In this document: positions 1 through 64,000 of the stretch, piece by piece | How the letters are laid out: each line of letters starts with the position of its first letter | How positions within the stretch are numbered: the first letter of the stretch is position 1 | Origin: Cyanidioschyzon merolae | Lineage: Eukaryota | Direction: 5' to 3' (one strand) | Assembly (NCBI GenBank): GCA_000091205.1 | Contig: AP006501.2 | Length of the DNA stretch: 64,000 bases | Notes under the pieces: generated by a model | The model's database searches: none | The model's input: only the letters and a program-made list of their open reading frames with translations | Told to the model about the DNA's origin: nothing | Translations under genes and position numbers: made by a program

Positions 1-1723
1 TTGTACGATGGGGCTTCGTCCCGTGATCGCTCAGGCTGTTATCGGAGTCTGCAACACTGCATAAGGCTTCCTGTGTTTCGTTTCTGAGTTGCGCTTCTGT
101 GGATTGTGTACTGGATTCCTCTGCGACGTTGCATACGCTTTCGCTCTCTTCGTTTCGTAGATGCCCTTGTTGCATACGATTCACGAGCCCATGACGTTGA
201 CGCTTGCCCGATCCGGTTGCGGAACGTATAGAGTTCTGCCAGATGTGCCGCAAGGAAGTTTGTTTTTCATGAAAATGATAAGAGTACCGAAGAGGGACAC
301 ATGGATTAGACACTGTCCATGGCCACTTTTCCGTATCGATCACGGGGGCGAGTTCCGCGACACACGGACAATGGTCAGATCCCATCACGTTAGGCAACAA
401 GTCACATGCCGTGCATCGAAGGTAAGGGCCCGCATTGCAGCTCAGAAGAATGTAGTCTATCCTGGTGCCGTAATTCGTGAGACGCGCTTGTGTCTGTGTA
501 TTCCAACAACTGTATGCATCTCGACGATTGGGCCATTTTTCGCGGAACAAGTCACGGAAAAGGTCATCCGAAAGCATCCTGTGCAACCAAACCCGTGATG
601 GATGTGTTTCGAAGACGATACGATCATTCGGTGCCGACACCTTCTCCGTTGATACAGCGCTAGCATCCCTTGACGTCACGCCTGCCGTATGCGAAGCTGA
701 TCCTGGTAACAGCGTTCCAAGCAGGGCGCTTTGTTGTTCGGACTCGGCTCCGTCTGTGAAGCGGGGTGCATGTGCCGGGTGCCCAGTGAGGATTCCGGCT
801 GCCGCCTTTCTCAAAGAAGGCGACTCCAGCAGCTTAGGATACAATTTAGCTGCCTCGCGCTCAGCTTCCTGCGGGTTGCAATGGTCAATGCGCTCATGGG
901 CAGTATTCAAATCACCGAGAATGACTACTATTCGGTTCTGGGTCCGGACCAAGTGGAGACAACGATCCTCCAAACATGTTAGGAATCTTTGCTTGTAGAA
1001 GAGACGTTCTTCGTTAGCGGCATTTGGTACATAAACATGTACGAGAATAAGGCCGCATACATCTAGGACAAGCGCTCTTCCTTCCTCGTCGAGTTGGCGA
1101 TGCTCTTCGCGCTCCGCAGTACCTAGCGCTTCCCCAGATGAGGACCATTCCTCGGGATAGTCTCCGACGTGTAGCTCTGGTAGTGCTCGCCAAGTTGGCA
1201 ACTGTTGTTCGCGTCGCATTGTCGATATCTGGCCAGACCGGAGGCGCTCGAGAAGCTCGCGAGCGCACGGTGGTGCTGAAGGCCACTCCAAACAGCGAGC
1301 AGGGAGCTCGCCTGTGAGACCCTCCTCAGCTCGCCAAACCTCCCAAGTACAACCATCAAACTGCGACGCTCTCCCCGAGCAACGAACGTAAACGGCAACA
1401 CCAGCGTACCCGACTGTTTTGCCCTGAGTTTTCGACGCACAGAACGAGAAGTAGCCCTCGAACCAGAACGGGTACGAGGGGTGCTCCAGCCTGGCCAGAT
1501 GATCAGGAAAGTCTTCCGATCTTGTTTTCAATTCCTGTAAGCAGATAACGTCTGGTGGCGCTCCGCTGGGCGCCAGACGAAGCTCACGGACGAAGCACTC
1601 GAAGAGCACCTGGTCGTCCGAGAGCTGCTCACGTCGCCAACCATGCTCGCGTCGTTTCCGTGCTATGAAAGCTCGGAGCCCGTTGACGTTCCAGGTTACG
1701 AGCCTCAACGGTAACCTTTTCAT
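1..1723 (-). CDS. AP endonuclease of the exonuclease III / APE (EEP) family, with internal insertions and a C-terminal extension of at least 120 aa. The ORF stays open to position 1, so the 3' end is outside the window
   Basis: Manual translation of the minus strand in the frame not listed by the ORF track (no stop inside the window). It starts MKRLPLRLVTWNVNGLRAFIARKRREHGW. Further motifs: PDVICLQELK, GYAGVAVYVR, VVILGDLNTAHERIDHCNP, WNTQTQARLTNYGTRIDYILLS and GSDHCPCVAEL near position 362. These are the ordered catalytic motifs of ExoIII/APE1. An upstream in-frame stop lies near 1862. Confidence 0.8.
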   Translation of the reverse strand, partial: MKRLPLRLVTWNVNGLRAFIARKRREHGWRREQLSDDQVLFECFVRELRLAPSGAPPDVICLQELKTRSEDFPDHLARLEHPSYPFWFEGYFSFCASKTQGKTVGYAGVAVYVRCSGRASQFDGCTWEVWRAEEGLTGELPARCLEWPSAPPCARELLERLRSGQISTMRREQQLPTWRALPELHVGDYPEEWSSSGEALGTAEREEHRQLDEEGRALVLDVCGLILVHVYVPNAANEERLFYKQRFLTCLEDRCLHLVRTQNRIVVILGDLNTAHERIDHCNPQEAEREAAKLYPKLLESPSLRKAAAGILTGHPAHAPRFTDGAESEQQSALLGTLLPGSASHTAGVTSRDASAVSTEKVSAPNDRIVFETHPSRVWLHRMLSDDLFRDLFREKWPNRRDAYSCWNTQTQARLTNYGTRIDYILLSCNAGPYLRCTACDLLPNVMGSDHCPCVAELAPVIDTEKWPWTVSNPCVPLRYSYHFHEKQTSLRHIWQNSIRSATGSGKRQRHGLVNRMQQGHLRNEESESVCNVAEESSTQSTEAQLRNETQEALCSVADSDNSLSDHGTKPHRT

Positions 1724-4700
1724 CAGCGAGAAGCTGAGTGCCCCTAGCGAGCATCCCTTAAGCCACCCAGGGTTTTCACGAAAGCCCCACAGTACGTATG
1801 CGGAGCAAACGTGCAACCCCGACACTGGCAACGCAATACGCAGTGCACTTTGAGCCGGTTTCTACTCGGGGCAGAACATGGTGATAAACTAGTTTTTATG
1901 AGCACAAGCCCTAGACATCAGGGATTAAATGAGATACTGCAAGTTGAAAAGGTTTGCTTTAGAGACTCATCGACCGAAGCGTCACTGTCTCCGTGTTCCC
2001 AAAGCAAGCTGCTGCATGGGGATCCTCTGCTTTTGCTGCGTTGCAGAAACTCCAAATTCGTATCCCCCAGATGCGGCGTTCGACTGTATAACAAACGCTT
2101 GCAACACCGGAGGCTCGCGGACGTGCTGCACCACAACGTGCAACCTGTCTCTGTGTCGTCCAGAGCGCGTTGTTGTAACCACGTGGTGCGATACCGAGAT
2201 CCTCTTACAGAGAGCGGCTTGCCCAGAGTGACCTATCTCATTCAGAGTATTGAAAAACAGCGGTCCGAAGTCTCTGCTGCACATCTGTGGTAGACTCTTC
2301 ACGAACGAGCAATTTATAAATTCCTCTGGGTAGAACGCCAGACTCGGCTCGTGCAGGTACCTTATCCGGTGTCGAACATTCGAGCATGAGCTTGGGAGTC
2401 CCGGAGCATTTCGCTCTCGGCTTGGGGGAGCATGAAAGTTAGGCTACTAGCCGATATCAGAGATGAGCGCAGCTGGCGAGGTTGGAATATTGTCGCTCGC
2501 AGCAGGCATACTGAAGCGTGCAATCGAGTTCGGCTCATTCTGGTCAGTTTTTAATTTGTGGATGACGATTAAGTGTCGATGCTGAACGCTTCCGTGTGAT
2601 ACAGCGCTCAGGTCTATGACCGCAAGCACCAAATCATCGGCGCTCCAGCGCTAAAGCTAGTCTTGTTTCGAAACCTGCTCTCAGTGATGGAGATCGCATG
2701 CCTACGGGGACTTTTCGGTATCGGCAAGTCAAGGGCGCCACCTCTAATCGTGCCGTGTAAAATATGGAATACCAGACTGCTCGCTTCCCTCCTGCCTTTC
2801 GAGTTTTCCGAAATTTTTTTCGATATGCAGCCCCTATATTCAAAGTGCAACAGCAAGGGCTTCGGAATGCATACATAGGATTTGGATTCTCGGAGGTTCT
2901 TTTTCAGAGCGGCCGCTTTCACGGTTCACCTCTGGAATTGGTTACGTCATTTGAATCAGGATGATGCGCATTGCTCTGGAACAAGGGATCGTACAGCATC
3001 CGATGCCAGCAACCAATTCAAAAGTACATGCCTCAAAGCTTCTCCTTTGCTTATTCGTAAGATGATAAAATTGCGCATTATTCAAGTATTCGATGTTTCT
3101 TTTCCAAGGCAAATCGTGGGCGTCGCCATTCGCACGGCAGTACTGATAAGGAAAACAACGCGACATCGTCCATAGACGACTTTTTTAACCAGCTCATGCC
3201 AAACGTTCACTGAACTTGCCACGTCATACAATCGATTCTTTTCAAATGCCGAATCCTGCTCTCTTTGAGACCATCCACGAAATTGCATTCGACATCTGCA
3301 TGACTGCACGTATGGGGTAATCTCTGAAAGACTCCCGTCTCGTCCGGTTGCATTGAAACGAGTCGCGGACTTGGGATTCACCCATTACTGTAATCGCTTC
3401 GGATAGGGTATGCGTCACCGCTTTCCGCGAATAGAGCTTGAATGGATTCGAAGTTCTCAACTTGCTCTCTAACATGGATTCCCCTACCAGTACTTTTTTC
3501 AACATGAACAAAACAGCGTTCTATAAATTCGTTCTGAAATGGAACAGCTCGCACCTGCATGTACTGTAGAGAGCATGCCCACCGACGGCATCGGCCAGAA
3601 AACGCTCTTGAGTCCAGAGTATGGTACCGGGCACGGGAAAGTACCAGTACATAGGGGGAAGCCCTCTGTACCCGTCATGTGCGTGTTCCGAAGCATGAGG
3701 CAAGCGTCTGCGCATCATGCAGTGGTCCTCGGAAGAAAAAGAGGTATGGTAGACATATGCGCACGCCTAGTCATGGTCAGGCATCACTGGTGCGAAGCGC
3801 GCGCCGACATTGTACACAAAGAAGATGAATATAGGAAAAGAAGCAGAGATCGTATCTTGCGCCTGCGCATGGACTGCTTACCTACAGGTGAAAAGAGCGT
3901 CATCAATACTAAGACGCCGTGATCAATATCGTTTGACCGTTGACTACATAGCTCGAGGGGAGTAAGCGACCGCCGTATGTAAAGCCTGAGATATGCACCT
4001 GGCGAAGGACGCAGTGCCAATGAACACCAGCAAAGCTGATGTTCATGACACTGGGAAGAGACTTGTACTTTACTACGCGCGCCCTAGTTGAATGATCCGT
4101 TCGTTTTAATCCACACAAGGATGTCTACTGAAATGTCGTTTACAACTCATGCAGGCTGCTCTATACAGAGAGCCCCAAACGACATGAAGCCAAGACCCCA
4201 TTCTCGAACGCTTATCGCTGCAATGCTCATCGGAACTACCACCTGCGGGAAGCAATTCGATTCTTGCAATTGTGACGAATGGCCTCGCAATGAAATGCAG
4301 AAACATTCGCGTCTGTACTTGCGCTTGCAAGGACGAAGTGTCTCGTGTCCTATGCAGCAGCTGTTGCATATGCACGTGAACAGCAAAAGGAACAACGTTC
4401 TTCAACCATGTTCGGTACACGTATCTACTCACGCGCAGACACCTTGCAGTCGTGTTCGGGCCGGCCTACCGCAAACGGATTCAACTTCTCCTTGTACTCT
4501 TTGAGCAGGAGAGGCTGCCCCATAAAGTTCATTCGCGTCAGCTGCGGGGGTGTCCTCTTCAACACCACACATCTGCTGATTTTGGTGTCGGCGCTCAAGT
4601 CACGGTTCACGAACTCCATGCGTTTCTTGCCTCTGGTGGAATTCAGCAATGCGAGGATTCCTCGAACTCGCGGCCTCAATGCCACTATATTTTCGTTGCC

Positions 4701-5526
4701 GCACCGTCTGGTGAACATCATTTCTCGCCCACTTCCTCATTTCGTCTTCTTCTTCGTCACTTGCTCGTCTTCGCGCAATGGTCGGCAATATAAGGATTTC
4801 TCGTCTTTCTTGTTCCGGCAGTATGCAATGACGGGCCTCCGGGATCCCCAGCTTTCATGTTCATACCTTTTCTCTTAGATTATTTATTTTTTCAAATGAT
4901 AGCGCTTGGGATACATTTTCAATACCTGCGAAAACGCAAATGATTTTACGCTCCTGGGCCTGGAGTATCATTGAGATAGGAGCCTATAAGAAGCAGTCGG
5001 GGTTGAAGCACTGATGCGAGACACACGCCTGTGGCTTTTTTAATGAACAGGCACGCAGAGGCTATGCAGAAATATCATTGCTCACATGAGATCCCCTGCG
5101 AATCCTATGCTTCCTAACCAAGTTCCGAAATAGGAAGATCACAAGAAACAGAAAAACGATCAGGAGCTGTGCAGGACGCAGAGATTTGCTGGGTACTCGC
5201 GTTCTCGAGACGCTCTACATAGATATGGATTTCCAGCAATGCCAAGTCACAATCGGAAGCTAAATCAAGAGCCATGAACTCTCAATCGATATCATGGGTA
5301 GGATCTCGCCATCCAAAGCGACCGCTCTAGCGAGCAATCACCATCTGAGGTCGTACCAAGCGCCAAAAACATCTCGCTAGCTACCGTAAGGAAGCGCTCG
5401 CCATCACCAAGAGGTCGCCCCGGCGAGCCGCAACCCTCCAGTGCAGCACCGGGGGTATCCACGACGGCTTTTGTCATCGACGCTGCGTTCGGTGTCGAAT
5501 CCTGCCTCAAACAATGCTCCACCACA

Positions 5527-6813
5527 CTACGTGGGATTTCCGACGACTCGTGTGGCACTTGTGGCTCGTGCCACATCCAGTGTCGACTCCGGCCCCAAGT
5601 GACGCACCAGAACACCAGTTGGAATCTCTGACGACTCGTGGATCCGTTGCCAACGCCACGAGAGGCGACTCGAGCGCAACTCGCGTTGGCATAGAGGAGC
5701 GCGCGCCCCTGGGCGAGCTTCCCCTGTCGGTTGCTGCGCACTACCAGGTGCTTCAGCAACGTGCTGTGCCATGACATTGTTGTCCTTACCATATGCAGCA
5801 GTATCGCTGGCGACATAGTCATTATCACCAGCGCCTGGTGCATCATGTGCGGCAAGATTCGCTCGCGCTTCTGCTCCCGCATCAGCGTCATGGCCATCAT
5901 TGGCTTCAGCCCAGGAACTAGTGCGGGCAATTGTGGGCTCCCGGCTGAACGCTGGCGTGAAGCTCAGATGCTTGCGCTCAGATTGCCGCTCTAGTTCATC
6001 CACATCTCGCAAGACTGACAGATTTTCCACGCTCGTTTCGAGCAAAGCATCAGCATGTTCATCCTCAGATACGACGATTCCTTGTTCGTCTGCACTTGCA
6101 TTCAAAGTTGTGCTCGAACTCGTCGATGCACGCAGGTTGGCTTCGGGAGTACTCCAAGTGAACGAACCGCTGGCACCAAGTTGACGGCCCCATCGGAGAC
6201 GCTCCAGTGCCCAGTGACGGGCCCTCTGTTGATCACTGTGTTCCGCTAGGAACTCTAGCCACTCCTCGTAGAGGCGTAAGGACTGACGTTCTGCCCTTCG
6301 TCGCCTCAGTGCCTCTTTGGCCGCAACTTGGCGCCACTCTAGTTCCCGGGTGATACCGCTGGGGCTCACAGGTGCACTTACCGGTCGTATGTGGGTATCC
6401 GAAGAAGGATTCCGCCAACTGATATGGAGATCAGGTGTCTCTGCGCTCCGTTCTCGAGGCAGCGATTCCGTTTCAGACGGCGCTGTGGTGTCGCGAGTGT
6501 CGTGCTCGGTGCTTTCTGTGTCATCCAAGAGTGCGAAACCTGTTTGGCTGTGTACTCGGCCGCCCTGTGGCGAGCTCTCCTCAGGAGACTGGGTCGGTAT
6601 CGGCTGCTTGGCAAGCACCGGGGCCTGATCGCCCGCAATCCTTGAGGCTCTCAGCTGCAACGCAGGCTTCTTCTGTCTCTCAGTGAGCGTCCCAAACTGA
6701 ATGTAGTTCCAGAGTCTTTGTTCTAGCACCGCCCGTTGTATTCGTTCGCGTATGAACAGCAACAGCAGGCACGCAATAAACCCTAGTTGTATGACTGTCC
6801 AGTGGGAAAGCAT
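5527..6813 (-). CDS. Hypothetical protein, 428 aa: N-terminal hydrophobic anchor (TVIQLGFIACLLLLFI), then an acidic/Ser-Thr-rich disordered region
   Basis: Uninterrupted 428-codon ORF. One predicted TM segment at the N-terminus. No recognisable catalytic motif. Confidence 0.35.
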   Translation of the reverse strand: MLSHWTVIQLGFIACLLLLFIRERIQRAVLEQRLWNYIQFGTLTERQKKPALQLRASRIAGDQAPVLAKQPIPTQSPEESSPQGGRVHSQTGFALLDDTESTEHDTRDTTAPSETESLPRERSAETPDLHISWRNPSSDTHIRPVSAPVSPSGITRELEWRQVAAKEALRRRRAERQSLRLYEEWLEFLAEHSDQQRARHWALERLRWGRQLGASGSFTWSTPEANLRASTSSSTTLNASADEQGIVVSEDEHADALLETSVENLSVLRDVDELERQSERKHLSFTPAFSREPTIARTSSWAEANDGHDADAGAEARANLAAHDAPGAGDNDYVASDTAAYGKDNNVMAQHVAEAPGSAQQPTGEARPGARAPLCQRELRSSRLSWRWQRIHESSEIPTGVLVRHLGPESTLDVARATSATRVVGNPT

Positions 6814-9800
6814 GAGCGGCCAGCCTCGGAACTCCAGTGTGCGTCTTCGTACGAAAGACCCGCTTCAGGGCGCATCGACCAGAGCTTTGACAGGACGCTC
6901 GATGTTGTTCACGAGCGAGCAGCTCTGCGGAGCCCGAAACTACTGCAGCGTACCCGAGAACCAGCTGTAAACCTCTGCGAGTCCACAACACCGAAGACAA
7001 GTCAACGTTTCGCCAGACAGGACACTCTAATAGGGCCGGATACACCCGTTAAACAGGACGAGAGAAATACGCCTGGGAACAACGCGCTTTGTATCGTGAA
7101 CGCGAGAAACGAAGGCAAGACAAGCGCAAACGTCAACACTGACCAAGGCGTTCGTACCACCTGGGGAGGTTCGATGCCAGGGGCTTGAATGGCGGCAATT
7201 ATTTTGAAGTCTTTCAGGAGAAATTAGATGCAACATGACACCGTAAGATACTGATAGAAGCATTGCCCTTGGTTTGATCAACGAGCAAACTTCACCGTGG
7301 ATGCAGGCGAACCGCACCGCCAGGCAGAAGTTCCTCGCAGACTGATGTACTCAGTTCTAAACAGAGCGCAGAGTTCTGGGACACCTGTACGAGAACGGTC
7401 TTTTTGTTTCCTTTTGTTTCTCTCGGGGGTATTGAACAGAAGCAAAGTATCCAGTAGAGCGGAGGAAGATCACAAAAAGTCTTTGTAATGCAAGTGCGAG
7501 CTCGCGAGCAAAGGACCTTACTTGTAGAAGTAAGCTATTCTCAGGTAAGCAGCTGGATGAACCACCCTTCTGGAAGTCCTTATTTTGAACGTCGTGCATC
7601 GGAGAGCAGAACCTAGAAAACGCAGTCTAAACGATCGTCTTCTTGTTAAACTGATACAGTCCATGAATGCTCAAATAAATACAATCAAATAAGTCGCAGA
7701 ATGGTAAGGTTCCGAACCGTCGAGACAAGCACCGCTGAAGAGATACGCATGGACAAGGGAAAAAGCAACCCTCTATGAGCGAGCATCGCCCGTTGAACAA
7801 CGAACTCTGGATTTCGCGCGGAAGCACGAAAGCTCCGGACTAGTGAAACTATTGCTCGTTTTACTCGATGAGACTTCATTCGGGAAATATGGAGGATGCG
7901 AATACGCATTTTCGAGGAAGAAAAACTGCTATTCATCAAATAAGAGGCAAGCGAGCTTTCCAACGAGATCAGTCCGAGCTGTGATTCAGTCGTTTGGTCG
8001 AAGGCGTTTTGAAAAATGCACGGGATCGATAAGCGTCACATGCTTCGTCGGAACACTCGTCGTGGCTTCTCCTCTCCACATTCTTCTGTCCTGCGCTCAT
8101 ACAGCGTCGATTTCAATCACTAAAAAACGCTTCAGGAGTATGGTACTGAATTTTGCATTGCACTGCTCTTTGTCTCAGTGTACGGTCACCATCCCAGTCT
8201 ATTAGCAGGAGTGTGCTCTGTTGTCAAACGTTTTTATGTCGGACACACAGATCAGCAGAAGAGGCATTCGCATCCTTGATACCCAAAGTTGCAGAAAGTA
8301 AATAGGAAACGTCTCGTCTGGCTTTCTTCGCCTTAACGCTCCTCGTCAAGCAGATGTTCATAACAGTTGCGTACGCAGCGCTACCAGTTGTCCACATTTC
8401 ACAGGAATCTTTCCGTCAGACCCTGTTGTGATCACACAGATGGTGCTCTGGACAGAAGATGCACTACGAACTGATCGCAGGATCCGAGATTTGCACCCAA
8501 GCTCCCCAGAATACCGTGAGATATCACTTCACTACGTCGGCGATCGCAGCATCTGAAGCGCAAGTGTCATCCATGATCAAACAAACCTCAACAGCGAAAT
8601 GCAGATCGACCTCGAGCGCTTGGCGGGGCGCTCCACCTGGTTGTTGCAGCCTCGTGTTGCCACCCAAGGATAACTGGGACGAATCTAAGGGATTCTTGGT
8701 GCGTCGATGGAAGCGAATAAAGCGCTAGTGGTGGCAGAAAGAGCTCAGTGTGGTGGCGATATCGGATGACAAGTCACGGCGAGCGAGAGAGAGCGTCTGT
8801 GTCGCTTCCGCTTGTCCAAGCTCGTCGTCGTCTTGTTGGCCTCGGACGGACCCAAGTCACGTCTCCAGTGGACGGTTGCAAGGAGACGTCTTCCTGAACT
8901 GCCAATTGCGCGACTAGGCTCCGCTGAACAGAGCCTTCCAGAGAAAGACAGACTCCTGCCACGTAAGCGAGCATGCTAGCCTCCTCAGGCGTCTATTCGA
9001 TGATATCGATCTGTAAGCACTTTGTGCCATCCCAGGCCAGAGTCGAGCACCGAGACTCTGCCTCGCTGCTCAGCGTAGACGAAGCGGAGCACCACGTGGT
9101 GAGCGAAGATTCCACGTCTATGAGCATCGTAACCGCCGTCGTGCCCCTGACTCAAGAGAATGGAGCCAAAAAAACTAAGCAGAAACCAGATGAAGCTGCT
9201 GAAGATTGCGCGGGCCTTTTCGTATCTCGGGTCGGGAGCAGGAACGCAAGCAGGCGCATCCGCAAGTGGAACGACGGCACCTGGACCCTTTTCAACGCGC
9301 TGATCATCGTATCGAGCTGACAGAGTGCGTCCAAAGCTTCATTCAGAGCAAATAGGAGCGCCTAATCCCTCATGTGGACGACTTTTCGCAGGAATGCATG
9401 CGCTCGCGCTGAGGTCACCAACGGTTTCGGGTGTACAATGATCAAAAGTGGGCATTCGCTGACTTGCTGGATTCGTCGGAACATAAAATGACCGGGCATC
9501 CGAGCGGTTTCGTAGTACCCCAAGGAGCCGGACGTGCTGTAACGCGCGCAGACCGCGCTCTCGCTCCTTTGGCTAGAGCGTAGAACGAGTTCAGGAATCG
9601 ATTCTGCACGATTCCAGCGGATGCATTCAAGTCGGTGTGCACGAAGAATGAGCTCGGGTGAACGCTTTAACATCCAGAGACGAAGGGCATGAGGCGAAGA
9701 CGGACGCATGCGGTGCTGTATTGTAAGAGACTGAACGTCAGATGGCGATGAATTCGAAGGTAAGCGAATGCCCATGGGGTACTTCCACTAGCAACGATAC

Positions 9801-10654
9801 GAGCTGGCGCTTTCCCCACTGCGACTTCAACGTTTCAATCAAGAAGCGGAGATGCTTCGTGCTTCCGGAGCGCCCCAGTGGCTCTGTGTCGGCGAAGTTT
9901 CGACGAACTTGTTTCGTACTCAGAATAGGCATTGTGCTGGAATGCTGACGACTTGCGGTGCAGAGTATCTGTGACCAGGAGCTCGAGCATTGGATTTTCG
10001 CCTGGATTACGCTATTTGTTCGGTGCGGACGGCAAACTATAAAGGCTGGAGCGCCCTCTGGACACATATTGGGAACGATTTCGGTGCACAGTCTGCGAGC
10101 AATAAGGGTGTTCAGTCAACGAATGGCAAGTCACGTATTTCGTGGGCCTTCATTTCGGGAGATTGTATGCACCTCGAAAGCGGCCAGATACTGTATCGCG
10201 CCACTTCCATTGCGTTCAGGAATCTGAACAAGCTTTCCATGCGACCTGGTATTCGCCGTCGGTTGCGACGATTCGCTTACAGCGTGCCCTGTGAAGAGAA
10301 CCAGGCAGGAAACACTGATCCATAATATTCACATTTTCATATGGTTTATGATCGGAACGAGAGCCGACCAGCACTACACAGGCTCTTCAATGAATCCGAG
10401 GAGATGCGATCATCTACGTCACGTCAACGAATGGCCTTAGTCCTGCCCATCAGCCGCATCGAGGTTCCCGTTTTGAATGCGTACCATAATCGAAACGACT
10501 CAATACGCATCGCACCGATCATCCATATACATACACAAAGAATGCTTCCTCCAGCGGCGGACACGGCGAACGCCAAGACTCGTGACGCAATGCAAAAATG
10601 ATTCATATGCGGATTACATGCGTATCCTTCCACCAATTCACATCCTGACTCCAA

Positions 10655-13600
10655 CTACGAGAGTAGATGCCGATCCGCCATAAGCCGGACGTCAGCGGAG
10701 AGGTCCGGTGTCGACTCACTCGATGACGAAGCAAAAGTGTTTGCATCTCCAGTGTCCAGTGCAACATGCCCCTCGCTGGGAAACGTTGCCAATCTCACTG
10801 GACCAGAGGATACGAAAGAAGCGCTCTGCTCCCGTTCAGCAGTACGTGGCGCCTCCGACGCTACCCGAGCCGTCTCTGCGTTTGTCTCCACAGACGTGAT
10901 GGAGTCTTCGGCTGGAAACCGTGATAGCGGTCGTGAGCGCAATGAATCCTCGAAAAGTGGATCCGAAACACCTCCGGGACCCACACCAAACGCTGCTACC
11001 AAGTCATGAATCCGAGGATCCGCCGGATCAAACCATACCAAGGTAAACTGCTCCGCGGACGCACTCGCCTGCTTTGCACGTGAGCTGAGCTTGCGCTCAC
11101 CACTGTATAGATCCAATGGTGATGCCAGACGTTTGGGCACTCGAATAGAGGCCTGTCCGAGCCGTCCCATGGATAAACTTCTCGAATTCGCATCGGACAA
11201 CAACGATGCTTCCCCAGTGGTACCCGTTCTCGCTGCATTCGTCTCTGGTGCTACCGACCGCGGCAGCGCAGGTGCTACATCCAGTCGGATTAATGCCGGT
11301 GCATCCACTCGCCGTCGCAGCAACGTCCCAGAAGACGCACCCTCGGACTCGGCAACAGTGATCAGGTTTGGGTCTGGCGGGTGCCAACGAAGACCTCCCG
11401 AGGACACCGTCTGGGCTGCTGCCGGATTCGCAGCAGCCGTGGAGTGCAACAAGGACCAGAGGGCTTCATTTTCGGCACGTTGTTCATCGTAGAGGCCAGC
11501 TTCCCCACGCTCCTGAGCTTTGGTGTCAAAGAACAACGGCGTATCGGAAGGCGTGACTACGAGCACTCGACAGCGCACCGGCAGCGTCTCACAGGGCGCA
11601 TGAAGCTCACTCTGGTACTGTCCCAGACAACCATAGCGTTTGCAGAGCGGACGAGCGTGTTGCAGTTGTCGGGCTCCCTCGCCGTCGCAAGTCTGGAGGT
11701 AGACGGTTCCCTGGAGAAGGATGACGACAGCGGAGCGAAGGCGTCGTGCAATACACTGACCATGCAACGGCCCGGAGAGCGTCCCTGGGAGTAAGCGCGG
11801 CATTGCCCACACAACGAGCGTAGCTGTTCGCAACGGCAACAACATGGCGTCTCGACGCTTTTCGTAGTCGAGCGCCTCGGGTGGAAACAGCATTGTCTCG
11901 GTTGCTACTGTGCCTGGGTTCTCGTACATTGCAAAAGACGCATCTGGGAGGCGACTGCTTGTATCGCGCGTCTCGACGTGCGCTCGTGTGCCAGGACGCG
12001 TCACTTGAGCGCTCTCTGGTGCAGCGTTATCCGCTCCGAGGGTATCGGTACGAGCAGCGGCGAGTCCGTTGCTCTCTGGGGGCGTCTCTGCGTCATCGGC
12101 AGGCGACTGCACCGACGTCGACGACCGCTCTGGTTGGCGCTCCGTACTGGGTCGATCCCGTCGCTCCAGTTCCATGAAGCGCATACGCGTTTCCGTGAGG
12201 TACTCTTCCACGTTGGGCACGAGGTTGCGAGCACACTCGCTAGCAGCCATGCGTACGGCGAGTCGCATCCAGTCGTCCCGACTGCTCATGAGATTCCTGA
12301 AATTCGATGCTGGAATGAAGAAGACATGGGCCAGCTGGGAGACAACCACCAGCTCCAACGCCGACGTATACCTATACAACGAACCCGCCATGCCATAGCT
12401 CTGTCCGGTTACACTGTTGCTCAGGGTACGCACTTCGTGGGCGTCCTCTCGGGGGAATCCAGAGGCCGGCGCAGAAGCTTCCAAGTCTGGTGGTATGTGT
12501 TTGTGCTCGTGGTTGAGCGCTCCCGATGACGGTGCTGCGTCTCTCAAGCCGTGTGGAAAGGCACCAGCTTCCGCGGAGGCAGCGTGCCAGACGACTTCCT
12601 CTGCGTCCGCTGCTATCGTTCCATCGTCAGCAAAGTCGTCATCGTCATCGTCGACGACGTTGCTATTGCTGGTGTAGCGATCGTCCCGCTCTCGACGACC
12701 AGCTATTCCGAATACGTCGCTGATGAAGGCTCGCAGACGTGCCTCGGCAGCGCGTCGACGCGACGGCAGCGTGGCGGAAGGGACTGCTTCTTCGCCGGGG
12801 TATGGAGGCTCGACCATATCCCGAGGCGTTGCAGCGGTTTCTTCTGGCTGACGCCGTTGCCACCATCGCCATCGTCGCCAAAGTGTCGACTTGCGCTCAC
12901 GCTCTTGTCCAAGATGACTCGGCAGTGTCAAGGGCGCCTCGGTGGACCGCTCAGAACTAGCAGGGGCAACGACACCCGCCAGTGGCGCTGCGGACCCAGT
13001 CTCTGCTGTTTCCACTGCTTGTGGCCAGACTGAGGTGGTTGTTGGCTTGCGACGAAGCGGTGGAAACTCCTCCTCACTCAGAAGGTTCGCAATCATCGCT
13101 GACTGCCGTTGGATGCGATCCACGGGTGTCCGTTGCACCGCAGGGTAACTGCTTCGCAGTCCATTGTGGCGCCCTAAAGTGCCGTGTCGCGCCTGGTGGT
13201 CCACTGCCTGCATGTCTTGTCGCTGCAGCAGTAACTGCTCGTCCAGGTCGTCGAGATCATCACCAGCGAACTCGACATGCTGGGTCCGTACCTCGATCGC
13301 TCCTCGAATGACGTAAAAGACACCCACCACGAGGGTATCCATCCGTTGCACGACTTCGCCATGTGCGAACGCTCGTATTTGGCCTGCAGCTCGCCAGGCA
13401 GCGAGCAACTGTTCCAGTGCGTGTTCGAGAGCGACCCTCGAGCGATACTCCACTTCCAACCAAGATGCAAGACTGTTGCGCAAGCAGTCACCGATGGTTG
13501 GCAAAGGAAAACGTATGCTCACGCGCTGCAGTGCCTCGCGACGCATATCCAGCTGGTCCAACAGTGCCTTGGACTCGGCTTCGGTAAGCGTTCCAGTCGC

Positions 13601-16600
13601 ATACAGCTCCTCGATGAGGCGAGCTTGTCGACTCAGCAACACGTTCGCGGCATGCAGCGAGTCGCTCGCGCGTACCGTCTCCGGTGACAGCACCCGCGAC
13701 GAATGCAAGTAGCTCTCGCAACGGGCAACTTCCGCTTCCAGTTCAATAGCGACTTGCAGGTCTGCAATGAGCGTCAGGGAACCGTGTGGATCCGCGGATA
13801 CCCAATCAGTGCTGTGGACCATAACCACTGCCGCGGTATCCGCAGCGATGGTGGCTGCTCCCGGCGGGCTGCGCTCAGCCTTCTCGAGTGCCCAGCGTTC
13901 AGCTTGCTGGGCATGCCGAGAATGCAGTGCATGAACCAGCGCTACGGTCAAGCCTGATACAATGTCATAACCGATAAAAAGCCGGCGATAGATAAGCCAT
14001 CGGGCAAAGCGATGAAGAAAGCGGAAACGCCCACAGATCCCTACGATAAACTGTTCGAGACGGGAGAGGCCCCAACCGCCGGCCTGCGTGTGACTGAAGA
14101 CCCGAATCTCGTCGGTGTTCGTGGGATTGCTCACCTCGTCCATGGAACGATCAATAGCGGCATTCAAGAGCCGATAAGGTGTCATGGACATGGAACCAAT
14201 TAGAAACTGTTTCTGGACAGCAGCGCGCATCGCTAGGAGTGCTCTGCGACGTGACTCGTTCAGCTGGTGCAGAAACACAGCAGTTGCAGGAGGCCTGCGG
14301 TAACGGCGCGAGTGCTGTTGTTGTTGTCGTCGTCGTCGTTGGAGGATGCTGGAGCGCTCAACAGCGCTGCGTTCAGGTCCGATGTTCGTCGTCGCTGTTG
14401 TCCAGCGTACGCTTCTGGGACGGGCGCCCGCAGCAGCTGCAGTCATCCGCCGAGATCGCCCAGTTCGAGGCTGCTTTCGATCAAGTCGCAACCACCAAGG
14501 TCGTTGAGGAAGCCAACGGTTTCGCGCTTTGGCTACCTGGTGCTGCCGTTCGAGCTGAAGGCTCCGGCTGAGGCGTTGCATCTCGCGAGAATGGCGCTCC
14601 CGCAACGCCTGTGAGCCCGACATTCGATACTCCACAGAGGCACGCGGTACCGCTAGGGAAACTCGCGGTGGTCGAGCCACAACCAGTTGTGGCAGTGATG
14701 ACGAGCGCGGCAAACTCCCTTGGAGGCGCGCACTGACCCCGGGCATGGTGCCGTCACTAGTCCTCCAGGCTGCTGATGTTGCAGTAGCAGCAGCAGCAGC
14801 AGTAGTGGCGGTGGCGGTGGCGAGGATGGTGTTTCCTGCACTATTGCCCGAGTTGTTTCCAAAAGCGCTGTTCATCGTGTTCCCTGCAGCGTTACCAAAG
14901 CTGCTTCCAAAAGTGCTACCCATGGTACTCCTTGCAGTGCTCCCGGGTGCTGGCATCGTGACGAGATTGCCAGTACTTTTCGGATTTGTCGAGGTGTCAC
15001 TTGTACCCGGTGTGATACTGTTGCTCGGGTTGCTGTTGGTATCCATTAGTTCGGGCCCTGCTGCTGATGCTGTCCAGTGTGCTTCATCTGGTTTTTGGGG
15101 AGGCAAACGCTCCTCCATGTCGGAACTGGACGAGACGCCCATCACTTTGTTCGTGTCGCTGGCGATCGATATGGAGTCGGGGTGCTCACTCATGAGCACC
15201 GGTGTGCGAGTCGCCTTGCTCACGAGCGCCCGCACCTGACCCACCCGCAGCAGCAACCTGGATAGCTCTGCGGGCAGAATCGCCACTTGCCCCACAAAGA
15301 CCCAATCCGCAAACGTAAAGCGACTCGTGCGCTGCATGTCGAGCAGGATATCCAGCGCCTTTGCATGTAACCGCCGTACTTGGGCGCGAAACGTTCGCAC
15401 CTGTGCAGCGGAACGATTCAAAAGACCCAACCAACCGGCAACCGTTTTAATGGTTGGTGCCTGAACCATCAGCGTCATCAGTACAATGGTAGCCGTCCAG
15501 AGTTGAACTCGTGCATTCACGTAGGTTCCGCCCTGGATATTAGGTTCATGGAAGACAATCTGGGCTGCAATGAGCGAAATAGCACCGCGGAGACCGACGT
15601 GAACAATCAAGAGCGCTTCCCGCCACGTGAGTCCGTAGCGACTGCGTCGTAACACCGGATAGAGCACCACCACTGCGATCAGGCGACTGAGGTAGAGCAC
15701 TGGGTAGAGCACGAGGCCGTACGCAATGGTCTTGCCGTCGATACCGTGACGACCCCAGAATACGATCAAATTCACAACTGCAATGAATCCTGCGTATGTA
15801 AAAGCGATCGCATTGATGATCATCGAAATGACGGACCAGAAAGCGAGCAACGAATCCTGGAACTCAGGTGTCAACGAAGCAAAGCGATCCGCTCGAAGCA
15901 CCAGTCCGAAAGAGGCCACAGCGACAATGCCAGAGACGCCACAAGGACTCTCGCCGACATAGAAGACCAGGTACGAGAGCACAAATGTTGAGCCAATTTC
16001 GATTGCCGCATCCTTCCAGACTCGACGGAGGAAGACAAGTGTAGGGAGCGCGAAGGCAATTCCCAGTGCGAGACCTCCACCAGCGAGTCGCAGCAACTGC
16101 ACAAAGATGGCTCCAATCGACTGAGACGCATTCGGCTGCAGCCGCGTCAAAAACAGCACAAAGAGCGTGAACCCAGAGCCGTCATTAAACAAGGATTCGC
16201 CCTGGATCATCACCTGCAATGGTGTTCGAATGCCGCTTCCTTCGAGCGCCATGTTTACAGCCAGCACGTCAGTTGGCGAGATGAGCGCTCCGAACATCCA
16301 GCCAGCGTTGAGGCTCCACGGCGAGTCAGTCAATACATACGTGGTAAAGAAGGCGAGCAGGGCGGCGTCAATCACGACGAGAATCATGCTGAGGGCGAAG
16401 ATTTGCAATAAGAGGTTGCTGACGGTCCACCAGTCGATGAAGAGGGCGCTCTCGAGAATCAGCGGTGGTAACAGCACATAGAACAACACCTCGGGGTTGC
16501 GCACGTCGACCCAGTAGTTGAGCGAGGCAGACAACTGGGCCAAGTTCAAATAGCAGCCAGCAACGCCAAAGATGCCACCTGCGATGACCAGAGGAAAAGT

Positions 16601-16849
16601 ATACGGCACGGGTAAACGGTAGTGATCCAGCACGCTCTTGAAAGCGTATGCCAAGAGCACGGCTAGGATCGGAAACAATAGGATCATAAACGTTGACGGG
16701 GTCCATTCGGTGAACCCGTGACATATTGCAAAGATTTCCTCACCTACAGGGTCTGTTTCTGCTGCGGAGGCCGCCAGGTTTGTTCGAACGAGGGTAGCGG
16801 GCCCACGCAGCAGGTCGCTTTCGCTCGGGCACCAAGCACTCGTGTTCAT
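10655..16849 (-). CDS. Giant (2064 aa) SLC9C-type cation/proton antiporter. Order: N-terminal Na+/H+ exchanger TM domain, disordered linker, voltage-sensor-like S4 helix, cyclic-nucleotide-binding domain, then a ~850-aa low-complexity tail
   Basis: N-terminus (aa ~50-470, nt ~15440-16700) has NHE/CPA1 hallmarks: ISPTDVLAV, VMIQGESLFNDGSGFTLFVLF, multiple TM helices. Aa ~935-960 read GRFRFLHRFARWLIYRRLF, with Arg at every third position as in an S4 helix. Aa ~1085-1200 (nt ~13250-13600) read LLDQLDMRREALQRV ... FAHGEVVQRMDTLVVGVFYVIRGAIEV, which resembles a CNBD beta-roll. Single 6.2-kb ORF. Confidence 0.8.
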   Translation of the reverse strand: MNTSAWCPSESDLLRGPATLVRTNLAASAAETDPVGEEIFAICHGFTEWTPSTFMILLFPILAVLLAYAFKSVLDHYRLPVPYTFPLVIAGGIFGVAGCYLNLAQLSASLNYWVDVRNPEVLFYVLLPPLILESALFIDWWTVSNLLLQIFALSMILVVIDAALLAFFTTYVLTDSPWSLNAGWMFGALISPTDVLAVNMALEGSGIRTPLQVMIQGESLFNDGSGFTLFVLFLTRLQPNASQSIGAIFVQLLRLAGGGLALGIAFALPTLVFLRRVWKDAAIEIGSTFVLSYLVFYVGESPCGVSGIVAVASFGLVLRADRFASLTPEFQDSLLAFWSVISMIINAIAFTYAGFIAVVNLIVFWGRHGIDGKTIAYGLVLYPVLYLSRLIAVVVLYPVLRRSRYGLTWREALLIVHVGLRGAISLIAAQIVFHEPNIQGGTYVNARVQLWTATIVLMTLMVQAPTIKTVAGWLGLLNRSAAQVRTFRAQVRRLHAKALDILLDMQRTSRFTFADWVFVGQVAILPAELSRLLLRVGQVRALVSKATRTPVLMSEHPDSISIASDTNKVMGVSSSSDMEERLPPQKPDEAHWTASAAGPELMDTNSNPSNSITPGTSDTSTNPKSTGNLVTMPAPGSTARSTMGSTFGSSFGNAAGNTMNSAFGNNSGNSAGNTILATATATTAAAAATATSAAWRTSDGTMPGVSARLQGSLPRSSSLPQLVVARPPRVSLAVPRASVEYRMSGSQALRERHSREMQRLSRSLQLERQHQVAKARNRWLPQRPWWLRLDRKQPRTGRSRRMTAAAAGARPRSVRWTTATTNIGPERSAVERSSILQRRRRQQQQHSRRYRRPPATAVFLHQLNESRRRALLAMRAAVQKQFLIGSMSMTPYRLLNAAIDRSMDEVSNPTNTDEIRVFSHTQAGGWGLSRLEQFIVGICGRFRFLHRFARWLIYRRLFIGYDIVSGLTVALVHALHSRHAQQAERWALEKAERSPPGAATIAADTAAVVMVHSTDWVSADPHGSLTLIADLQVAIELEAEVARCESYLHSSRVLSPETVRASDSLHAANVLLSRQARLIEELYATGTLTEAESKALLDQLDMRREALQRVSIRFPLPTIGDCLRNSLASWLEVEYRSRVALEHALEQLLAAWRAAGQIRAFAHGEVVQRMDTLVVGVFYVIRGAIEVRTQHVEFAGDDLDDLDEQLLLQRQDMQAVDHQARHGTLGRHNGLRSSYPAVQRTPVDRIQRQSAMIANLLSEEEFPPLRRKPTTTSVWPQAVETAETGSAAPLAGVVAPASSERSTEAPLTLPSHLGQERERKSTLWRRWRWWQRRQPEETAATPRDMVEPPYPGEEAVPSATLPSRRRAAEARLRAFISDVFGIAGRRERDDRYTSNSNVVDDDDDDFADDGTIAADAEEVVWHAASAEAGAFPHGLRDAAPSSGALNHEHKHIPPDLEASAPASGFPREDAHEVRTLSNSVTGQSYGMAGSLYRYTSALELVVVSQLAHVFFIPASNFRNLMSSRDDWMRLAVRMAASECARNLVPNVEEYLTETRMRFMELERRDRPSTERQPERSSTSVQSPADDAETPPESNGLAAARTDTLGADNAAPESAQVTRPGTRAHVETRDTSSRLPDASFAMYENPGTVATETMLFPPEALDYEKRRDAMLLPLRTATLVVWAMPRLLPGTLSGPLHGQCIARRLRSAVVILLQGTVYLQTCDGEGARQLQHARPLCKRYGCLGQYQSELHAPCETLPVRCRVLVVTPSDTPLFFDTKAQERGEAGLYDEQRAENEALWSLLHSTAAANPAAAQTVSSGGLRWHPPDPNLITVAESEGASSGTLLRRRVDAPALIRLDVAPALPRSVAPETNAARTGTTGEASLLSDANSRSLSMGRLGQASIRVPKRLASPLDLYSGERKLSSRAKQASASAEQFTLVWFDPADPRIHDLVAAFGVGPGGVSDPLFEDSLRSRPLSRFPAEDSITSVETNAETARVASEAPRTAEREQSASFVSSGPVRLATFPSEGHVALDTGDANTFASSSSESTPDLSADVRLMADRHLLS

Positions 16850-17149
16850 GGAGAGCGACCTGAGCGACGCCCCGGGCGTGTGTTACAGCTTACCTGATTT
16901 TCGTTCAAAATTCAAACAACAAAGGTGAGCATCCGTTGTTCATGGCTGTGCGCTTGAAGCCAATGTGCCAACCAGGAGGATGAGGAGCAGCAGCAGCAGC
17001 AGCGCAGCAGCAGCGCGATACGGACGAACGAACGGCACCGGTGGCGTTCAACGGCATTCATGCTGGGCTACCTTTCGAAGCTCTGCTGAGGAACGACGAG
17101 TTACTTGGCGAGAGAGTTGCAATTCGTGGACGGAATTAGTTAGGAAAAA

Positions 17150-17560
17150 GTGAAAAGGAAGATTTGGATAGCCCAATAGAGCGAGTGCGGGAAGAGTGTA
17201 CGGAATAAGCTGAAAGTAGCAAGCTCTGGAGAACCGGGAGAGTGCCTTGAAAGCTCTGGATAGTCGCATAGACGAAGCGCACGTTGGAGTGTTAAGGTCT
17301 TTTACAAGTAAAAAGCTCAGAAAACTAGAGACACTACGTTGAAGGCTCTGGATCGTCCAACTGAATTGATGCAAGCCTGGGGGTATTAGCGTAATCTGAA
17401 AGCTCAGAAGATTCGAGACACGACGTTGAAGGCTCTGGATCGTCCAACTGAATTGATGCAAGCCTAGGGGTATAAGCGTAATCTGAAAGGGGAAAGCTCA
17501 GAAAATTCAAAATACTGCGCTGGCGGGTTTGGATAGCCCAGATGAAGCGATGAAGGTCGA
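17150..17560. repeat. Tandem minisatellite, ~97-bp unit, two near-perfect copies plus degenerate flanking copies. Lies 300-700 bp upstream of the NHE paralogue 1 start codon
   Basis: Unit aagctcagaaaattcgagacacgacgttgaaggctctggatcgtccaactgaattgatgcaagcctgggggtattagcgtaatctgaaag repeated at ~17311-17408 and ~17409-17507. Earlier copies diverged. Six-frame ORF 17048..17461 shows the repeated peptide QITLIPPGLHQFSWTIQSLQR. Confidence 0.75.
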
Positions 17561-19137
17561 ATCCGTTGTCCGATCTGAAACGAGCACTTCGCTGCTCGCC
17601 TGCACCTTGACTATCGCTTTTTTCCGACATTTTCTGATGTACAGCCTCGACAATTGAAGTATAGCAATAAGGGCTTCGGGATGATGCATATGAAGTTCCA
17701 GGATTCTCGTTTGCCTTTGCGGAGTCGCAGCTGTGACGCTGCCTCTGGAATTCACGAAACCATGGACGTCAAGATCATTCGCGACACCCTAGAAAACGGG
17801 TTCGTTCTGTACCCGATATCAGGATCCAGTTCAAAAGCGCAAGCCTCATCGCTGCTCTCTTACTTTGATGTAGCATGCTCAAATCATGGATTCTTCAATG
17901 TTTGGGATCCTTCTGTTGCAAGGCAACTTGGGGGCGCACCAATTCGCGCCCCAGCGTGGACAAGGCGAAAAACTCGACATCTTCTCTCTTGAGGACGTCT
18001 TCACCAGCTCATACCGATTGTGCACTGTACTTGCCTCGTCAAATACTCGACACCGTTCGAAAGCCAAACCGCCATTTCTATGTGGACATTGATGAAACCG
18101 GACTCGACAGCTGCGTGATGCCTCGCTCGGAATGTGGTACCCGAGTCTCCCGTCTTCTCTCTAGGGATGGAGAACCGTCCAGGACTCGGAGTTGGGTTGT
18201 CGGAGCGATCGCTTCGACCGAGGCGGGCTCCACCGCGTGGTACAACGGCAGCGCTCAGGGGCAGGAACTTCTCGGTATCTACTCCAGCAGGATGTTTCCT
18301 TCCTGTATGTGTTCCATCATGGACAATACCGCATACCAAATTCCTTGTATCCAATGGAAAATCGTGCCCTTGTGCGTAGAGCGGACAAAGCATTCGCCAG
18401 AGGGATCACCCATAAGCAGCACGTGATCCTAGGATACGGTGCCAGGCGTGGAGAAGCGGGTACGGTATCGAGGCGCGTCCGCGCTACGCTTCATGGACGT
18501 GTACAGAGCGGCGAGGCAAGGCGTTCACGCGCCACATGGCGGCTCCTGGAGATAGGATGTATGGCGGACATACGAGAGCACCTGACCGCAGTCCAGTGTC
18601 ACCGCTGAGAAGCGCACACTGAGGCTGTTACCATGGACGCTGAAAATAGCGTGCGAGGCATAGCTCGCAACTACCGCATGTGCATCAATTGCGTCGATCA
18701 TAGCAAGAAGCTGCGAAATGTGCATTTGAACGCTGCCACCAACATCCCCGCACTGCTCACGAATATGCTGGAGCGCAAGGCGCGATCGGAGGACTTCAAG
18801 CCGTACATGAATGACAGGGAAAGCAAGCAGAGGCAGGAAAACCCGCAACAGCTGGTTTTGATCACATCTTCAGCATGGGAAACATCGAGATTGAACGCCC
18901 GAGTTTGCCAACGGGACGATTTCAGATGGAGTCTAACAGAGGCGTCAAACAATGTCGCGGCCATGCCCTTGTTCAAAAAAATGTCGTTCCACAAGCGTCT
19001 GATGGACAAGCACGGCGAAGCGACGCTTTCATAGAAAGCAAATGTAATGCTTCTTCCTGGACAGAGACGCGTCATCAAGGAGGCTCTCGTTCCATATCTG
19101 GATGCGAAAACGTCTTCAAGGATCTCGTTGTCTACTC

Positions 19138-22100
19138 CTAGAACATGTGTTCCCGTGCCATGAGCTCTGCATCCCGCTCTAGCTGACGCCGATCCGGTGT
19201 ATTCGATTCAAGTACTTCAGAAGCTGGATCCGTGACCGCAGGGATGCTCCCTGCATCTTGTTCTGCAGAGAGGAAGGACGACGAGCCTTCCAGGACGGTG
19301 TCCGATACGCTGCGATGTGTCTCCCGCAGGTCTCTGGTCTGCCAAGGCGGTGCTTGGCCCGTGCTCCCCCCGCGGTACACCACCGGAGTGCCAGTTGCAG
19401 ATTCCTCGAATAGCAGTTGCAGGCCTGTATCCTCAACAGGATTGGCGACCTCTTCACTGTAGTTCGCTAGGATATCGACCAGTTCGGATCGAGAACGTCG
19501 CGGTGGGCGAGTATGTCGGTGTCGCCAGAGCTGCTGCTCAAGTTCCGTTTCCGTTTCCGTTCGGTGTTTCTGCTCGAATTGACGCATCCAAGGGCCAGCA
19601 ATGGATCCAGCATGCCCTCTGGTCTGTTCCGAACGTTCCCGGTCAGCAGACTCGGACGGAAACGTTTCGGTTAGAGAGACCATTCCGGACGGCAGCGTCC
19701 AGCTGCGTAAAAGCCCAGGACGCGTGCCACTTTCGCCAGCCGCTTGTCCGATAAAGCGCTCACCACTGCTGCCATCTGAACAGGTAGGATGCAGCGCATC
19801 CGTCCCAGCGCACATGATATCAGCGGGAACAGTGTTTCCGGGCTGGTCTACTTCACTCGGTTTCGAGATACGCGAGGTGTCGCTCATGGGTGCCGTCGTC
19901 GTCGAAAGTCGCTGTGCTCCTCTCCCGCGCCGACTGCTGACCCGCTCACGAGCCGCAGCCAAACGTTGTAACCGTAATGCACTCTGTACAAGGCGCTTTC
20001 GCTCCTTTTGGAGAAGAGGCTGGTTCAAATCCATCCACAGGAAACAGGGAGAAGTGGCGGTTTTCGATACAGCCGAAGCAACTGCATCGTTTCTGTCTGA
20101 AGCGGCAGCAGCAAAGAGCGCAACATCCTCACAGGGGCGAGCGCAACTCGCAGCGAAATGGTCCAGGCGAAGTACTGCTGGTGCGGAGACTCGACCCGCC
20201 CAGGTTTGCCACTCAGAAAGCGGTGACGGAGCATCGCCGCTGAGACTGCTCCTGTTGCCACCGCTATCGGTGATTTTGCCAGTCCCTGTACTGCCGTTTC
20301 CGTCGCTGCTGGTGCTACCAGGTCGTAACCGCTGCTGCGGCAGGGTTGCGTCATTTGCCTGGTGTAACGCCACTGAAGCAACGGACGCTTTCTCGTGATT
20401 GCTCAGAAACTGCAAAAGTGAAGGAATCGCGGCACCACGCAAAACAAGAAGCTTCGCAGGGGGCATTCCATCCGGCAACAAGAGCCAACGTCTCGGTTTT
20501 GTGTCTACTCGACGCGACGCATCCGCGCTCCGTATACCGCCAGCAGGCTGGACATCTGCTTCCCCTGTTACGGCGCTTTCGTGTTCGCGCTCAGCAGCGG
20601 GAGACGCTGACCCGCGCTCAACACCAGTACCTGTTTGGGAACTCGCTGTCGGCATCAGTGGCGCTCGATATCGCTGGAGCCACGGCCCCGCAGGTGTATC
20701 TGAGCCAGTCTCAGGAACGAACGCATCCTGCAGGATCTGGGCACCGTAAGCACTGGTGGGACGAATCTCCAGCGTTCCCGTAAGGAGTATCAGAATAAGG
20801 GACGGGGTTGCAGGTTCCAGCAACGGCACGTTCACAGCGCAGATGCCCTCGTGCACATGATAGACGCGTTCGTAGAGGCCGTACCAAGCCAGTGCACCCG
20901 TTACGTATACCTGATAGCGCAGGTTTGCTCGATCATCAGTGGAGCGTGAAGCGTCCAGCCACCACGGTGCTGCCTGATCCGAACGCTGCAGATAATCATA
21001 CATCGTGAACGAGTCCTGACGTGGTGGAAGCAGAGGTCTTCGTGTTGGGCGCGCTGCGGCACTGTGCGAACCTGCTTCAGTGGATGCTCCGGTTTCTGGG
21101 CGCTCTCCAAGCACCAGCGGTTGACGATCTACCAACGTTGTCGGAGCGGGTGTTGTTGGTTCGGGTCTCGTGGGCGCCCTGGTATCCAGCGGTACGCCAG
21201 ATGCAGCCAATGGCGTCGTGGCTATTGCGGCATTACCGCCGGCGCTTTTCGAAGGTATCCCCGCAGCTGCCGTCGTCGTCATCGTGACAAGTGCGGCTGC
21301 TCGTTGTTCAGACTCGGTTAAGGCTGCATTCCGGAGTGACAGCTCTGGACAAGTAACCGACTCTGCCATGTGTTCAGAATGTGGCCGTTGCAGCGCATGA
21401 AGGCTGTTTCCGTTACCGTCTTCCGTAACTGCAATCTGGTAGAGTTCAGAGAAGAACGTCTCCAGGCCCGGGATAAGGGCATCCACGAGCTCCGCGGCGC
21501 CTAGTCGGAGCGCCTCTTGCCACCAACCTCGCTCACTGCTCACCAGTTGCTGAAACGCTTGACGAGGAATAAGAAGCACGTTGGCCACCGGACTGGCAAC
21601 CACGAGCTCGTAGGGGTACCGGTGCGCAAATAGGACGCCACCGACACCATGCACATTGCGCAGAGGATCATCGTGACGAAGGAGCGACACCACCTCGTAT
21701 TCTGGGAGAGGGAGCAGGCCCTCCGCAGCTGTGCACTGCGAAGGCGAGGTGGCAAGCGTCAGACGCTCTTGTTCGGGCGCTGCAGCCGACCAGGAAGACG
21801 CAACGAGCAGGGCACCAGGTGTCGCATCGAGCACAGCGGACTCGGTTTCGAGCGCTTCACCTTCCAGTGCATCTTCACCTTCATCATCATCCCATTCTAC
21901 GAGGTCCGTTCCAGGGCGCATCGCCGACGGCGGTGTGCCAGTCGCGCAACGTGCTGTGCTCGAACGCGACTGGTGTGCCCCAGTGTTGCGATGATCCCCA
22001 CAATGATTACGATTATTGCTGCTGATGTTGTTGTTGTTAGTCCAGGTTCGATTCGATCGCATGGCATCCGCCCGACGGCAGGCAGCGCCCTCGCGCTTGC

Positions 22101-25100
22101 CATCAGTGACACCCGAAGCATCTTTCCCATCTCCGCTGATCCAGTCATGCGGAGCAACGGTGAGCGCTTCACTGGACGTTCCTGGAACAGCATGTTCAGC
22201 ATCCCGGGAAGCAGGCTCAAACAAACGCGCGGGAAGCTGTTTTTGTTGGGCATCACGTTGCTCGCCATCTCCTTGAGATGACTGACGACGACGACCACGG
22301 AGACGCTCCCACCAGGGCCACCTCCTCCTCCACCAACGCTGCTTCTGATGATGTTGTTGTTGTTCCTGCTGCTGCTGCTGCTGCTGCTGCCACCACCGGC
22401 GAAGGCCACTAGTGGCCGGGGCACCGTCCGGCACTTGTCTCGCAGCGTCCGCTGCAGGTGCTTTTGCAACGAGCACACCAGTCGCCGAGTCCGTAGCGAG
22501 TTCACCAGTAAAGGTGGCTGCGGCAACCGCCAAGCGCTCCGACGTTGCCCGGAGCGCCTCTTCCGCCTGGTGTTGGTCTCTGCTGATGAGGCGAGCAATC
22601 GCCTGTGTCATTGGCATGTCGATCGCTGTACCGCTCGGGGAGAGCAAGCATGTCGTCGCTTCAGTGCATGTCGACTGCTGCTCTTCGTGGACATGACACG
22701 GCGCAGTGTCTCTGCATCGGGTGCATACCGGAGATACGGCAGGTAGCGCGCTTGTCGGCTGCGCTGCCTCCAGGTCCGGCTCGGAGAGCACCAGGTGAGG
22801 CGCTGGGCCCGGGTGCGCGCTGCGTCGCTGCTGTGAATGCCTCCTAGAGTGCGTCTCCGGTGCCTGGCGCTGCTGCGGAGGATACGATACCGCTGTGCGT
22901 GGTCGTCCAAAGCCAAGGGGAAGGCGTGCTCGCCCTGACGCTATATGCTGCGTACGGCTCCAGTACCAGCGGAGCTCTAGAACACCGTGTGCTACGAGAA
23001 TCACCGCATCTGGTAGCTGAAAACTCGCCTGGAGACGCTCGCCTAGCAGTAACGAGCGCACATGGCCAGCCTGGCGAAAAGCGACATAGAGGCGATACGC
23101 CTGCGCAGAGGCGGAGTTCAGACCACCATCCAGAAGCCTTTCGGTTATCGATGTTGACGTTGTTGCTGCTGTTGCTGCTGCTGCTGGAGCACTCGTTTGG
23201 ACGCTCGTCGCTCCCGCTGGTGCGAAGGATGCGCCTGTAGTGGTGGTGGTGGTGGTGGTGGTTTTCGGGGTGCCCCCTGCTGACGACGACGCTGTCGCTA
23301 GCACAGGTTTGGATCCTGGCGACTGCGTCTCGTGGAACATTGGTGCCGCGGGCTGGAACCAGCGCCGAATACCAGCCTCAATGCGCTTCTCAAACGACGG
23401 AGCCGGAAATCGCACAGAAACTCGCTGCAGAGCCTCTCGCCGCATATCAATCTGGTCCAAAAGACCTCGAAACTCGCGTTTGGTCAGGAGACCCTCCGCG
23501 TACATGATTTCCAGGAGACGCTCCTGTCGACTGAGCATTACTGCGGCTGCTCGCAACGACTCCACAGAGCGTACCGTTTCGAGGCTGAGGATTCGCATCG
23601 AACGAAGATGCTGCTCGCAGCGCTGTAGATCGTGCTCCAGCTCTTGCAAGACTTGCGCATTCGCATGCAGAATCATGGTGAGCAAAAGCACCGCTCGCGG
23701 ATGAGGTTCACTTTTCTCATGTCGAAGCAGGGAATGGAGTGCTCGCATGCATTCGGAATAACGGCTCCGCCAGGCTTGGGCGAGCGCTACCGCCAGTCCC
23801 GACAGCACGTCATAGCCAACAAACAGACGACGGTGAAGCAGTGCCAGAGCCAGTCGATCGAGAAAGCGCACCCTACCCAAGACGTGTATGGCGAGGCGCT
23901 CGTAGCGACGCAAGCCCCAGCCGGCTTTCTGACTGCCCTCACAGAGGCGCAGCGTACCGGTGTGCGGCGCCAGGCATACCTTATCGTTGACGTAGTCGGT
24001 TACTGAGTCGAGGAGGCGGTACGTGACACGACTAATCGACCCAATGAGGTGCTGTTTCTGCACGTTCGCACGCACAGCAAGCAGCGTGCGCCGGCGACTC
24101 TCCATGAGGAGGCGACTGAACGCCGGGGAGTCCCCGAGCTTGCGCTCGAGAGGGAAACGCGTTAGCCAGTGCGCTAGACTTGGAAGCGACTCTTCGGGAA
24201 GGGGCTCTGGCTCTGGAGTTCGGACTGCCCTTGCAGGATTTCCTGTATCCGGCACTGGTCCCGGAGGCAATGATGAGACGCGAGATGCCCCAGTTGCCGT
24301 CTTGTCGGGTGCAGGAGTGCCAGCAGCATCGGGCTGACGTAGACGCGCCTTCCAGATGGCTTCGGCATTCGACCACGGTACCGGAGCGCTGCTGCTTGTC
24401 GTACCGGAGTTCGCGTCATCTCCAGGATCCAGAGACGACGACTCGGGAGAACGGGACGCACAGTCTGGCTCACGCGGCCCAGTTGGTGGCGTGGCTTGTC
24501 CTGGGGGCGCCACTCCGTAGCCGGGCGCCTGCTCCCCGTTCAAGCTCGCTGGAGGATCGTTCCCGGCAGCGGCCTTCGTGTAGCGCGCTGCCAAGTGCCG
24601 AATACGGGCGCGCACCCGCCCTGCACTTAACAGCAGCTCATCGAGTTTGTAAGGTAGAATGGCAGCCTCTTCCACGAATCCCCAATTTGCGTGAACGAAG
24701 CGACTGTGCTTCTGCATCTCCCGCAGCGCCTCTTTGGCTTGCCGGTGAAGACGGCGTACCTGGAGTCGAAACAGTCGCACTTCAGCGGCACTCTGGCTGA
24801 GGAGGCCCAGCCAGGCAGCGACCTGCCTCACTGTCGTTCCCTGGAACAACAGAGTCAGGAGTACGATCATCGAGGTCCACAGCTGAACCCGAGCAGATAC
24901 CACTGTACTACCGCGAATGGAAGGCGTATGGAAGACAATCTGGGCGGCAATGAGAGAGATGGCTCCGCGTAGGCCACAGTGAACGATGAGGATGGCCTCT
25001 CGCCACGAGGCCCCGTAACGACCAGTGCGCAGAATAGGAAACAGCGCCACCACCGCCACAACACGACAGAGGTAAGTGACAGGATAGAGCGCTACTCCGT

Positions 25101-26208
25101 AGCCAATTGCCGCGGCGTTCACGCCACTCTTTCCCCAGAAAACAATGAGGTTGACCACGGAGATAAAGCCAGCGTACACAAATGCAATCGAATTGATGAT
25201 ATGCGATATCGCTTCCCAGAATGCATCCAGAGACTCTTGAAATGCCGGTGTGATCGAAGCGATTCGGTCAGCGGAGAACATCACGCCGAACACGGACACA
25301 GCCACAATGCCGCTGCAGCCGCAGGGCCCGTCTGCAACGTAGAACACCAGATACGCCATAACGAGTGTACTGCCGATCTCGATGGCAGCATCTCGCCAGA
25401 CGAGGCGAAGCAGCAGCAACGTCGGGATGCCCATCGCGATACCGATGAGGAAACCGCCACCTGCAAGACGGAAGAACTGCTCTACAAGGTAGCCAAAGGA
25501 GAGATTCGGATTCGGCATCAGACGAGAGAGGAAGACAATGAAGAGAGTGAATCCGGAACCGTCATTGAAAAGCGCCTCGCCCTGGATCATGACCTGGATA
25601 TGCTTCCGCACCGGCGTTTGGGAAAGCGTAAGCGCAACCGCAAGTGCATCCGTTGGCGAAATGAGCGCCCCAAAGAGCCAGCCAGCATCGAAGCTCCAAC
25701 CGGCTGTACCGAACACGTACGTGGTGAATGCCGCCACAATCGCCGCCGAAATGAAAACCAAGATAATGCTTAGCGCGAATTGATGGGGAATGGTATGTTT
25801 CACGACCCACCAGTCAAGATACATGGCGCTCTCGAAGAGAATCGGCGGGAACAGGATGTAGTACAGGATCGTCGGTTTGTCGACGCTTACCCATAGCCGC
25901 AGTGACTCTGACAATTCACCCAGAGGTAGGTAACAACCAGCGACCCCGAAAACACCGCCAAGAATGACAAGCGGAACGGTATACGGTAAGGTCAGTCGGT
26001 ATCGAATGAAAAGGCCGCGAATGATGTACGAGAAGAGCACTGCCAGGAGTGGAAACAGCAGTACCGTGAAAAGCGACGGTGTTCCGGTACGAAAGCCGCG
26101 GCAGGTATTGAATATGGCTGCATCCTCGCTGGTGCTATTCGCGGCGTGAATCACTTGTGTTTGAAGTGCGGTGAGCTTCGAAGCCAACCCCTCAAACGAC
26201 GTATGCAT
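19138..26208 (-). CDS. Giant (2356 aa) paralogue of the upstream SLC9C-type exchanger: NHE TM domain, S4-like helix, CNBD with a poly-Thr insertion, and a long low-complexity tail with poly-Q
   Basis: Collinear with ORF 10655..16849: ISPTDALAV, VMIQGEALFNDGSGFTLFIVF, GRVRFLDRLALALLHRRLF (S4-like), LLDQIDMRREALQRVSVRF, then LPDAVILVAHGVLEL after a T9 run. TM-region identity to paralogue 1 is roughly 70-75% by eye. Confidence 0.8.
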   Translation of the reverse strand: MHTSFEGLASKLTALQTQVIHAANSTSEDAAIFNTCRGFRTGTPSLFTVLLFPLLAVLFSYIIRGLFIRYRLTLPYTVPLVILGGVFGVAGCYLPLGELSESLRLWVSVDKPTILYYILFPPILFESAMYLDWWVVKHTIPHQFALSIILVFISAAIVAAFTTYVFGTAGWSFDAGWLFGALISPTDALAVALTLSQTPVRKHIQVMIQGEALFNDGSGFTLFIVFLSRLMPNPNLSFGYLVEQFFRLAGGGFLIGIAMGIPTLLLLRLVWRDAAIEIGSTLVMAYLVFYVADGPCGCSGIVAVSVFGVMFSADRIASITPAFQESLDAFWEAISHIINSIAFVYAGFISVVNLIVFWGKSGVNAAAIGYGVALYPVTYLCRVVAVVALFPILRTGRYGASWREAILIVHCGLRGAISLIAAQIVFHTPSIRGSTVVSARVQLWTSMIVLLTLLFQGTTVRQVAAWLGLLSQSAAEVRLFRLQVRRLHRQAKEALREMQKHSRFVHANWGFVEEAAILPYKLDELLLSAGRVRARIRHLAARYTKAAAGNDPPASLNGEQAPGYGVAPPGQATPPTGPREPDCASRSPESSSLDPGDDANSGTTSSSAPVPWSNAEAIWKARLRQPDAAGTPAPDKTATGASRVSSLPPGPVPDTGNPARAVRTPEPEPLPEESLPSLAHWLTRFPLERKLGDSPAFSRLLMESRRRTLLAVRANVQKQHLIGSISRVTYRLLDSVTDYVNDKVCLAPHTGTLRLCEGSQKAGWGLRRYERLAIHVLGRVRFLDRLALALLHRRLFVGYDVLSGLAVALAQAWRSRYSECMRALHSLLRHEKSEPHPRAVLLLTMILHANAQVLQELEHDLQRCEQHLRSMRILSLETVRSVESLRAAAVMLSRQERLLEIMYAEGLLTKREFRGLLDQIDMRREALQRVSVRFPAPSFEKRIEAGIRRWFQPAAPMFHETQSPGSKPVLATASSSAGGTPKTTTTTTTTTGASFAPAGATSVQTSAPAAAATAATTSTSITERLLDGGLNSASAQAYRLYVAFRQAGHVRSLLLGERLQASFQLPDAVILVAHGVLELRWYWSRTQHIASGRARLPLGFGRPRTAVSYPPQQRQAPETHSRRHSQQRRSAHPGPAPHLVLSEPDLEAAQPTSALPAVSPVCTRCRDTAPCHVHEEQQSTCTEATTCLLSPSGTAIDMPMTQAIARLISRDQHQAEEALRATSERLAVAAATFTGELATDSATGVLVAKAPAADAARQVPDGAPATSGLRRWWQQQQQQQQEQQQHHQKQRWWRRRWPWWERLRGRRRQSSQGDGEQRDAQQKQLPARLFEPASRDAEHAVPGTSSEALTVAPHDWISGDGKDASGVTDGKREGAACRRADAMRSNRTWTNNNNISSNNRNHCGDHRNTGAHQSRSSTARCATGTPPSAMRPGTDLVEWDDDEGEDALEGEALETESAVLDATPGALLVASSWSAAAPEQERLTLATSPSQCTAAEGLLPLPEYEVVSLLRHDDPLRNVHGVGGVLFAHRYPYELVVASPVANVLLIPRQAFQQLVSSERGWWQEALRLGAAELVDALIPGLETFFSELYQIAVTEDGNGNSLHALQRPHSEHMAESVTCPELSLRNAALTESEQRAAALVTMTTTAAAGIPSKSAGGNAAIATTPLAASGVPLDTRAPTRPEPTTPAPTTLVDRQPLVLGERPETGASTEAGSHSAAARPTRRPLLPPRQDSFTMYDYLQRSDQAAPWWLDASRSTDDRANLRYQVYVTGALAWYGLYERVYHVHEGICAVNVPLLEPATPSLILILLTGTLEIRPTSAYGAQILQDAFVPETGSDTPAGPWLQRYRAPLMPTASSQTGTGVERGSASPAAEREHESAVTGEADVQPAGGIRSADASRRVDTKPRRWLLLPDGMPPAKLLVLRGAAIPSLLQFLSNHEKASVASVALHQANDATLPQQRLRPGSTSSDGNGSTGTGKITDSGGNRSSLSGDAPSPLSEWQTWAGRVSAPAVLRLDHFAASCARPCEDVALFAAAASDRNDAVASAVSKTATSPCFLWMDLNQPLLQKERKRLVQSALRLQRLAAARERVSSRRGRGAQRLSTTTAPMSDTSRISKPSEVDQPGNTVPADIMCAGTDALHPTCSDGSSGERFIGQAAGESGTRPGLLRSWTLPSGMVSLTETFPSESADRERSEQTRGHAGSIAGPWMRQFEQKHRTETETELEQQLWRHRHTRPPRRSRSELVDILANYSEEVANPVEDTGLQLLFEESATGTPVVYRGGSTGQAPPWQTRDLRETHRSVSDTVLEGSSSFLSAEQDAGSIPAVTDPASEVLESNTPDRRQLERDAELMAREHMF

Positions 26209-27048
26209 TCGCGCTCGGTACGCGGGTGCGGTTCTTTGACCGGAGCGCCGTCCTCGCTGCGACCGCTTCCACCCGAACGCGTCGCAACTCGCGAGAAGCA
26301 GTGCTCTTACCCCTCGTACGTGCCGTTTGCGGTGCAGAACGCGCCTCGATGAGGCGGTGTCTCCAGCGAGACTTTTGAAAAGGACAGCGGTCGACTGCTC
26401 GTTTCGAGTGCTCGCTTAGTGAAGACGGTGACTCCGGTCGTGATGAACGCCCTGATTTACAAACGGAAGTCGTCAAGCTGTATGCACAGACACACTTGGA
26501 TAAAAGTGTGGGCGCTTTATCCGCGGGTCCTCTTTTGACGCTGAACGTCGAGGCTCCAGTCGGTGCCGATTTTGCGGCGTTCCTCGGCAGAGCAGTGTGC
26601 GCGGGTACGAGGTGGTACGACGGGAACGGGCCTCAACGATGGCCTCGTGCTGCTTGTCCAATTATAGACATTTGTGTCCCAAATAGAACAGATTTATCCG
26701 GGATCCAGGTGAGCCAGCAGCGTTTCGTTCATACAATCATGCGGGCACCGTACGCCATCTATCCTCGTTCAGGTCTATTTCGATTCGTCACAGAGGCCGA
26801 TGATCCTCAATGCTTTCGTTCGCTGGCTTGTTCAGGCGTACGCGGTTCGTACTGGCCATCTCGTGTGCGAGCTCATGCCCGAGCTCTGGCGCGGGATGCG
26901 CGCACTGCGGATACATGGTGCGTCGACGAATGCTGCAAATGCAATACGCTCTTTTTGCTCAAGGATATTGTATGGAAGCAACGGGAATTGATGAAATTGT
27001 ATACGATTCATTGCATCGGTGTTCGTTGACCGCGAAAGAAATCTCTAA

Positions 27049-27792
27049 CTAGGGAATCTTTTGTAGCTGCCTCGGTGGGGCAGCTACAACGACCTGGGAG
27101 GTACGACAGAGTGGCTCCAACTGGAATCTAGAATGTGCAGCGTGCACCGGGCGCTCGTCCAGCGTTTTGGAACGCTTCCTATGGCGTGGCGTACCGGAGA
27201 CCAGCACCACTGAAGACTCTGATACGCATACGAGGCAGCATCGCGACACCAAGCGATGAGATTCGGACGGTAGATATGCGCAGAGCAGTACAGCGAGCGA
27301 GCCTTCGAGACTCGTACGCTGCCGCTGGTCGTTGGCTAGGATAGATAGCATGTGCAGCTGCGCCGTCCCGACACCGCCAGCCACGAGACGCATCGGTGCG
27401 CGCCCAGGTTGGAGGCGAGGCTCGTGCGCAGCTCGAACACCCCCACGGCTTTTCGCAGGGCCTCGTACCCATTCAAAGTCGCATACGGAGCAGCACAGCT
27501 TCGAGCTCTCCAGATGAAAGCCAGCAAAGAAGGGAGCTCTTCCCAATTGCGTTGATATCGCTCTATGAGAAGCCTCATGGGACGATGCCCGCTGGTCGCA
27601 GCCCGGGGCAAACGAGTCTGGTTCACACGTGACCTGATCCCCAGCAGATAACCTAGACGAATCCCATGGGCGGCGAGAATCTCCCTGAACGTACGCATCA
27701 AAGGCGCCAGTGTCTCGCCGCATCTCCGCGCTCATGCGATGCACCGTGCCGATCACGCGTTCGTCAACACGCATCGTTGCGTTTGAGTACAT
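27049..27792 (-). CDS. Hypothetical ORF (247 aa), no recognisable domain. An alternative frame, 27336..27701, is also open
   Basis: ORF only. Two overlapping minus-strand frames are open. Composition is unremarkable. Confidence 0.15.
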   Translation of the reverse strand: MYSNATMRVDERVIGTVHRMSAEMRRDTGAFDAYVQGDSRRPWDSSRLSAGDQVTCEPDSFAPGCDQRASSHEASHRAISTQLGRAPFFAGFHLESSKLCCSVCDFEWVRGPAKSRGGVRAAHEPRLQPGRAPMRLVAGGVGTAQLHMLSILANDQRQRTSLEGSLAVLLCAYLPSESHRLVSRCCLVCVSESSVVLVSGTPRHRKRSKTLDERPVHAAHSRFQLEPLCRTSQVVVAAPPRQLQKIP

Positions 27793-27799
27793 AATTTCG

Positions 27800-28250
27800 T
27801 TCTTTTCCGCCAGACAGGGATAACGATCATCCGGGATTCTACACCTCCACTTTCATAACTTTCTGTTATTTTTTTATTCATGAAAACGAACCCACTTCGA
27901 ACGCGTCTACTATAAACCCCGAAAAATCACTTGAATACACGCACTTAAGGGTTGACACACAATTGAGATCGAAAAATATCCTTTGCTATGGCGTTAACAC
28001 AAATACATCGTGAACGTTAGAGCAGCACGATAGTGATCAGGCTCGTGTTCTCTTCAATGGCGAGACGCGCGTCGTATCTCATGCCTGCAAGACATAGAGG
28101 TGCGCGTATCGAGCGCACCATAGAAAAAAAAGAACTGAAACGAGTTACTAACTAACAACTCGATGAGACTTTCTTTCCCAATCTATAGTAAACGTTGAAC
28201 GGAGAAAAACCTTTCCGTATTGTTGATAGTTTACCTTATAGGTGGCAAGT
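27800..28250. promoter_or_regulatory. AT-rich island between the divergent starts of ORF 27049..27792 (-) and the ZIP transporter (+). Candidate bidirectional promoter
   Basis: Sharp drop in GC, with runs such as ttatttttttattcatgaaaa and atagaaaaaaaagaactgaaa, lying between the two gene starts. Confidence 0.3.
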
Positions 28251-29079
28251 CCCGCGACCCGAACGAGTCTGCCGGGGAAGTGGCTTACGCGAATCTGCAG
28301 CGGCGGGTGCAGTGGAGCGACTTGGCCAGCTCATCTGAAAAGCAGTTTATCCTGAGACTAGGAGCTGGTAGCCTGCGTCTGGGCACTGCCCAAGTCGCCA
28401 TGCACTCCCAGCAGCAGATTGCTTCGCGCTGCCACAGGCAACACGCCTGTCTGCGCAGCCTGCTGGCTTCCAGAATGCTTACGCGCTCCAACCCCGTGTT
28501 AGATGAATGACGCCTCGAGCCGACGCCCTCAGCATTATGGCAAAGCCGTTCTGTCTCCGTGATGCACCGGTTCAAGCGGTTTAGGTGCTGACGCGGGAGC
28601 AGCAAGACAGATTATGCACACGATACAACGCACAAATCGACTAGTACATCCGACAGGAAGAATGGGCAATGGAACTTGGGGGTAGGTTGCATCATGATGG
28701 ACGCTTTCCCGAAGGCCAATACCCAATTCGCAGCCTCGGCTCCATGGTCTATGTAGACGATTTTATCGAATCGAGAAAAAATCGCATCGCCGCCGCCGCC
28801 GCCGCCGCGATGCGTGCCCTGCCAAGGCACGCTGTCAGAACAAATACAGCTTTGACTCAAATTTGTTGGACGTAGCGCCATTCGTGGACACGTGTCCCGA
28901 AGGCACGCCGGAGCGCGCAGCCCGATCACAAGTGGACACGAGCAGTTGCGTCGCACCACCGCCGTCGCCATGCTGAACCGCTAGGCCGCGCGAGCTGTTC
29001 CAGGTGGCGCTGCATTCGCTTCTTGGAGAAGGCATTGTGCTCGTGGTCAGAGTGAAGCACAGGTACTCCATAGACACAG

Positions 29080-30267
29080 ATGGCTAGCTCCGGACCTGTA
29101 TGCAACACCTTGGGGGTGAACAACTACAGTAACCCCTTGCATATCGCTGGTCTGTTCGTGATTCTCTGCGGAGGTTTCCTCGGCGCCTTCCTGCCAGTTG
29201 CTGCCAAGCGTTACCCGTGGCTGCGAATCCCTGGTATGGTTCTCCAGCTTGGTCGTGCTTTCGGTACTGGCGTCGTGATCGCCACAGGGTTTGTGCATAT
29301 GATGCCGCCTGCCTTGGCAAACCTGAGCGACGCTTGTCTGCCGGGGTTCTTCACCGACACGTACAACTCGCTTGGAGCGGCGATCGCGCTGGGCGCAGCG
29401 CTCTTCATGCAGTTACTCGAGTTCAGCGGGCGAGTTTATATTGGACGCTACATGGATCGAATTATTGCTGAGCACGCAGCGGCTCGAAAAGCGCTGGCGT
29501 TTTCGGCGAAACAAGCGCACGCTCAAGTGCCTTCGGAGGAAGGCACGCTCGCAGCGCTTGCGCCCGACCCCGAAGCCGGCACACTTCAGGGAGCCAGCGC
29601 TCTGCAACCAGACAACGCTGAAAGCATTCAGCCGTCACCAGGCTCTGAGTTGTGCGCCTGCGCGGTAGAAGAGCCGGTTGTGAAAACGCAATTAATGCAC
29701 AGCGAAGGTTCGGCGCTTTGCTCCCTAGCACTGAGCGACGAGGATCGCTCGGATGAAAAGAAGCTTCTCGATAAGGCAGAGCTGCGCAACCTGAAGCTCA
29801 TTGTGATTATTTTCGAGTTCGGCGTCGCTGTGCACTCGGTCATCGTGGGGCTGGACTTTGGCGTCAGTACTGGACAAACGGCGGTGACGCTCTTTGCTGC
29901 GCTCATTTTCCATCAGTTTTTCGAGGGTGTGGCGCTCGGAACGACGATTTCCGAGGCCGGTTTCGCCTGGTGGCTCGTCATGCTCATGGTGATATCGTTT
30001 GCGCTCGAGACTCCAGTTGGAACCGCGATCGGCATGGGCATTTCGCGGGCCTACAACCCGAACTCGGTGGCCTCGCTGGTGATCCGCGGCGTTCTCGATG
30101 GACTCTCCGCAGGTATCCTAATCTATACAGGTCTGGTGGACCTGTTGACTTACCGGTTTACGCTGAACACGGAGCTCCATAAGCAGCAGCTAGTCTGGGT
30201 TGTTCTGACGATCGCGTTCGTCTGGGCCGGGGCCATCGGCATGAGCATCATTGGGGCTTGGATCTAA
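29080..30267 (+). CDS. ZIP (ZRT/IRT-like) divalent-metal transporter, 395 aa, complete
   Basis: Eight predicted TM helices. ZIP signature HSVIVGLDFGVS in TM4 and HQFFEGVALG in TM5. Variable cytosolic loop between TM3 and TM4. Confidence 0.85.
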   Translation: MASSGPVCNTLGVNNYSNPLHIAGLFVILCGGFLGAFLPVAAKRYPWLRIPGMVLQLGRAFGTGVVIATGFVHMMPPALANLSDACLPGFFTDTYNSLGAAIALGAALFMQLLEFSGRVYIGRYMDRIIAEHAAARKALAFSAKQAHAQVPSEEGTLAALAPDPEAGTLQGASALQPDNAESIQPSPGSELCACAVEEPVVKTQLMHSEGSALCSLALSDEDRSDEKKLLDKAELRNLKLIVIIFEFGVAVHSVIVGLDFGVSTGQTAVTLFAALIFHQFFEGVALGTTISEAGFAWWLVMLMVISFALETPVGTAIGMGISRAYNPNSVASLVIRGVLDGLSAGILIYTGLVDLLTYRFTLNTELHKQQLVWVVLTIAFVWAGAIGMSIIGAWI

Positions 30268-30305
30268 GAGTAGCCGCTTTGGACGCTTTACGCAGACTCA
30301 CACGC

Positions 30306-30323
30306 TGTGTGTGTGTGTGTGTG
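30306..30323. repeat. (TG)9 dinucleotide microsatellite
   Basis: ctgtgtgtgtgtgtgtgtgcat immediately 3' of the ZIP gene. Confidence 0.9.
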
Positions 30324-31925
30324 CATCGTAGTCCAGGAACGACGGAGCAAACATGCTAAGCGCAGCAATACGGAGCGTTTGTCGGGAGTCTTCAATGAAT
30401 CAAGGAGGAAAAATGCACCGCGTGGCTTCCGGTCAGCTGTTTTCGATCATGGACCTCGGTGCGCAGTGGACGCCTGCAAGCTGCCGTCGCTTCTCGGGGG
30501 TGTTCCTTCCTGTGCGTCCGATTGAATCCATCCTTCCCCATGAATCCATTTGAAGAAGCCGGAAATCGCCCAGGTCGGCACGTGCCTTTTCTCATTTCTC
30601 ATCGTCGTGAACAAAGTGCAGGCTTGTTTCTTCGGAAACGAAAGGAGGCTGTGCGAGGCCGCACAAGTCGCTATGTCGCGAGGCGTGCGCGCCCAAGCCC
30701 ACGATACTACTTCGTTTGCAAAATACTGAGTAGCGTTGTTTTCTATGAGAAAGATCGTTGTATGGACAGATGTATGGAAGAAGAAGACTTGATAAGTTCG
30801 AGAACATTAAACTGGCGCCCAACGGCCCGTTTCGGAATGAACACGATATCACTTGGTAAAGACGCAACGATTGGCTATGGACAATAGACTCCTAACTGGA
30901 GCAATCATCGCTGCATGCCGTACATCTCGGGTCGTGCAGGCTTCGGCGTTGGTCCTCGCCACCAGGAAAGCACGCTGTCGAGCGTTGTTCTCCCCGTCGT
31001 CGGAACCATGCACTTGAAGAAGCCTTCCAAGGACAGGGTGCTACTGCCGGAGCATGGTCGACCCGATGAACCTCAGCTCAGTCCACAAAGGCAAGACTCG
31101 CAGCACGAGACACCGGACCAGGCCCTCCTGGTACCACACCGGAGCTGCTCGCCACCGTTGCTGTGCTAGACCTCTACGACTTGTTCACTGCGTCACATAC
31201 GCAAAGTATGCGTGCGTTCCTGAATTGAGGCGGGAAACTCTTTTCCTTCTCGTAGATCTTTCCTACTCAAAGACGAGCTGCCAGGGAAACGCAGGTAGAC
31301 GTCGATCCGCAGGCAGCGCGCAAGCTGTGAACCACCACCATCACCACAAAGAAGCACAGAACGAGCTCGAGCGGCGTGGAGTCGAATAGCGGAACGCTGC
31401 ACGTTGCAGTGCAACTCGAGTGCGGTCCGGTGTACAAGCACAGCGCTGGCAAGCGTCTTGCAGAGTGAGGCGTCGCAAAGCAGGTCAACGAAGTGGTTCA
31501 GCGACGTGCGACCACAGCGACGAACCGCTTGGCTCGCCAGACGAACGCTGCAACGCACCTGGCGCTTTGGAGCAGGTATCAAACGAGCTCGTCACCATTT
31601 ACTCGATAGTGTCAAGTTTTGGCAGAGGACGCGTCTCAAGTCACGAGCGTCAGAGATGAGACGCTCGTTCCGGGCGAGCCCGTCTCTACAAGTTGGTGTT
31701 GTTCCCGGTCAGTAAGCAACAACCGCTCTTTTCGGCGTTACGTATAGGGTATGCAACACCCCGAAACGACCCGCTACGGATACCACGCGCGCCGAAACCC
31801 CACGTCCACCATTCCTGCACAAGTAGGGCCCTGTCATACCATTCGCTTGTGGAATACAGCGACCATGTGGATACTTGCGCTTCGCTCCTGCTAGCTCTGG
31901 GGAGCCGTGCGCACGCCCAGCATGC

Positions 31926-32699
31926 CTAGGATACGGGCGGGAATACCTCAGTTTCAATTTTGCGCAGCATGGGTTCTAGCTGATCATCGCGAATACGGTA
32001 GAAGTCGACACTCTTCTCCGCGAGAAATCGCACGCGATCGCTCTCTACGGCCGCGAAGCAGACCAGAGATGCGTCAATAATGGTCGGCGCGTGGGTAATG
32101 ATATACTTTTGACGCTGAAGCACGTCCGCTTCTGCTTCCCGAAACCGACTCTCCGCCTCGTACATGAGATCGCGCAATGGTGCCAATGTCTTCTCATCTG
32201 TTTTCGCTCGTTCTTTATCCTCGACGACCGCGCGGCGTGCATCGTAATCCTTAGCAAGCTTCTCCAGCCGGACGGAGCGCTCGCGGCATTCCCGTAAGCG
32301 ACTCTGGAATTCTTTGATGTACTGCAGCAAGCGGGTCGATCCTTTCTCGCCCGCCCCAAGATGATGGTTACGCATCTCTTCCGAGATCGTTTTCGCTAGT
32401 GAGGCGATACGATCAGCGTGCTCTCTTCGCTCTGAATCACCCTGTTGGCTTTCCGTCTGCTGCAGTTCGTTCGCGTAAAGCACCGTGAGCTCACCGATAC
32501 GCACCCAACTCGTCTGAAACTGGTCCAGGAAACGCACCAGTTTGCCAAGTTGGGTCTCGATTTTGTTCACTGTCTTTTTATTTTCCTCATATTCTTTCAA
32601 AGGAGTACGGTCGATTCGCGCAAAGTTGCGCTTCCAACAGAAACACGAGCACGCCATATGCGTAGCTGGTTGTTCGCCAGCGCAGCCCCAGCGATGCAC
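31926..32699 (-). CDS. Coiled-coil protein with BAR/arfaptin-homology-like helical region (257-aa ORF; the true start may be an internal Met)
   Basis: Long amphipathic helices: KEYEENKKTVNKIETQLGKLVRFLDQF ... LRECRERSVRLEKLAKDYDARRAVVEDKERAKTDEKTLAPLRDLMYEAESRFREAEADVLQRQ. No catalytic motif. Assignment is tentative. Confidence 0.35.
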   Translation of the reverse strand: MHRWGCAGEQPATHMACSCFCWKRNFARIDRTPLKEYEENKKTVNKIETQLGKLVRFLDQFQTSWVRIGELTVLYANELQQTESQQGDSERREHADRIASLAKTISEEMRNHHLGAGEKGSTRLLQYIKEFQSRLRECRERSVRLEKLAKDYDARRAVVEDKERAKTDEKTLAPLRDLMYEAESRFREAEADVLQRQKYIITHAPTIIDASLVCFAAVESDRVRFLAEKSVDFYRIRDDQLEPMLRKIETEVFPPVS

Positions 32700-33067
32700 G
32701 TATCAGTGGGGGCAATGCGTGCGCACAACCCCAATGCGTGTCTGCGTGCGCGCGCGGTGCTGTCCCAATGGGCGATGCGAGGCGTCGGCGCGCCGGCCGC
32801 CACGAGGCCACGAGGCATCCAGAATGGTATTTGCGAGAACATGGACAAATGGGATTGCAGCGTCCCGTTCGCCCTGCGTCGTCACGCCCGGTCGCCGTGC
32901 ATGTGCTCGTCTCCGGACGGGTTGATGTGCGGCCTGCGCGCTCCGAGCGCGAGTTCGATGGGCGATTCAGGATGCCTTGGGTATTTTTGTTCTATCCAGT
33001 GCAGCATGCAATGGAAAAGGTCGCGTCATTCGGGTGTCCAAGGTAAAGTTTTCGTCTTTTTCGATCT

Positions 33068-34362
33068 TCATGAACACCAGGCTGTGCGGGATTTTTCTCC
33101 AACTGACTCTTTTTCCTCTTTCTCGTATCCGGCATGAAACACGCTGGTCACGGTTTCGCTCCAGCGCCGTTGTAGGCATGCAAACGATGTTGATGGCAGC
33201 GTGCAAGTCCCGATTTCGCCGATGCCGGCTCTCGTTCAAGCATTTCATTCGCACTCAACAATACCGCAAGCAACAGATCCTCTTTGTGTACCGTGTAGAC
33301 GCGCAGCTCGCACCGGTGTCACTCGACTGTGGTCAGGTGTTCCTGGAGGTCCGTCGCAGCGCCTCATGCTTCGAGCGCTGCACACGCGCCGGACCGGTGC
33401 AGAGGCCTCGCTTCGATGCCGTCCTCCGGTTCCGCGCCCGGTGCCGTACCCTGCGATCATGGGCTTCTTCTGGGTAAGACCTTCGGCGAGGACTCTGTCT
33501 GATGCATGCGCACGAGCACGCTGATCCCGTCGATAACGTTTGCGTCGGACGCGATGTTGCTCATGATGAAACAAGCACTGAAATGGAAATCGACGCTCGA
33601 GGATACGTCGACGACTTTTGCGCTGTCTACGCCGCCTCCATGTTGGGCGCTGACGCATGCTCCTTTGTGAGCGATCGCTGCGATGACTCGATTCCGATCC
33701 CAAGGCTCTCGCCGATGCAACCAGAAGCGTCGAGCGTTTCTGTGGGCGCATCCCGTGACAACTGTGATGCTGCTGTCGGAGGCCTTTTCGATGAAGGCCA
33801 CAAAGAAAGAGGCACTTGCGTATCGAACGGAATCGATGTGTTGAGGAGGCGAGCTCCGCGAACGCTCGGCAACAGCTCGTCATACAGTCGCTTACGGACG
33901 ACGGCAGTTCTTTTGTGTCGTCGTCACCATCATCGTCGTCGTCGTCGTCGTCGTCGTCATACCAGCAGCGCAAATCGCAGTGTCCATGAGTTGCTTTGAG
34001 GGACGCGCACCGAATCGCTGCAGAAAGCGTGATTTGACCAGAGCAACCGTTAGGAAACGAAAAGAGTGAACGAGCGTGCGGATACATTGGATCCTGGTAT
34101 CGATTGCTTTACGGTGCCCTGCTCGAAGGTGCCGTATGTTGTTTTCATGACGATGACGGAAGGAATTTCAGCACCAAGGATTCGGAAAAGCACACCCCGA
34201 GAAGACGCCCCAGAGTCTTAAACCTGCGTCTGTATCCGTGAGCCCGTATGGCTGCGCTGCGAATATCGAGGATTGTGATGTAGAAAAGTTCAATGAAAAC
34301 ATCAAGGCAGGAGCAGAGCGCGCACTTCAGTGTTCCCTACAACCCTTATACGAGTGCAGGGG
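33068..34362. repeat. Copy A of a 1.3-kb dispersed duplicate (~98-99% identical to 46734..48024). Contains a 280-aa Arg-rich ORF with a poly-Asp run on the minus strand
   Basis: Track ORFs 32977..33477 and 46086..47141 (+) share an identical 140-aa C-terminal peptide. ORFs 33245..34087 and 46909..47748 (-) differ by about 3 residues plus one Asp. Boundaries were located by direct comparison of flanking sequence. Confidence 0.85.
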
Positions 34363-34809
34363 TATCGGCTCGAGGCGGCAAGCGCATAGATCGCGCAAAG
34401 GTGCCGTCTGCACAATTGGAGGTTGCACAGCGGTGCTGGCGGCTAGAACAAATCGCAAGCAGGCACCAACTTCTAGGCAACCGGCGCTGAGCGCTAGCGC
34501 ACGCCAAAAACCCTGCGGTACTGGCGGCACATGACGGGCTGCAGCGCCTGCATCAGCTGCGGACCCGCACCTATGATGCTGTGGTTGTACAGTGCGCCCG
34601 GAGTGCACCTCTCCCATACCGTTTACTGAACAGCACCTCCCATATGAAAATCATACACGCGAAGAACTATGGTACATGGATAGCGGAGAATAGGCGATGC
34701 AGGAGACCACGGCACGCTGGCGTCATCGAAAAGTAGAGAATGCTGCGTCGCGATGGGTAACGCTGAAACCCTTCTTCGCTGATGCACGACGCGAAGCACC
34801 CGCCCTGAT

Positions 34810-36312
34810 TCACACGTCCAAAACATGAAGGTTACCGGTAACCACGCAGTTCTCGAGCCGAGACCCCGCCGGAATATCAATAGACGCTCCCGGCTGGGCG
34901 ACAATGATGACCGTACCGCTCAGTTTGCAGCGTTTGCCGAAGCGCACACTGCCACTGACAGTTAATGACTCTAATTCTAAAATATCCGGCATACTCTCGA
35001 AACGGCTACTAAAGTCGCTCACTTTTTTGAATTCTGGACCCAACCGAATGACTGGCGTGCCGAGTTCAGCCGGACGCTCCGGATTCATACTAACATACCC
35101 CGAGACGATATTATAGAGATTACTTTGAATCAAGAGCAGATCGGATGTTGTCTTGACGGGCAGGAAACGGCTCCGTGGAACGTTAATACCCATGACGCGC
35201 TGGAAATGGGTAATGGCAGCACCCATAGCCGTCTCGAGCTGCAGCACGGTTTCGCCTTTCACAGTCTTCGTGTTGGGGATAATATCCAGCTCCATGGAGC
35301 CAGGTCCTCTGTCCATGATTCGCTTGAGCGCCTTGAGTTGGATCCACAAACTATTGGTATTGAATACTCGGAATTTGGATATGTTCTGGAAATCTCCCAA
35401 GTGCTCCTTATCGACCTGCGCGACTTCTAGCAACCTCGGCTTGCCTTGGTACGTGATCAGCGTGCCTCCTTTCCGATCGGAGCGAGTTCTCGTTGCCATT
35501 TCGATTGTAAATTCAACCTGATGATCCGCGATTGCTTTGAGAATCCGCGTATCCAAGGACGCTCCAAGGTTGTCACTGTTACTCACGAATATCCATTCCT
35601 TGCCCTCGGCGAGCAGCCGATCCAGCATGCCCGATTGCAGAAGCGCATCATACATGTCGCCGTGACCCGGCGGGTACCAGTCCTCCTTGTCGTACACTTC
35701 AGAGTCGAGGCACAGGGGTCGCAGTGTGTCGCGCACCAGACGCGGATACCTAGACTGCTGAAACGTACGAATCGGAATGAGATCCTCGTACTTTCGAATG
35801 ACTTTCAGTGTATCCGCATCCGTGTTAAAACTATTCATTAGGAGAAGAGGCACCTTGATTTGATACCGCTTGTTGATGGACTCGATCTGCTTCACGATAA
35901 TGTCCAAAAACGTCTGTCCCGAGCGGATTTCGATCACGGACTTGGGGCCCGAGCACCCCATCGAGGTGCCGAGGCCTCCGTTCAGCTTCAGTACAGCGAC
36001 GCGGCTTAGAAGCGCTCGCGCCTCAGTTTCGTTCGGTTCGGGTAGTTCTGCGTAGGGTCGCAATAGCTCCGCCGATGGCGGCTGGATCTGGTCCCAATCC
36101 AGTGCCGCGGACGCACTGGAGCGCGTCTCCAGGTACCGACCCAACAGGTGCACAAAACCCTGTTGTTCTGCTTCGCTCATGCGTGCACGTACGTCAGTCG
36201 CCCTTTCATTGATTTGACGTATTTCCTCCAACAGTGCCTTCTCCAGAGACTTGTCTGTGAGGTGAGCGAAGTTCGCAAAAGAGGCATCGTGGCTGGTTCG
36301 CACCAAAGGCAT
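34810..36312 (-). CDS. UGP: UTP-glucose-1-phosphate uridylyltransferase (UDP-glucose pyrophosphorylase), 500 aa, complete
   Basis: LKLNGGLGTSMGCSGPKSVIEIRSGQTFLDIIVKQIE, NSDNLGA, and the C-terminal left-handed beta-helix region. Collinear with eukaryotic UGPase throughout. Confidence 0.9.
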   Translation of the reverse strand: MPLVRTSHDASFANFAHLTDKSLEKALLEEIRQINERATDVRARMSEAEQQGFVHLLGRYLETRSSASAALDWDQIQPPSAELLRPYAELPEPNETEARALLSRVAVLKLNGGLGTSMGCSGPKSVIEIRSGQTFLDIIVKQIESINKRYQIKVPLLLMNSFNTDADTLKVIRKYEDLIPIRTFQQSRYPRLVRDTLRPLCLDSEVYDKEDWYPPGHGDMYDALLQSGMLDRLLAEGKEWIFVSNSDNLGASLDTRILKAIADHQVEFTIEMATRTRSDRKGGTLITYQGKPRLLEVAQVDKEHLGDFQNISKFRVFNTNSLWIQLKALKRIMDRGPGSMELDIIPNTKTVKGETVLQLETAMGAAITHFQRVMGINVPRSRFLPVKTTSDLLLIQSNLYNIVSGYVSMNPERPAELGTPVIRLGPEFKKVSDFSSRFESMPDILELESLTVSGSVRFGKRCKLSGTVIIVAQPGASIDIPAGSRLENCVVTGNLHVLDV

Positions 36313-37634
36313 CGTGTTCGGGTAAGAGTGTGGACACCGCTCCAGAGCTCTTCACTCGTTTCAAGCACGCACGACGCTCAAGTAAGTAGACTTGTCTTGA
36401 CCTTGCTTCAAATTAGAGCAGTAAGTCACCAGTAACGAGCTTGCTGGTGCCGTTCACAGTGATACCACCTACTTGAACAACGAAGAACACGTGTGAAGTC
36501 TCCGTCGTCGCCTGCTATTTACCCGGCGCGTGGCGCATTGCGCGCATTATTGCCACACGAGCGCCTTTGGATCGCCGCGCATTCGCTGGCTGCCTGCCTG
36601 CCTGCGTCGCAGCGAATGCCGACACGTATACGCGCCGTACGCAGGCACGCACGTAGACCACACATCGCGCGGCGCCCGAGCGGATCGCCCGCCAGCTGGA
36701 GCGCGCGTTGATCCGCTGAATGCTGGAGCGCGCGCTAAGCGTACCCCGAGCACACCAGTGAACGAGACGTCCATTTCATGTCCGGAACGAGAACGTCACG
36801 TCGTTCTGTCTGCGCTGTGCAGGGCACTGATCGTCGCGGCGAACGGCTGGGATACAAACGAGACATCCACAGTCGTTGAGCGGATGGAATCTCGGACGCC
36901 CGGCTTGCAGACTGATCAGGCGCACGCGGAACGGCAGATTCACTGTGAATGTGCTGTAGGCTTTTGTTTGATTCGCGGGAACATGCATGCATGCATCCAG
37001 GGCATCTCCCTTGGAACACGGACGCTAGACCAAGAACAATCGTAGGCGGGTGCATGCGTGCGCAGTGGCAGCACGCATGGTGCATTGCATGCGTGCATGC
37101 ATTTCCCGCGCAAACGCCTGGAGCCGGGGCATGCCAGCGCTGCGCTCATAGACGCGTTCCGTACAAAGCAGCGCGCTTCAGGGCACTGCACGCTCTCCGG
37201 GGTGCTCGTTGGGGTCATTCCGTCGCGGTATCCTGCTCTTCCCAGCGAGTAGCTGCCCAAAGTCGAATGCCTGCGTGACGTCTACGTGAGTTTTCAGCGG
37301 CAGCGCGTCAGGTGACCTCGGAGCGCGCTGCCTCGAGGGTGCAACGGACAACTTGGCAAGAGGCGCCACTCGCGTCCGGTGCTCGCATCAACAGCTGGGT
37401 TGAAGCTTGAGCGGAGGCGTTTTTATAGCCGCGTAGACAAGAATCAGTGACAACAACACGTCGTTTAGGATGATGCGCGGCTGGCGTGTGTGCAGCCTAA
37501 AGGCGGGGCGTGCACGTTGCACGGGTGCCGGCACCCTCGTGGACGCTTCGATTGCACTCGGACGCGCTTGCTGGTAGCGGTAAGCGCGGACCGCTCCACG
37601 CCGACTTGCACGTTAGCTGGGTACGTGCGCAGCG

Positions 37635-40600
37635 CTACGGGTCAAAGCCCAGGGCCTTGCGATATGCAGCCTCCTCGCGCCAGGTGAGGCGATCACGGAC
37701 CCAGTCGCCGCTGGAAGTGCGACGTCGATATCTCGGACGATTTGTCCCGCCGCCGAAGATATCGACCAGGTCGCAGGTATGGACGCGGGGAAATATGGTG
37801 TCTGGATCGACACGCGTTTGCTCGATTAATGCTCCATAGAGACGATGGCTCCGCGCCCATTCCGGTATGAGGTGCCGCTTAGCAGCGGGCACCGCAGCGC
37901 TCTCATCATCCGAGGCATCCGCCGAGTGGTGTCGCTCCGGAGTCAGCGGGTACTCCGCGGGAGCCTCGTCCGCGGCGGCAGCAGCAGCAGCAGCAGCAGC
38001 GGCAGCAGCTATCTGGGACGCTGGCTTTGTCCCATGCGACTTGAGCAGACCACTCGCTACGACCTGTTGTTGACGGAGCGGCGCAAGACGTGCCTGCTGG
38101 CGCTCGGTCTCCAGTGCGAGCCTTCTTTGATGCTCCAAAATGCGGCGTCGTTTCTCCTCGCGCCGTTGGCGGTATGCGTCCTGGACATCGAGGGGCGCCT
38201 CTGCATCCACGGGAGCTTGCCTTGGAGATGGATTCCCGTTGAGATCGACCAGGGGCTTCACTGCTGTGCGCGAAGGCGTCGCTGAGACAGGCGTAAGCGA
38301 CGTCGTGTCCACTGCTGTGGGTTGTTTCAGCGAAGCTGGGACGCAGTTCGGCGAGGCGCGCTGATCCATCCGACTCTTGAGCGTCTCGGGGCTGGGCGAA
38401 GCCCCGCGCACGCGCTTGCTCGATTGAGGCATTGTGGCTATGACGATCCGGTAACGAGACGGGCTGCTCCTTGCGTGCCCCAGCGTTGCCCATGCTTTGT
38501 TTGGTGACGGTTTCAGCACCGAATTTGTGCCGGTGGCTTGCAGCTCAGTGGCGTTCTGCAGCGGTTCTACTTGCATGCGCGCTGGTGAATGCGTCTGACG
38601 AGTGGAAACCGCTCCAGCGGAAATTGTAGCGGATGCGGTGGCGACGGCAGCGTTCCCCGGCAGACCATAGCCGCTGACATCCTGCTCCAGCGGAGGCGAT
38701 GGCGCAGCTCTCGACGTGGAGCGCCCGGTGCGATGGCGATCCTCGCACATTTCGTGCTGGACCGTCGAGCTTCGGTCGCCGGCAGCTCCCACAGCTTCGA
38801 TCCGACTGGGACTGGGGCACACCGGGAGCGCTCCAGCACGCATCGCGCGCAACCGCTCGATGCGCGTGCGCAGGGCCTCGGTTCTCGAGAGCCTGCTAGA
38901 AACACCGCCAGGAGCACCGCCAGGTCCCGGCTGGCGCTCACCACCAGGCGCAGCTGCAGCGTAGAGGGTATGGTGCGGCATGGGCGTTCCACTGGCGTGC
39001 GCTGGTGGCATGATCGTTTCGTCTACCGCTGCGGGAGCGCGCTTCGGGTCTGCAAGTCGCAGTGCGTGAGCGTCGTAGCCGTCGTATGCGACGCTGGTTG
39101 ACGCTGCCGGCGCCCTACGAACGGAAAGCAGCATCTCCGTCGCAGTTTGCGAGCGCTCGAGCGCATGGAACGACCCGTCTATCGCGTTCGTGGCGTCAGA
39201 TGGACTGCGCGATCGTGAGCGTCTCGCTTGCTGGTCACTTGCACCAGCTGCACTCAATGGCGAGCGAGGACGGCTGGGCCTCGCTAGTTTGGCGTTGGCA
39301 GTCGTCGCCTGGCCGGAATCCGGTACCAGCGACGCTGCCGCTGCCGCTGCCGCTGCTGATGGCGCTAGTTCGACCGGCGCCGCGCAGCTCGGCATCGCTA
39401 CCGAACTGGAGTCGCTCGCCACAGCGGGTTGCTGTGCCGCGTCCGCCGCGCAGTCCGGGTTCCCGACTCGCCCATTCGCTGCATCCTGGCCACATGACCC
39501 AGCTCGGATCGCATCCGCGTTTTCCGCAAGTGCGCCGTTGTCGTCGCTCGGTACTGTGGCCAATTTTGGGTCGCATTCGAGCGTCTGTTCCAGTTGGAAA
39601 ATCTGGCCTTCAATGTCGGTCGCATTCACGAACGAGCCGGGGCCGGATGCGGTTGGCGAAGCGCAGCGCGCGCGATAAACCTGTTCTGGGCTCGCAACCG
39701 AGTCGATTGGCGCCATCGCGAACGCGGCAACTGGCCGATGCGCTGGCGCAGGTGACGCGGACCCACGGCCCGGGTGCATTGTATGCCGCCCGGGGCTCAG
39801 TGAAGCCGAACGCTCGCGTGTACCCTTCATCTGCGCTTGAGATGCCGTCACGCCCTCCATTGTGTAGGCGCTGTTCTCGGGCAGAGCGCTGGACGTGCCC
39901 AGCTGGCGCATCGCCGCCGACGCTTGCGCATCAACAGCCGAAGCTTCCGTGGTAGCATTGCCACTGGCACTCAGGGCATGCTGCGCTCGCGCGAAGGTTG
40001 GCAGCGGCAATGGCGTTATCGGCGCGACAGCTCCTCGATGCACAGACGATCGGCGTCGTGCCCGAACCGTCTCTGTGGCATTCTCCGTGGAAAACGATTC
40101 AGCATGGTCGCTCGGGTGGCATTCGGCGGCGAAGTCGCTGCAGGTGACGCTGCCGGCACGCTGGGCGCCATTCGTCAAGGCCATCATTGTGCGGATCGCC
40201 TCTGGCGCCGCAACCTTTTGGGGTTCGTTGTATTCGAGCTGTGCGCTGTTCCGCTCTGGATCCACTAACGACCGCCGCATTGGCGGTGATTGCGAAAGCA
40301 TTGCGGAGCTACGTCGATTCGGTGCTGTTCGATGCACCGGAGACGATAGATGCGATGCCGGGGTACGCAGTGAGCGCTCCTTGGTCTGGGAGCACGCTGC
40401 CGGTGTTCGGGGCAGGGCCTCATCGCCCGCTTCGGCAGCGTTCATCCGCGGCGAATGCCCTGAAGCGTTATCAAAAGCTGGGCGCGTTGCGAGAGACCCT
40501 GGAGTATGCCACTCGTTGCCAGCAGGGGCCTGTAGCGAAGCCTGAACACCCCTGATGGTCTCTGTGGCAACGTCTTGGCCGGGATTTGTCACAGTGCAAT

Positions 40601-43600
40601 GTGTGCGACTGTTCGCATCGATAGTGACTGATGCGCGCGACATCATCTGGCTCGGCGACATGGTGCCTGACCCTGAGCGATGCTTACGAATCGAGTCAGA
40701 TGGCACATTAGCCGCAAAGCGCGTCTCCTGCAAAGACGCTGCACGGCGTCTGCTGGACATCGATGGCGATACACCGGTTTTTGGTGTCGGCGCTGGCGAC
40801 GCCCTTATCGACATTCGTTGCCATCGCGCTCTATCTGCGATATTCTCGGTGACGTTTTGGAGGCTGGACCGCGGAGCTGCACCACCCCCAGACGCTGCTC
40901 TGGATTCGGCTGGGATTTCGCAACTGCTCGCCACGGTCCCGGTGACTTGCTCGAGCGATGACCTCACTCCTGGACACCGTTCACCCACATCTGGTGCCAT
41001 TCCATCGACGTCGTTCTCGGATGGGGCGTGTTGCGGACTAAAGCGCAGCGCGGCAGGCAACTGACCCTGAATGCACCAAGAGAGAGGGTTCAGTGGTGAA
41101 TCAGCAGCGCTGGGCGATGGCGACTGCGCTGCTGCAGGCTGTTCAGCGGCAGGTGCGGGCATCGATTCGCAGCGAAACGCAGATGACGGATCAGTAGCCA
41201 GAGGTATGCTCGCGGCCTCCGTGCGCATAGCTGTGTCCTCGTCCGCGATGCCATTATCATGCGGTTGTCGCGGTGATGGCGGCGAGACGTCCCCGAGCAC
41301 CAACGAGCGCGTCGGAAGATGCTTGGGGCAGGGACTGCATGCCTCGACTGCTGCCCCGCTGGATGGAATATCGCCGCGCGGCGGCGTCCATTGCCTGTGA
41401 TGCATATCGCTTGGCGGCGTTTCCGACACTGCTGCAGCTTTTTGCGATACGAACGATGATCCGTGAACAGCTAGCCTGGCGCTTTCGACCCGAGGCGTCG
41501 TTGGCGTCGTACTGGGCCCAGGCAGGCGCAGCGCATCGGCCGCTGCGGCTCCAGAGGGATCCACAGATGTCGATTCCGCGGGCGCGAAATTTTCGCCTTG
41601 CGGGTCGCTCAGGGCCGCGGGCGAAGCTGCCAATGCTGCAGCTGGACAAGCACTGGATGTCCCTGAGCCATGTACGGGGTCTGAAGCGGCCTCCGCAGGG
41701 TCCTGCTTCACCAAAGCCGCCGCCGCCGCCGCCGCCGCCAAATCGATACGGGCTTGGCTCGTCGACGGTCGACGTTCTGGATGCGACTCTGAATGTGCAG
41801 CAGATGTCGAGGCCGGGTGATGCACATCGTACCGCGGCGAAGGCAGCGCTTTGCTGGCACTCCCTGCAGCCGATGCCGAATCGTCGGCTTGCGCGGACGT
41901 CCAGTTTGAATGAATCTCTCCAGCAGTGGACGGCTCTATGGGCACCGGCTCCTGCTCGGTTGCTGCTTGCTTCTGATGTATTCCAGCTGACGCATGGGGC
42001 GCATCCGCCGCTCCGTTTCGTGTTCGAATGATGCACGGGCTCGTGAACGAAACGTTGTGCGCATCGCGAATTTGCACTCGAGTCTGAAGCCCTGGCAGGG
42101 CTCCATTGAGACTTTCCGATATTGCCACCGGAAGCGAGGGACGCGATCGATTGCATAGGCGGGCGCTTTTTTCAGGCAGCGAAGCGCTTCGCCTGTTATT
42201 CGCGCCTCGGCCCTGATCCGGTGATATGGTGTCTGGAGCCCTCGATGTTGCGCGCCGAGCACCATGCATCGACTGCTGCCGCTCCGCTCGTTTCGACGAC
42301 GCTGTTCTTGGCGATGCCATGCCTCTGGATACCGGCGGTAGGGACGTGTTCTGCAGAGCGTCTTGGGGACGGCGCCGACGCCGTCGTGTTCGGGTCGGCA
42401 TTCGCTCGGGACTAGCGGGCGCTAGGCGCTTGATTACCGACGACTCCCGCGCTGCTTTGTCCGCACCAGAGCGTGACCTGGACGGCGGCGCCTGCCGTTG
42501 ACGGCGTCTCGGCATTGGCGCTCGCGGTGCTCGTCGCGTTTGCTCTGGAGTGCTCTGGCCCAGCGATATGTTCGTCATGGGCGTCATTCTGCTCGTGTTG
42601 GGTTGGTCGACAGCTGCGCTCAGGTTAGGAGCGCTTGGCGCGCACTTTTCGCAGAACCAATCCTTCTGGGGCACCTGGTCCAGCGGCGGCCTACAGCAGT
42701 ACGTGTGGAAACAGTCATCGCATCGATCACATAGAAGCATCAGATGGGGGTCCTCCATGCCCTTGCATCGTCGGCAGTACGTCTCGTCCTTGTGCGGGGT
42801 TCGATTCTCCGCCTTGGCCCGTGAGAACGGCGACAGTAGCTCTAGGGCCAATGCCCGCGCACGATCTGCAGTGCTTTGCTGATGCCGTCGAGCAGTCGCA
42901 CGGGGTGCTCGTGTGGCGAGGTCGTTCGCGTGCGTCTCAGACGATGGCGCTACTCGAGCCAGACCAGAATCTCGCCGTTTTTTCGGTCGCAACGGTACAG
43001 CGGATGCACCTGAGTCTGCCTCTGCTCCATCAGCGGCACATGTGGAAGAGGGTCGTGAGAAGCGCGCGCTTCCAACGCGCTGCACGGGCGACGCGCGGGC
43101 ACCATGTAAGGCCGGTGCTGCTGCATTTAGCACCGCATCGCGCTTAGGTGAAACGGGTTGCGCTTCCTGCTCAGATGCGTGCTGTGGCGGAGCACGCTTT
43201 CGTTGCACGCGTGACCTTTTGGTGGCTTGCGAGGTGCGACCGGCTGTCTCTCTCGTTGATCGCCCGCAGGCGATACTGAGCGCATCCGTTTCCGCTGGTG
43301 CTGCCCTTTCGGCTGCCTGTATCGAGGGTGACCGGTGAGAGCGGCGGTCTTGGCGCTGTGCGCGCTCTCTTATGCCTCGTCGCTGGTTCGTTTGACGCTG
43401 CCCTGCGTTGGAGGCAGGCGATCCAAGCGGCGACTCTGGCGGTGCAGGTGTGCGCTGCTGTTCTCGGGTGCCAGCGTAACGCTCCGATGGAATGTTGGGG
43501 CGCTCGTCTTGCATGAGCTGTTGATCATTGTTCTCGTCGTGGAACGCGAACTGATCGGATTCTGCTGCAGCGGCACGTTCCAACGATGACGACGACGGCA

Positions 43601-44336
43601 GTGGCGACTGGGCGCCAGACCTGATCGGGTCTGGCTCTTTTCGTGGCGCGTTCAGTACGACCGGTATCTGGGAATTTTGTCTAGAGTCATTGGTTTTGCG
43701 CTCGTGTAGTGCAGTGAGACGACGGCGTCGGCGCGCGCGAGCGTCCAGCATCATGCTCTTTCGCGATGCCGCGGGCGGCCGCACAAGGCCTACGAGCGAA
43801 TGCCGCGGGTCCCAGGTCTTCCATCCCTGGCCGGGTGGCCTCGTGCCCGGTGCGACTGACTCGCACATGCTTGAGATGCTGTGGCTTTCAGCACGACGGA
43901 AGAGCGAGCCGTGTGAGCTGGTGTCTCGACAATCGTCGGACGGAGCAGCAATTGAGGGTGTTTCGCGACTTGGACCTCGACAGCCATCGGATGATTCACT
44001 TGCTGGCAAATGATATGACGCCGCTACCTTGAAGCGTTGCGGTTCTGCTGGCGATGCAGCGGCACTGGCGACGTTGTTCGTGTCGGGCATTGTGGTGTTC
44101 CCCAGCGAGTCAATGGCGTGATCAAGCGCGCTTCTTGCCGCCGCCGCCGCCGCCTCGTGACTGCTAGTCGGAATCTCTGGCAACCTTGTCGCACACGCGC
44201 GAATCGTCCGTTGGAACCGAACGATTTGTGCTTCATATTCGCCCAGTAGAACAGCCTGCTGTTGCTCTGCAATGTAGTGGAGCGCATGAATGGCGTCCAA
44301 AACTGTCCGCTTTCGAAAAGCGTCGCGCGTAGACAT
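37635..44336 (-). CDS. INCENP: Giant (2233 aa) INCENP-like chromosomal-passenger protein with an internal PHD finger and a C-terminal IN-box. Mostly disordered, Ala/Ser/Pro/Arg-rich
   Basis: C-terminus IPEWARSHRLYGALIEQTRVDPDTIFPRVHTCDLVDIFGGGTNRPRYRRRTSSGDWV matches the INCENP IN-box that binds Aurora B (human: IPSWA...VDVDQVFG...[21 protein letters not shown]). It is preceded by a charged single-alpha-helix stretch (RQRREEKRRRILEHQRRLALETERQQARL). PHD finger C4HC3 at aa ~521-566: CRRCKGMEDPHLMLLCDRCDDCFHTYCCRPPLDQVPQKDWFCEKC. Confidence 0.75.
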   Translation of the reverse strand: MSTRDAFRKRTVLDAIHALHYIAEQQQAVLLGEYEAQIVRFQRTIRACATRLPEIPTSSHEAAAAAARSALDHAIDSLGNTTMPDTNNVASAAASPAEPQRFKVAASYHLPASESSDGCRGPSRETPSIAAPSDDCRDTSSHGSLFRRAESHSISSMCESVAPGTRPPGQGWKTWDPRHSLVGLVRPPAASRKSMMLDARARRRRRLTALHERKTNDSRQNSQIPVVLNAPRKEPDPIRSGAQSPLPSSSSLERAAAAESDQFAFHDENNDQQLMQDERPNIPSERYAGTREQQRTPAPPESPLGSPASNAGQRQTNQRRGIRERAQRQDRRSHRSPSIQAAERAAPAETDALSIACGRSTRETAGRTSQATKRSRVQRKRAPPQHASEQEAQPVSPKRDAVLNAAAPALHGARASPVQRVGSARFSRPSSTCAADGAEADSGASAVPLRPKKRRDSGLARVAPSSETHANDLATRAPRATARRHQQSTADRARALALELLSPFSRAKAENRTPHKDETYCRRCKGMEDPHLMLLCDRCDDCFHTYCCRPPLDQVPQKDWFCEKCAPSAPNLSAAVDQPNTSRMTPMTNISLGQSTPEQTRRAPRAPMPRRRQRQAPPSRSRSGADKAARESSVIKRLAPASPERMPTRTRRRRRRPQDALQNTSLPPVSRGMASPRTASSKRAERQQSMHGARRATSRAPDTISPDQGRGANNRRSASLPEKSARLCNRSRPSLPVAISESLNGALPGLQTRVQIRDAHNVSFTSPCIIRTRNGAADAPHASAGIHQKQAATEQEPVPIEPSTAGEIHSNWTSAQADDSASAAGSASKALPSPRYDVHHPASTSAAHSESHPERRPSTSQARIDLAAAAAAAALVKQDPAEAASDPVHGSGTSSACPAAALAASPAALSDPQGENFAPAESTSVDPSGAAAADALRLPGPSTTPTTPRVESARLAVHGSSFVSQKAAAVSETPPSDMHHRQWTPPRGDIPSSGAAVEACSPCPKHLPTRSLVLGDVSPPSPRQPHDNGIADEDTAMRTEAASIPLATDPSSAFRCESMPAPAAEQPAAAQSPSPSAADSPLNPLSWCIQGQLPAALRFSPQHAPSENDVDGMAPDVGERCPGVRSSLEQVTGTVASSCEIPAESRAASGGGAAPRSSLQNVTENIADRARWQRMSIRASPAPTPKTGVSPSMSSRRRAASLQETRFAANVPSDSIRKHRSGSGTMSPSQMMSRASVTIDANSRTHCTVTNPGQDVATETIRGVQASLQAPAGNEWHTPGSLATRPAFDNASGHSPRMNAAEAGDEALPRTPAACSQTKERSLRTPASHLSSPVHRTAPNRRSSAMLSQSPPMRRSLVDPERNSAQLEYNEPQKVAAPEAIRTMMALTNGAQRAGSVTCSDFAAECHPSDHAESFSTENATETVRARRRSSVHRGAVAPITPLPLPTFARAQHALSASGNATTEASAVDAQASAAMRQLGTSSALPENSAYTMEGVTASQAQMKGTRERSASLSPGRHTMHPGRGSASPAPAHRPVAAFAMAPIDSVASPEQVYRARCASPTASGPGSFVNATDIEGQIFQLEQTLECDPKLATVPSDDNGALAENADAIRAGSCGQDAANGRVGNPDCAADAAQQPAVASDSSSVAMPSCAAPVELAPSAAAAAAAASLVPDSGQATTANAKLARPSRPRSPLSAAGASDQQARRSRSRSPSDATNAIDGSFHALERSQTATEMLLSVRRAPAASTSVAYDGYDAHALRLADPKRAPAAVDETIMPPAHASGTPMPHHTLYAAAAPGGERQPGPGGAPGGVSSRLSRTEALRTRIERLRAMRAGALPVCPSPSRIEAVGAAGDRSSTVQHEMCEDRHRTGRSTSRAAPSPPLEQDVSGYGLPGNAAVATASATISAGAVSTRQTHSPARMQVEPLQNATELQATGTNSVLKPSPNKAWATLGHARSSPSRYRIVIATMPQSSKRVRGASPSPETLKSRMDQRASPNCVPASLKQPTAVDTTSLTPVSATPSRTAVKPLVDLNGNPSPRQAPVDAEAPLDVQDAYRQRREEKRRRILEHQRRLALETERQQARLAPLRQQQVVASGLLKSHGTKPASQIAAAAAAAAAAAAADEAPAEYPLTPERHHSADASDDESAAVPAAKRHLIPEWARSHRLYGALIEQTRVDPDTIFPRVHTCDLVDIFGGGTNRPRYRRRTSSGDWVRDRLTWREEAAYRKALGFDP
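37638..37880 (-). other. IN-box (Aurora-kinase-binding) module at the extreme C-terminus of the INCENP-like ORF
   Basis: RPRYRRRTSSGDW with upstream DIFGG and IPEWA motifs, in the canonical order and spacing. Confidence 0.75.
42640..42778 (-). other. PHD zinc-finger module inside the INCENP-like ORF
   Basis: Cys4-His-Cys3 spacing read directly from the minus-strand translation. Confidence 0.8.
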
Positions 44337-46733
44337 TGGCGCTCACAACTCGAAAGCCCACTAGCGTCCTCTTGTACCGCGTAAAAGGTATGTTTCTCCT
44401 GGTCGAAAGCCGGTTGCTTGGACAAGTTCGAAGCACGTCACTCCGAGGCGGCGCCACGGTACTGCTGCCAAGTCCCGATAGCACAGCGAGGTCGAGCGGT
44501 GCTGAAACGACACGCAGCGGCGACGTGCAAACGCGCGGCCTTACACAACTGTCTTGTTCGCTCCCGTGCCCTGATGACTCGGCACACAAAGCTGCCTCTG
44601 ATGTCTGCTGCCCGTTCACGTTACGCTCGTGCTCGGCGAGCAGCGCGATCCCAGGTCGCAGCGTCGAACAGTCCCGGAGCGCAGCGATACGCCCACACGT
44701 GGCGTTGGAAGCGCCGGCTCTCCTGGAGTTTAGCAGGCGGTAAAACAGGGCGATAACGCCCCGGATCAAAGAAGGGCTCTGTCTGGTGCAGATAAACTCG
44801 ACAGGCCCGTTCAGTGGGGGGAGAAGAGCTCGACGCACGCGCTCGATGCCGTCCGAGCGCGGAACGTGGCTCGCCTTCTCGGTGCAGGGACACACTGGGT
44901 GCCGCAGCCGGCAGCGCGAGGCGGCCGTCTCCCACGATGATGCGATCGCGTCGGGAATTCAAATCGACGGATGCGAGGTTCAGGAGAGGGTCTGGTTTAT
45001 TCATTTATGTTCGCTTATGTCTAGTATGCTCCCAGTGATGCGAGGCAGCCGTGGTGGTACGCGTTCAGCGTGGCTGCGTGATCCACGGAGCGCGGGCCGA
45101 TATTTCTGATGACGAAACGATAACCATTGACCATGGATCCCAGAATTCGGGATGGATGGATGTATAATGGCTCTTGAAAAAGTGTCCATGATGAACCACC
45201 TACCTTCAAGTTCCAATAGCTATACTTCCTCTCGGATTTACTGGTCGTTTCGTATGTTCTATCGAGCGCCGAGTGCCTGCTGTGGGCACCCGCCGAAGCG
45301 CTTCCACCGCTGCAGCAGATGCTGCACGGCGACAGAACAGCTTTGCCATACCACTGAGAGCGTCGGCTCGAGACGTGGTTCATTCGATACGGGGCCGGAG
45401 TACATAGTAATTCTGGGAGCCTGCGACAGCGCGAACCGATCTACCAGGAGTCCACTGCGACCAGTGCGATGCCCAGATGCAGCTTTCCTGCGTCTAGTCC
45501 CAGAATGAACTGCTTTGCGAACGAGCTGCGCGGGTCTCTCCACAGCACCTGCCACTGGAGGGAGCATGAAGCACTCGTCTTGCAGACTCGTCCGGCTCGC
45601 GGACCTTCCGCTTAGGAGATTCACGTTCGGCAATGTAGAAAGCTTTCCATTCTTATAACGTTTATCGTAGCGCGACCCGATGTCGTTGGTGGTACTGGCG
45701 CTGCCAAGCCCCGGAGTCCCGACTGCTGCCCCGGTATTTTCGGGACGACGGGGATCGATATTCAAGGAGCATCTGCAGTGTGATCATGATTTTGAACAGC
45801 GAGCCTGGCAAGGCCGCTTTCGAAGTGCCCCCAGCCGCTGCACCGTGGCACGGCTCGCGAATCGGCCGCTCCAGACGTTGCCTCTGGAGGTTGCGTTGAA
45901 TAAAAAACCGCAGTTCCTGTCCAATATCCTGAGAAAATCAGGATTATCACGAATCGCATGTATGGTTGCGTACAGAGGCGCTTGACGCAGTGTTCGGCGA
46001 CTGCTCCTGCGTCGTCGTGGACCTAAGAAGCGACGTTCGCAGCGCCTACCGCCGCGACTAGTATGGATACGCATCCGGCAGAGCGATGAATCCCTCGTAT
46101 ACGGGTAATCGCCAGCCAGCGGCCGGGATCCAATCATTACGATGCTTTTGCAGTCGACTCCTGTGGGCGCTCCCAGGGTTCGCATGCACTGTGTATCGTG
46201 CACATGCCCCGGTGCTGATGAGCGCTGGAGATGCCAGCAACTGGCAGCGTCCATGCATGCAAGGCATTCTGATCAGATTCAAGTATTTTTGGAAGATGTG
46301 CGGTTGCGGAATCGAACGGGGGATCTGCAGGTGCGCGATCTTTATCGGCATCGAGGGAGGCATCTATCATGCAGCAGTAGCGCAGAGTTTCATGGATCAC
46401 CACCTAGGCTTCCACTCGAAAAACATAGTCCATTCATACAAGCTTGTAGGTGCCGAGCCGACGATGAGTGCGTATAAAGACGCCAGTAGCACCGTTCAGG
46501 ACACTGCACGGAAGCGGAAGGGTTTTGGCGTTCCCGCGCTGGTGCGTCATCTCAAAGAGATGCGCGGATCCTATGTTGTAAACGTGACTGTGCAAGTATC
46601 GCAGCAGTTTAGGCCAGCAAACGGAACGACACGCGCGACTTTCGAGCATTTACACCCATACCAGATAAGAATGGTATGGGTAGATTCAATTCACAAGGGC
46701 ATCTACGCTAGAGTCCGGTCTCCAAGCATTGTC

Positions 46734-48024
46734 ATGAACACCAGGCTGTGCGGGATTTTTCTCCAACTGACTCTTTTTCCTCTTTCTCGTATCCGGCATG
46801 AAACACGCTGGTCACGGTTTCGCTCCAGCGCCGTTGTAGGCATGCAAACGATGTTGATGGCAGCGTGCAAGTCCCGATTTCGCCGATGCCGGCTCTCGTT
46901 CAAGCATTTCATTCGCACTCAACAATACCGCAAGCAACAGATCCTCTTTGTGTACCGTGTAGACGCGCAGCTCGCACCGGTGTCACTCGACTGTGGTCAG
47001 GTGTTCCTGGAGGTCCGTCGCAGCGCCTCATGCTTCGAGCGCTGCACACGCGCCGGACCAGTGCAGAGGCCTCGCTTCGATGCCGTCCTCCGGTTCCGCG
47101 CCCGGTGCCGTACCCTGCGATCATGGGCTTCTTCTGGGTAAGACCTTCGGCGAGGACTCTGTCTGATGCATGCGCACGGGCACGCTGATCCCGTCGATAA
47201 CGTTTGCGTCGGACGCGATGTTGCTCATGATGAAACAAGCACTGAAATGGAAATCGACGCTCGAGGATACGTCGACGACTTTTGCGCTGTCTACGCCGCC
47301 TCCATGTTGGGCGCTGACGCATGCTCCTTTGTGAGCGATCGCTGCGATGACTCGATTCCGATCCCAAGGCTCTCGCCGATGCAACCAGAAGCGTCGAGCG
47401 TTTCTGTGGGCGCATCCCGTGACAACTGTGATGCTGCTGTCGGAGGCCTTTTCGATGAAGGCCACAAAGAAAGAGGCACTTGCGTATCGAACGGAATCGA
47501 TGTGTTGAGGAGGCGAGCTCCGCGAACGCTCGGCAACAGCTCGTCATACAGTCGCTTACGGACGACGGCAGTTCTTTTGTGTCGTCGTCACCATCATCGT
47601 CGTCGTCGTCGTCGTCGTCATACCAGCAGCGCAAATCGCAGTGTCCATGAGTTGCTTTGAGGTACGCGCACCGCATTGCTGCAGAAAGCGTGATTTGACC
47701 AGAGCAACCGTTAGGAAACGAAAAGAGTGAACGCGTGTGCGAATACATTGGATCCTGGTATCGATTGCTTTACGGTGCCCTGCTCGAAGGTGCCGTATGT
47801 TGTTTTCATGACGATGACGGAAGGAATTTCAGCACCAAGGATTCGGAAAAGCACACCCCGAGAAGACGCCCCAGAGTCTTAAACCTGCGTCTGTATCCGT
47901 GAGCCCGTATGGCTGCGCTGCGAATATCGAGGATTGTGATGTAAAAAAGTTCGATGAAAACATCAAGGCAGGAGCAGAGCGCGCACTTCAGTGTTCCCTA
48001 CAACCCTTATACGAGTGCAGGCCT
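46734..48024. repeat. Copy B of the 1.3-kb dispersed duplicate (see 33068..34362)
   Basis: Near-identical sequence. The (GTC)n run is one unit shorter than in copy A (D9 versus D10). Confidence 0.85.
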
Positions 48025-48585
48025 GCGTTACAAAGCACCCTTGCATCACGCAACGGAAAGGATATGGAGTATCCACTAGTTAAAGGCTCTTTTAGCGATC
48101 TTGAGAAGAATGTTTTCACTGATGTAAAAGCTCGGTTACGGTAAGGCATTTTCTATCAATTTGACGAGCTATTGGAATATCTGCAGCTGAAAAGGGAAAC
48201 ACGCTGAAATCCGGCATGCAAGACCGCGTTTCCAAAATCGTTAGCTATGATACAGGATGAGAAATCCTCACAATCAATGATGACAACTACCCTCTGCACT
48301 CATCGACATACCAAGGGACTGTCACGAATTGAGTGAGCCTATGGGAGTCGCGGACAGGCCTGCTCGGCCTGGTCCGGGTCATATTCACGTGCTTTCAGAA
48401 ATATGTTACGAGCTGGTGCCAACACGTATCCAGGCAAAGCTCCAAGCGCATGAGCAATATCTCACGAAAGCGCGGGGCACCTGGATGTCGGTAAGGTCGC
48501 GCCCTGCACGCCCCGGTCATGCACTGACGATTTTGCCGTTCACGGGCGTTCTCGCATGCAGACCAAGTCAACAAAACAGGAGCAC

Positions 48586-49536
48586 TTAGCTATGATCAGT
48601 CGGTACGATGCCCTCTACCGATACAGGTTTTCCGTCGCAGGTGGCGGCTTCGGCGGTCCGCTCTCGCTCACAGGACGCAAGCTCGCTCTTGCGTACGAAA
48701 CGGCCCTTGTAACGCGGTCGAGCCTCTGCTAGCTCTTTGCGGCAAACGTAGCGAACAGTTTTCCAACATTTCCGTTGCCGTTTCTTCTCACGATACCGGA
48801 TGTACGCTCGGTAACGATGTTCTCGAGCAGTCCATGGGCCGCCCACACGACTACTGCTGTCCACTCTGGGTACCAAGGACCGAGCCTGCTCGCTGCCGTC
48901 CGCAACGTCTCCGCTGCCGTGACATGGTCGACCGTTCTCAGCCGAAAAACATGAGATCGATGCAGCCGTGTAACTTCGACGTGACTCGCCGTCCGAGGCA
49001 CCTGAATCTAAAGGCGCCGAACTGAACGAACGGTCCCCTTCAACGACGCCGGCTACAGCGGAGCTCACGAGCTCGTCAAGCAACGGCGAAGTTGGCGCTA
49101 GCCAAGGCACTTGCTCGAGACTGAGCGGCGAGAAGCCCCTGCGGTCCATTCCACTTCCTTCAGGTTGCGCGTCGTCGGCACGTACCTGCGAGCGCGGAGA
49201 TCCCTCGACGCTGACGAGGCTCGCGTAGCTACCGGCTGTCGGACGCGCAGCTGCGCGTTCCAGTGCATGACTCTGAGAAGTTAGTCCTTGTGAGGGTTTC
49301 TGGTTGGCTCCGGGTCCACTGGACTCATGCAACACAGGCCCAGCGGTGCCCTGGTTGTCTCCGGGCAAAAAAAGCGACTCCAGGTCCGCCCAGTCAAAGT
49401 TTCCGGTGTCAACACGTGGTGTGAGGAAGTCGTCGAACCCCGTAGGCGTTATCCACATGTTACCCCAGTGATCGTGCTTGCGTTCGGTACCAGGAAGCAG
49501 CACTTGCGTTCTCCCGTAGTGAGCAGGGCGTTGCAC
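48586..49536 (-). CDS. CCT-motif (CONSTANS/CO-like/TOC1-type) protein, 316-aa ORF. The CCT motif is near the C-terminus and the rest is disordered
   Basis: REHRYRAYIRYREKKRQRKCWKTVRYVCRKELAEARPRYKGRFVRK is a near-consensus CCT motif (consensus [37 protein letters not shown]). Nothing else in the ORF is recognisable. Confidence 0.7.
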   Translation of the reverse strand: MQRPAHYGRTQVLLPGTERKHDHWGNMWITPTGFDDFLTPRVDTGNFDWADLESLFLPGDNQGTAGPVLHESSGPGANQKPSQGLTSQSHALERAAARPTAGSYASLVSVEGSPRSQVRADDAQPEGSGMDRRGFSPLSLEQVPWLAPTSPLLDELVSSAVAGVVEGDRSFSSAPLDSGASDGESRRSYTAASISCFSAENGRPCHGSGDVADGSEQARSLVPRVDSSSRVGGPWTAREHRYRAYIRYREKKRQRKCWKTVRYVCRKELAEARPRYKGRFVRKSELASCERERTAEAATCDGKPVSVEGIVPTDHS

Positions 49537-50984
49537 AGTGTACCAGCGCCTGCCGCTACGTCAGAGGCCTCCAGACGCGTTGACCCCTGGGCCGCGTGCT
49601 GCTGCGCAGCAGGTTGCGCAGGGGCGTGTGTCGCGATGTCACGGAAGCGATCCGAGGAGTCACATTCGCGTTGAATCTGGCTGTTGAGCGACGTTGTACA
49701 TAAGGGACACAGCGTCGTCCGCACGCAAGCAGGCGTATCGAGCGCAGCGGAATTAATTTTACGCCCCGATGGGCGTTCAGTGCCAGCTCTTTGAAGAACA
49801 CGGTATGAAACTGAACTTTTTTGTCCTGATCCTGGTGACAGTCCTCTGGTACACGATTCATCTGAAAAACGGTATCATCATGCACATTCTTGGTCGTGAT
49901 CCTGGGCGCAGTCGCCCGGTCTACGATCCTATTTGATACAGTGCTGCCAGCAGCGGTCTTTGGTCTGCCATCCGACTCGTCGAAACGCACGCCGGGCCGA
50001 CGTATCAAGATCGTCCGGTGATATCGCTGCTGGTGCAGTCATGGTGCATGCATCCGCGCGTACTGGTCGGCATAGGAGGTTCGGTCGCTGCGTCTCTGAC
50101 GTTTACGGACGAATATAGGTCAAGTGGTGATTCGAAGAATCTTCTGGCGGAAAACACGTGCCTTCAACGGGACGTCTCTCGATGTGGGTTACCTTTGTGC
50201 GAAGCTATTCGTATGGATGCTGTTCTTCGCCAATCCTTGTGCAAGGAATCTGCGCTTATCGTGCAACGATGCAAGGACGGTTCGCGACCTGTATGTGCGG
50301 ATTTCGTCCACAGACGCTTGCACGCTGAACCACATCAATGGAAACTGCGGTTGCGACAAATGTGCACCAACTGAGCCGCGTGGTGCTCATGGTCAGGCCC
50401 CTGGAACCCTGGACGATCAAGATGATCCTATTTGGTGACAGGTTGATATCCAGCGCATCTCTTTGCGCGAGAATGACTTGGTGGCACTTGCATGAGGCAC
50501 GCTAAACGTAATCGTTCGCGGGAATCCAGTCAGTTGGACGTGCTGAATTTCGAAGCAGGACACTATGCAAAACGAAGCAAGTTCAGGTGTTCGGTTGTAG
50601 ATCAGGACGACACACGAAACATGGGTGCTGCATCGCACACGTATCTACTCTGTGGCAGCCTTGGACAAGAGTCGCCATTGGTTTAGCGTGATTGCTAGAG
50701 AGCGCTTGGATTACCAGGATGCCGTAGCCGGCATTCGTTGCTCCATCGAAGGTACACGGCTGGATTTCGCCAAGGCATTTTGCGGAGGCTGCGCTCCCGG
50801 CTCTTGACCCGCGAGCAGCGAAATGAAACAGCGAAACCGGTGATAATGGCCTGTTTGAGACCTGTGTAACAGACGCTGCTGGGAGCAACGCGGCAAGGCG
50901 GCCTCCTGCAAAATTCAAGCACCGATTCTGGTTGTGCGTCGAAGAGCTGACGAAGAAGTTTCTATGTATTCTTTGCGCACATGA

Positions 50985-51645
50985 AGCATACGGCATCCAC
51001 AGGGAAGGAGACCAAGGCTCAGATACACGAAAAGCATCGCATAGTGTACCCATAATGCATACCGTTTAGAAAATAGAGGAGATCAAGGCTCAGGTGCACG
51101 AAAAGCATCGCATAGTGTACCCATAAAGCATACCGTATAGAAAATAGAGGAGATCAAGGCTCAGGTGCACGAAAAGCATTGCATAGTGTACCCATAAAGC
51201 ATACCGTATAGAAAATAGAGGAGACCAAGGCTCAGGTGCACGAAAAGCATTGCATAGTGTACCCATAAAGCATACCGTATAGAAAATAGAGGAGATCAAG
51301 GCTCAGGTGCACGAAAAGCATTGCATAGTGTACTCATAAAGCATACCGTTTAGAAAATAGAGGAGATCAAGGCTCAGGTGCACGAAAAGCATCGCATAGT
51401 GTACCCATAAAGCATACCGTATAGAAAATAGAGGAGACCAAGGCTCAGGTGCACGAAAAGCATCGCATAGTGTACCCATAAAGCATACCGTATAGAAAAT
51501 AGAGGAGATCAAGGCTCAGGTGCACGAAAAGCATCGCATAGTGTACCCATAAAGCATACCGTATAGAAAATAGAGGAGATCAAGGCTCAGGTGCACGAAA
51601 AGCATCGCATAGTGTACCCATAAAGCATACCGTTTAGAAAATAGA
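50985..51645. repeat. Tandem minisatellite, 71-bp unit, about 9 copies. Ends ~230 bp upstream of the ADCK kinase start codon
   Basis: Unit gcatagtgtacccataaagcataccgtatagaaaatagaggagatcaaggctcaggtgcacgaaaagcatc. Period measured from recurring gcatagtgta at 51110, 51181 and 51252. Copies abut directly with no spacers. Confidence 0.9.
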
Positions 51646-51873
51646 GCATAGAGGCGATCGCGCTGCCTCCCGAATGGCAGCGTTACGCCCGGCGATGAGC
51701 CTCATGTTCTTATGAGTGCTGATCCAGGATTGCCGAGGAACCTCCTCCTGAGCCAACACCGGCGTTTGCACTACTTGCCCTTGTACGTCTGAAAACGGAT
51801 GGGCTGCTGAATTGCACATGAAGGTAGCATTTCTCAAAATCTGTAGGATAGCTAGGACGTTTGTGGCTGTTTT

Positions 51874-53778
51874 GTGGGCAACACTGCCTCGAACGCCTGC
51901 ATGACTGCAAGCTTACTCTCTCCGGGTATACGCAGGCTTGCGTACTTCGTTTCCGTCGGAGCGCCCTTGATTACTGGTTACTTGTGGGCAGACTCTCGGA
52001 AAAAGGCCTACGGCGAGGCGAGCGTGACAAGTCATCGGTTGGAACCGTCGTACGATACCTCTGTGTTCGGAGCGTATCGCAGGTTCGCGCGCTCTGCGAT
52101 AACGGCGGCAGCGATCGTTGCCGACTATAAGCTCACGCTGGCGCGACTGCCCCCGGAAAATGAACATGACGAATTTGCTGTAACGTTGCGCGGGGAGAAA
52201 CTGGAGGCGACGCATCGGCGTGCCGCTGCAAAGATTCTCGAGCTCTGCGAGCGCAACGGTGGCATCTACATCAAGCTGGGCCAACATCTCGCGCAGATGG
52301 ATTACCTGCTTCCTGACGCTTATTGTGAGGCGCTCAGGCCACTGCTGAACGCCTGTCCGATACAGGAGTTTGCCGTGGTTGAACGGACACTATGCGAGGA
52401 CCTGCAGGTGGAGCGCCTGTCGGAGGTGTTCTCGTTCATTGAACCTACACCCGTTGCTTCAGCGAGTCTTGCGCAGGTGCATCGCGCTCGCTTGCGCACC
52501 GATTACAGGGAGCAGACGCAGCGGATGCTCTCTCCAAGAGAGCGAGCCTGGCTCGAGGAGCAGGAGCGCCTCGCACCCGAGGGGCCACTCGTCGCCGTCA
52601 AGGTGCAACATCGCGGTCTAGCGGAAGCGCTCCAGGGCGATATCGCTACGGTGCAGTTTCTCGTAAGCGCAGCCGAGCGCCTTTTCCCGGGCAACTTTGA
52701 CATGCAGTGGCTGGTAAATGAGATTCGAGAGAATCTTCCAAAGGAGCTAGACTTTGAACACGAGCTTCAAAATGGGGAGCGCTGCCGCACATATCTCGCG
52801 AGCGGCTGTGGAGCCAAGGGCCAGCGTTGCGCTCGACCACGCCTGAACGTCCTTGTGCCAACGTTTTTGACGAGTTTGTCGACGCATCGAGTACTGACCA
52901 TGTCGTACGAGACGGGAGTCGTAGCCAACGATGTTGCGGGGATTCGGCATCTCGGCCTGCGACCGCGCGACGTCGCATCCATAATCGATGACGTGTTCAC
53001 AGACCAGATTTTTTGCTTCGGTTTCGTTCATAGCGATCCGCACCCGGGAAACATTCTAGTGCGACCGAGCCAGGAAGACGCTTCAAAACCGCTGGTGGTT
53101 CTGCTGGATCACGGCTTGTATCGCGAGCTGGACGATGCTTTCCGCTTAGCATACGCTGCGCTGTGGCAAGGCATCGTTGAGGGCGATGGCGCCAGCATTC
53201 GTCGGGAAGCCCTAAGGATGGGGGTGCCCCCAGAGGACGTCGAGCTGTTTACAGCCATGTTAACTATGCGTTCATGGCAAGATGTGGTGGACCAGACCGA
53301 ACAACGAGGCGATCGCGGGCTACGTCTCTCCAATGAGCGGACGTCTGCGAACAAGCGGCGCGTGCAGGACTATGTGCGAGCCCATATCATGGCGATGAAT
53401 CGTCTGCTTGGTCGCATTCCAAGGCCCTTGCTGCTGTTACTAAAAACGAATGACTGTTTACGAGCGCTCGATCGTCGCCTCGGTGCGACGTCCCTCATGG
53501 TGGAGATGATTGCGCGAAAGACGACCGCAATACTCGCGGAGCACCAGCACACACAGTGGATGGAGCCGTTGCACGCGCAGCGGCACCAAGGGCTTGTCCG
53601 CGGCCCCATGTATTCGTTCTGGGAGCGAATACGACTATCGTGGCGCAGGGTACGTCTGGAGCTGCGTCTACTCATGTTTCGCTTGCTGGTGTGGTGGCAC
53701 CAATTGCGCAGGTCAGGAGATGCGCTTCTGCAGCGCTTCCAGGCCACGTTCCGCTCAAAAAGCCCGGATATACGCTGA
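51874..53778 (+). CDS. ABC1/ADCK (aarF-domain-containing) atypical protein kinase, 634 aa, complete
   Basis: ADCK-family motifs ASASLAQVHRARL (ATP-binding Lys region), VAVKVQHRGL, HSDPHPGNILVR (catalytic loop) and DHGLYREL (DFG equivalent). Confidence 0.9.
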   Translation: MGNTASNACMTASLLSPGIRRLAYFVSVGAPLITGYLWADSRKKAYGEASVTSHRLEPSYDTSVFGAYRRFARSAITAAAIVADYKLTLARLPPENEHDEFAVTLRGEKLEATHRRAAAKILELCERNGGIYIKLGQHLAQMDYLLPDAYCEALRPLLNACPIQEFAVVERTLCEDLQVERLSEVFSFIEPTPVASASLAQVHRARLRTDYREQTQRMLSPRERAWLEEQERLAPEGPLVAVKVQHRGLAEALQGDIATVQFLVSAAERLFPGNFDMQWLVNEIRENLPKELDFEHELQNGERCRTYLASGCGAKGQRCARPRLNVLVPTFLTSLSTHRVLTMSYETGVVANDVAGIRHLGLRPRDVASIIDDVFTDQIFCFGFVHSDPHPGNILVRPSQEDASKPLVVLLDHGLYRELDDAFRLAYAALWQGIVEGDGASIRREALRMGVPPEDVELFTAMLTMRSWQDVVDQTEQRGDRGLRLSNERTSANKRRVQDYVRAHIMAMNRLLGRIPRPLLLLLKTNDCLRALDRRLGATSLMVEMIARKTTAILAEHQHTQWMEPLHAQRHQGLVRGPMYSFWERIRLSWRRVRLELRLLMFRLLVWWHQLRRSGDALLQRFQATFRSKSPDIR

Positions 53779-53859
53779 GATGCGACATCGCCGATGCAAT
53801 TCACTCCAGTTCGAGCTGAGCTTCCATGTAGGTGCTCTGTTCTCGGGTATGCGTCTAGT

Positions 53860-55281
53860 TCAAGGTGTCATCGTACGCTCAATGGTTACGGGTGATCGTA
53901 TCAATCGAACACCGAGCGTTGCGAACACAATTGCGAAACCGAAACGGAGCACCGACTCATCGACGAGCATGGCAGCTCGACTGCCGATTGCCGCACCGGT
54001 CAGCGTGCCGAGGATGACACCCGGCAGGTGGAGGAAACTCACCTGACCTCGTCGGGCGTAACCAATCCCAGCAGCAGCAGCCGGGAACACCATCGCAAAC
54101 ATGGACGTTCCGATGATCGTGCGCACGCCGTGCTTCTCTGGGTGCGCAGCTGCAGGAGCGGAGGGTACGGCGGCATCGTTACGGTCGCTTCTAGCAACCC
54201 GTTCTCTGTCCCTGTCTCGTGATGCGTACAAAAGCGCTAGTGACGGGGTGTATAGCGTGCCACCGGACACTCCGAGAAGGCCAGAGAGAAACCCGACACA
54301 GGTTCCAGTCCAGAGCAGCGCCTGGTCAACGTTTGTCGTGATAATTGCCAGCAGGCTCTGTGTCTCTTGATCAGCACGCGACCACGCACGCTGACTCGCG
54401 GGCGATCGAGAGCCTGACACTGCTGTGTGCCCTGCAGGGGCCGCATCAGACGCAGCGCAGTTCGTGGATGTATTCGAGGTACCAGTGAAGTTCGCGCCAG
54501 CAATGGGGTCTGTGGGTGCCACTGCGGAAAGCAGACGATCTCGCAACGGCACCAACGGTGCAAGCAGGATCAGTAAAATACCGAGTCCTCGCCGCAAAAG
54601 ACTCGCGTTTACTCGCTGACCAACGGCGACACCGATCGGCGCCATGATTATACTGCACACCATGAGCTGCAGCGCAGCAGGCAGGTCGACACAGCCCGCT
54701 GCCGCATAGTTGTACGCACTAGACGTTGCTGTTCCGCAGGATGCAAGCAGTGCCGTGCCCTGTGCAACTCGCTGTGGAAGATTGACGTACCGCACCAAAG
54801 CCGGAATCATGAAGATCGCGCCACCGGCACCGGCACAGGCGCCCCCGAAGCCTGCAGCGAAACCGATGGGAAACGCCGGCACCAGGTTGCGCCACCACTG
54901 CGGACGTCGCGGTGGCACTGCAGTGGTGCCAACAGCCGATGGACTCTTCGTTGCACGTGGACTGCTACCACTACTGCTGCTGATACTGCTATTAGGGCGC
55001 TTCAAACACGAACCAGAAGCCCTTGCACGGTACTCACAAAGCGTGCCTGCACCGAGTCTGGCAGCTAGAGCGTTCGACGCCGTAGCCGCGCTTCCGGAAC
55101 CTCGAAACAAACTGTGGAGAAAGCACTGCCCTGTGCGGACAGCGCAATTCCCAAGAGGATGCCTTATTACGTGCGCAAGGCAACCCGACGGCATCGAGGA
55201 ACCTAGGAACGTGGCGAGTATGCAGAGGATGCCTTCCCAGAGGCCGTGCGCATCCAGAATTTGCGGCTGCGCAATGCGCAT
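53860..55281 (-). CDS. TauE/SafE (DUF81) family membrane permease, 473 aa. A ~140-aa low-complexity N-terminal region may lie upstream of the real start
   Basis: Two DUF81-type half-repeats with Gly-rich TM helices: GFAAGFGGACAGAGGAIFMIPALV and TSMFAMVFPAAAAGIGYARRGQVSFLHLPGVILGTLTGAAIGS. Its 3' end is 81 bp from the ADCK stop (convergent). Confidence 0.8.
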   Translation of the reverse strand: MRIAQPQILDAHGLWEGILCILATFLGSSMPSGCLAHVIRHPLGNCAVRTGQCFLHSLFRGSGSAATASNALAARLGAGTLCEYRARASGSCLKRPNSSISSSSGSSPRATKSPSAVGTTAVPPRRPQWWRNLVPAFPIGFAAGFGGACAGAGGAIFMIPALVRYVNLPQRVAQGTALLASCGTATSSAYNYAAAGCVDLPAALQLMVCSIIMAPIGVAVGQRVNASLLRRGLGILLILLAPLVPLRDRLLSAVAPTDPIAGANFTGTSNTSTNCAASDAAPAGHTAVSGSRSPASQRAWSRADQETQSLLAIITTNVDQALLWTGTCVGFLSGLLGVSGGTLYTPSLALLYASRDRDRERVARSDRNDAAVPSAPAAAHPEKHGVRTIIGTSMFAMVFPAAAAGIGYARRGQVSFLHLPGVILGTLTGAAIGSRAAMLVDESVLRFGFAIVFATLGVRLIRSPVTIERTMTP

Positions 55282-55304
55282 TGCGGCATCGCGATACGCG
55301 CATG

Positions 55305-56285
55305 CGGATCGACTGATCTGGAATGCTAGTGACCTGGTATTTTATCGATTAATTGATTGATTGATCAGGTACTAGATAAACTGATGAATGGATACATGGA
55401 TCAGGTATTCGATCGATTGCTAATGTATTCGATGATTCGATTGATTGATCATGTACTAGATAAACTGATGAGTGGATACATGGATCAGGGATTCGATCGA
55501 TTGATCCAGAATGCTAGTGACCTGGTATTTTATCGATTGATTGATTGATTGATCAGGTACTAGATAAACTGATGAATGGATACATGGATCAGGTATTCGA
55601 TCGATTGCTAATGTATTCGATGATTCGATTGATTGATCATGTACTAGATAAACTGATGAGTGGATACATGGATCAGGGATTCGATCGATTGATCCAGAAT
55701 GCTAGTGACCTGGTATTTTATCGATTGATTGATTGATTGATCATGTACTAGATAAACTGATGAATGGATACATGGATCAGGAATTCGATCGATTGCTAAT
55801 GTATTCGATGATTCGATTGATTGATCATGCACTAGATAAACTGATGAATGGATACATGGATCAGGGATTCGATCGACTGATCCAGAATGCTAGTGACCTG
55901 GTATTTTATCGATTGATTGATTGATTGATCATGTACTAGATAAACTGATGAATGGATACATGGATCGGGGATTCGATCGACTGATCCAGAATGCTAGTGA
56001 CCTGGTATTTTATCGATTGATTGATTGATTCATCATGTACTAGATAAACTGATGAATGGATACATGGATCGGGGATTCGATCGGTTGATCTGGAATGCTA
56101 GTGACCTGGTATTTTATCGATTGATTGATTGATTCATCATGTACTAGATAAACTGATGAATGGATACATGGATCGGGGATTCGATCGGTTGCTAATGTAT
56201 TCGATGATTCGATTGATTGATCATGTACTAGATAAACTGATGAATGGATACATGGATCGGGGATTCGATCGACTGATAAACGATT
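55305..56285. repeat. Satellite-like tandem array, ~189-bp unit made of two ~95-bp half-units, about 5 copies. Rich in GATT and GATC. Fills the divergent intergenic region between TauE/SafE (-) and MFS (+)
   Basis: Track ORFs 55357..55548, 55545..55736 and 55733..55924 encode the same 63-aa peptide at a 189-bp period. The half-unit tactagataaactgatgaatggatacatggatcagg recurs throughout. The array starts ~25 bp from the TauE ATG and ends ~420 bp before the MFS ATG. Confidence 0.9.
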
Positions 56286-56703
56286 CGGCTGATCGATTCT
56301 AGGATCGCTATACGCGAATGCCGGGTACCGGTGACCCGGAAAAGTGTTACAGTTCCTCTTCGGGTGCTTCTGCTTTCCAATAACCCCGCAGCAGCATGTC
56401 CTTCATGAAAACGTACTTGAGCGCTCTGGAAAGTCTTCGGCCGCTGTACAGAGCTGACACGGTTCAGTGGTGTCTTTGTAAGCGTCGACACGACCACAAT
56501 AGCAGTGGACAGACTCGCGTCTCGCGGACGGGCTCCAGGGCGCACACGCCAACATCCGAGACAACCCTTGAGCGGATGCGGTGCATCCACATGTCGATGC
56601 TATACAGGCGTCACCATAGGCACACGAGTTCGCGAACCACAGCGCTGCGACAGCGCTGCGGTGCACAGGGTGTCGCATCAGCGAGTGCCCTGAACAAGGA
56701 CAA

Positions 56704-58782
56704 GTGCTCAATCTGCCTTCTATGTCTCAGAGAAAGACGACGCTGTGGACTAACCTTTTTGTAACATCGCCTTTCCCGAGGACGATAGAGGTCGTTTCCA
56801 CAGTTTCCCCTAATATAGGCGCATCGCGGGTGAATCTTGCTCGATTCGTCGTTCTCCGTAGCACCACCACCACCACCACCACCACCACCACCACCACTGA
56901 GCTATCCTGCGCATCGCTGCCACAGAATCGGGCGCATCGCGACGGACGCGACGCCACGAATGCGTTGCTAGAGTTATTCTTCTTGCACTGGATGACTGTG
57001 TTGGACCTGCGGAGCCATACTGGCGAAAGTGCTGAGCGAACTGGAACCAATGAAGCTGTTGCATACTCTAGGTTGAGTGCAGAGGAAGATAAGTACGGGG
57101 TATTTGTGGATGTATCTAAGCGCGTTTCGGAGGCAAACGGGGTTCACGCGCTGAGCGCACCGCGACTGGACGAGCCGCTGAGCGCTGCTGCCGCTGCACC
57201 CGCCCCGTCCAGCAACCGTGAAGAAACGCTTCCATGCGGCGAGCCGCAGGAGAGCCACTGGCACCAGTACGTTCCGCGACGCACCGTACTCTTGTTGTAC
57301 GCACTGGTGGCCTCAGATGCATGCACGCTCATGGTAATTGGGCCCTTCTTACCTGCTTTCGTGGAGCAACGACTTGGTGTGCCGCTGCGGAACGGTGCTT
57401 CCACGGTGGGTATCATCAGTGGTGCGTACAACTTTGGGAATAGTTTGCTGGCACCACAGCTGGGAAATCTGAGCGATCACCACGGACGCAGGCCCTATTT
57501 ATTGTTCAGCGTGGTCGTTTCGGCGACGCTGACTTGTTGTTTTCCGTTCACACGGCGAGCCTGGGCAGCAGCGGCGCTGCGCTTTACCACCGGCGTGCTC
57601 AATGCGTCGAGCACTGTGAGCAAGGCCTATCTCGCGGACCTAACGAATGCTGAGCGCGGTGTGCCAGCCAGCGAGCGAGCGTTACTCTTCGGCTACTTCG
57701 GTGCGGTGTGGGCGATTGCACGAAGCACCGGCTCAGCGGTAAGTGGCGCGCTCACTGGAGTCTCACTACCTCTCCTCGGGATCGATGCGAGCGCGAATCC
57801 TTTCATTACTCCGTGCCTGGTGATGTCCACCTTCCTGGGAATGGTCTTCCTGGTGGCAGTGGTTGCCCTGCCAGAGTCACGGACGCCGACTGAGCGCCGT
57901 CCTCGACGAGCGACGGACGTTGTCGGTCTCCTACCGCGGGCTCGTGTGATTTTCGAGGTCGGCGGCCCGTCCTTGCGAAGACTGCTCCTATGTAATGCTA
58001 TTCATCAATTCTGCAACGGCGGGCTGCTCATTATCCTGGTGTTGTTTGGTTCCGAGAGCCGCCTGCGAGGCGGTATGGGGTTTGGCCCCAATGCCGTCGG
58101 CATAAGCTTCTCTTACTTTGGGCTCACTGGTGTTCTATTCCAGCTAACGTTCTTCCGTCGCGTGTTGCGACGCCTTGGTTCGCGCCGCATGTACCTGCTC
58201 GGTACAAGCCTTCTTGCGATAGGTACCTCTCTGGTGCCAGCTGCGCTGCCTCTGAGCGAAGGCGTTCGGCACCTGTTGGGCGCAGCGGCCGTTGCAGACA
58301 CGCGAGCGTCCTCCATTGGTACCCAAATGAGTGACTGGCTCCCTCTGCTGGTATTGCTAACGCCTATAGGAGGCGGTTTCATGGCCGGCTTGCCGATTCT
58401 GAATACACTGGTTGCGAACGCTGCCCCGCTCGAAGTGCAAGGGCTTGCCCAAGGGCTATCGCAGTTCTCGGGTGGTATCCTGCGGACGCTGGGCCCCGTG
58501 CTCACGGGCACTGCGTTCGGTTACCTGGCCGCACGCGCACACCTCTGGTTCAGTTTCTTTGGCCTGTCGCTTCTCTATGTGCTTTGTGGGACAATTGTTG
58601 CATCACTGCCGCCAACCATTGAGCGCAGCTACGAGGAAGCTGCTCAGATACATGCCGAAGAACAAGCACTGCGCCTAGCTGTTCGTGAGCACGACGCCGC
58701 TCCGAACGCAGCTGCGGGTGACTCGGTGCAAAAAGGCACTGTGGTTGAGGCATCTGCGACGTCAGTGCGAGTTGCCATGTAA
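56704..58782 (+). CDS. Major facilitator superfamily transporter, 692 aa, with a ~200-aa low-complexity N-terminal extension containing a (Thr)12 run
   Basis: 12 predicted TM helices. MFS motif A GRRPYLLFS between TM2 and TM3. Internal two-fold repeat with a second Gly-rich loop. (ACC)12 at 56862..56897. Confidence 0.85.
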   Translation: MLNLPSMSQRKTTLWTNLFVTSPFPRTIEVVSTVSPNIGASRVNLARFVVLRSTTTTTTTTTTTTELSCASLPQNRAHRDGRDATNALLELFFLHWMTVLDLRSHTGESAERTGTNEAVAYSRLSAEEDKYGVFVDVSKRVSEANGVHALSAPRLDEPLSAAAAAPAPSSNREETLPCGEPQESHWHQYVPRRTVLLLYALVASDACTLMVIGPFLPAFVEQRLGVPLRNGASTVGIISGAYNFGNSLLAPQLGNLSDHHGRRPYLLFSVVVSATLTCCFPFTRRAWAAAALRFTTGVLNASSTVSKAYLADLTNAERGVPASERALLFGYFGAVWAIARSTGSAVSGALTGVSLPLLGIDASANPFITPCLVMSTFLGMVFLVAVVALPESRTPTERRPRRATDVVGLLPRARVIFEVGGPSLRRLLLCNAIHQFCNGGLLIILVLFGSESRLRGGMGFGPNAVGISFSYFGLTGVLFQLTFFRRVLRRLGSRRMYLLGTSLLAIGTSLVPAALPLSEGVRHLLGAAAVADTRASSIGTQMSDWLPLLVLLTPIGGGFMAGLPILNTLVANAAPLEVQGLAQGLSQFSGGILRTLGPVLTGTAFGYLAARAHLWFSFFGLSLLYVLCGTIVASLPPTIERSYEEAAQIHAEEQALRLAVREHDAAPNAAAGDSVQKGTVVEASATSVRVAM
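56862..56897 (+). repeat. (ACC)12 coding microsatellite (poly-Thr) in the MFS N-terminal extension
   Basis: caccaccaccaccaccaccaccaccaccaccaccac. Confidence 0.9.
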
Positions 58783-59040
58783 AGCTCTGTGTGTATCCAG
58801 ATAGATGCAATGATCCAACGTCAATACTGATGCTTCCGTGACCCTATATTCATATAATTCTATAAACTAGGCGTACAACTTGCCAACAAACAAAGACAAT
58901 GATCCAGCGTCTTGTGCAAAAGCACGGCCTGTGCAGGCCTCCGCGCGACTAGCCATTTGGTGCACATCCAGGGATTGACGTTCTTTTGAGGTGACGCACG
59001 GTTGTGCGGATCCTCTCTCGAAAGCGAATACTTCTAGCTC

Positions 59041-60504
59041 GTGTACAAACTGGTAACTGGTATGTTTGTAGGGCCTAGCGGTGCGTTCGCTCCAGGAGTT
59101 CCCGGAGAGCGCTTGAGGCGGCAACGCCTGCGACCTGAAAAGCTACTTGGCTGTGAGCGACGGTATCGAGAGGGCTTTGCCACGTTCGAGCTTCCAACAG
59201 CAAATGCGTTCTACAGAGCCGCGTCGAAGCCAGTTCGCGACCTTGGCGTACTTGCCGCACTGGTCTGGAGCGAGGCAATAGGTGAACGTCTTCGAATAGC
59301 CGACCTCCTCGCTGGACCAAGTGCGGTGCGCGCCCTGCGCTATGCCACAGAGACTAACGCGAGAGCGGTGCTGGTGAACGATGCAATATCGGGGCCCGGT
59401 CGAACAGTGCTTGAGAGGAACACCACGGGAGTCAGCGAAGATACGGTGTGGATTCGTCGTCACGATAACCTTTTCGAACTCGCGCAAAGCGAGGAATGGA
59501 TTCACTCCTTCGACCTCATTGATCTTGATGCTTTCGGCACCGGTGCTGATGAAGTCGCCAGTGGTGTCCTGAATATGCTTCGCTGTCGGCGAATGAAGAC
59601 CGCATGGAGCGGAAACGACGACTCCGCGGCTGAGAAGGATGCAACTGCTGGAGCGCTCTTATACTGCTGCTCGACTGCATCGGTGACTGCAGCGGGTCTG
59701 AACCCCGGTAAGGCACAAAAGACGTATGGAGCGGCACTGGTGCGTCATGCGGCAGTCCATGAACAGGGTTTACGACTCCTGATCACTGTCGTTCGGAAAC
59801 ACGCCCAACAAAGCGGATTCATAGCGCAACCGTTGTTCTCATACTTCCATCGTGCTGGTGGGACGTTTCGCGTCATGTTCCGCATCCTGCAACCAAGGCA
59901 CGATGAGCTGGCGTTAGCGTCGACCGCAGCTGCGGATACAGGGCTCCTGCATCTTTGTCAGCAATGTGGGCAGCTCTGGTGTGTAACATCAACGATCAAG
60001 GATGCAGTAGCGAGCTCCGTCTGCCCGGGCTGTGGCAACGACGCCGCTGCACCACAGGTACGCACGAGTGGACCCTTCTACATGGGACCTCTTCACGACG
60101 GTGATTTCGTGGAGCGTATGCTTACCGTCAGTCGTGAAGCACCGGCCGGTCACTTCGATCGGGCAGCGATTGCAGCTCTCAAGCTCATGATTCATGAGAC
60201 GAGACTCAATGCGCATCCGTTTTATTACCGCGTGGGTGATCTAGCTCGACGAGCTCGCCGTTCTCCGCCGCCGATTTCGAAACTCATAGAGCGTCTTCAA
60301 TGGTACGAGCGTACCTATCGTGAAACCAGGCGCATGCCCGAAGCAGTTGTTCGGGCCCAGTGGCAGGCTGCTCGCGCCTCCGTGGACCCCCAAGGCGTTC
60401 GTACCGGTTTGCCGATACCGGCGATTCTCTCGGCCGTAGCGGAGGCGAGTGCCTTCCGACAGCAGCAGCAGCAGCAGCAGCAGCGTTCTCGGGCTTTGCT
60501 TTGA
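59041..60504 (+). CDS. TRM1: tRNA (guanine26-N2)-dimethyltransferase TRM1, 487 aa, ending in a poly-Gln run
   Basis: FYRAASKPVRDLGV (N-terminal TRM1 motif FYNPVQEFNRDLS), DLIDLDAFGTGA (SAM-binding), C-terminal Cys-rich zinc finger CQQCGQLWC...CPGCG, and the conserved LH(D/E)..F motif. (CAG)8 at 60462..60485. Confidence 0.85.
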   Translation: MYKLVTGMFVGPSGAFAPGVPGERLRRQRLRPEKLLGCERRYREGFATFELPTANAFYRAASKPVRDLGVLAALVWSEAIGERLRIADLLAGPSAVRALRYATETNARAVLVNDAISGPGRTVLERNTTGVSEDTVWIRRHDNLFELAQSEEWIHSFDLIDLDAFGTGADEVASGVLNMLRCRRMKTAWSGNDDSAAEKDATAGALLYCCSTASVTAAGLNPGKAQKTYGAALVRHAAVHEQGLRLLITVVRKHAQQSGFIAQPLFSYFHRAGGTFRVMFRILQPRHDELALASTAAADTGLLHLCQQCGQLWCVTSTIKDAVASSVCPGCGNDAAAPQVRTSGPFYMGPLHDGDFVERMLTVSREAPAGHFDRAAIAALKLMIHETRLNAHPFYYRVGDLARRARRSPPPISKLIERLQWYERTYRETRRMPEAVVRAQWQAARASVDPQGVRTGLPIPAILSAVAEASAFRQQQQQQQQRSRALL

Positions 60505-60956
60505 AACGGACAGCTCAGGCAAAAGTGCTCGCTACCCGCGGCAGCACCCATGCGCCTCTGGCTGCTGGGTGTGCACGGCAGCAGGAAGCTGGGTAAACGG
60601 AGCCGTCGCCAAGAAAACGGCAATGGCTTCACTGACGACTTGGATGGCGGTGGTGACTCCTGGCGTTGGTCACGTCGCAACTGCTGGAGCATGTTCGCCA
60701 CATCGCGCTCGTCGATGCCAAGCATGCTGCGTAGGCTCCAGATGCATGCCCCCCAGCCGTAGAGGAAGAAGCCCCAGCCAAACCCGACCTGAAGCCCACA
60801 ACCAACGCCCACGGAGAGCTGAACCGAGGGCACGTAGAAGGCTCCGAACGTCTTGCCGACGCCGACCCCACAACCCACATAAAACCCAGAACCGACACCC
60901 AGTCCCGAGAACACAGTTGTGGCCGGCTCGTCACGGTACCGTACTTGGCTAGTCAT
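60315..60956 (-). CDS. Candidate small glycine-zipper membrane protein (Mic10-like GxGxGxG motifs). Only the N-terminal ~90 aa (about 60690..60956) look genuine. The remainder overlaps the TRM1 3' end antisense and reads through its CAG repeat as poly-Cys
   Basis: N-terminus TVFSGLGVGSGFYVGCGVGVGKTFGAFYVPSVQLSVGVGCGLQVGFGWGFFLYGWGA forms two Gly-zipper TM helices. The C-terminal half is (CTG)n-derived CCCCCCCC and is low complexity. Confidence 0.3.
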   Translation of the reverse strand: MTSQVRYRDEPATTVFSGLGVGSGFYVGCGVGVGKTFGAFYVPSVQLSVGVGCGLQVGFGWGFFLYGWGACIWSLRSMLGIDERDVANMLQQLRRDQRQESPPPSKSSVKPLPFSWRRLRLPSFLLPCTPSSQRRMGAAAGSEHFCLSCPFQSKARERCCCCCCCCRKALASATAERIAGIGKPVRTPWGSTEARAACHWARTTASGMRLVSR

Positions 60957-60994
60957 GCAACCTGCCGGTATGCAGCCCGCTCAAACACCTGCCC

Positions 60995-61375
60995 GGTACC
61001 CGCCACTACCAGTAGTTTGCGCTGATTCGTCTTGTGGTTCAAAGCCTCGGCCGAGCAGAATTTCCAAGTACCACGTGTATCCTAGGGTACTTTCCGCCAC
61101 TACCGGTAGTTTGCGCTGATTCGTCTTGTGGTTCAAAGCCTCGGCCGAACAGAGTTTCCAAGTACCACGTGTATCCTAGGGTACTTTCCGCCACTACCAG
61201 TAGTTTGCGCTGATGCGTCTTGTGGTCCAAAGCCTCGGCCGAGCAGAGCTCTCACGTACCACGTGTATCCTAGGGTACTTTCCGCCACTACCGGTAGTTT
61301 GCGCTGATTCGTCTTGTGGTTCAAAGCCTCGGCCGAGCAGAGTTTCCAAGTACAACGCTTGTTTCAAAGTACTCT
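60995..61375. repeat. Tandem minisatellite, 94-bp unit, 4 copies, immediately upstream of the minus-strand ORF starting at 60956
   Basis: ccgccactaccggtagtttgcgctgattcgtcttgtggttcaaagcctcggccgagcagagtttccaagtaccacgtgtatcctagggtacttt recurs at 61000, 61094, 61188 and 61282, an exact 94-bp period. Confidence 0.9.
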
Positions 61376-61660
61376 CTGTCGCTCGCTGCGCGTGCTGGCC
61401 AGGTACTAGGACATCTAGTGCATGTTGCGGTACGCGAGTTCCGTTGACAAGTGCAAGATGAATGTATTCGATCAGAGTTCATCAGGAGGTTACGCATGCG
61501 GTTTCAAAGGTGTCGCACTCATGTACTGGACCAGAGTGTACCATGAAATGGAAACCTTGCCCAAAGCAGGGCAGGGACCTCAGTTCATTCAGACGCATGC
61601 AGGATTGATGAAATCCGACAGCGTCTTTCCCTCGGGAACAGGGGCCGGCCGCAGTGTGCA

Positions 61661-61716
61661 GCTACGACTACGACTACTACTACAGCAGCAGCAGCTGCTG
61701 CTGCTGCTACTGCTGC
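61661..61716. repeat. Compound (CTA/CGA)n-(CAG)n-(CTG)n trinucleotide microsatellite, non-coding
   Basis: ctacgactacgactactactacagcagcagcagctgctgctgctgctactgctgc. Confidence 0.85.
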
Positions 61717-63344
61717 ATGTGCCAGTACCGCAGTAATGGAGCAGCATCGCAACTGGTGTTGACATCAACACCTCCCGGTGCCATTTCATGACAAAATGGA
61801 ATGAGTCTGATCAGGTAAGTCGCTCGAGAGCAGACGGTAAAGTCTGGGTACCTTTTCAGTATGATCGATACCTGCTTCCGCCGGCTATCTCTGCAGCTTG
61901 TGCGTTTTGCGCGCTCTGTGCTCCATCTTTCCTCATGCCGAGTGCTGCCGCTACCTCAACTCTATTGTCAACAGGCGAAGCATGGTGATGCCCACATGAA
62001 ATTCCCATTTTCGCAGCTATGGACTGCTATTCACGCATTTCATGCACAGGTGAAAGTTGCCATGCACACGTCGCCTGCCAAATTCATCTTCTCTGTCGAT
62101 CGAGTCGATGCACCCTTTGCGGCCATGATCCTTGCCTGCGATCAAGTGCGCTCCTGTGTCCGACGCACATGCTTCACCAAGGGCCGCTCTGTTGCACAAG
62201 AGCGCTCGCTTCACTGCTCGTTACGTGCACATGGTGGGTACGTAGCGCGCGACTCCATGTCGTGCTCGGGTTCCATATCCGGTGACGCACGCTACGATGA
62301 CGGGCATCTTCAGCGGAATCCCACGGCGAGCGGTTCTTCTCTGTTGCACACGCAAGCGAACGCTATTCCATTCGAAAGGGCGTTTGTAGAACGCGATCAT
62401 GGCCATGATAAAATAGGTTCCGGAAGGAAGACTCGGGCTCGAGAACAAGTCGCGCGTGCGCAATCCATCGACGCTCCGCCGGTGCGAAGCGGTAAATGAA
62501 CGGATGTATTCCGGAGGTGATCTCTGTGTGGTGACTCGAGTCCGACTCCAAGCCTCATTCCCATACATACAGAAGAGACGGCATCCTCTGGGCGCAAATC
62601 CTGTGACAGGTACGATGCGACTGCGGAACGCGCCTTCGACGTCAACCAGAAAGAGCGGAACATGCTTCTATCGAAGCAAATCGATTACTTGAGGAGACGC
62701 GTTGCGTGCACTTTCGGCATGAGCTTCTCTACGCACTGTCATAGGGTGGTATCGGGTTTTCTGTTGTTTCATCGTCGTTCCAGCGTCGCGAATCGCTTCG
62801 CTGTCGAGTAGCCTTGAACCGGAAAGATCGAACACGTGCAGCAGGCGTGATTTGAGGACGCTCGGCCTAGGGACAAGAGACGAGTGAAGGCCTCTACGTA
62901 TGCACCGCATCATGATATCGGTTATTTTAGGATCCGTTGTTGCGTAGTGTCGCGAAGCATCTTGGTTCGCGGGACGTCATCAGGATCATCGGCAAAGCGT
63001 CGAAGGTACCGCTCCGAAATGACGACCGAGCTAGAAGCCCTAAAAGCTACGTATGCACCCGTGAGCCTTCGCTGCTATATTTTGAATGTCAGGGCGGAAT
63101 ACCTATGAAAAGTTCCGGATATATTGACGGGGAGAAATACAGCGAGCTGTTCTATTGCTCATTTCCATGTAACTCGTGTGGATGCAATACGAGTCACCAA
63201 CAACCGTTGCGCCTAGAACGGTCTTGGAACTGTTGCGCGCGGCTACAGTCCAGCGCAGCTACTCAGCTACCGCGAACGTTACGCTTGGCACGTATCGAGG
63301 CGAGTGATGCAGTCAACTTCGCCCTGTAGATAAAAGGAAAGGAT

Positions 63345-64000
63345 ATGGAGAGAGCGCGTAACACGTCAAAGGGCAAAAGAACGGCGTCGGGGTCGATGCC
63401 AGCGGCAAGCTCACTGGATCCCGCTTACGCCGTCATTCTCCCGACGTACAACGAACGGGAAAACTTGCCGTTTGTAGTTGAGTTGATACACCAAGCGTTC
63501 TCAAGCGTTAGTCTTGCGGATCGCTATCACCTTGTCATCGTGGACGACAACTCACCGGACGGCACGCTACAAGTTGCCCGGGCGCTGCAAAAGCTCTACG
63601 GGGAAGAGCGTCTGACGCTTGCCCCACGCAGCGGCAAACTCGGCCTAGGGACAGCGTATCGTCACGGACTACAAAGAGCACCGACGGCTTGCAGCAGGAT
63701 ATTTTTGTTCGACGCGGACCTTTCCCATAATCCACTCGCAATACCCGCCTTCATAGCGTGCATGGATAAGACCCAGGCGGATATCGTGACCGGTACGCGC
63801 TACCTGGGCACCGGTGGCGTCTGCGGCTGGGGCTGGAAGCGGAAAATCACCTCGAGCGCAGCGAACCTGCTCACGCAGTGGCTCTTGGACCCCGGTGTTA
63901 GCGATGTGACTGGAAGCTTTCGCCTTTATCGTCGCGAGGCATTGGAGCAACTCCTGGAGGCGGTGCACTCGCGAGGCTATGTGTTTCAAATGGAGGCCAT
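63345..64000 (+). CDS. DPM1: Dolichol-phosphate mannosyltransferase catalytic subunit (DPM1, GT2 family), 5' part. The ORF runs off the 3' edge of the window
   Basis: Manual translation from the ATG at 63345: AYAVILPTYNERENLP, IVDDNSPDGT, RSGKLGLGTAY, FLFDADLSHNP, GTRYLGTGGVCGWGWKRK, LTGSFRLYRREALEQLL, GYVFQME. This is the DPM1 motif set in the correct order. It is not in the ORF track because no stop occurs inside the window. Confidence 0.85.
   Translation, partial: MERARNTSKGKRTASGSMPAASSLDPAYAVILPTYNERENLPFVVELIHQAFSSVSLADRYHLVIVDDNSPDGTLQVARALQKLYGEERLTLAPRSGKLGLGTAYRHGLQRAPTACSRIFLFDADLSHNPLAIPAFIACMDKTQADIVTGTRYLGTGGVCGWGWKRKITSSAANLLTQWLLDPGVSDVTGSFRLYRREALEQLLEAVHSRGYVFQMEA

What the first reader, a model, noticed from the sequence alone, without database searches (positions are those of the whole stretch)
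10655..26208. Tandem pair of giant SLC9C-type (NHE + voltage-sensor-like + CNBD) exchanger paralogues with ~900-aa low-complexity tails
Two head-to-tail minus-strand ORFs of 2064 and 2356 aa share one architecture: a Na+/H+ exchanger TM domain, an S4-like helix with Arg at every third position (GRFRFLHRFARWLIYRRLF and GRVRFLDRLALALLHRRLF), and a cyclic-nucleotide-binding-like beta-roll (FAHGEVVQRMDTLVVGVFYVIRGAIEV). This combination is the hallmark of sperm-type SLC9C exchangers, which are gated by voltage and cAMP. Here it sits in a unicellular, intron-poor genome. The gene is duplicated in tandem, the paralogues have diverged (~70-75% identity in the TM core), and the proteins are more than doubled in length by disordered insertions and C-terminal tails. 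Paralogue 2 also carries a T9 insertion inside the CNBD. This could be a voltage- and cyclic-nucleotide-coupled pH-signalling module with lineage-specific elaborations
Basis: partly seen in the sequence, partly recalled or inferred. Interest (0 to 1): 0.8.

Follow-up and report, generated by a model that had tools for sequence, protein, structure and literature searches.

The report
Giant SOS1-type Na+/H+ exchanger pair

Summary
The two ORFs are real: 10655-16849(-), 2064 aa, and 19138-26208(-), 2356 aa. They lie head to tail. Both are intact in three independent assemblies, and the tandem pair is conserved in related Cyanidiales red algae.

Both start with a CPA1 Na+/H+ exchanger membrane domain whose closest solved relatives are sea-urchin SLC9C1 and plant SOS1.

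The SLC9C reading fails on its defining feature.
- There is no voltage-sensor domain: no Pfam Ion_trans hit and no S1-S3 helices.
- Only 100-118 residues lie where true SLC9C relatives carry 228-320 residues with two or three membrane helices.
- The "S4-like" arginines are irregularly spaced.
- That helix aligns with the cytoplasmic stretch just after S4 of SLC9C1.

The cytosolic region is colinear in one piece with Arabidopsis SOS1 residues 528-913.

Verdict: these are lineage-expanded SOS1-type exchangers, probably regulated through their tails rather than by voltage or cAMP. Interest is modest.

The parts
10655..16849 (-). Paralogue 1 (p1), 2064 aa, a complete SOS1-type Na+/H+ exchanger gene
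   Evidence: ORF confirmed. Copies 99.5% identical and full-length occur in two independent metagenome contigs, L004 and L005. Orthologues P0002 to P0005 are colinear over the full length.
15230..16729 (-). p1 membrane transport domain (aa 41-540), CPA1 fold with SPTD (aa 191), FNDG 'ND' motif (aa 221) and GLRGA (aa 419)
   Evidence: Pfam PF00999 E=1.2e-39. PDB matches: SLC9C1 2e-54, SOS1 1e-46 to 1e-48. Motifs located. dN/dS is 0-0.04.
14288..15229 (-). p1 disordered linker (aa 541-854), rich in S/A/R/T/P, between the membrane domain and the helical domain
   Evidence: Not conserved between the paralogues. 23% low complexity. Absent from compact relatives such as P0010 to P0012.
13460..14287 (-). 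p1 helical cytoplasmic domain (aa 855-1130), equivalent to the SOS1 alpha-CTD and the SLC9C1 coupling helices
   Evidence: Irregular Arg spacing. It aligns to the post-S4 cytoplasmic segment and the FGYDV..GF motif of VSD-bearing relatives and SpSLC9C1.
13265..13459 (-). p1 CNBD-like domain, N-terminal half (aa 1131-1195: alphaA and the first beta strands)
   Evidence: AF2 strands at model residues 303-335, pLDDT about 90. Aligns with the canonical CNBD beta2-beta3 motif.
12416..13264 (-). p1 283-aa insertion inside the beta-roll (aa 1196-1478), predicted disordered, with short conserved motifs (RQSAMIANLLSEE at aa 1248; RLRAFISDVF at aa 1371)
   Evidence: pLDDT below 50. Absent from compact relatives. 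24% low complexity. dN/dS 0.25-0.40.
12170..12415 (-). p1 CNBD-like domain, C-terminal half (aa 1479-1560: remaining strands, degenerate phosphate-binding cassette YGMAGSLYRYTSALE, alphaB and alphaC)
10658..12169 (-). p1 C-terminal region (aa 1561-2064) with conserved blocks (LLPLRTATLVVWAMPRL, AVVILLQGTVYLQT, VRCRVLVVTPSDTPLFF, APALIRLDV, FTLVWFDP) that resemble a fragmented beta-CTD
   Evidence: Paralogue and orthologue alignment. Motif resemblance to the C-termini of compact relatives. The HMM test was inconclusive.
10658..10693 (-). p1 extreme C-terminal motif DVRLMADRHLLS
   Evidence: The pattern D[AV]xLM[AQ]xx[HES][LMF][LF] ends all eight homologues P0001, P0002 and P0004-P0009, which cover both paralogue groups; P0001 and P0009 are the 99.5% and 98.8% identical counterparts of the window's p1 and p2.
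19138..26208 (-). Paralogue 2 (p2), 2356 aa, a complete SOS1-type Na+/H+ exchanger gene
   Evidence: ORF confirmed. Copies 98.8% identical occur in L004 and L005, differing only by in-frame indels. Orthologues are P0006 to P0008.
24607..26109 (-). p2 membrane transport domain (aa 34-534) with SPTD (aa 184), FNDG (aa 214) and GLRGA (aa 412)
   Evidence: Pfam PF00999 E=1.6e-39. Motifs located. dN/dS 0.12.
23359..24132 (-). p2 helical cytoplasmic domain (aa 693-950), including the Arg-rich helix GRVRFLDRLALALLHRRLF at 23821-23877
   Evidence: 45% identical to the p1 domain. Sub-profile mapping. Coordinates checked.
23236..23262 (-). p2 T9 run (aa 983-991) within a roughly 70-aa linker insertion upstream of the CNBD alphaA helix
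22939..23118 (-). p2 CNBD-like domain, N-terminal half (aa 1031-1090)
   Evidence: Alignment A1. CN sub-profile hit on the p2-like protein P0009, 6e-27.
21673..22938 (-). p2 422-aa insertion inside the beta-roll (aa 1091-1512), including a polyQ run encoded by (CTG)8 at 22366-22390
   Evidence: Population dN/dS is near or above 1 (7 non-synonymous against 1 synonymous difference).
21424..21672 (-). p2 CNBD-like domain, C-terminal half (aa 1513-1595), with degenerate PBC HGVGGVLFAHRYPYE
   Evidence: 36% identical to p1 over 69 aa of this half, p1 aa 1485-1553. PBC alignment.
19141..19173 (-). p2 extreme C-terminal motif DAELMAREHMF

Best explanation
The two genes are tandem paralogues of an SOS1-type (NhaP/SOS1, plant 'NHX7'-like) Na+/H+ exchanger in a Cyanidiales red alga (Cyanidioschyzon/Cyanidiococcus lineage).

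Each protein has, in order:
- a 13-helix-type CPA1 transport domain with the ND ion-binding motif;
- a helical cytoplasmic domain (the SOS1 alpha-CTD, equivalent to the SLC9C1 coupling helices);
- a CNBD-like beta-roll that cannot hold a cyclic nucleotide in the canonical way;
- further conserved beta-rich blocks;
- a long tail ending in a conserved motif.

There is no voltage sensor. The proteins are roughly twice the length of their Galdieria and Porphyridium relatives because disordered insertions were added in four kinds of place: between the membrane and helical domains, before the CNBD, inside the beta-roll, and between the C-terminal blocks.

Shown: the architecture, the absence of a VSD, the loss of the PBC residues, the age of the duplication, and that both genes are intact.

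Inferred: they exchange Na+ (or Li+/K+) for H+ across a membrane, probably the plasma membrane. Like SOS1, they are probably held inactive by cytoplasmic-domain and tail interactions that phosphorylation or protein binding in the disordered segments relieves. The conserved C-terminal D-A/V-x-L-M motif is a candidate latch.
For: Membrane domain:
- Pfam PF00999 at 1e-39 in both proteins.
- Best PDB relatives are SLC9C1 and SOS1.
- The ND, TD and GLRGA motifs are present. The ND aspartate (D201) is essential in AtSOS1 (PMC10372031).

No VSD:
- No Ion_trans hit, with positive controls.
- No TM-grade segments after about aa 480, apart from one marginal segment.
- The gap between the post-TMD helix and the C-linker is 100-118 aa with 0-1 hydrophobic segments. 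VSD-bearing relatives have 228-320 aa with 2-3.

Colinearity with SOS1:
- A 25-sequence profile that includes both window proteins matches AtSOS1 528-913 in one piece (E=6e-61) and rice SOS1 507-895 (E=5e-59).
- The same profile matches SpSLC9C1 in two pieces that flank a roughly 174-aa insertion.
- A profile built almost entirely from the Cyanidiales family (six Cyanidiales sequences plus the compact relative P0010) gives the same pattern more weakly.

Structure:
- The AF2 model has a confident helical domain and a re-joined beta-roll.
- Foldseek top hits are SLC9C1 (1.5e-9) and rice SOS1 (1.6e-9).

Phosphate-binding cassette:
- The Glu and Arg are replaced in all red-algal sequences but kept in many VSD-less relatives.
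- AtSOS1 likewise has Y820 in place of the Arg and is judged unable to bind cNMP (PMC10372031).

Relatives and history:
- Nearest named relatives are Porphyridium 'Sodium/hydrogen exchanger 7' and Galdieria proteins.
- The tandem pair is conserved in L001, L004 and L005.
- The NJ tree places the duplication after the split from Galdieria.
- Population dN/dS is 0.2-0.66 overall and 0-0.12 in the membrane domain. All indels are in frame.
Against: - No experimental data exist on transport, localisation or expression.
- The AF2 alignment was shallow (25 sequences) and included genuine CNBD proteins, so the fold prediction leans on relatives.
- The native proteins give no significant Pfam cNMP_binding hit. 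The spliced p2 gives none either.
- The beta-CTD assignment of the C-terminal blocks failed a direct HMM test.
- The plant autoinhibitory C-loop (GLMSW) and the DSPS phosphosite are absent, so SOS1-like autoinhibition is only an analogy.
- Backbone support in the TMD tree is low (8-68%). The red-algal clade is therefore not shown to be closer to plant SOS1 than to SLC9C.
Confidence: 0.82

Rival explanations
1. One reading: these are SLC9C-type exchangers gated by membrane voltage through an S4-containing sensor and by cAMP/cGMP through a functional CNBD.
For: - The membrane domain's best PDB hit is sea-urchin SLC9C1.
- An Arg-rich helix and a CNBD-type fold are present.
- The helix is homologous to the segment that continues S4 in SLC9C1.
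Against: - No Ion_trans hit, although the model detects the VSD in P0015 and Branchiostoma SLC9C1.
- There are no S1-S3 helices and only about 30 residues upstream of the helix in which to place them.
- The Arg spacing is irregular.
- The 174- to 270-aa VSD segment of SLC9C1 has no counterpart.
- The PBC Glu and Arg are missing.
Confidence: 0.03
2. The CNBD-like domain still binds a small ligand, either a cyclic nucleotide in a non-canonical pose or another anionic metabolite. The exchanger would then be ligand-regulated, with the large beta-roll insertion acting as a lid.
For: - The beta-roll fold is conserved and under strong constraint. No non-synonymous changes were seen in the C-terminal half in any of the four pairwise comparisons, two genes against two other assemblies.
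- Many VSD-less relatives keep a canonical PBC, so ligand control is ancestral in this architecture.
Against: - The Glu and Arg that hold the cyclic phosphate are absent in every red-algal member.
- The equivalent SOS1 domain is judged unable to bind cNMP (PMC10372031).
- No ligand candidate emerges from the sequence.
Confidence: 0.1
3. One copy (p2) is drifting towards loss of function, and the long ORFs persist only because the duplication or the insertions are recent.
For: - p2 shows higher population dN/dS (0.47-0.66).
- Its beta-roll insertion has 7 non-synonymous changes against 1 synonymous.
- Spliced p2 gives no cNMP_binding hit.
Against: - The duplication is old. Both orthologue groups exist in Cyanidium, Cyanidiococcus and a further relative, with 92-93% bootstrap.
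- The p2 membrane domain has dN/dS 0.12 and keeps all transport motifs.
- 2356 codons are stop-free in three assemblies, with only in-frame indels.
- The C-terminal motif is conserved.
Confidence: 0.05

Closest known systems
Plant SOS1 / NHX7 (Arabidopsis Q9LKW9, PDB 7Y3E/8JD9; rice OsSOS1, PDB 8IWO/8J2M)
   Same: - CPA1 transport domain with the ND motif.
- A helical cytoplasmic domain that follows the membrane domain directly, with no VSD.
- A CNBD-like beta-roll that lacks the PBC Arg.
- A long regulatory tail.
- A one-piece profile match to AtSOS1 528-913.
   Different: - About twice as long.
- The beta-roll is interrupted by 283 or 422 disordered residues.
- There is a 158- to 314-aa linker between the TMD and the helical domain.
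- The plant C-loop (GLMSW) and DSPS site are absent. Instead a Cyanidiales-specific terminal D[AV]xLM motif is present.
- The TMD tree does not place the proteins specifically with the plant sequence.
Sperm-type SLC9C1 (sea urchin SpSLC9C1, PDB 8PCZ/8OTQ/8U6Z/8XPQ)
   Same: - Same CPA1 sub-branch (best PDB E-value).
- Homologous post-TMD helix, coupling helices, C-linker-like helices and CNBD fold.
- The window's Arg-rich helix plus GYD motif corresponds to the cytoplasmic continuation of S4 and the LSLGYDVGKGY motif.
   Different: - SLC9C1 has a four-helix VSD (Pfam Ion_trans; R1=R803) inserted between two segments that lie close together here, with only the Arg-rich helix region between them.
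- SLC9C1 keeps the GE...PR(N/T)A phosphate-binding cassette and binds cAMP.
- The window proteins have neither feature.
Compact red-algal homologues (Porphyridium purpureum 'Sodium/hydrogen exchanger 7' KAA8494805.1; Galdieria phlegrea and G. partita proteins; P0010)
   Same: - Same domain order.
- Same GWGL...Arg-helix motif.
- Same degenerate PBC.
- Sister position of Galdieria in the tree, 89% bootstrap.
   Different: They are 1150-1220 aa, single-copy in the data seen, and lack the large insertions and the terminal LM motif.

Membership tests
SLC9C (sperm-type, voltage- and cNMP-gated NHE) | CPA1 Na+/H+ exchanger membrane domain of the SOS1/SLC9C sub-branch | tested here: met
   PF00999 at 1e-39. 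PDB phmmer against SLC9C1 gives 2e-54.
SLC9C (sperm-type, voltage- and cNMP-gated NHE) | Four-helix voltage-sensor domain (S1-S4; Pfam Ion_trans) between the transport domain and the CNBD | tested here: not met
   - No Ion_trans hit at E<=1. Positive controls P0015 (1e-8) and P0143 (1e-17).
- No S1-S3 hydrophobic helices.
- The spacer is 100-118 aa against 228-320 aa in VSD-bearing relatives.
- The SLC9C1 VSD segment is unmatched.
SLC9C (sperm-type, voltage- and cNMP-gated NHE) | S4 with basic residues at every third position | tested here: not met
   Spacings are 2,4,3,5,1 (p1) and 2,4,8,1 (p2), against 3,3,3,3,3,3 in P0015 and P0143. The helix aligns to the post-S4 cytoplasmic segment.
SLC9C (sperm-type, voltage- and cNMP-gated NHE) | CNBD with an intact phosphate-binding cassette (Gly-Glu ... 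Pro-Arg-Thr/Ser-Ala) | tested here: not met
   The fold is present, but the Glu and Arg are replaced: YGMAGSLYRYTSALE in p1 and HGVGGVLFAHRYPYE in p2.
SOS1 / NhaP-SOS1 type (plant NHX7-like) | CPA1 transport domain with the ND ion-binding motif (D201 in AtSOS1) | tested here: met
   FNDG at p1 aa 221 and p2 aa 214. PDB matches to SOS1 at 1e-46 to 1e-48. The role of D201 is from PMC10372031.
SOS1 / NhaP-SOS1 type (plant NHX7-like) | Helical cytoplasmic domain (alpha-CTD) between the membrane domain and the CNBD-like domain, with no membrane insertion | tested here: met
SOS1 / NhaP-SOS1 type (plant NHX7-like) | CNBD-like domain (CNBLD) that lacks the conserved cNMP-contacting Arg | tested here: met
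   PBC alignment. AtSOS1 has Y820 in place of the Arg (PMC10372031). Here the domain is additionally split by a 283- or 422-aa insertion.
SOS1 / NhaP-SOS1 type (plant NHX7-like) | Beta-sheet-rich C-terminal domain (beta-CTD) after the CNBLD | tested here: inconclusive
   Conserved beta-like blocks resemble the C-termini of compact relatives. An HMM built from those relatives gave no significant hit.
SOS1 / NhaP-SOS1 type (plant NHX7-like) | C-terminal autoinhibitory tail with C-loop and C-helix, relieved by SOS2/CIPK24 phosphorylation (DSPS site) | tested here: not met
   No LMxW, GxLM or DSPS motifs in p1 or p2. Plant P0087 has GGLMSWP and IDSPS. A different conserved terminal motif exists. 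Whether it autoinhibits cannot be tested here.
SOS1 / NhaP-SOS1 type (plant NHX7-like) | Plasma-membrane Na+ extrusion activity and homodimer formation | not testable with these tools
   Needs yeast complementation, transport assays and localisation.

The most novel reading that the evidence does not exclude
Two linked ideas remain open.

(1) The Cyanidiales proteins may have converted the SOS1 regulatory module into a much larger disorder-based switch.
- A folded CNBD-like beta-roll would tolerate a 283- to 422-aa loop carrying conserved short motifs.
- A lineage-specific terminal D[AV]xLM...H-phi-phi motif would serve as the autoinhibitory latch.
- This could give an extreme acidophile very tight control over a transporter that would otherwise admit protons down a steep gradient.

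(2) The Arg-rich helix plus GYD motif is the homologue of the cytoplasmic stem of S4.
- The SLC9C voltage sensor therefore sits at one precise site in an otherwise SOS1-like scaffold.
- VSD-less and VSD-bearing forms coexist in the same protists (Triparma).
- This would make gain or loss of the sensor a traceable evolutionary event.
Probability: 0.3. Interest if true: 0.45.

Novelty: new member of a known kind. Interest (0 to 1): 0.25.

Why it matters
It is not one.

What remains is useful in smaller ways.
- It is a clear case of how an Arg-rich amphipathic helix next to a CNBD can mimic an S4 signature.
- It maps where the SLC9C voltage sensor is inserted relative to SOS1-type proteins.
- It shows a CNBD fold that apparently tolerates a several-hundred-residue insertion inside the beta-roll.
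- For Cyanidiales biology, the conserved tandem pair is a candidate for Na+/H+ homeostasis at very low external pH.

Tried and rejected
- My initial guess of a trypanosomatid genome, based on composition and long intron-less ORFs, was wrong. The homologues are Cyanidiales red algae.
- The central region of p1 alone gave no significant PDB match.
- AF2 with a 7-sequence alignment of the helical region was too poor to use: pLDDT 56.
- The search for homologous proteins with alignment A2 and with the p1 membrane domain returned nothing, not even the query itself. Named hits for a broad phylogeny were therefore limited to cluster look-ups.
- The first attempt at a bootstrap tree timed out. I redid it with a fast NJ implementation, so deep branches are weak.
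- An HMM of the beta-CTD from compact relatives did not detect the C-terminal blocks of p1 or p2.
- A link between the terminal LM motif and the plant C-loop GLMSW rests on two residues only. I keep it as a hypothesis.
- Literature searches found no work on these Cyanidiales genes.
- I rejected artefactual gene fusion. Three independent assemblies and four species share the same continuous architecture from the N-terminus to the terminal motif.
Full report
**Observation**

The window holds two long minus-strand ORFs at the stated coordinates. They are 10655-16849 (2064 aa, p1) and 19138-26208 (2356 aa, p2), arranged head to tail and 2.3 kb apart.
- Both give a single significant Pfam hit, Na_H_Exchanger, at E about 1e-39 over roughly aa 60-470.
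- Neither gives an Ion_trans or cNMP_binding hit, even at E<=1.
- The paralogues are 55% identical over the membrane core (not 70-75%), 45% over a roughly 275-aa helical middle region and 36% over a short later block.

**Organism and conservation**

The homologues come from Cyanidiales red algae: Cyanidiococcus yangmingshanensis, Cyanidium caldarium and hot-spring metagenomes. The neighbouring genes are eukaryotic (ZIP transporter, UDP-glucose pyrophosphorylase, an INCENP/PHD protein).
- The tandem pair, in the same order and with the same upstream ZIP gene, occurs on a 286-kb contig of a related alga (L001).
- It also occurs on two independent metagenome contigs of nearly the same organism (L004 and L005).
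- Against those two contigs p1 is 99.5% and p2 98.8% identical. All length differences are in frame.
- Population dN/dS is 0.20-0.26 for p1 and 0.47-0.66 for p2. It is 0-0.12 in the membrane domains and near neutral in the large p2 insertion. The counts are small.
- The ORFs are therefore real single genes, not fusions.
- A neighbour-joining tree of the membrane domain gives each paralogue its own orthologue group (92-93% bootstrap). It joins the two groups (100%) and places Galdieria as sister (89%).
- The duplication therefore followed the split from Galdieria and preceded the divergence of Cyanidium, Cyanidiococcus and the window's lineage. Deeper branches are weakly supported.

**No voltage sensor**

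- Hydropathy finds no TM-grade segment after about aa 480, apart from one marginal stretch directly after the Arg-rich helix in p1.
- Only about 30 residues separate the preceding conserved helix from the Arg-rich helix, so S1-S3 cannot be accommodated.
- The arginines are spaced 2,4,3,5,1 (p1) and 2,4,8,1 (p2). Genuine S4 helices in relatives show strict period 3.
- An exhaustive profile search with the helical region found 173 relatives.
- Mapping four sub-profiles onto them splits them into two classes.
  - In class A the post-TMD helix and the C-linker are 66-118 residues apart (136 and 176 in two outliers) with no hydrophobic segment. The window proteins and their orthologues, at 99-118 residues, belong here, with at most one marginal segment.
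  - In class B they are 228-320 residues apart (one outlier at 469) with one to three hydrophobic helices, mostly two or three, and an obvious S4, for example SLRFVRLLRLVRLLRAGRLVKK.
- Class B includes Branchiostoma SLC9C1. Its members give Pfam Ion_trans hits (1e-8 and 1e-17), so the negative result for the window proteins is meaningful.
- The window's Arg-rich helix and the following LFIGYDIVSGL motif align with the post-S4 segment and the FGYDV..GF motif of class B proteins.
- A 25-sequence class-A profile that contains p1 and p2 matches SpSLC9C1 in two pieces.
  - In 8xq8 numbering the pieces are 546-618 and 792-1127. The second piece is 820-1155 in 8pcz.
  - This leaves about 174 unmatched residues exactly where the VSD lies.
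  - The same profile matches Arabidopsis SOS1 528-913 and rice SOS1 507-895 in one continuous piece (E=6e-61 and 5e-59).
- A smaller profile (six Cyanidiales sequences plus the compact relative P0010) shows the same pattern at lower significance.
- According to PMC10620091, R1 of SpSLC9C1 is R803 and S4 continues as a long soluble stem embedded among the coupling helices.

**The CNBD-like domain**

- Alignment with compact relatives shows that the beta-roll of p1 and p2 is interrupted after the first strands. The insertion is 283 aa in p1 (aa 1196-1478) and 422 aa in p2 (aa 1091-1512).
- With the 25-sequence alignment, AlphaFold2 models p1 aa 855-1560 as follows:
  - the helical domain at pLDDT 85-97;
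  - both beta-roll halves at about 90;
  - the insertion below 50.
- Foldseek ranks SLC9C1 and rice SOS1 first, both at about 1.5e-9.
- With the insertion spliced out in silico, p1 gives a sub-threshold cNMP_binding hit (19.8 bits, cut-off 27.5). p2 gives none. A plant SOS1 scores 27.4.
- In the phosphate-binding cassette, many class-A relatives keep GE...PR[TS]A. Every red-algal sequence, including p1 (YGMAGSLYRYTSALE) and p2 (HGVGGVLFAHRYPYE), lacks both the Glu and the Arg.
- In AtSOS1 the same Arg is replaced by Y820 and the domain is judged unable to bind cyclic nucleotides (PMC10372031).
- The T9 run of p2 lies in a separate insertion of about 70 aa upstream of alphaA.

**The tails**

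- After the CNBD-like domain, p1 has 504 residues and p2 has 761.
- They are not mainly low-complexity: 3% and 17% by a SEG-like measure.
- They contain blocks conserved between the paralogues. These resemble the beta-rich C-termini of Galdieria and Porphyridium homologues, spread apart by further insertions. An HMM test of this was inconclusive.
- All eight retrieved Cyanidiales homologues that reach the C-terminus, which cover both paralogue groups, end in D[AV]xLM[AQ]xx[HES][LMF][LF].
- The plant C-loop (GLMSW) and the DSPS phosphosite are absent.

**Mechanism**

Shown: an intact CPA1 transport core with the ND motif, an SOS1-type cytoplasmic scaffold, no VSD, and a degenerate nucleotide pocket.

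Inferred:
- Electroneutral Na+(Li+/K+)/H+ exchange.
- Regulation through cytoplasmic-domain packing and tail interactions as in SOS1 (PMC10372031).
- The disordered insertions act as phosphorylation or binding platforms.
- The terminal LM motif is a possible latch.

For an organism that lives at very low external pH, tight autoinhibition of such an exchanger would make physiological sense. This is conjecture.

**Comparison and novelty**

- The proteins work like SOS1 and fit it in domain order. They fail the defining SLC9C tests (VSD, periodic S4, intact PBC).
- They differ from plant SOS1 in length, in the split beta-roll and in the tail motifs.
- Orthologues are already deposited as "Sodium hydrogen exchanger" or hypothetical proteins.
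- Red algae already appear in published NhaP/SOS phylogenies (PMC7573149).
- This is a new, lineage-expanded member of a known kind, and interest is modest.

Noticed in passing
window 17312-17489: An 87-bp unit repeated twice in tandem (93% match) lies in the 2.3-kb spacer between the two exchanger genes. The equivalent spacer in the related contig L001 is only about 0.7 kb.
   Followed up: no
window 22366-22390: A perfect (CTG)8 microsatellite encodes the polyQ run inside p2's beta-roll insertion. The p2 copies in L004 and L005 differ from the window by 4-6 residues in length (6-8 gapped alignment columns). Where those indels lie was not examined, so a link to this repeat is only a possibility.
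   Followed up: partly
window 37635-44336 (-): A 2233-aa ORF with a PHD finger and a C-terminal INCENP_ARK-bind box lies in the most GC-rich part of the window (62-65% GC). It is an unusually large INCENP-like protein.
   Followed up: no
window 29080-30267 (+) and L001 346-1506: A ZIP metal transporter gene lies immediately upstream of p2, on the opposite strand, in both the window and the related genome. The neighbourhood of the tandem pair is therefore syntenic.
   Followed up: partly
p1 aa 1248-1260 (window about 13067-13105) and p2 aa 1198-1211: Short helical motifs inside the otherwise disordered beta-roll insertion are conserved across both paralogue groups (RQSAMIANLLSEE and MPMTQAIARLISRD). 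At least part of the insertion therefore predates the duplication and may be a binding site.
   Followed up: partly
relatives P0018/P0019 (Triparma), P0042 (Allacma fusca), P0143 (Branchiostoma): The stramenopile Triparma encodes both a VSD-less and a VSD-bearing exchanger of this branch. A springtail protein without a VSD groups with metazoan SLC9C1 in the TMD tree (78% bootstrap). The sensor may have been gained or lost more than once, or that gene model may be incomplete.
   Followed up: partly
(tool behaviour): the search for homologous proteins returned no hits, not even the query's own cluster, for the helical-domain alignment and for the p1 membrane domain. The full-length query had found ten. 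Negative results from that word-indexed search should not be over-read.
   Followed up: no

What the first reader, a model, noticed from the sequence alone, without database searches (positions are those of the whole stretch)
33068..48024. 1.3-kb near-identical direct duplicate bracketing a 12.4-kb segment (UGPase + INCENP-like gene)
Copies at 33068-34362 and 46734-48024 are ~98-99% identical over ~1295 bp, with sharp boundaries, no terminal inverted repeats and no target-site duplication. Each copy lies ~450-560 bp downstream of the stop codon of a minus-strand gene (UGPase; the CCT-motif gene). Both retain an open 280-aa Arg-rich ORF with a poly-Asp run. Nothing between the copies looks like gag or pol, so this is not an LTR element. 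It looks like a recent segmental duplication or a gene-conversion-homogenised low-copy repeat, and as a direct repeat it is a substrate for deletion or duplication of the intervening 12 kb
Basis: seen in the sequence. Interest (0 to 1): 0.6.

Follow-up and report, generated by a model that had tools for sequence, protein, structure and literature searches.

The report
Duplicated dead Fanzor transposon relic pair
The two near-identical 1.3-kb copies are real, but they are decayed remains of a transposon that once carried a Fanzor (TnpB-like) nuclease, part of an old repeat family scattered through the red alga Cyanidioschyzon merolae, so the finding is largely ordinary.

Summary
Window 33068-34360 and 46732-48021 are direct repeats, 98.995% identical over 1293 columns (10 mismatches and one 3-bp microsatellite indel). 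They have sharp edges, no terminal inverted repeats and no target-site duplication. The window is chromosome 19 of Cyanidioschyzon merolae 10D.

The unit is not an anonymous segmental duplicate. On the minus strand it carries a dead Fanzor1/TnpB-like nuclease gene, split over three frames with two in-frame stops and a surviving RuvC-III motif (NRDLHAAINIV). It belongs to a dispersed family of about 1.34 kb. Three more copies in the window are 57-60% identical to it. This family is distinct from the published C. merolae Fanzor1 element CMe-1A.

The 5' edge of the 99% tract is the family's 5' end. The 3' edge stops about 47 bp short of the family's end, and each locus keeps its own diverged family-type tail. 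This suggests one resident relic was recently overwritten by the other.

Two sites show concerted change between strains. Wild C. merolae metagenome contigs carry the unit at these two loci only. A syntenic sister species lacks it at both.

The 280-aa ORF and the annotated gene CMS162C are probably not real genes.

The parts
33068..34360 (-). Copy 1 of the 99%-identical tract (1293 bp). The element reads on the minus strand, so its 5' end is at 34360.
   Evidence: 98.995% identity to copy 2; family membership.
46732..48021 (-). Copy 2 of the 99%-identical tract (1290 bp).
   Evidence: The family HMM, built without this copy, matches 48020-46667.
33018..33067 (-). Site 1's own 3' tail. It resembles the family but is diverged from site 2's tail, and it lies outside the 99% tract.
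   Evidence: (A-C1 22/45, C1-E 24/45, p<0.001).
46686..46731 (-). Site 2's own 3' tail, also family-like and outside the 99% tract.
   Evidence: (C2-E 20/45, p=0.007).
33374..33778 (-). Copy 1: nuclease relic, central conserved region (...AEGLTQKKPMIAGYGTGRGTGGRHRSEASAPVRR), in the frame of the 280-aa ORF.
   Evidence: tblastn with intact relatives; alignments.
33307..33399 (-). Copy 1: RuvC-II / zinc-ribbon relic in a second frame, with two in-frame stops (EA*GAATDLQEHLTTVE*HRCE).
33183..33245 (-). Copy 1: RuvC-III motif relic in a third frame (KCLNESRHRRNRDLHAAINIV).
47038..47442 (-). Copy 2: nuclease relic, central conserved region.
46971..47063 (-). Copy 2: RuvC-II / zinc-ribbon relic with stops. 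The sequence is the same as in copy 1.
46847..46909 (-). Copy 2: RuvC-III motif relic.
33245..34087 (-). The 280-aa Arg-rich ORF with a poly-Asp run. It is partly the decayed nuclease frame and partly a chance extension, and is probably not a gene.
46909..47748 (-). The 279-aa counterpart ORF in copy 2.
33933..33959 (.). (TCG)n microsatellite, which encodes the poly-Asp run. This is the site of the only indel between the copies, and it is polymorphic among strains.
2762..4097 (+). Older family copy A, about 57% identical to the unit.
17583..18913 (+). Older family copy B, about 58% identical to the unit.
61813..63161 (-). Older family copy E, about 60% identical to the unit.
34810..36312 (-). 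UGPase gene, inside the bracketed segment.
   Evidence: 100% identity to C. merolae 10D.
37635..44336 (-). Gene for a PHD + INCENP_ARK-bind protein, inside the bracketed segment.
45108..45673 (+). Fragment of the unrelated CMe-1A / TE-N2_CMe element (consensus positions 2-585, 78% identity), inside the bracketed segment.
46086..47141 (+). Annotated hypothetical gene CYME_CMS162C. It straddles copy 2's left edge, is antisense to the relic, and is probably spurious.
48586..49458 (-). CCT-motif 'zinc-finger protein' gene, upstream neighbour of copy 2.

Best explanation
Shown: The two copies are a near-identical pair of a dead transposon relic. The element lies on the minus strand and once encoded the C-terminal (RuvC) half of a Fanzor1-type, TnpB-like RNA-guided nuclease. 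That reading frame is now broken into three frames with two in-frame stops. The unit belongs to an old dispersed family of about 1.34 kb in Cyanidioschyzon merolae. The window holds five copies, and the other three are 57-60% identical to the unit. All five share the same 5' truncation point relative to intact ~700-830-aa relatives.

Inferred: Nothing in the unit need be functional today. The 280-aa ORF and the overlapping annotated gene CMS162C are by-products of Arg-rich, GC-rich decayed sequence.

Inferred mechanism: Both loci already held old, mutually diverged family members, acquired after the split from the sister species. Recently one relic was overwritten by the other through a non-reciprocal copy event (ectopic gene conversion or template-switch repair). 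The tract runs from the element's 5' end to the most conserved block near its 3' end (...GGTGTTCATGA). Each locus's own ~47-bp 3' tail was left untouched. Occasional gene conversion has since kept the two tracts about 99% alike.

Consequence: As direct repeats they could mediate loss, duplication or circularisation of the 12.4 kb that carries UGPase and the INCENP-like gene.
For: Identity as a Fanzor relic:
- phmmer of the 280-aa ORF against 1.84 billion representatives finds itself plus 68 weaker hits, E 5e-14 to 1e-3.
- Intact-looking hits share PVIIGYGTGRGNGGGHKGE..VPVKAMYRAL, a CxxC zinc ribbon and RNRDFNAAINIL.
- P0231 and P0245 pass the Pfam PF07282 (Cas12f1-like TNB) cut-off.
- A profile of 11 intact relatives matches CMe-1, the published C. 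merolae Fanzor1 protein, at hhalign probability 98.1%, E 9e-14. Its only PDB hit is Parasitella Fanzor1 9cf0, E 0.0027.
- The frameshift-corrected relic matches that profile at probability 98.8%, E 4.3e-17, 39% identity over 146 columns.
- Frames and stops are shown directly.

Family:
- nhmmer finds copies at about 2762-4097(+), 17583-18913(+) and 61813-63161(-), E 1e-70 to 1e-84.
- Every pairwise alignment is confined to the same ~1.3 kb despite 2.5-kb flanks.

Edges:
- Inter-lineage identity rises from 0.30 to 0.45 exactly at unit position 1. It stays at 0.45 for positions 1301-1350, beyond the 99% tract, where C1-C2 identity falls to 0.53.
- Tail similarity, ungapped: A-C1 22/45, C1-E 24/45, A-E 23/45 (each p<0.001); C1-C2 only 14/45.
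- The tail motif occurs nowhere else in the window, the outgroup or CMe-1A.

Two loci only:
- The protein clusters found and the contigs fetched from them all map to sites 1 and 2. A 34-mer scan of JGI metagenomes gives 7 contigs, 4 at site 1 and 3 at site 2.

Lineage-specific:
- The syntenic sister-species locus L017 lacks any trace of the unit. The intergenic spacers are 848 vs 2155 bp at site 1 and 2244 vs 4355 bp at site 2.

Conversion:
- At 33110 both 10D copies carry T, while all wild contigs that cover it (6 at site 1, 5 at site 2, plus one unassigned) carry C. Site 34153 shows the same pattern apart from one site-2 contig.
Against: - Homologous recombination between sequences only ~58% identical is normally inefficient.
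- The 5' end of the 99% tract coincides with the family's 5' end, where there is no conserved block to resolve a conversion. Under the overwrite model this is a coincidence, or else needs an element-end-specific process.
- The tract's 3' edge falls exactly after the most conserved 3' block. That is also what a true transposon end would look like.
- The ~47-bp tails could therefore be a preferred target sequence rather than part of the element. I could not find an empty site to decide.
- Wild-strain haplotypes come from short-read metagenome assemblies, which can mix reads from the two copies. Only sites close to unique flanks, such as 33110, are safe.
- I could not search the complete 10D genome, so a third near-identical copy in 10D itself is not formally excluded.
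Confidence: 0.78

Rival explanations
1. Recent transposition in trans. The 1293-bp tract is itself the complete mobile unit, with its ends at CCTGCAC... and ...GTTCATGA. Machinery supplied elsewhere copied it to a second site. The ~47 bp beyond the 3' end is a preferred target sequence shared by all family insertions.
For: - Both edges of the 99% tract coincide with family landmarks: the family's 5' end and the end of the most conserved 3' block.
- The lack of TIRs and TSDs fits the lack of TIRs and undetermined TSDs reported for the C. merolae Fanzor1 element CMe-1A (PMC3627910), and the IS200/605 and IS607 elements that carry TnpB (my own knowledge).
- Intact relatives exist in environmental, virus-like contigs.
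Against: - No intact family member, transposase or third young copy was seen. Only two contexts appear in all wild contigs.
- The other family copies are ~40% diverged, so the family looks long inactive.
- The tail motif is never found without an adjacent element.
- Tail conservation (0.45) equals that of the element's own first 50 bp, as expected if the tail is part of the element.
Confidence: 0.15
2. A plain segmental duplication of anonymous intergenic DNA, unrelated to mobile elements, later homogenised by gene conversion.
For: - Only two near-identical copies exist.
- There are no TIRs or TSDs.
- Two concerted sites are seen between strains.
Against: - The unit carries a Fanzor1-type nuclease relic.
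- It has three diverged paralogues in the window whose homology starts exactly at the unit's 5' edge.
- Both flanks beyond the 3' edge are family-like.
Confidence: 0.04
3. A duplicated functional gene: either the 280-aa Arg-rich protein on the minus strand, or CMS162C on the plus strand at copy 2.
For: - The ORFs are open in both copies.
- CMS162C is annotated in GenBank as BAM82782.1.
Against: - The 280-aa ORF has no Pfam domain.
- At least 5 of the 8 substitutions inside it change the amino acid, plus one Asp-codon indel.
- Its only homologues are Fanzor proteins and other decayed relics. The homologous frame continues in two other frames with stop codons.
- Wild variants carry frameshifts, for example P0176.
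- CMS162C matches only its own cluster among 5.8 billion proteins. It straddles the repeat edge, so at copy 1 it is cut to 76 aa.
Confidence: 0.02
4. Assembly artefact: a collapsed or mis-joined repeat.
For: None found. Short-read contigs do break inside the unit, which only shows that it is repeated.
Against: - Nozaki et al. 2007 present the 10D sequence as 100% complete, with every contig gap and chromosome end filled (PMC1955436).
- All four junctions are reproduced in independent assemblies.
- Contig L033 links copy 1 to copy 2 across the 12.4 kb.
Confidence: 0.01

Closest known systems
CMe-1A, the Fanzor1-bearing interspersed element of C. merolae (Bao & Jurka 2013, PMC3627910). It is probably the '253-copy, 3.2-kb WSV486-like interspersed repeat' of Nozaki et al. 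2007 (PMC1955436).
   Same: - It is in the same genome.
- It is a dispersed, old element. Copies are ~80% identical to the consensus, which implies ~60% pairwise identity.
- It has no TIRs and its TSDs are undetermined.
- It carries a Fanzor1-type nuclease with IETDGV, DPG and NRDFNAAINI motifs.
- The profile of the unit's intact relatives is homologous to CMe-1 (hhalign probability 98.1%).
   Different: - There is no nucleotide similarity. The 3169-bp CMe-1A consensus hits other places in the window (27788-28763, 45108-45673, 4420-4988, 9088-9873) but none of the five family copies.
- Protein identity is only about 26%.
- The unit's family is ~1.34 kb, corresponding to the C-terminal half of the nuclease, against ~3.2 kb for CMe-1A.
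Fanzor1 / TnpB (OMEGA) RNA-guided nucleases, for example Parasitella parasitica Fanzor1 (PDB 9cf0)
   Same: - The RuvC-II, zinc-ribbon and RuvC-III region is recognisable.
- The host element lacks TIRs and TSDs, as reported for CMe-1A and, to my own knowledge, for the IS200/605 and IS607 elements that carry TnpB.
   Different: - Here the gene is dead, with at least 2 frameshifts and 2 stops.
- It is 5'-truncated and no RuvC-I aspartate can be identified.
- No conserved guide-RNA-like structure was detected and no Rfam family matches.
Low-copy direct repeats that mediate non-allelic homologous recombination, such as dispersed Ty/delta elements in yeast or the repeats used for gene amplification in Leishmania. 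This comparison rests on my own knowledge and was not tested here.
   Same: Two ~99% identical direct repeats of 1.3 kb bracket a 12.4-kb gene-bearing segment. Gene-conversion signatures are present. One contig has the predicted deletion junction (L003).
   Different: There is no direct evidence for rearrangement in 10D. The bracketed genes (UGPase and the INCENP-like gene) are probably essential, so a deletion would be lost in a haploid.

Membership tests
Fanzor1 / TnpB-like nuclease gene (as a relic) | Significant sequence similarity to bona fide Fanzor/TnpB proteins | tested here: met
   The ORF matches P0180 and P0189 at E 4e-11 and 4.5e-9 against 1.84e9 proteins. The frameshift-corrected relic matches the profile of intact relatives at probability 98.8%, E 4.3e-17. 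That profile matches CMe-1 Fanzor1 at probability 98.1% and PDB Fanzor1 9cf0 at E 0.0027. P0231 and P0245 pass Pfam PF07282.
Fanzor1 / TnpB-like nuclease gene (as a relic) | RuvC-III motif (N)RDxNAAxNI | tested here: met
   NRDLHAAINIV is encoded at 33183-33215(-) within the tblastn match 33183-33245, and correspondingly at 46847-46909(-).
Fanzor1 / TnpB-like nuclease gene (as a relic) | RuvC-II glutamate and CxxC...CxxC zinc ribbon | tested here: inconclusive
   TDLQEHLTTVE*HRCE aligns to VDVWEHLTTKKCHRCE. The Glu is kept, but the first Cys codon is a stop and only one Cys of the second pair remains.
Fanzor1 / TnpB-like nuclease gene (as a relic) | RuvC-I aspartate (GIDPG motif) | tested here: not met
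   No DPG-like motif is recognisable upstream of the aligned region, and alignments to intact relatives start downstream of it.
Fanzor1 / TnpB-like nuclease gene (as a relic) | Intact open reading frame (that is, an active nuclease) | tested here: not met
   The homologous region is spread over three frames with two in-frame stops, identically in both copies.
Fanzor1 / TnpB-like nuclease gene (as a relic) | Guide (omega/f) RNA encoded at the 3' end of the element | tested here: inconclusive
   RNAalifold on the 3' regions of the five copies gives -8.9 kcal/mol with an unfavourable covariation term. There is no Rfam hit. No expression data are available.
CMe-1A / TE-N2_CMe (the published C. merolae Fanzor1 element) | Nucleotide similarity to the 3169-bp consensus | tested here: not met
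   nhmmer and BLASTN of the consensus (taken from the PMC3627910 supplement) hit four other regions of the window, but none of the five family copies.
Dispersed repeat (transposable element) family | Several diverged copies in unrelated contexts with common homology limits | tested here: met
   Five copies lie in 64 kb. All ten pairwise alignments are confined to the same ~1.3 kb. The identity profile steps up at unit position 1.
LTR retrotransposon (the two copies as its LTRs) | TG...CA termini, a 4-6 bp TSD, and gag/pol between the repeats | tested here: not met
   The termini are CATGAAC...GTGCAGG. There is no TSD. The interior encodes UGPase and an INCENP/PHD protein.
Cut-and-paste DNA transposon or MITE | Terminal inverted repeats and a TSD | tested here: not met
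   The end-to-end inverted alignment scores 8, and shuffles give 8.0 +/- 1.6. The flanks are unrelated.
Helitron | 5'-TC...CTRR-3' ends, a 3' hairpin, and insertion between A and T | tested here: not met
   The element strand starts CCTGCAC and the tract ends TTCATGA. The tail has GCCC(T/G)AG-like motifs, but no consistent CTRR or hairpin.
Gene-conversion-homogenised low-copy repeat | Paralogues within a strain share states that differ from both paralogues in other strains | tested here: met
   Site 33110 is T in both 10D copies and C in every wild contig that covers it: 6 at site 1, 5 at site 2 and one unassigned. Site 34153 is similar, with one site-2 exception. Caveat: the wild data are short-read metagenome assemblies.

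The most novel reading that the evidence does not exclude
The unit may not be inert. Its conserved 3' block plus the variable ~47-bp tail could be a guide-RNA-like module. An active Fanzor nuclease supplied in trans, for example by the intact relatives seen on virus-like contigs, would then cut resident family members at that junction and drive their replacement by a donor copy. This would be RNA-guided homing between dispersed relics in a eukaryote. It would explain why the overwrite stops exactly at ...GTTCATGA and starts at the element's 5' end.
Probability: 0.04. Interest if true: 0.75.

Novelty: new member of a known kind. Interest (0 to 1): 0.27.

Why it matters
Practical consequences:
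- A GenBank 'hypothetical protein' (CMS162C) and an apparently conserved 280-aa ORF are explained as by-products of a decayed transposon. They should not be treated as genes.
- C. merolae holds a second Fanzor1-derived repeat family besides the published CMe-1A. With five copies in 64 kb, it fills much of the larger intergenic space in this window of a very compact genome.

Evolutionary points:
- The pair shows that old, roughly 58%-identical relics can still exchange sequence.
- It also creates a 1.3-kb direct-repeat substrate around two housekeeping genes (UGPase and an INCENP-like protein).
- This is relevant to genome stability in an organism known, from the gene-targeting literature rather than from anything tested here, for efficient homologous recombination.

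None of this is surprising to a transposon specialist.

Tried and rejected
- Trypanosomatid origin. I guessed this from the intron-less minus-strand genes. The UGPase is plant/fungal-type and 100% identical to C. merolae, so I rejected it.
- Exact-protein look-ups. Look-ups of the window's UGPase and 280-aa ORF found nothing. I reached the contigs through cluster members instead.
- LTR pair, cut-and-paste element and Helitron. All were rejected on termini and TSD.
- Membership in CMe-1A / TE-N2_CMe. Rejected, because the consensus does not match the unit.
- The 3' tail as a piece of CMe-1A or a free-standing target motif. No matches were found.
- Conserved RNA structure at the 3' end. None was convincing. 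Rfam and tRNA scans were empty.
- Homologues of CMS162C. None exist outside its own cluster.
- Literature on CMS162C. None was found.
- Precise empty-site comparison with the sister species. It failed because intergenic DNA is unalignable at 77% coding identity. Only spacer lengths could be compared.
- A gapped-score permutation test on the tails was underpowered. I replaced it with in-register identity counts.
- Defining transposon ends from intact relatives. The three contigs fetched share one virus-like context, so no ends could be defined.

Full report
**Observation.** A BLASTN self-comparison of the window gives a single long direct match. It joins 33068-34360 to 46732-48021 at 98.995% identity over 1293 columns, with 10 mismatches and one gap. 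The base-by-base alignment shows identity switching on and off within one or two bases at both ends. The gap is one TCG unit of a microsatellite that encodes the poly-Asp run. Six of the ten mismatches cluster at 34002-34081. No terminal inverted repeat exists: the end-against-end score is 8, and shuffles give 8.0 +/- 1.6. The 20-nt flanks show no target-site duplication. The 280-aa and 279-aa ORFs are present.

**Organism and neighbours.** The 500-aa ORF at 34810-36312(-) is 100% identical to UTP-glucose-1-phosphate uridylyltransferase of Cyanidioschyzon merolae 10D, on a 1,282,939-bp record. ORF 46086-47141(+) is the annotated hypothetical protein CYME_CMS162C. ORF 48586-49458(-) is annotated as a 'zinc-finger protein'. 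The window is therefore chromosome 19 of a genome presented as 100% complete (PMC1955436). The 2233-aa ORF has PHD and INCENP_ARK-bind domains, and the 316-aa ORF has a CCT motif.

**What the unit encodes.** The 280-aa ORF has no Pfam hit. An exhaustive phmmer search against 1.84 billion cluster representatives returned the ORF itself plus 68 weaker hits. The intact-looking hits are 376-833 aa long. They share the motifs SIETDGVGVSI, GIDPGRVNLY and PVIIGYGTGRGNGGGHKGE..VPVKAMYRAL. They also share a CxxC...CxxC zinc ribbon and RNRDFNAAINIL. This is the Fanzor1/TnpB architecture.

- Two of these proteins pass the Pfam cut-off for PF07282, Cas12f1-like TNB.
- A profile of eleven of them is homologous to CMe-1, the C. 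merolae Fanzor1 protein of Bao & Jurka, at hhalign probability 98.1%, E 9e-14.
- The profile's only PDB match is Parasitella Fanzor1, 9cf0, at E 0.0027.

In the unit the homologous region runs on the minus strand through three frames.
- 33778-33374 is the frame of the 280-aa ORF.
- 33399-33307 encodes 'EA*GAATDLQEHLTTVE*HRCE', with two stop codons.
- 33245-33183 encodes 'KCLNESRHRRNRDLHAAINIV'.

Joining the frames gives a pseudo-protein that matches the profile at probability 98.8%, E 4.3e-17. The gene is therefore a dead relic. The long ORF is partly the old frame and partly a chance extension. CMS162C is antisense to the relic and straddles the left edge of copy 2. It has no homologue outside its own cluster among 5.8 billion proteins.

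**A dispersed family.** nhmmer with the unit finds three more copies in the window, at about 2762-4097(+), 17583-18913(+) and 61813-63161(-). E-values are 1e-70 to 1e-84 and identity is 57-60%. I gave each copy 2.5-kb flanks, yet all ten pairwise alignments are confined to the same ~1.3 kb. Two of the three older copies show the same nuclease relic with stops; the third gave no protein-level hit.

The published CMe-1A consensus (3169 bp, from the supplement of PMC3627910) matches other parts of the window, but none of these five copies. This is therefore a second Fanzor1-derived family. CMe-1A is very probably the '253-copy WSV486-like' repeat of Nozaki et al. I infer this because Bao & Jurka list a Fanzor1 in the shrimp white spot virus.

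**Edges.** In a five-copy alignment, identity between family lineages is 0.29-0.30 in the 100 bp upstream of the unit. It is 0.45 in the unit's first 50 bp and 0.5-0.6 inside. It is still 0.45 at positions 1301-1350, beyond the 99% tract, and then decays.

The tails beyond ...GGTGTTCATGA are homologous among the copies. In-register identities are A-C1 22/45, C1-E 24/45 and A-E 23/45 (p<0.001 each), and C2-E 20/45 (p=0.007). The two tails of the pair match each other at only 14/45 ungapped, or 0.53 in the gapped alignment. A family HMM built without copy 2 aligns 65 bp past copy 2's 3' edge, but not at all past its 5' edge. The tail motif is not found anywhere else.

The 99% tract therefore starts at the family's 5' end and stops ~47 bp before its 3' end, just after the most conserved 3' block. 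Each locus keeps its own old tail.

**Comparative evidence.** Contigs from metagenomes and Logan assemblies, ~99% identical to 10D, reproduce all four junctions. The protein clusters and contigs I fetched, together with a 34-mer scan of JGI metagenomes (7 contigs), show the young unit only at these two loci.

A sister species, ~77% identical in coding DNA, has the same gene order: MFS - TauE - ABC1 - CCT - INCENP - UGPase - 263-aa gene - Zip - Na/H exchanger. It shows no trace of the unit. Its spacers are shorter by 1307 bp at site 1 and 2111 bp at site 2.

Both 10D copies carry T at 33110, whereas every wild contig covering that site carries C, at both loci. Site 34153 behaves the same way apart from one site-2 contig. 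This is the signature of gene conversion, with the caveat that the wild data are short-read assemblies.

**Interpretation.** The identification as a pair of dead Fanzor1-family relics is well supported. The way the pair became 99% identical is inferred. Both loci retain different, family-type 3' tails. The family otherwise looks long inactive, and there are only two young copies. I therefore favour overwriting of one resident relic by the other, through ectopic conversion or template-switch repair, followed by occasional conversion.

The main rival is trans-mobilisation of a 1293-bp unit with a target preference for the tail sequence. It explains the neat coincidence of both tract edges with family landmarks. 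It cannot be excluded without an empty site or a genome-wide consensus.

Three other readings are very unlikely: plain segmental duplication, a functional duplicated gene, and mis-assembly.

**Recombination potential.** Contig L003 (JGI sample 3300054705) joins the left flank of site 1, one unit and the right flank of site 2. This is exactly the deletion product. In the same sample, contig L018 carries the normal UGPase-side junction. An arbitrary path chosen by the assembler through a two-copy repeat is at least as likely as a real deletion allele. A real deletion would remove UGPase and the INCENP-like gene.

**Verdict.** The object is an ordinary transposon relic pair, in a family related to but distinct from the known C. 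merolae Fanzor1 element. I score interest as low to moderate.

Noticed in passing
L003 1-6879 (JGI 3300054705, Ga0556633_012437); corresponds to window 30574-34360 joined to 46732-50500: This contig joins the left flank of copy 1, a single unit and the right flank of copy 2. That is the predicted NAHR deletion junction, which would lack UGPase and the INCENP-like gene. It could equally be an assembler mis-join through the repeat. The same sample also yields the normal UGPase-side junction (L018).
   Followed up: partly
window 46086-47141 (+): The annotated gene CYME_CMS162C (BAM82782.1, 351 aa) starts 646 bp outside copy 2, ends 410 bp inside it, and is antisense to the nuclease relic. It has no homologue beyond its own cluster among 5.8 billion proteins. 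At copy 1 a shorter ORF from the same protein cluster is only 76 aa. It is probably a spurious gene model.
   Followed up: yes
window 27788-28763 (-), 45108-45673 (+), 4420-4988 (-), 8419-9876 (+): These are fragments of the published CMe-1A / TE-N2_CMe Fanzor1 element, ~78% identical to the consensus for the first two. One of them (45108-45673) lies inside the 12.4-kb segment. It accounts for the weak inverted match 28503-28707 / 45179-45383 seen in the self-BLAST.
   Followed up: partly
L030 3749-5404, L031 3753-5408, L032 9-1664: Intact 551-aa relatives of the relic sit on contigs that also encode an RNA ligase, a 2H-SAK protein and a Peptidase_S74 (tail-spike chaperone) protein. This suggests a virus-like genome. 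The host and environment are unknown.
   Followed up: no
window 34002-34081: Six of the ten substitutions between the two copies fall in 80 bp, where about 0.6 would be expected. Two of them (34002 G and 34016 C) were seen only in 10D copy 1, apart from G at 34002 in one wild site-1 contig. This may be a local mutation cluster or a short patch of different origin.
   Followed up: partly
window 33933-33959 and 47597-47620; L021 2500-2731: The (TCG)n microsatellite that encodes the poly-Asp run varies in length and sequence among strains. Logan contig L021 switches at this microsatellite into unrelated low-GC sequence, which is probably an assembly chimera.
   Followed up: no
window 51006-51646, 55307-56298, 61000-61357, 17312-17489: These are tandem arrays with 71-bp (9 copies, 97% identity), 188/94-bp, 94-bp and 87-bp periods. 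The last two lie next to family copies: one a few hundred bp beyond the 3' end of E, the other just 5' of B. Their nature was not investigated.
   Followed up: no
window 1-64000: Relics of the two Fanzor1-derived families account for about 10 kb of this 64-kb window, mostly filling the larger intergenic spacers. For the genome as a whole, Nozaki et al. 2007 quote about 5% for the WSV486-like repeat plus 0.7% for classical transposons.
   Followed up: partly

What the first reader, a model, noticed from the sequence alone, without database searches (positions are those of the whole stretch)
37635..44336. INCENP-like chromosomal passenger protein fused to a PHD finger in a 2233-aa mostly disordered ORF
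The extreme C-terminus carries a textbook IN-box (IPEWA...DIFGG...RPRYRRRTSSGDW) preceded by a charged single-alpha-helix region, which is the INCENP arrangement for Aurora B binding. At aa ~521-566 there is a complete C4HC3 PHD finger, so a chromatin-reader module is embedded in the CPC scaffold. Canonical INCENPs localise to the centromere through an N-terminal Survivin/Borealin-binding helix rather than a PHD finger. A built-in histone-tail reader would suggest an alternative or additional centromere-targeting route
Basis: partly seen in the sequence, partly recalled or inferred. Interest (0 to 1): 0.65.

Follow-up and report, generated by a model that had tools for sequence, protein, structure and literature searches.

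The report
INCENP with a built-in PHD finger
This red-alga gene encodes the scaffold protein that carries the mitotic kinase Aurora, and in this algal class it also has a built-in histone-tail reader, which hints at a second, untested way of attaching the kinase complex to chromosomes.

Summary
Window 37635-44336 (-) is one uninterrupted 2233-codon ORF in Cyanidioschyzon merolae 10D. It carries a Pfam-significant PHD finger (aa 521-565) and a C-terminal IN-box (aa 2140-2194).

The two domains belong to one gene:
- The same collinear protein occurs in a metagenomic relative (2173 aa, single frame), in a 98.5%-identical environmental strain, and in the newer Cyanidiococcus annotation (2211 aa).
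- A compact version (1090-1137 aa) occurs in four Galdieria proteins.

Among the 91 long proteins in the best 150 IN-box representatives, only cyanidiophytes have the PHD. Porphyridium and Rhodosorus INCENPs do not.

The protein keeps the usual INCENP parts: an N-terminal helix, a basic motif, a short charged helix and the IN-box with its TSS motif. The PHD is therefore an addition, not a replacement for the N-terminal helix.

By sequence and by model, the PHD resembles readers of the unmodified H3 tail (BAZ2A/B, KDM5 PHD1, UHRF1, ATXR5). It lacks the H3K4me3 cage tryptophan.

Published work reports that red-algal Survivin is helix-only, with no reader domain. INCENP may therefore supply chromatin reading here. 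That step is inferred; no binding was tested.

Verdict: a new variant of a known kind, of moderate interest.

The parts
37635..44336 (-). Whole gene: intron-less ORF of 2233 aa plus stop codon. It is the PHD-containing INCENP orthologue of Cyanidioschyzon merolae 10D.
   Evidence: establish the ORF. A neighbouring UGPase is an exact match to BAM82780.1 of C. merolae 10D. Gene order CCT / this gene / UGPase / ZIP matches L001 and L002.
44172..44336 (-). N-terminal amphipathic helix, aa 1-55. This is the candidate CPC three-helix-bundle (CEN-box-type) segment.
   Evidence: It is 46-50% identical among the three Cyanidioschyzon-type orthologues, all starting at the same Met. The orthologues' helices join the N-terminal helix family of other IN-box proteins in an iterated search, and no reversed decoy is included. 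The window sequence itself scores only E=1.5, though in register at aa 12-52.
43701..43829 (-). Conserved linear motif plus basic cluster, aa 170-212: WDPRHSLVGLVRPPAASRK...ARARRRRRL.
   Evidence: It is 83% identical to L002 across aa 181-210. Galdieria has LGLLCPPSTKKKR at the same relative position. Function is inferred only.
42777..42854 (-). Pre-PHD extension, aa 495-520: LELLSPFSRAKAENRTPHKDETY. It contains an SP site and a full CDK-consensus site (TPHK) directly before the first zinc ligand.
   Evidence: L, S, P, S, A, A, R, P, K, E, T and Y are invariant in six orthologues across two genera. Sites were found by regex. The model predicts it as helical, pLDDT about 73-79.
42639..42776 (-). 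PHD finger, aa 521-566, C4HC3, with BAZ2/KDM5-PHD1-type spacing.
   Evidence: Pfam PHD scores 37.2 bits. PDB sequence hits: BAZ2B 1.4e-12, ATXR5 1.7e-12, KDM5B PHD1 5e-12, UHRF1 1e-11. The AF2 core has pLDDT about 90. It superposes at 0.8-1.4 A on the ATXR5-H3, UHRF1-H3 and BAZ2A-H3K4me0 structures.
38841..38906 (-). Conserved short helix motif, aa 1811-1832: SRTEALRTRIERLRAM.
   Evidence: It is 57% identical to L002 across aa 1801-1830. The same [SA]ALRxRIxxLR motif occurs in three of the four Galdieria proteins, in Porphyridium INCENP and in three other IN-box proteins. Function unknown.
38061..38192 (-). Short charged helix (SAH or coiled-coil-like), aa 2049-2092, upstream of the IN-box.
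   Evidence: Sequence RQRREEKRRRILEHQRRLALETERQQARL. It is 60-63% identical to L002. Galdieria has a roughly 115-aa E/K/R-rich equivalent.
37698..37919 (-). IN-box (Aurora-binding and activating segment) with TSS motif, aa 2140-2213.
   Evidence: Pfam PF03941 scores 42.5 bits. It aligns to the human INCENP IN-box of PDB 4af3, 6gr8 and 9si3. A profile search found 1082 IN-box proteins at E<=1e-3.
37638..37697 (-). Post-TSS tail, aa 2214-2233: RDRLTWREEAAYRKALGFDP.
   Evidence: The same DRLTWxEExxYKxxMGF tail occurs in INCENPs of Porphyridium, Rhodosorus, Mesostigma, Trebouxia and diatom-type SAP-bearing proteins. It is absent in Galdieria.

Best explanation

Inferred working model:
- The C-terminal IN-box binds and activates the cell's Aurora kinase, and its TSS motif is the usual feedback phosphorylation site.
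- A short charged helix precedes the IN-box.
- The N-terminal helix is the segment that in other INCENPs bundles with Borealin and Survivin.

The common ancestor of the class Cyanidiophyceae inserted a PHD finger with a conserved N-terminal extension between the N-terminal module and the long disordered linker.

The PHD is of the class that grips the free N-terminus of histone H3 when K4 (and R2) are unmethylated. It most likely gives the CPC a direct second tether to nucleosomes and places Aurora next to its H3-tail substrates. This may compensate for the helix-only Survivin reported for red algae, which has no BIR or FHA reader.

The invariant S/T-P-x-K site abutting the PHD is a plausible CDK switch for engaging or releasing chromatin.

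Shown here: the domain identities, the single-gene architecture, its conservation and taxonomic restriction, and the PHD subclass by sequence and by model. Inferred only: Aurora binding, H3 binding, the CDK switch and compensation for Survivin.
For: One gene, and not a chance ORF:
- The ORF has no internal stop, against 36-58 stops in each of the other frames.
- L002 has a stop-free frame of 2202 codons holding both domains.
- P0168 is 98.5% identical over its full length.
- Cyanidiococcus KAK4533119.1 (2211 aa) has both domains.
- The truncated 1449-aa Cyanidiococcus model is explained by frameshifts in the older assembly. The IN-box lies downstream on the same strand, split over two frames.

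Conservation and restriction:
- Four Galdieria proteins (G. partita, G. sulphuraria, G. phlegrea and one JGI sequence, 1090-1137 aa) carry PF00628 plus PF03941 in the same order.
- A custom PHD HMM was run against the hit set, which includes 91 IN-box proteins of 300 aa or more. It found the PHD only in cyanidiophytes.
- Porphyridium and Rhodosorus INCENPs have no PHD.

INCENP identity:
- IN-box above the Pfam cut-off, with the W, F and TSS positions aligned to human INCENP.
- Post-TSS tail and ALRxRIxxLR motif shared with other algal INCENPs.
- N-terminal helix family membership of the orthologues: Galdieria E=1e-11 to 1e-13, Cyanidiococcus E=0.0017 before its own inclusion, no reversed decoys.

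PHD subclass:
- The nearest solved sequences and structures are all unmodified-H3-tail readers.
- It aligns without gaps to BAZ2B, KDM5 PHD1 and UHRF1, and CDxCDD is invariant.

Context: red-algal Survivin/BORI homologues are helix-only (PMC9680938).
Against: - No binding, localisation or transcript data were available.
- The window's own N-terminal helix does not reach significance against the INCENP N-helix profile (E=1.5). The hallmark Trp of that helix is replaced in C. merolae.
- Neither this helix nor the algal N-helix profile matches the structurally defined human CEN-box or Pfam INCENP_N.
- An H3K4me0-type PHD gives no obvious centromere specificity.
- Such a PHD may be expelled by H3T3 phosphorylation, as AIRE PHD1 is. 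That is the opposite of Survivin's behaviour.
- Only the best 150 of 1082 IN-box hits could be inspected, so PHD-bearing INCENPs elsewhere are not excluded.
- Whether C. merolae has Haspin, Borealin or Survivin was not checked in its genome.
Confidence: 0.6

Rival explanations
1. Reader-writer coupling rather than localisation. The PHD docks on the H3 tail mainly to present Aurora with its substrates on that tail (such as H3S10 and S28) or to gate kinase activity. Positioning of the complex would still depend on the N-terminal helix bundle.
For: The PHD class binds H3 residues 1-4 or so, close to the Aurora sites on the same tail. The N-terminal helix is retained, so a localisation module already exists.
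Against: About 1600 disordered residues separate the PHD from the IN-box in C. merolae, and about 780 in Galdieria. No fixed geometry is implied. The data here cannot separate this reading from simple tethering.
Confidence: 0.2
2. The PHD binds a non-histone ligand with an H3-like free N-terminus or an internal mimic, as the UHRF1 PHD does with PAF15 or Stella. Alternatively it is purely structural. Histone reading would then not be its role.
For: The closest structural neighbours include the UHRF1 PHD bound to PAF15 and Stella peptides. The invariant pre-PHD extension could form an intramolecular or partner interface.
Against: The zinc ligands, the CDxCDD acidic residues and the beta-strand LLLCD that pairs with H3 are invariant, as in bona fide H3 readers. 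No candidate ligand is known.
Confidence: 0.1
3. The long ORF is real, but the PHD part and the IN-box part act as separate proteins, through an internal promoter or start, or through proteolysis. The 'fusion' would then have no functional meaning.
For: Gene callers on short metagenome contigs report 932-aa products starting at internal Met 1298. The older Cyanidiococcus annotation stops at 1449 aa.
Against: The 932-aa models sit on contigs of 3.7-3.8 kb, so they are probably cut by the contig end. The 1449-aa model results from assembly frameshifts. Reading-frame continuity over about 6.6 kb is maintained in species only about 30% identical, and the same architecture is kept in compact form in four Galdieria proteins.
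Confidence: 0.05
4. It is not the CPC scaffold. It would be a chromatin protein that borrowed an IN-box to recruit Aurora, with the true INCENP encoded elsewhere in the genome.
For: The window's N-terminal helix is not significantly similar to any INCENP N-terminus on its own.
Against: Several INCENP-specific features beyond the IN-box occur in the canonical order. No second Cyanidioschyzon-like IN-box protein appeared among the top hits. That search carries no taxon labels, so this point is weak.
Confidence: 0.05

Closest known systems
INCENP (human INCENP, yeast Sli15/Pic1, Arabidopsis WYRD), the scaffold of the chromosomal passenger complex
   Same: - C-terminal IN-box with the conserved W, F and TSS positions.
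- A charged helix before the IN-box.
- A long disordered middle rich in SP/TP sites.
- A conserved helix at the extreme N-terminus, followed by a basic motif.
   Different: - Carries a PHD finger with a conserved extension between the N-terminal module and the linker. No other INCENP among the inspected hits has one.
- The charged helix is very short in C. merolae.
- The protein is unusually long (2233 aa).
Survivin (BIR domain) and plant or stramenopile BORI (FHA domain), the histone-reading subunits of the CPC (Komaki et al. 2022, PMC9680938)
   Same: A histone-H3-tail-binding module attached to a CPC subunit. This is another instance of a lineage-specific accessory chromatin-binding domain in the complex.
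   Different: - The domain sits on INCENP, not on Survivin.
- It is a PHD, not a BIR or FHA domain.
- By class it should prefer the unmodified tail rather than H3T3ph, so the regulatory logic may be inverted.
PHD fingers of BAZ2A/BAZ2B, KDM5A/B (PHD1), UHRF1, ATXR5 and CHD4, which read the unmodified H3 N-terminus
   Same: - Identical ligand spacing and gap-free alignment.
- 42-49% identity over 47-48 aligned columns to the BAZ2A/B, UHRF1 and ATXR5 structures.
- 0.8-1.4 A rmsd of the model to the H3-bound structures.
- Conserved LLLCDxCDD and PPL..VP..DWFC.
   Different: - The host protein is a mitotic kinase scaffold, not a remodeller, demethylase or ligase.
- It has its own invariant N-terminal extension (LSP[FY]S[RK]A.A..R[ST]P.K.ETY).
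- It has an extra Cys after the sixth ligand.
SAP-domain INCENPs of diatom-type organisms (seen here, not found in the literature searched)
   Same: INCENP itself carries a nucleic-acid or chromatin-binding module just after the N-terminal helix.
   Different: The module is a SAP (DNA-binding) domain rather than a PHD (histone-tail) finger, and the acquisition is independent, in another lineage.

Membership tests
INCENP | C-terminal IN-box matching the family profile (PF03941) above the curated cut-off | tested here: met
   42.5 bits against a cut-off of 22, E=6e-11, at aa 2140-2194 of 2233. All orthologues score 42-60 bits.
INCENP | Aurora-contacting Trp and Phe of the IN-box, and the TSS phosphorylation motif | tested here: met
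   Alignment to human INCENP in PDB 4af3, 6gr8 and 9si3 gives IPEWA/IPTWA, DIF/DIF and RRRTSSGDW/HKRTSSAVW. The role assigned to these residues comes from established knowledge of human INCENP.
INCENP | Charged single-helix or coiled-coil region immediately upstream of the IN-box | tested here: met
   Aa 2049-2092 read RQRREEKRRRILEHQRRLALETERQQARL, only about 40 aa. The equivalent is about 115 aa in Galdieria.
INCENP | N-terminal helix homologous to the INCENP N-terminus (CEN-box) that bundles with Borealin and Survivin | tested here: inconclusive
   The orthologues join the N-helix family of red-algal, green-algal and diatom INCENPs: Galdieria E=1e-11 to 1e-13, Cyanidiococcus E=0.0017, L002 E=0.007. 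The window itself scores E=1.5, though in register. There is no match to Pfam INCENP_N or to human INCENP in the PDB.
INCENP | Physical binding and activation of Aurora kinase, and assembly with Borealin and Survivin | not testable with these tools
   This needs biochemistry, or multimer modelling with the C. merolae partner sequences, which are not in the window.
PHD finger (PF00628) | C4HC3 zinc ligands with canonical spacing, and a profile match above the cut-off | tested here: met
   37.2 bits against a cut-off of 24. All eight ligands are invariant in six orthologues and in 24 aligned PHDs.
PHD finger (PF00628) | PHD fold | tested here: met
   The AF2 core has pLDDT about 90. Foldseek against the PDB gives probability 1.00, with rmsd 0.8-1.4 A to the ATXR5, UHRF1 and BAZ2A/B PHDs.
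H3K4me3-reading PHD subclass (BPTF, ING, TAF3 type) | Aromatic cage, including the Trp two residues before the zinc-binding His | tested here: not met
   That position is Cys in Cyanidioschyzon types and Ala in Galdieria (DDCFH / DDAYH). No cage-type reader appears among the 60 best PDB sequence hits. The cage position is taken from my own knowledge of the BPTF and ING2 structures.
Unmodified-H3-tail-reading PHD subclass (BAZ2A/B, KDM5 PHD1, UHRF1, ATXR5, CHD4, AIRE, BHC80) | Closest sequence and structure relatives belong to this subclass, and the acidic residues of CDxCD(D) that contact H3R2/K4 are conserved | tested here: met
   Top PDB sequence hits are BAZ2B, ATXR5, KDM5B and UHRF1 at E=1e-12 to 1e-11. 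The top structural hits are the same set, several of them solved with unmodified H3. D58, D61 and D62 of CDxCDD are invariant. Equivalence to UHRF1 D334/D337 is from my own knowledge.
Unmodified-H3-tail-reading PHD subclass (BAZ2A/B, KDM5 PHD1, UHRF1, ATXR5, CHD4, AIRE, BHC80) | Measured binding to H3(1-10) that is weakened by K4 or R2 methylation | not testable with these tools
   This needs peptide binding assays.

The most novel reading that the evidence does not exclude
In Cyanidiophyceae the histone-reading job of the CPC has moved from Survivin to INCENP. The embedded PHD finger would be the main chromatin-targeting module of the complex. It would read the unmodified H3 tail (or a variant tail) instead of Haspin's H3T3ph mark. 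It would be switched by CDK phosphorylation of the invariant S/T-P-x-K site next to it. Together with the SAP-bearing INCENPs of diatom-type organisms, this would extend 'differential domain acquisition' from Survivin to the scaffold itself.
Probability: 0.3. Interest if true: 0.7.

Novelty: new variant of a known kind. Interest (0 to 1): 0.55.

Why it matters
How the CPC finds chromatin in lineages whose Survivin lacks a BIR or FHA reader is an open question raised by comparative work (PMC9680938). Here a whole class of red algae has a histone-tail reader hard-wired into INCENP.

To my knowledge C. merolae is haploid, has few introns and allows gene targeting, so the idea is directly testable.

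If the PHD does target the complex, CPC-chromatin coupling would prove more plastic than the Haspin-H3T3ph-Survivin model suggests. It would also be an example in which an 'unmodified tail' reader, rather than a phospho-reader, serves a mitotic kinase.

If the PHD turns out to be dispensable, the finding is still a clean annotation fix. These proteins are currently labelled hypothetical, 'PHD-type domain-containing', or wrongly 'methyl-CpG binding'.

Tried and rejected
- **Kinetoplastid origin.** I first suspected a kinetoplastid because of the long intron-less ORFs. This was rejected when the only close homologue was from Cyanidiococcus and the neighbouring gene matched C. merolae 10D exactly.
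- **Separate genes.** The 1449-aa Cyanidiococcus model lacks the IN-box. This was rejected because its locus carries the IN-box downstream, split across frames (assembly frameshifts), and the newer annotation is full length.
- **N-terminal CEN-box by profile.** Pfam INCENP_N gave no hit on the whole protein at E<=1, nor on the four N-termini at E<=10. The cyanidiophyte N-helix profile did not find INCENP in the PDB. A 13-sequence algal/diatom N-helix profile did not find human INCENP. A joint Cyanidioschyzon+Galdieria N-term profile was misaligned and found nothing. Only the iterated search seeded from Rhodosorus or Porphyridium worked.
- **AF2 of aa 480-585 with a 6-sequence alignment.** It gave pLDDT 53 and was discarded. 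It was repeated with 24 sequences.
- **P0017 as a PHD-less cyanidiophyte paralogue.** P0017 is the closest non-Cyanidioschyzon IN-box hit. Its locus (L003, GC 45%) has no PHD in any frame. Its high rank is explained by the widely shared post-TSS tail that Galdieria lost. Its organism remains unknown.
- **Literature.** Searches for INCENP with PHD, Cyanidioschyzon, Galdieria, SAP or Haspin found no description of this architecture and no statement on Haspin in C. merolae.
- **SAP screen.** A first regex for SAP found nothing. An HMM was used instead.
Full report

Window 37635..44336 on the minus strand is a single ATG-initiated ORF of 2233 codons. In-frame stops lie 3 and 9 codons upstream of the ATG.

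The other five frames of the same 6.7 kb contain 36-58 stops each. With this base composition the chance of 2233 stop-free codons is about e^-62.

Pfam finds two domains above their curated cut-offs:
- INCENP_ARK-bind (the IN-box) at aa 2140-2194: 42.5 bits, cut-off 22.
- PHD at aa 521-565: 37.2 bits, cut-off 24.

The last 120 residues align to the human INCENP IN-box crystallised with Aurora B (4af3_D, E=1.7e-5). The IPxWA, DIF and RTSS motifs are in register.

The protein is compositionally disordered. A, S, R and P make up 48% of residues. Order-promoting residues peak mainly in the conserved blocks.

The one exception is that the charged helix before the IN-box is short, about 40 aa.

**2. 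Where is the window from, and is it one gene?**

The neighbouring 500-aa ORF (34813-36312, minus strand) is an exact match to UTP-glucose-1-phosphate uridylyltransferase BAM82780.1 of Cyanidioschyzon merolae 10D. To my knowledge this red alga has almost no introns.

The exact 2233-aa sequence is not in the protein collection. Relatives are:
- A 98.5%-identical full-length environmental variant, P0168 (2229 aa).
- A metagenomic contig, L002, in which a stop-free frame of 2202 codons holds both the PHD and the IN-box.
- Cyanidiococcus yangmingshanensis KAK4533119.1 (2211 aa), with both domains.

The older Cyanidiococcus model (P0001, 1449 aa, PHD only) looked at first like evidence for separate genes. 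Its locus, however, carries the IN-box 2 kb downstream on the same strand, split between two reading frames. Overlapping ORFs in shifting frames fill the gap. This is the signature of indel errors in that assembly.

Gene order is the same in all three loci: TauE, CCT-motif gene, this gene, UGPase, ZIP.

**3. How far does the architecture extend?**

A profile of the IN-box was searched against 1.84 billion representative proteins. It found 1082 proteins at E<=1e-3.

Among the best 150, a regex and a purpose-built PHD HMM found a PHD only in the Cyanidioschyzon/Cyanidiococcus group and in Galdieria partita GJQ13227.1. That set contains 91 proteins of 300 aa or more.

Using the G. partita protein as a query recovered G. 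sulphuraria, G. phlegrea and a JGI Galdieria-like protein. The G. sulphuraria protein is named 'DNA binding / methyl-CpG binding protein isoform 1'. All are 1090-1137 aa, and all are pre-annotated with PF00628 plus PF03941.

INCENPs of the non-cyanidiophyte red algae Porphyridium purpureum (1854 aa) and Rhodosorus marinus (878 aa) have the IN-box but no PHD.

The simplest reading is a single insertion of the PHD in the cyanidiophyte stem lineage.

**4. Anatomy**

Comparing the window with L002 (31% identity overall) shows six conserved islands in a sea of fast-evolving linker:
- aa 1-55, the N-terminal helix.
- aa 170-212, WDPRHSLVGLVRPP...RRRRRL.
- aa 485-570, the pre-PHD extension plus the PHD.
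- aa 1801-1830, ALRTRIERLR.
- aa 2041-2100, the charged helix.
- aa 2131-2233, the IN-box plus tail.

Galdieria has the same modules in the same order, compressed: the N-helix, LGLLCPPSTKKK, LSPYSRAIAQGRSPTKYETYC-PHD, AELRSKIQRLR (matched in three of the four Galdieria proteins), a long E/K/R helix, and the IN-box.

Three further points tie the protein to ordinary INCENPs:
- The ALRxRIxxLR motif is also present in Porphyridium INCENP and three other IN-box proteins.
- The post-TSS tail DRLTWxEExxYKxxMGF is shared with red-algal, green-algal and diatom-type INCENPs, and is lost in Galdieria.
- An iterated search was seeded with the N-terminus of Rhodosorus INCENP (and, in a shorter run, Porphyridium INCENP) against the IN-box proteins plus their reversed sequences. 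It converges on helices located at residues ~1-60 in all but one protein. These come from red algae, Mesostigma, Trebouxia, diatoms, all four Galdieria (E=1e-11 to 1e-13) and Cyanidiococcus (E=0.0017 before its own inclusion). No decoy was included.

The C. merolae helix itself aligns in register (aa 12-52) but is not significant on its own (E=1.5). It has lost the family's invariant Trp. It is nevertheless 50% identical to the Cyanidiococcus helix.

None of these helices could be linked by sequence to the human CEN-box or to Pfam INCENP_N. That step rests on position and analogy only.

**5. The PHD finger**

All eight zinc ligands are invariant. So are L53, L55, L56, D58, D61, D62, P71, V76, P77, D80 and W81 of the aligned segment.

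The domain aligns without gaps to the BAZ2B, KDM5 PHD1 and BAZ1A fingers, with a single one-residue insertion in the UHRF1-type sequence.

The best PDB sequence matches are BAZ2B (1.4e-12), ATXR5 (1.7e-12), KDM5B PHD1, UHRF1, KDM5A PHD1, BAZ2A and CHD4. No H3K4me3 cage reader appears in the top 60.

A first AF2 model from six sequences was unusable, at pLDDT 53. With 24 sequences the PHD core reaches pLDDT about 90. It superposes on ATXR5-H3 (0.8 A over 48 columns), UHRF1-H3 (0.8 A) and BAZ2A-unmodified H3K4 (1.3 A).

The position two residues before the zinc-binding His carries the cage Trp in BPTF and ING (my own knowledge). Here it is Cys or Ala.

The finger therefore belongs, by sequence and by model, to the class that binds the free, unmethylated H3 N-terminus. 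For one member of that class, AIRE PHD1, T3 phosphorylation abolishes binding (PMC2685098).

A cyanidiophyte-specific feature is the invariant extension LSP[FY]S[RK]A.A..R[ST]P.K.ETY directly before the first ligand. It contains a full CDK consensus site (TPHK in C. merolae, SPTK in Galdieria). The model predicts it as helical at moderate confidence.

**6. Most likely mechanism**

The protein is the CPC scaffold of these algae. The IN-box and TSS motif recruit and activate Aurora, by inference from family membership. The N-terminal helix assembles with Borealin and the Survivin homologue, by inference from position and from homology to other algal INCENP N-termini.

The PHD adds a direct tether to nucleosomes through the unmodified H3 tail, by inference from its subclass.

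[quoted passage not shown] Animals and fungi added a BIR domain, and plants and stramenopiles added an FHA domain, to read H3T3ph (PMC9680938).

A reader on INCENP would fill that gap in cyanidiophytes, probably with different logic: an unmodified tail rather than a phospho-mark. The conserved CDK site next to the finger is a candidate on/off switch.

I put about 0.9 on 'INCENP orthologue with a real, conserved PHD in one polypeptide'. I put about 0.5 on the H3-tether mechanism.

**7. Rivals**

- The PHD may serve substrate presentation rather than localisation.
- It may bind a non-histone N-terminus, as the UHRF1 PHD does.
- The two halves may be expressed separately. This is unlikely, given frame conservation across species about 30% identical and the compact Galdieria version.
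- The protein may be an Aurora-recruiting chromatin factor distinct from the true INCENP. This is also unlikely, given the extra INCENP motifs.

**8. Novelty**

Full-text searches found no paper describing a PHD-bearing INCENP, or INCENP in Cyanidioschyzon or Galdieria at all. Databases label these proteins hypothetical, PHD-type, or wrongly 'methyl-CpG binding'.

Both components are well known. The combination and its clade-wide conservation are new. I rate it a new variant of a known kind.

In passing, 27 of the 149 best IN-box representatives carry a SAP domain after the N-helix, and Pfam confirmed this for eight of them. Some are labelled as diatoms (Proboscia, Epithemia). Accessory chromatin- or DNA-binding domains on INCENP therefore seem to have arisen more than once. 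That makes the cyanidiophyte case less isolated and the general idea more credible.

**9. Limits**

- There are no transcript, binding or localisation data.
- Only 150 of 1082 IN-box hits were visible, and they carry no taxon labels.
- The C. merolae genome outside this window could not be searched for Haspin, Borealin, Survivin or a second IN-box protein.
- Assignments of specific contact residues rest on recalled knowledge of the UHRF1, BPTF and ING structures.

Noticed in passing
Proteins P0126, P0137, P0106, P0070, P0030, P0047, P0102, P0148 and 19 others: 27 of the 149 best IN-box (INCENP) representatives carry a SAP DNA-binding domain shortly after the N-terminal helix. Some are labelled as diatoms (Proboscia alata, Epithemia). 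No paper describing SAP-INCENP was found. This is an independent case of INCENP acquiring a chromatin- or DNA-binding module.
   Followed up: partly
window 42777-42854 (-), aa 495-520: The segment directly before the PHD finger is nearly invariant across Cyanidioschyzon, Cyanidiococcus and Galdieria (LSP[FY]S[RK]A.A..R[ST]P.K.ETY). It holds a full CDK consensus site abutting the first zinc ligand and could be a phospho-switch. No other PHD in the 24-sequence alignment has it.
   Followed up: partly
window 10655-16849 (-) and 19138-26208 (-): Two tandem giant proteins (2064 and 2356 aa) have a Na+/H+ exchanger domain only in the first ~470 residues. The remaining 1600-1900 residues have no Pfam match. 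The Cyanidioschyzon-like metagenome contig L002 has a similar 2055-aa gene at the equivalent place.
   Followed up: no
L001 14350-16640 (Cyanidiococcus assembly GCA_013995675.1): The older Cyanidiococcus assembly has several frameshifts inside this gene. Its annotated protein (KAF6000731.1, 1449 aa) is therefore truncated and lacks the IN-box. The newer annotation, KAK4533119.1, is full length (2211 aa).
   Followed up: yes
P0174 (Galdieria sulphuraria orthologue): The G. sulphuraria INCENP orthologue is named 'DNA binding / methyl-CpG binding protein isoform 1' in NCBI and UniProt. This is apparently a mis-transfer from the PHD's similarity to BAZ2-type proteins. It has no MBD hit.
   Followed up: partly
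window 37638-37697 (-), aa 2214-2233; compare C-termini: A conserved tail after the TSS motif (DRLTWxEExxYKxxMGF) is shared by INCENPs of red algae, green algae and diatom-type SAP-bearing organisms. It is missing in Galdieria. It lies outside the Pfam IN-box model, and I know of no described function for it.
   Followed up: partly
window 38841-38906 (-), aa 1811-1832: The short motif [SA]ALRxRIxxLR in the disordered linker is conserved in three of the four Galdieria proteins, in Porphyridium INCENP and in three other unlabelled IN-box proteins. Function unknown.
   Followed up: partly
window 44172-44336 (-), aa 37-41: The only invariant residue of the algal INCENP N-terminal helix family is a Trp followed by Leu. 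It is kept in Cyanidiococcus (AAWLRK) but replaced in C. merolae 10D (IVRFQR) and in the L002 relative (TTCLRK). The Borealin/Survivin interface may be drifting in this genus.
   Followed up: partly
whole ORF, window 37638-44336 (-): The exact 2233-aa product is absent from the 15-billion-protein collection, although the adjacent C. merolae 10D gene product is present under its GenBank accession. I could not tell whether the reference annotation uses another start, splits the gene, or is simply not held.
   Followed up: no
L003 8001-10793 (Logan assembly of SRR23274491): The closest long IN-box match outside the Cyanidioschyzon group (P0017, 930 aa; only a 231-aa fragment, P0016, scores slightly higher) comes from an unidentified organism with a compact genome of GC 45%. 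It has an intron-less INCENP with a long charged helix and the post-TSS tail but no PHD. Its taxon could not be determined.
   Followed up: partly

Follow-up and report, generated by a model that had tools for sequence, protein, structure and literature searches.

A stand-alone CCT-domain protein encoded in a conserved nuclear locus of Cyanidioschyzon merolae, a red alga

The transcription regulator CONSTANS (CO) is multimerised by its B-box, and direct DNA binding has been reported for CCT domains of the TOC1/PRR type. The plant CCT domain is an NF-YA-like module, the first helix of which docks on the NF-YB/NF-YC dimer, with the second helix and the loop that follows it setting the DNA specificity for elements such as CORE and TGTG (PMC10203454; PMC6843132; PMC10706179). 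It also carries a bipartite nuclear localisation signal of the form RK-X11-R (PMC10706179). Nannochloropsis and diatoms possess CCT-only proteins, which have been discussed as possible clock candidates (PMC3499364; bioRxiv 10.1101/550954), and among the red algae at least two CCT-only entries are recorded for Galdieria and true B-box+CCT proteins for Chondrus and Gracilariopsis (PMC8304369). For C. merolae the TAPscan v3 counts (Petroll et al. 2021, PMC8304369 Table S6) refer to the Soos proteome, and comprise exactly one CCT protein, CmerSOOS_G3082.1 (labelled 'no family found'), one B-box-only protein, two receiver-only proteins, one NF-YA and three NF-YC-type histone-fold proteins, with counts of 0 for both NF-YB (CCAAT_HAP3) and CO-like proteins.

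The window analysed here, i.e. the whole 64,000-nucleotide stretch of C. merolae DNA (contig AP006501.2), contains a mechanical ORF on the minus strand (48586..49536) that encodes 316 aa from a GTG start and includes the segment ...RYREKKRQRKCWKTVRYVCRKELAEARPRYKGRFVRK... within which a CCT motif had been noticed. As all orthologs and the RefSeq model begin with MW[I/M][T/S]P, translation most likely begins at the ATG at 49458, which would give a product of 290 aa rather than 316 aa; the resulting CDS of a CCT-only protein, 290 aa plus stop (48586..49458, minus strand), is supported by the ORF, the identity to RefSeq, the ortholog starts and synteny. The 290-aa protein is 100% identical to XP_005538819.1 / BAM82783.1 / UniProt M1VLW2 of C. 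merolae 10D, a plastid-bearing red alga of the Archaeplastida with recorded CCT proteins (PMC8304369 Table S6), and the lineage clue seen in the motif by the sequence-only reading thus proved sound. Judging by the listing, this gene presumably has its ortholog in CmerSOOS_G3082.1. In RefSeq/GenBank the product is called 'zinc-finger protein', a misnomer that was most likely carried over from CONSTANS-like best hits: Pfam recovered no zinc finger in the 316-aa ORF, and the protein has only 6 Cys and 5 His residues, which lack zinc-finger spacing. The Cyanidiococcus ortholog is named 'CCT domain-containing protein' in UniRef. A literature search returned no paper and no expression or functional report on the window protein, nor any on CCT function in the Cyanidiales; the gene is already recorded as an annotated gene with a domain hit, and no study of the protein was found.

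Orthologs of 293 and 290 aa were recovered from Cyanidiococcus yangmingshanensis and from metagenome/Logan contigs; the multiple alignment gives them 56-57% identity with the window protein. The window and the orthologous loci share the gene order TRM1, MFS, TauE, ABC1, CCT and then INCENP/PHD. The CCT gene is real, nuclear and under purifying selection, and its synteny is conserved across Cyanidioschyzon and Cyanidiococcus. The description of the locus as GC-rich and intron-free also holds, in that GC content in the window is 50-65% and the ORFs are long and without introns, both of which are explained by nuclear DNA of a cyanidiophycean red alga. All four housekeeping neighbors that had been named were located in the window, namely UGPase (34810-36312, minus strand), ABC1/ADCK (51874-53778, plus strand), TRM1 (59041-60504, plus strand) and a DPM1-like GT2 gene that is cut by the 3' end of the window (about 63330-64000, plus strand; Glycos_transf_2, E=3e-28). 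The 5' end of the window similarly cuts an AP-endonuclease-like ORF (1 to about 1860, minus strand; Exo_endo_phos, E=1.5e-17).

Two adjacent giant ORFs of 2064 and 2356 aa (10655-16849 and 19138-26208, both minus strand) each start with a Na+/H+ exchanger domain, which is followed by more than 1500 aa in which no domain is recognised; tandem paralogy of the two seems likely. The ORF at 37635-44336 (minus strand) encodes a 2233-aa low-complexity protein that combines a PHD finger (aa 521-565) with a C-terminal INCENP Aurora-kinase-binding box, an architecture unusual for INCENP, with synteny conserved in Cyanidiococcus and the metagenomic relatives. Between this INCENP-like gene and the CCT gene lie about 4.2 kb (44337-48585) with mechanical ORFs only, none with a Pfam match and some with runs of poly-Asp or poly-Arg; in Cyanidiococcus the corresponding gap measures about 2.3 kb. 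A more distant CCT-only protein of 241 aa (P0004) is encoded on a 1.2-kb metagenome contig (L010; JGI 3300031521, Ga0311364_10548091). It has a very acidic N-terminus and shares an 'SPLSLE' motif with the C. merolae CCT protein, and a database search initiated with it returned only itself; its short contig was uninformative.

The CCT domain spans aa 215-260 (RYRAYIRYREKKRQRKCWKTVRYVCRKELAEARPRYKGRFVRKSEL; 48679..48816, minus strand), and its assignment draws on Pfam, PDB matches to Hd1 and CO, a shuffle test, pLDDT and dN/dS. The Pfam CCT model (PF06203) matches aa 218-257 (48688-48807, minus strand) with E=1.8e-11; its score of 44.3 bits clears the gathering cutoff of 28.4, and the only other Pfam-A hit in the ORF is a sub-threshold one to Cactin_mid; the orthologs score 50.8-62.5 bits with the CCT model. 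A sequence search of the entire PDB with the window protein recovered CCT chains only, with gap-free matches to rice Hd1 (7c9o_A, E=6e-10) and to the NF-YC/CONSTANS chimeras 7cvo and 7cvq (E about 8e-8). The motif is confirmed as a real CCT domain. The Hd1 and CO chains matched here were crystallised with NF-YB/NF-YC and DNA. Identity amounts to 26/46 with the Hd1 CCT, without gaps, and 22/44 with that of CO. The signature ...RY.EK...R....K..RY..RK..AE.RPR.KGRF... is complete in the window domain, the spacing between helix 1 and helix 2 is that of Hd1, and those helix-1 residues that dock on the histone fold in Hd1 and CO are conserved. The domain also displays an RK-X11-R pattern resembling a bipartite nuclear localisation signal (R240 K241 ... 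R253).

As a control for composition, the 46-residue segment was shuffled 200,000 times and identities to Hd1 were counted. The shuffled segments had 5.6 identities on average and 17 at most, with 0/200,000 reaching the observed 26, and 11/27 of the Hd1 positions that are neither Arg nor Lys are identical in the window domain. Hence the similarity is position-specific and not compositional. A purely compositional match in a lineage lacking CCT proteins had been named in advance as the case against the motif; what is found is a position-specific match in a lineage that has such proteins. Between Cyanidiococcus and the P0003 lineage the CCT region is almost invariant, with a dN/dS of about 0.014, with dS at 1.3-1.6 and hence near saturation. 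An AlphaFold2 model of the window protein, for which the input was a shallow alignment of 5 sequences, reaches confidence only around aa 211-250, with pLDDT above 90 only around aa 211-240. As this model consists mostly of disorder and one long helix, a Foldseek comparison of it against the PDB recovered no meaningful match (best E=3). A profile of the CCT domain alone, run against a set of 5.8 billion proteins, recovered only fragments of 53-100 aa, mostly unnamed, with no taxonomic resolution. Residue C239 (48742-48744, minus strand; …RY.CRK…) is a Cys that takes the place of a Thr in Hd1 and of a Ser in CO, and is invariant in the 5 aligned sequences, namely the window protein, its identical RefSeq copy, the two orthologs and the distant P0004.

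The remainder of the protein is, as had been proposed, largely disordered by prediction, with 208/290 residues below a pLDDT of 50. This predicted-disordered part is nevertheless not free to drift, since dN/dS across aa 1-204 is about 0.095 between Cyanidiococcus and the P0003 lineage (dS again 1.3-1.6, near saturation). Conservation outside the CCT domain is concentrated in four blocks, several of which contain invariant Ser-Pro or Thr-Pro sites. The first, an acidic/aromatic block at aa 1-30 (MWITPTGFDDFLTPRVDTGNFDWADLESLF; 49369..49458, minus strand), is identical at 17/30 positions in all three orthologs; of the first 35 residues of the protein, 7 are Asp/Glu, 1 is Lys/Arg and 13 are bulky and hydrophobic, and the block is a candidate acidic activation or interaction motif. 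The second, at aa 61-90 (…HALERAAARPTAGSYASLVSVEGSPRS; 49189..49278, minus strand), has 23/30 identical positions in the three orthologs and an invariant SP site, S87-P88. The third, at aa 111-140 (PLSLEQVPWLAPTSPLLDELVSSAVAGVVE; 49039..49128, minus strand), is the best-conserved stretch outside the CCT domain, with 26/30 positions, including 10/10 at aa 121-130, identical in the three orthologs; AlphaFold places a short helix at aa 125-135 with low confidence. The fourth, at aa 151-170 (DSGASDGESRRSYTAASISC; 48949..49008, minus strand), is identical at 16/20 positions in the three orthologs. An exhaustive search of 1.84 billion representative proteins with a profile of aa 1-205 recovered only the family itself and one 74-aa fragment, indicating that the N-terminal 205 residues are specific to the Cyanidioschyzon/Cyanidiococcus clade. 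As there is no homolog outside this clade, any role assigned to this region is pure inference.

Upstream of the gene, a conserved non-coding element of 34 nt, GTGAC[T/G]CCTCGGA[T/C]CGCTTCCGTGACATCGCGAC (49630..49663, minus strand), lies 172-205 nt before the start codon and occurs once in the window. At the equivalent position in Cyanidiococcus (L004) and in the metagenomic lineage (L001/L002) it is 94-97% identical, while its flanks are unalignable among those loci and synonymous sites are saturated. The element probably serves the CCT gene as a promoter or 5' cis-regulatory element. An RNA-structure role was rejected, as the predicted folds of the element were not significant (z-scores -0.8, -1.3 and +1.0). 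Among the metagenome matches to the element, only that on a C. merolae-like contig (L005) has the flanks and a CCT gene downstream; 4/5 of the matches to its 20-mer core are chance occurrences in unrelated high-GC contigs. For a 176-aa ORF that was called upstream in the orthologous loci, the window has no equivalent. Further upstream, where the CCT and ABC1/ADCK genes diverge, the intergenic DNA contains a tandem repeat with a 71-bp unit, in 9 copies with 97% matches (51006-51646; degenerate copies extend over about 50909-51776), which is present neither in the orthologous loci nor elsewhere in the window, and which yields spurious repeated 69-aa ORFs.

In terms of domain architecture the protein corresponds to the CMF (CCT-only) type, the CCT being its sole recognisable domain, as it is in the orthologs; CMF here names a class defined by architecture, as distinct from a proven clade. 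Pfam detected none of the B-box, receiver, GATA and TIFY domains in the 316-aa ORF, nor any of them in ten selected minus-strand ORFs of at least 50 aa from the 2.4-kb upstream region, in agreement with the earlier inspection by eye, which had seen neither a B-box nor a response regulator upstream. The protein therefore has neither the combination of one or two N-terminal B-box zinc fingers with a CCT that defines the CONSTANS-like/BBX (C2C2-CO-like) family, of which TAPscan counts 0 members in C. merolae, nor the N-terminal receiver-like domain plus CCT of PRR/TOC1, the two C. merolae Response_reg proteins being encoded by separate genes. Likewise, Pfam detects in it no TIFY plus GATA plus CCT arrangement of the ZIM / GATA-CCT (TIFY) type, and the CBFB_NFYA model (PF02045) that marks NF-YA/HAP2 does not match it even at E<=1.

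The reading favored here, to which a probability of roughly 0.55 may be given, is that the window protein is a stand-alone transcription regulator of the 'NF-CCT' type, with effector or regulatory motifs in its N-terminal blocks. By analogy with CONSTANS and Hd1, the first CCT helix would dock in an NF-YA-like manner onto a histone-fold dimer of the NF-YB/NF-YC type, and the second helix and the RPRxKGRF loop would contact DNA. The basic residues of the domain could double as a nuclear-import signal, and the acidic/aromatic N-terminus together with the conserved SP/TP blocks may supply activation, partner binding or phospho-regulation. The one NF-YA and three NF-YC-type proteins counted by TAPscan imply that candidate histone-fold partners exist in C. 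merolae, the histone-fold proteins being the 10D orthologs of CmerSOOS_G2319, G4123 and G930. Given that no NF-YB was detected in the same survey, either one of the three NF-YC-type proteins stands in for NF-YB or C. merolae has no canonical partner. Against the reading also counts that the protein has no B-box, through which CO multimerises. The DNA specificity is not transferable from plants, because C239 replaces the Thr of Hd1 and the Ser of CO.

The absence of NF-YB from the TAPscan counts also makes action independent of NF-Y the main rival. Here the CCT domain would bind DNA directly, or would serve as a nuclear-import or protein-interaction module, and the real function would reside in the clade-specific N-terminus. 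CO alone has been reported to bind CORE elements (PMC10203454), the RK-X11-R pattern resembles an import signal, and the N-terminal blocks are conserved with a dN/dS of about 0.095, all of which speak for this rival. However, the presence of NF-YA and three NF-YC-type proteins implies a working histone-fold platform, and helix 1 retains the residues through which Hd1 and CO dock, so that this rival is best regarded as a tentative second choice to the 'NF-CCT' reading.

The role as a light or clock regulator suggested by the sequence-only reading is a speculative extrapolation from the CO and PRR proteins of the green lineage, whose defining domains the window protein lacks, and finds no support in the present results. 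Not every stand-alone CCT protein of plants and stramenopiles acts in the clock or in the response to light. The idea is nonetheless a legitimate if speculative one, since the G1/S transition of C. merolae is clock-gated (PMC5897470) and PRR/TOC1 genes have been reported absent from the red alga Porphyridium purpureum as well as from a glaucophyte (PMC6374488). In its most extended form, which we consider doubtful, the CCT protein would be a component or direct output of a red-algal circadian/light system and would act in an NF-YA-like fashion on histone-fold dimers; the NF-CCT arrangement would then predate the split of red and green lineages, with B-box and receiver domains fused to it later.

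The remaining alternatives fare much worse. CCT and NF-YA have a related bipartite fold (PMC6843132; PMC10706179), and the protein could on that account be a divergent NF-YA (HAP2) subunit instead of a CCT protein; but it is the CCT model and not CBFB_NFYA that matches, the helix spacing is that of Hd1, and C. merolae has a separate NF-YA, making this very improbable. Slighter still are the prospects of a CONSTANS-like or PRR-like gene with a missed B-box or receiver exon, for which the RefSeq name might be adduced: neither these domains nor GATA or TIFY occur in the ORF or in the upstream ORFs, the few Cys and His residues have no zinc-finger spacing, the three orthologs share both the start and the CCT-only architecture, and in the TAPscan listing the C. 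merolae B-box and receiver domains belong to separate proteins. Finally, although the segment is very basic, the ideas of a chance match rich in Arg/Lys and of an ORF that does not code may be dismissed in view of the shuffles, the Pfam score above its cutoff and the syntenic orthologs under purifying selection.

C. merolae is haploid and nearly intron-free, with a very small genome that is amenable to homologous recombination. By survey it retains just one CCT domain, which is not fused to the partner domains of green plants (PMC8304369). Thus, if a histone-fold NF-Y partnership or a light/clock role were true, it would offer a very simple system for ancestral CCT function. The finding of the CCT domain in itself is correct but ordinary, and its practical yield is small.

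These observations can finally be set against the described CCT systems. [quoted passage not shown] Only about 45 residues are alignable between the two, too few for an assignment of orthology. The stramenopile proteins NoCCT-1/2/3 of Nannochloropsis and their diatom relatives are similarly stand-alone CCT proteins of non-green algae without B-box or receiver (PMC3499364, bioRxiv 10.1101/550954), but their flanks are unrelated to those of the window protein and their CCT domains have been reported to be closer to one another than to others (bioRxiv 10.1101/550954). The Galdieria sulphuraria proteins XP_005703076.1 and XP_005703374.1, which may be likened to the window protein by the TAPscan listing, are also cyanidiophycean and also classed as 'CCT, no family found' (PMC8304369). 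As for CONSTANS and Hd1 in the NF-CO complex (7cvo, 7cvq, 7c9o), the window protein differs from them in having no B-boxes, no VP motif and C239 in place of Ser/Thr, and in the lack of an NF-YB in C. merolae by TAPscan; yet its CCT domain is 48-57% identical to theirs and bears the same signature, and the mechanism is presumed to be the same.
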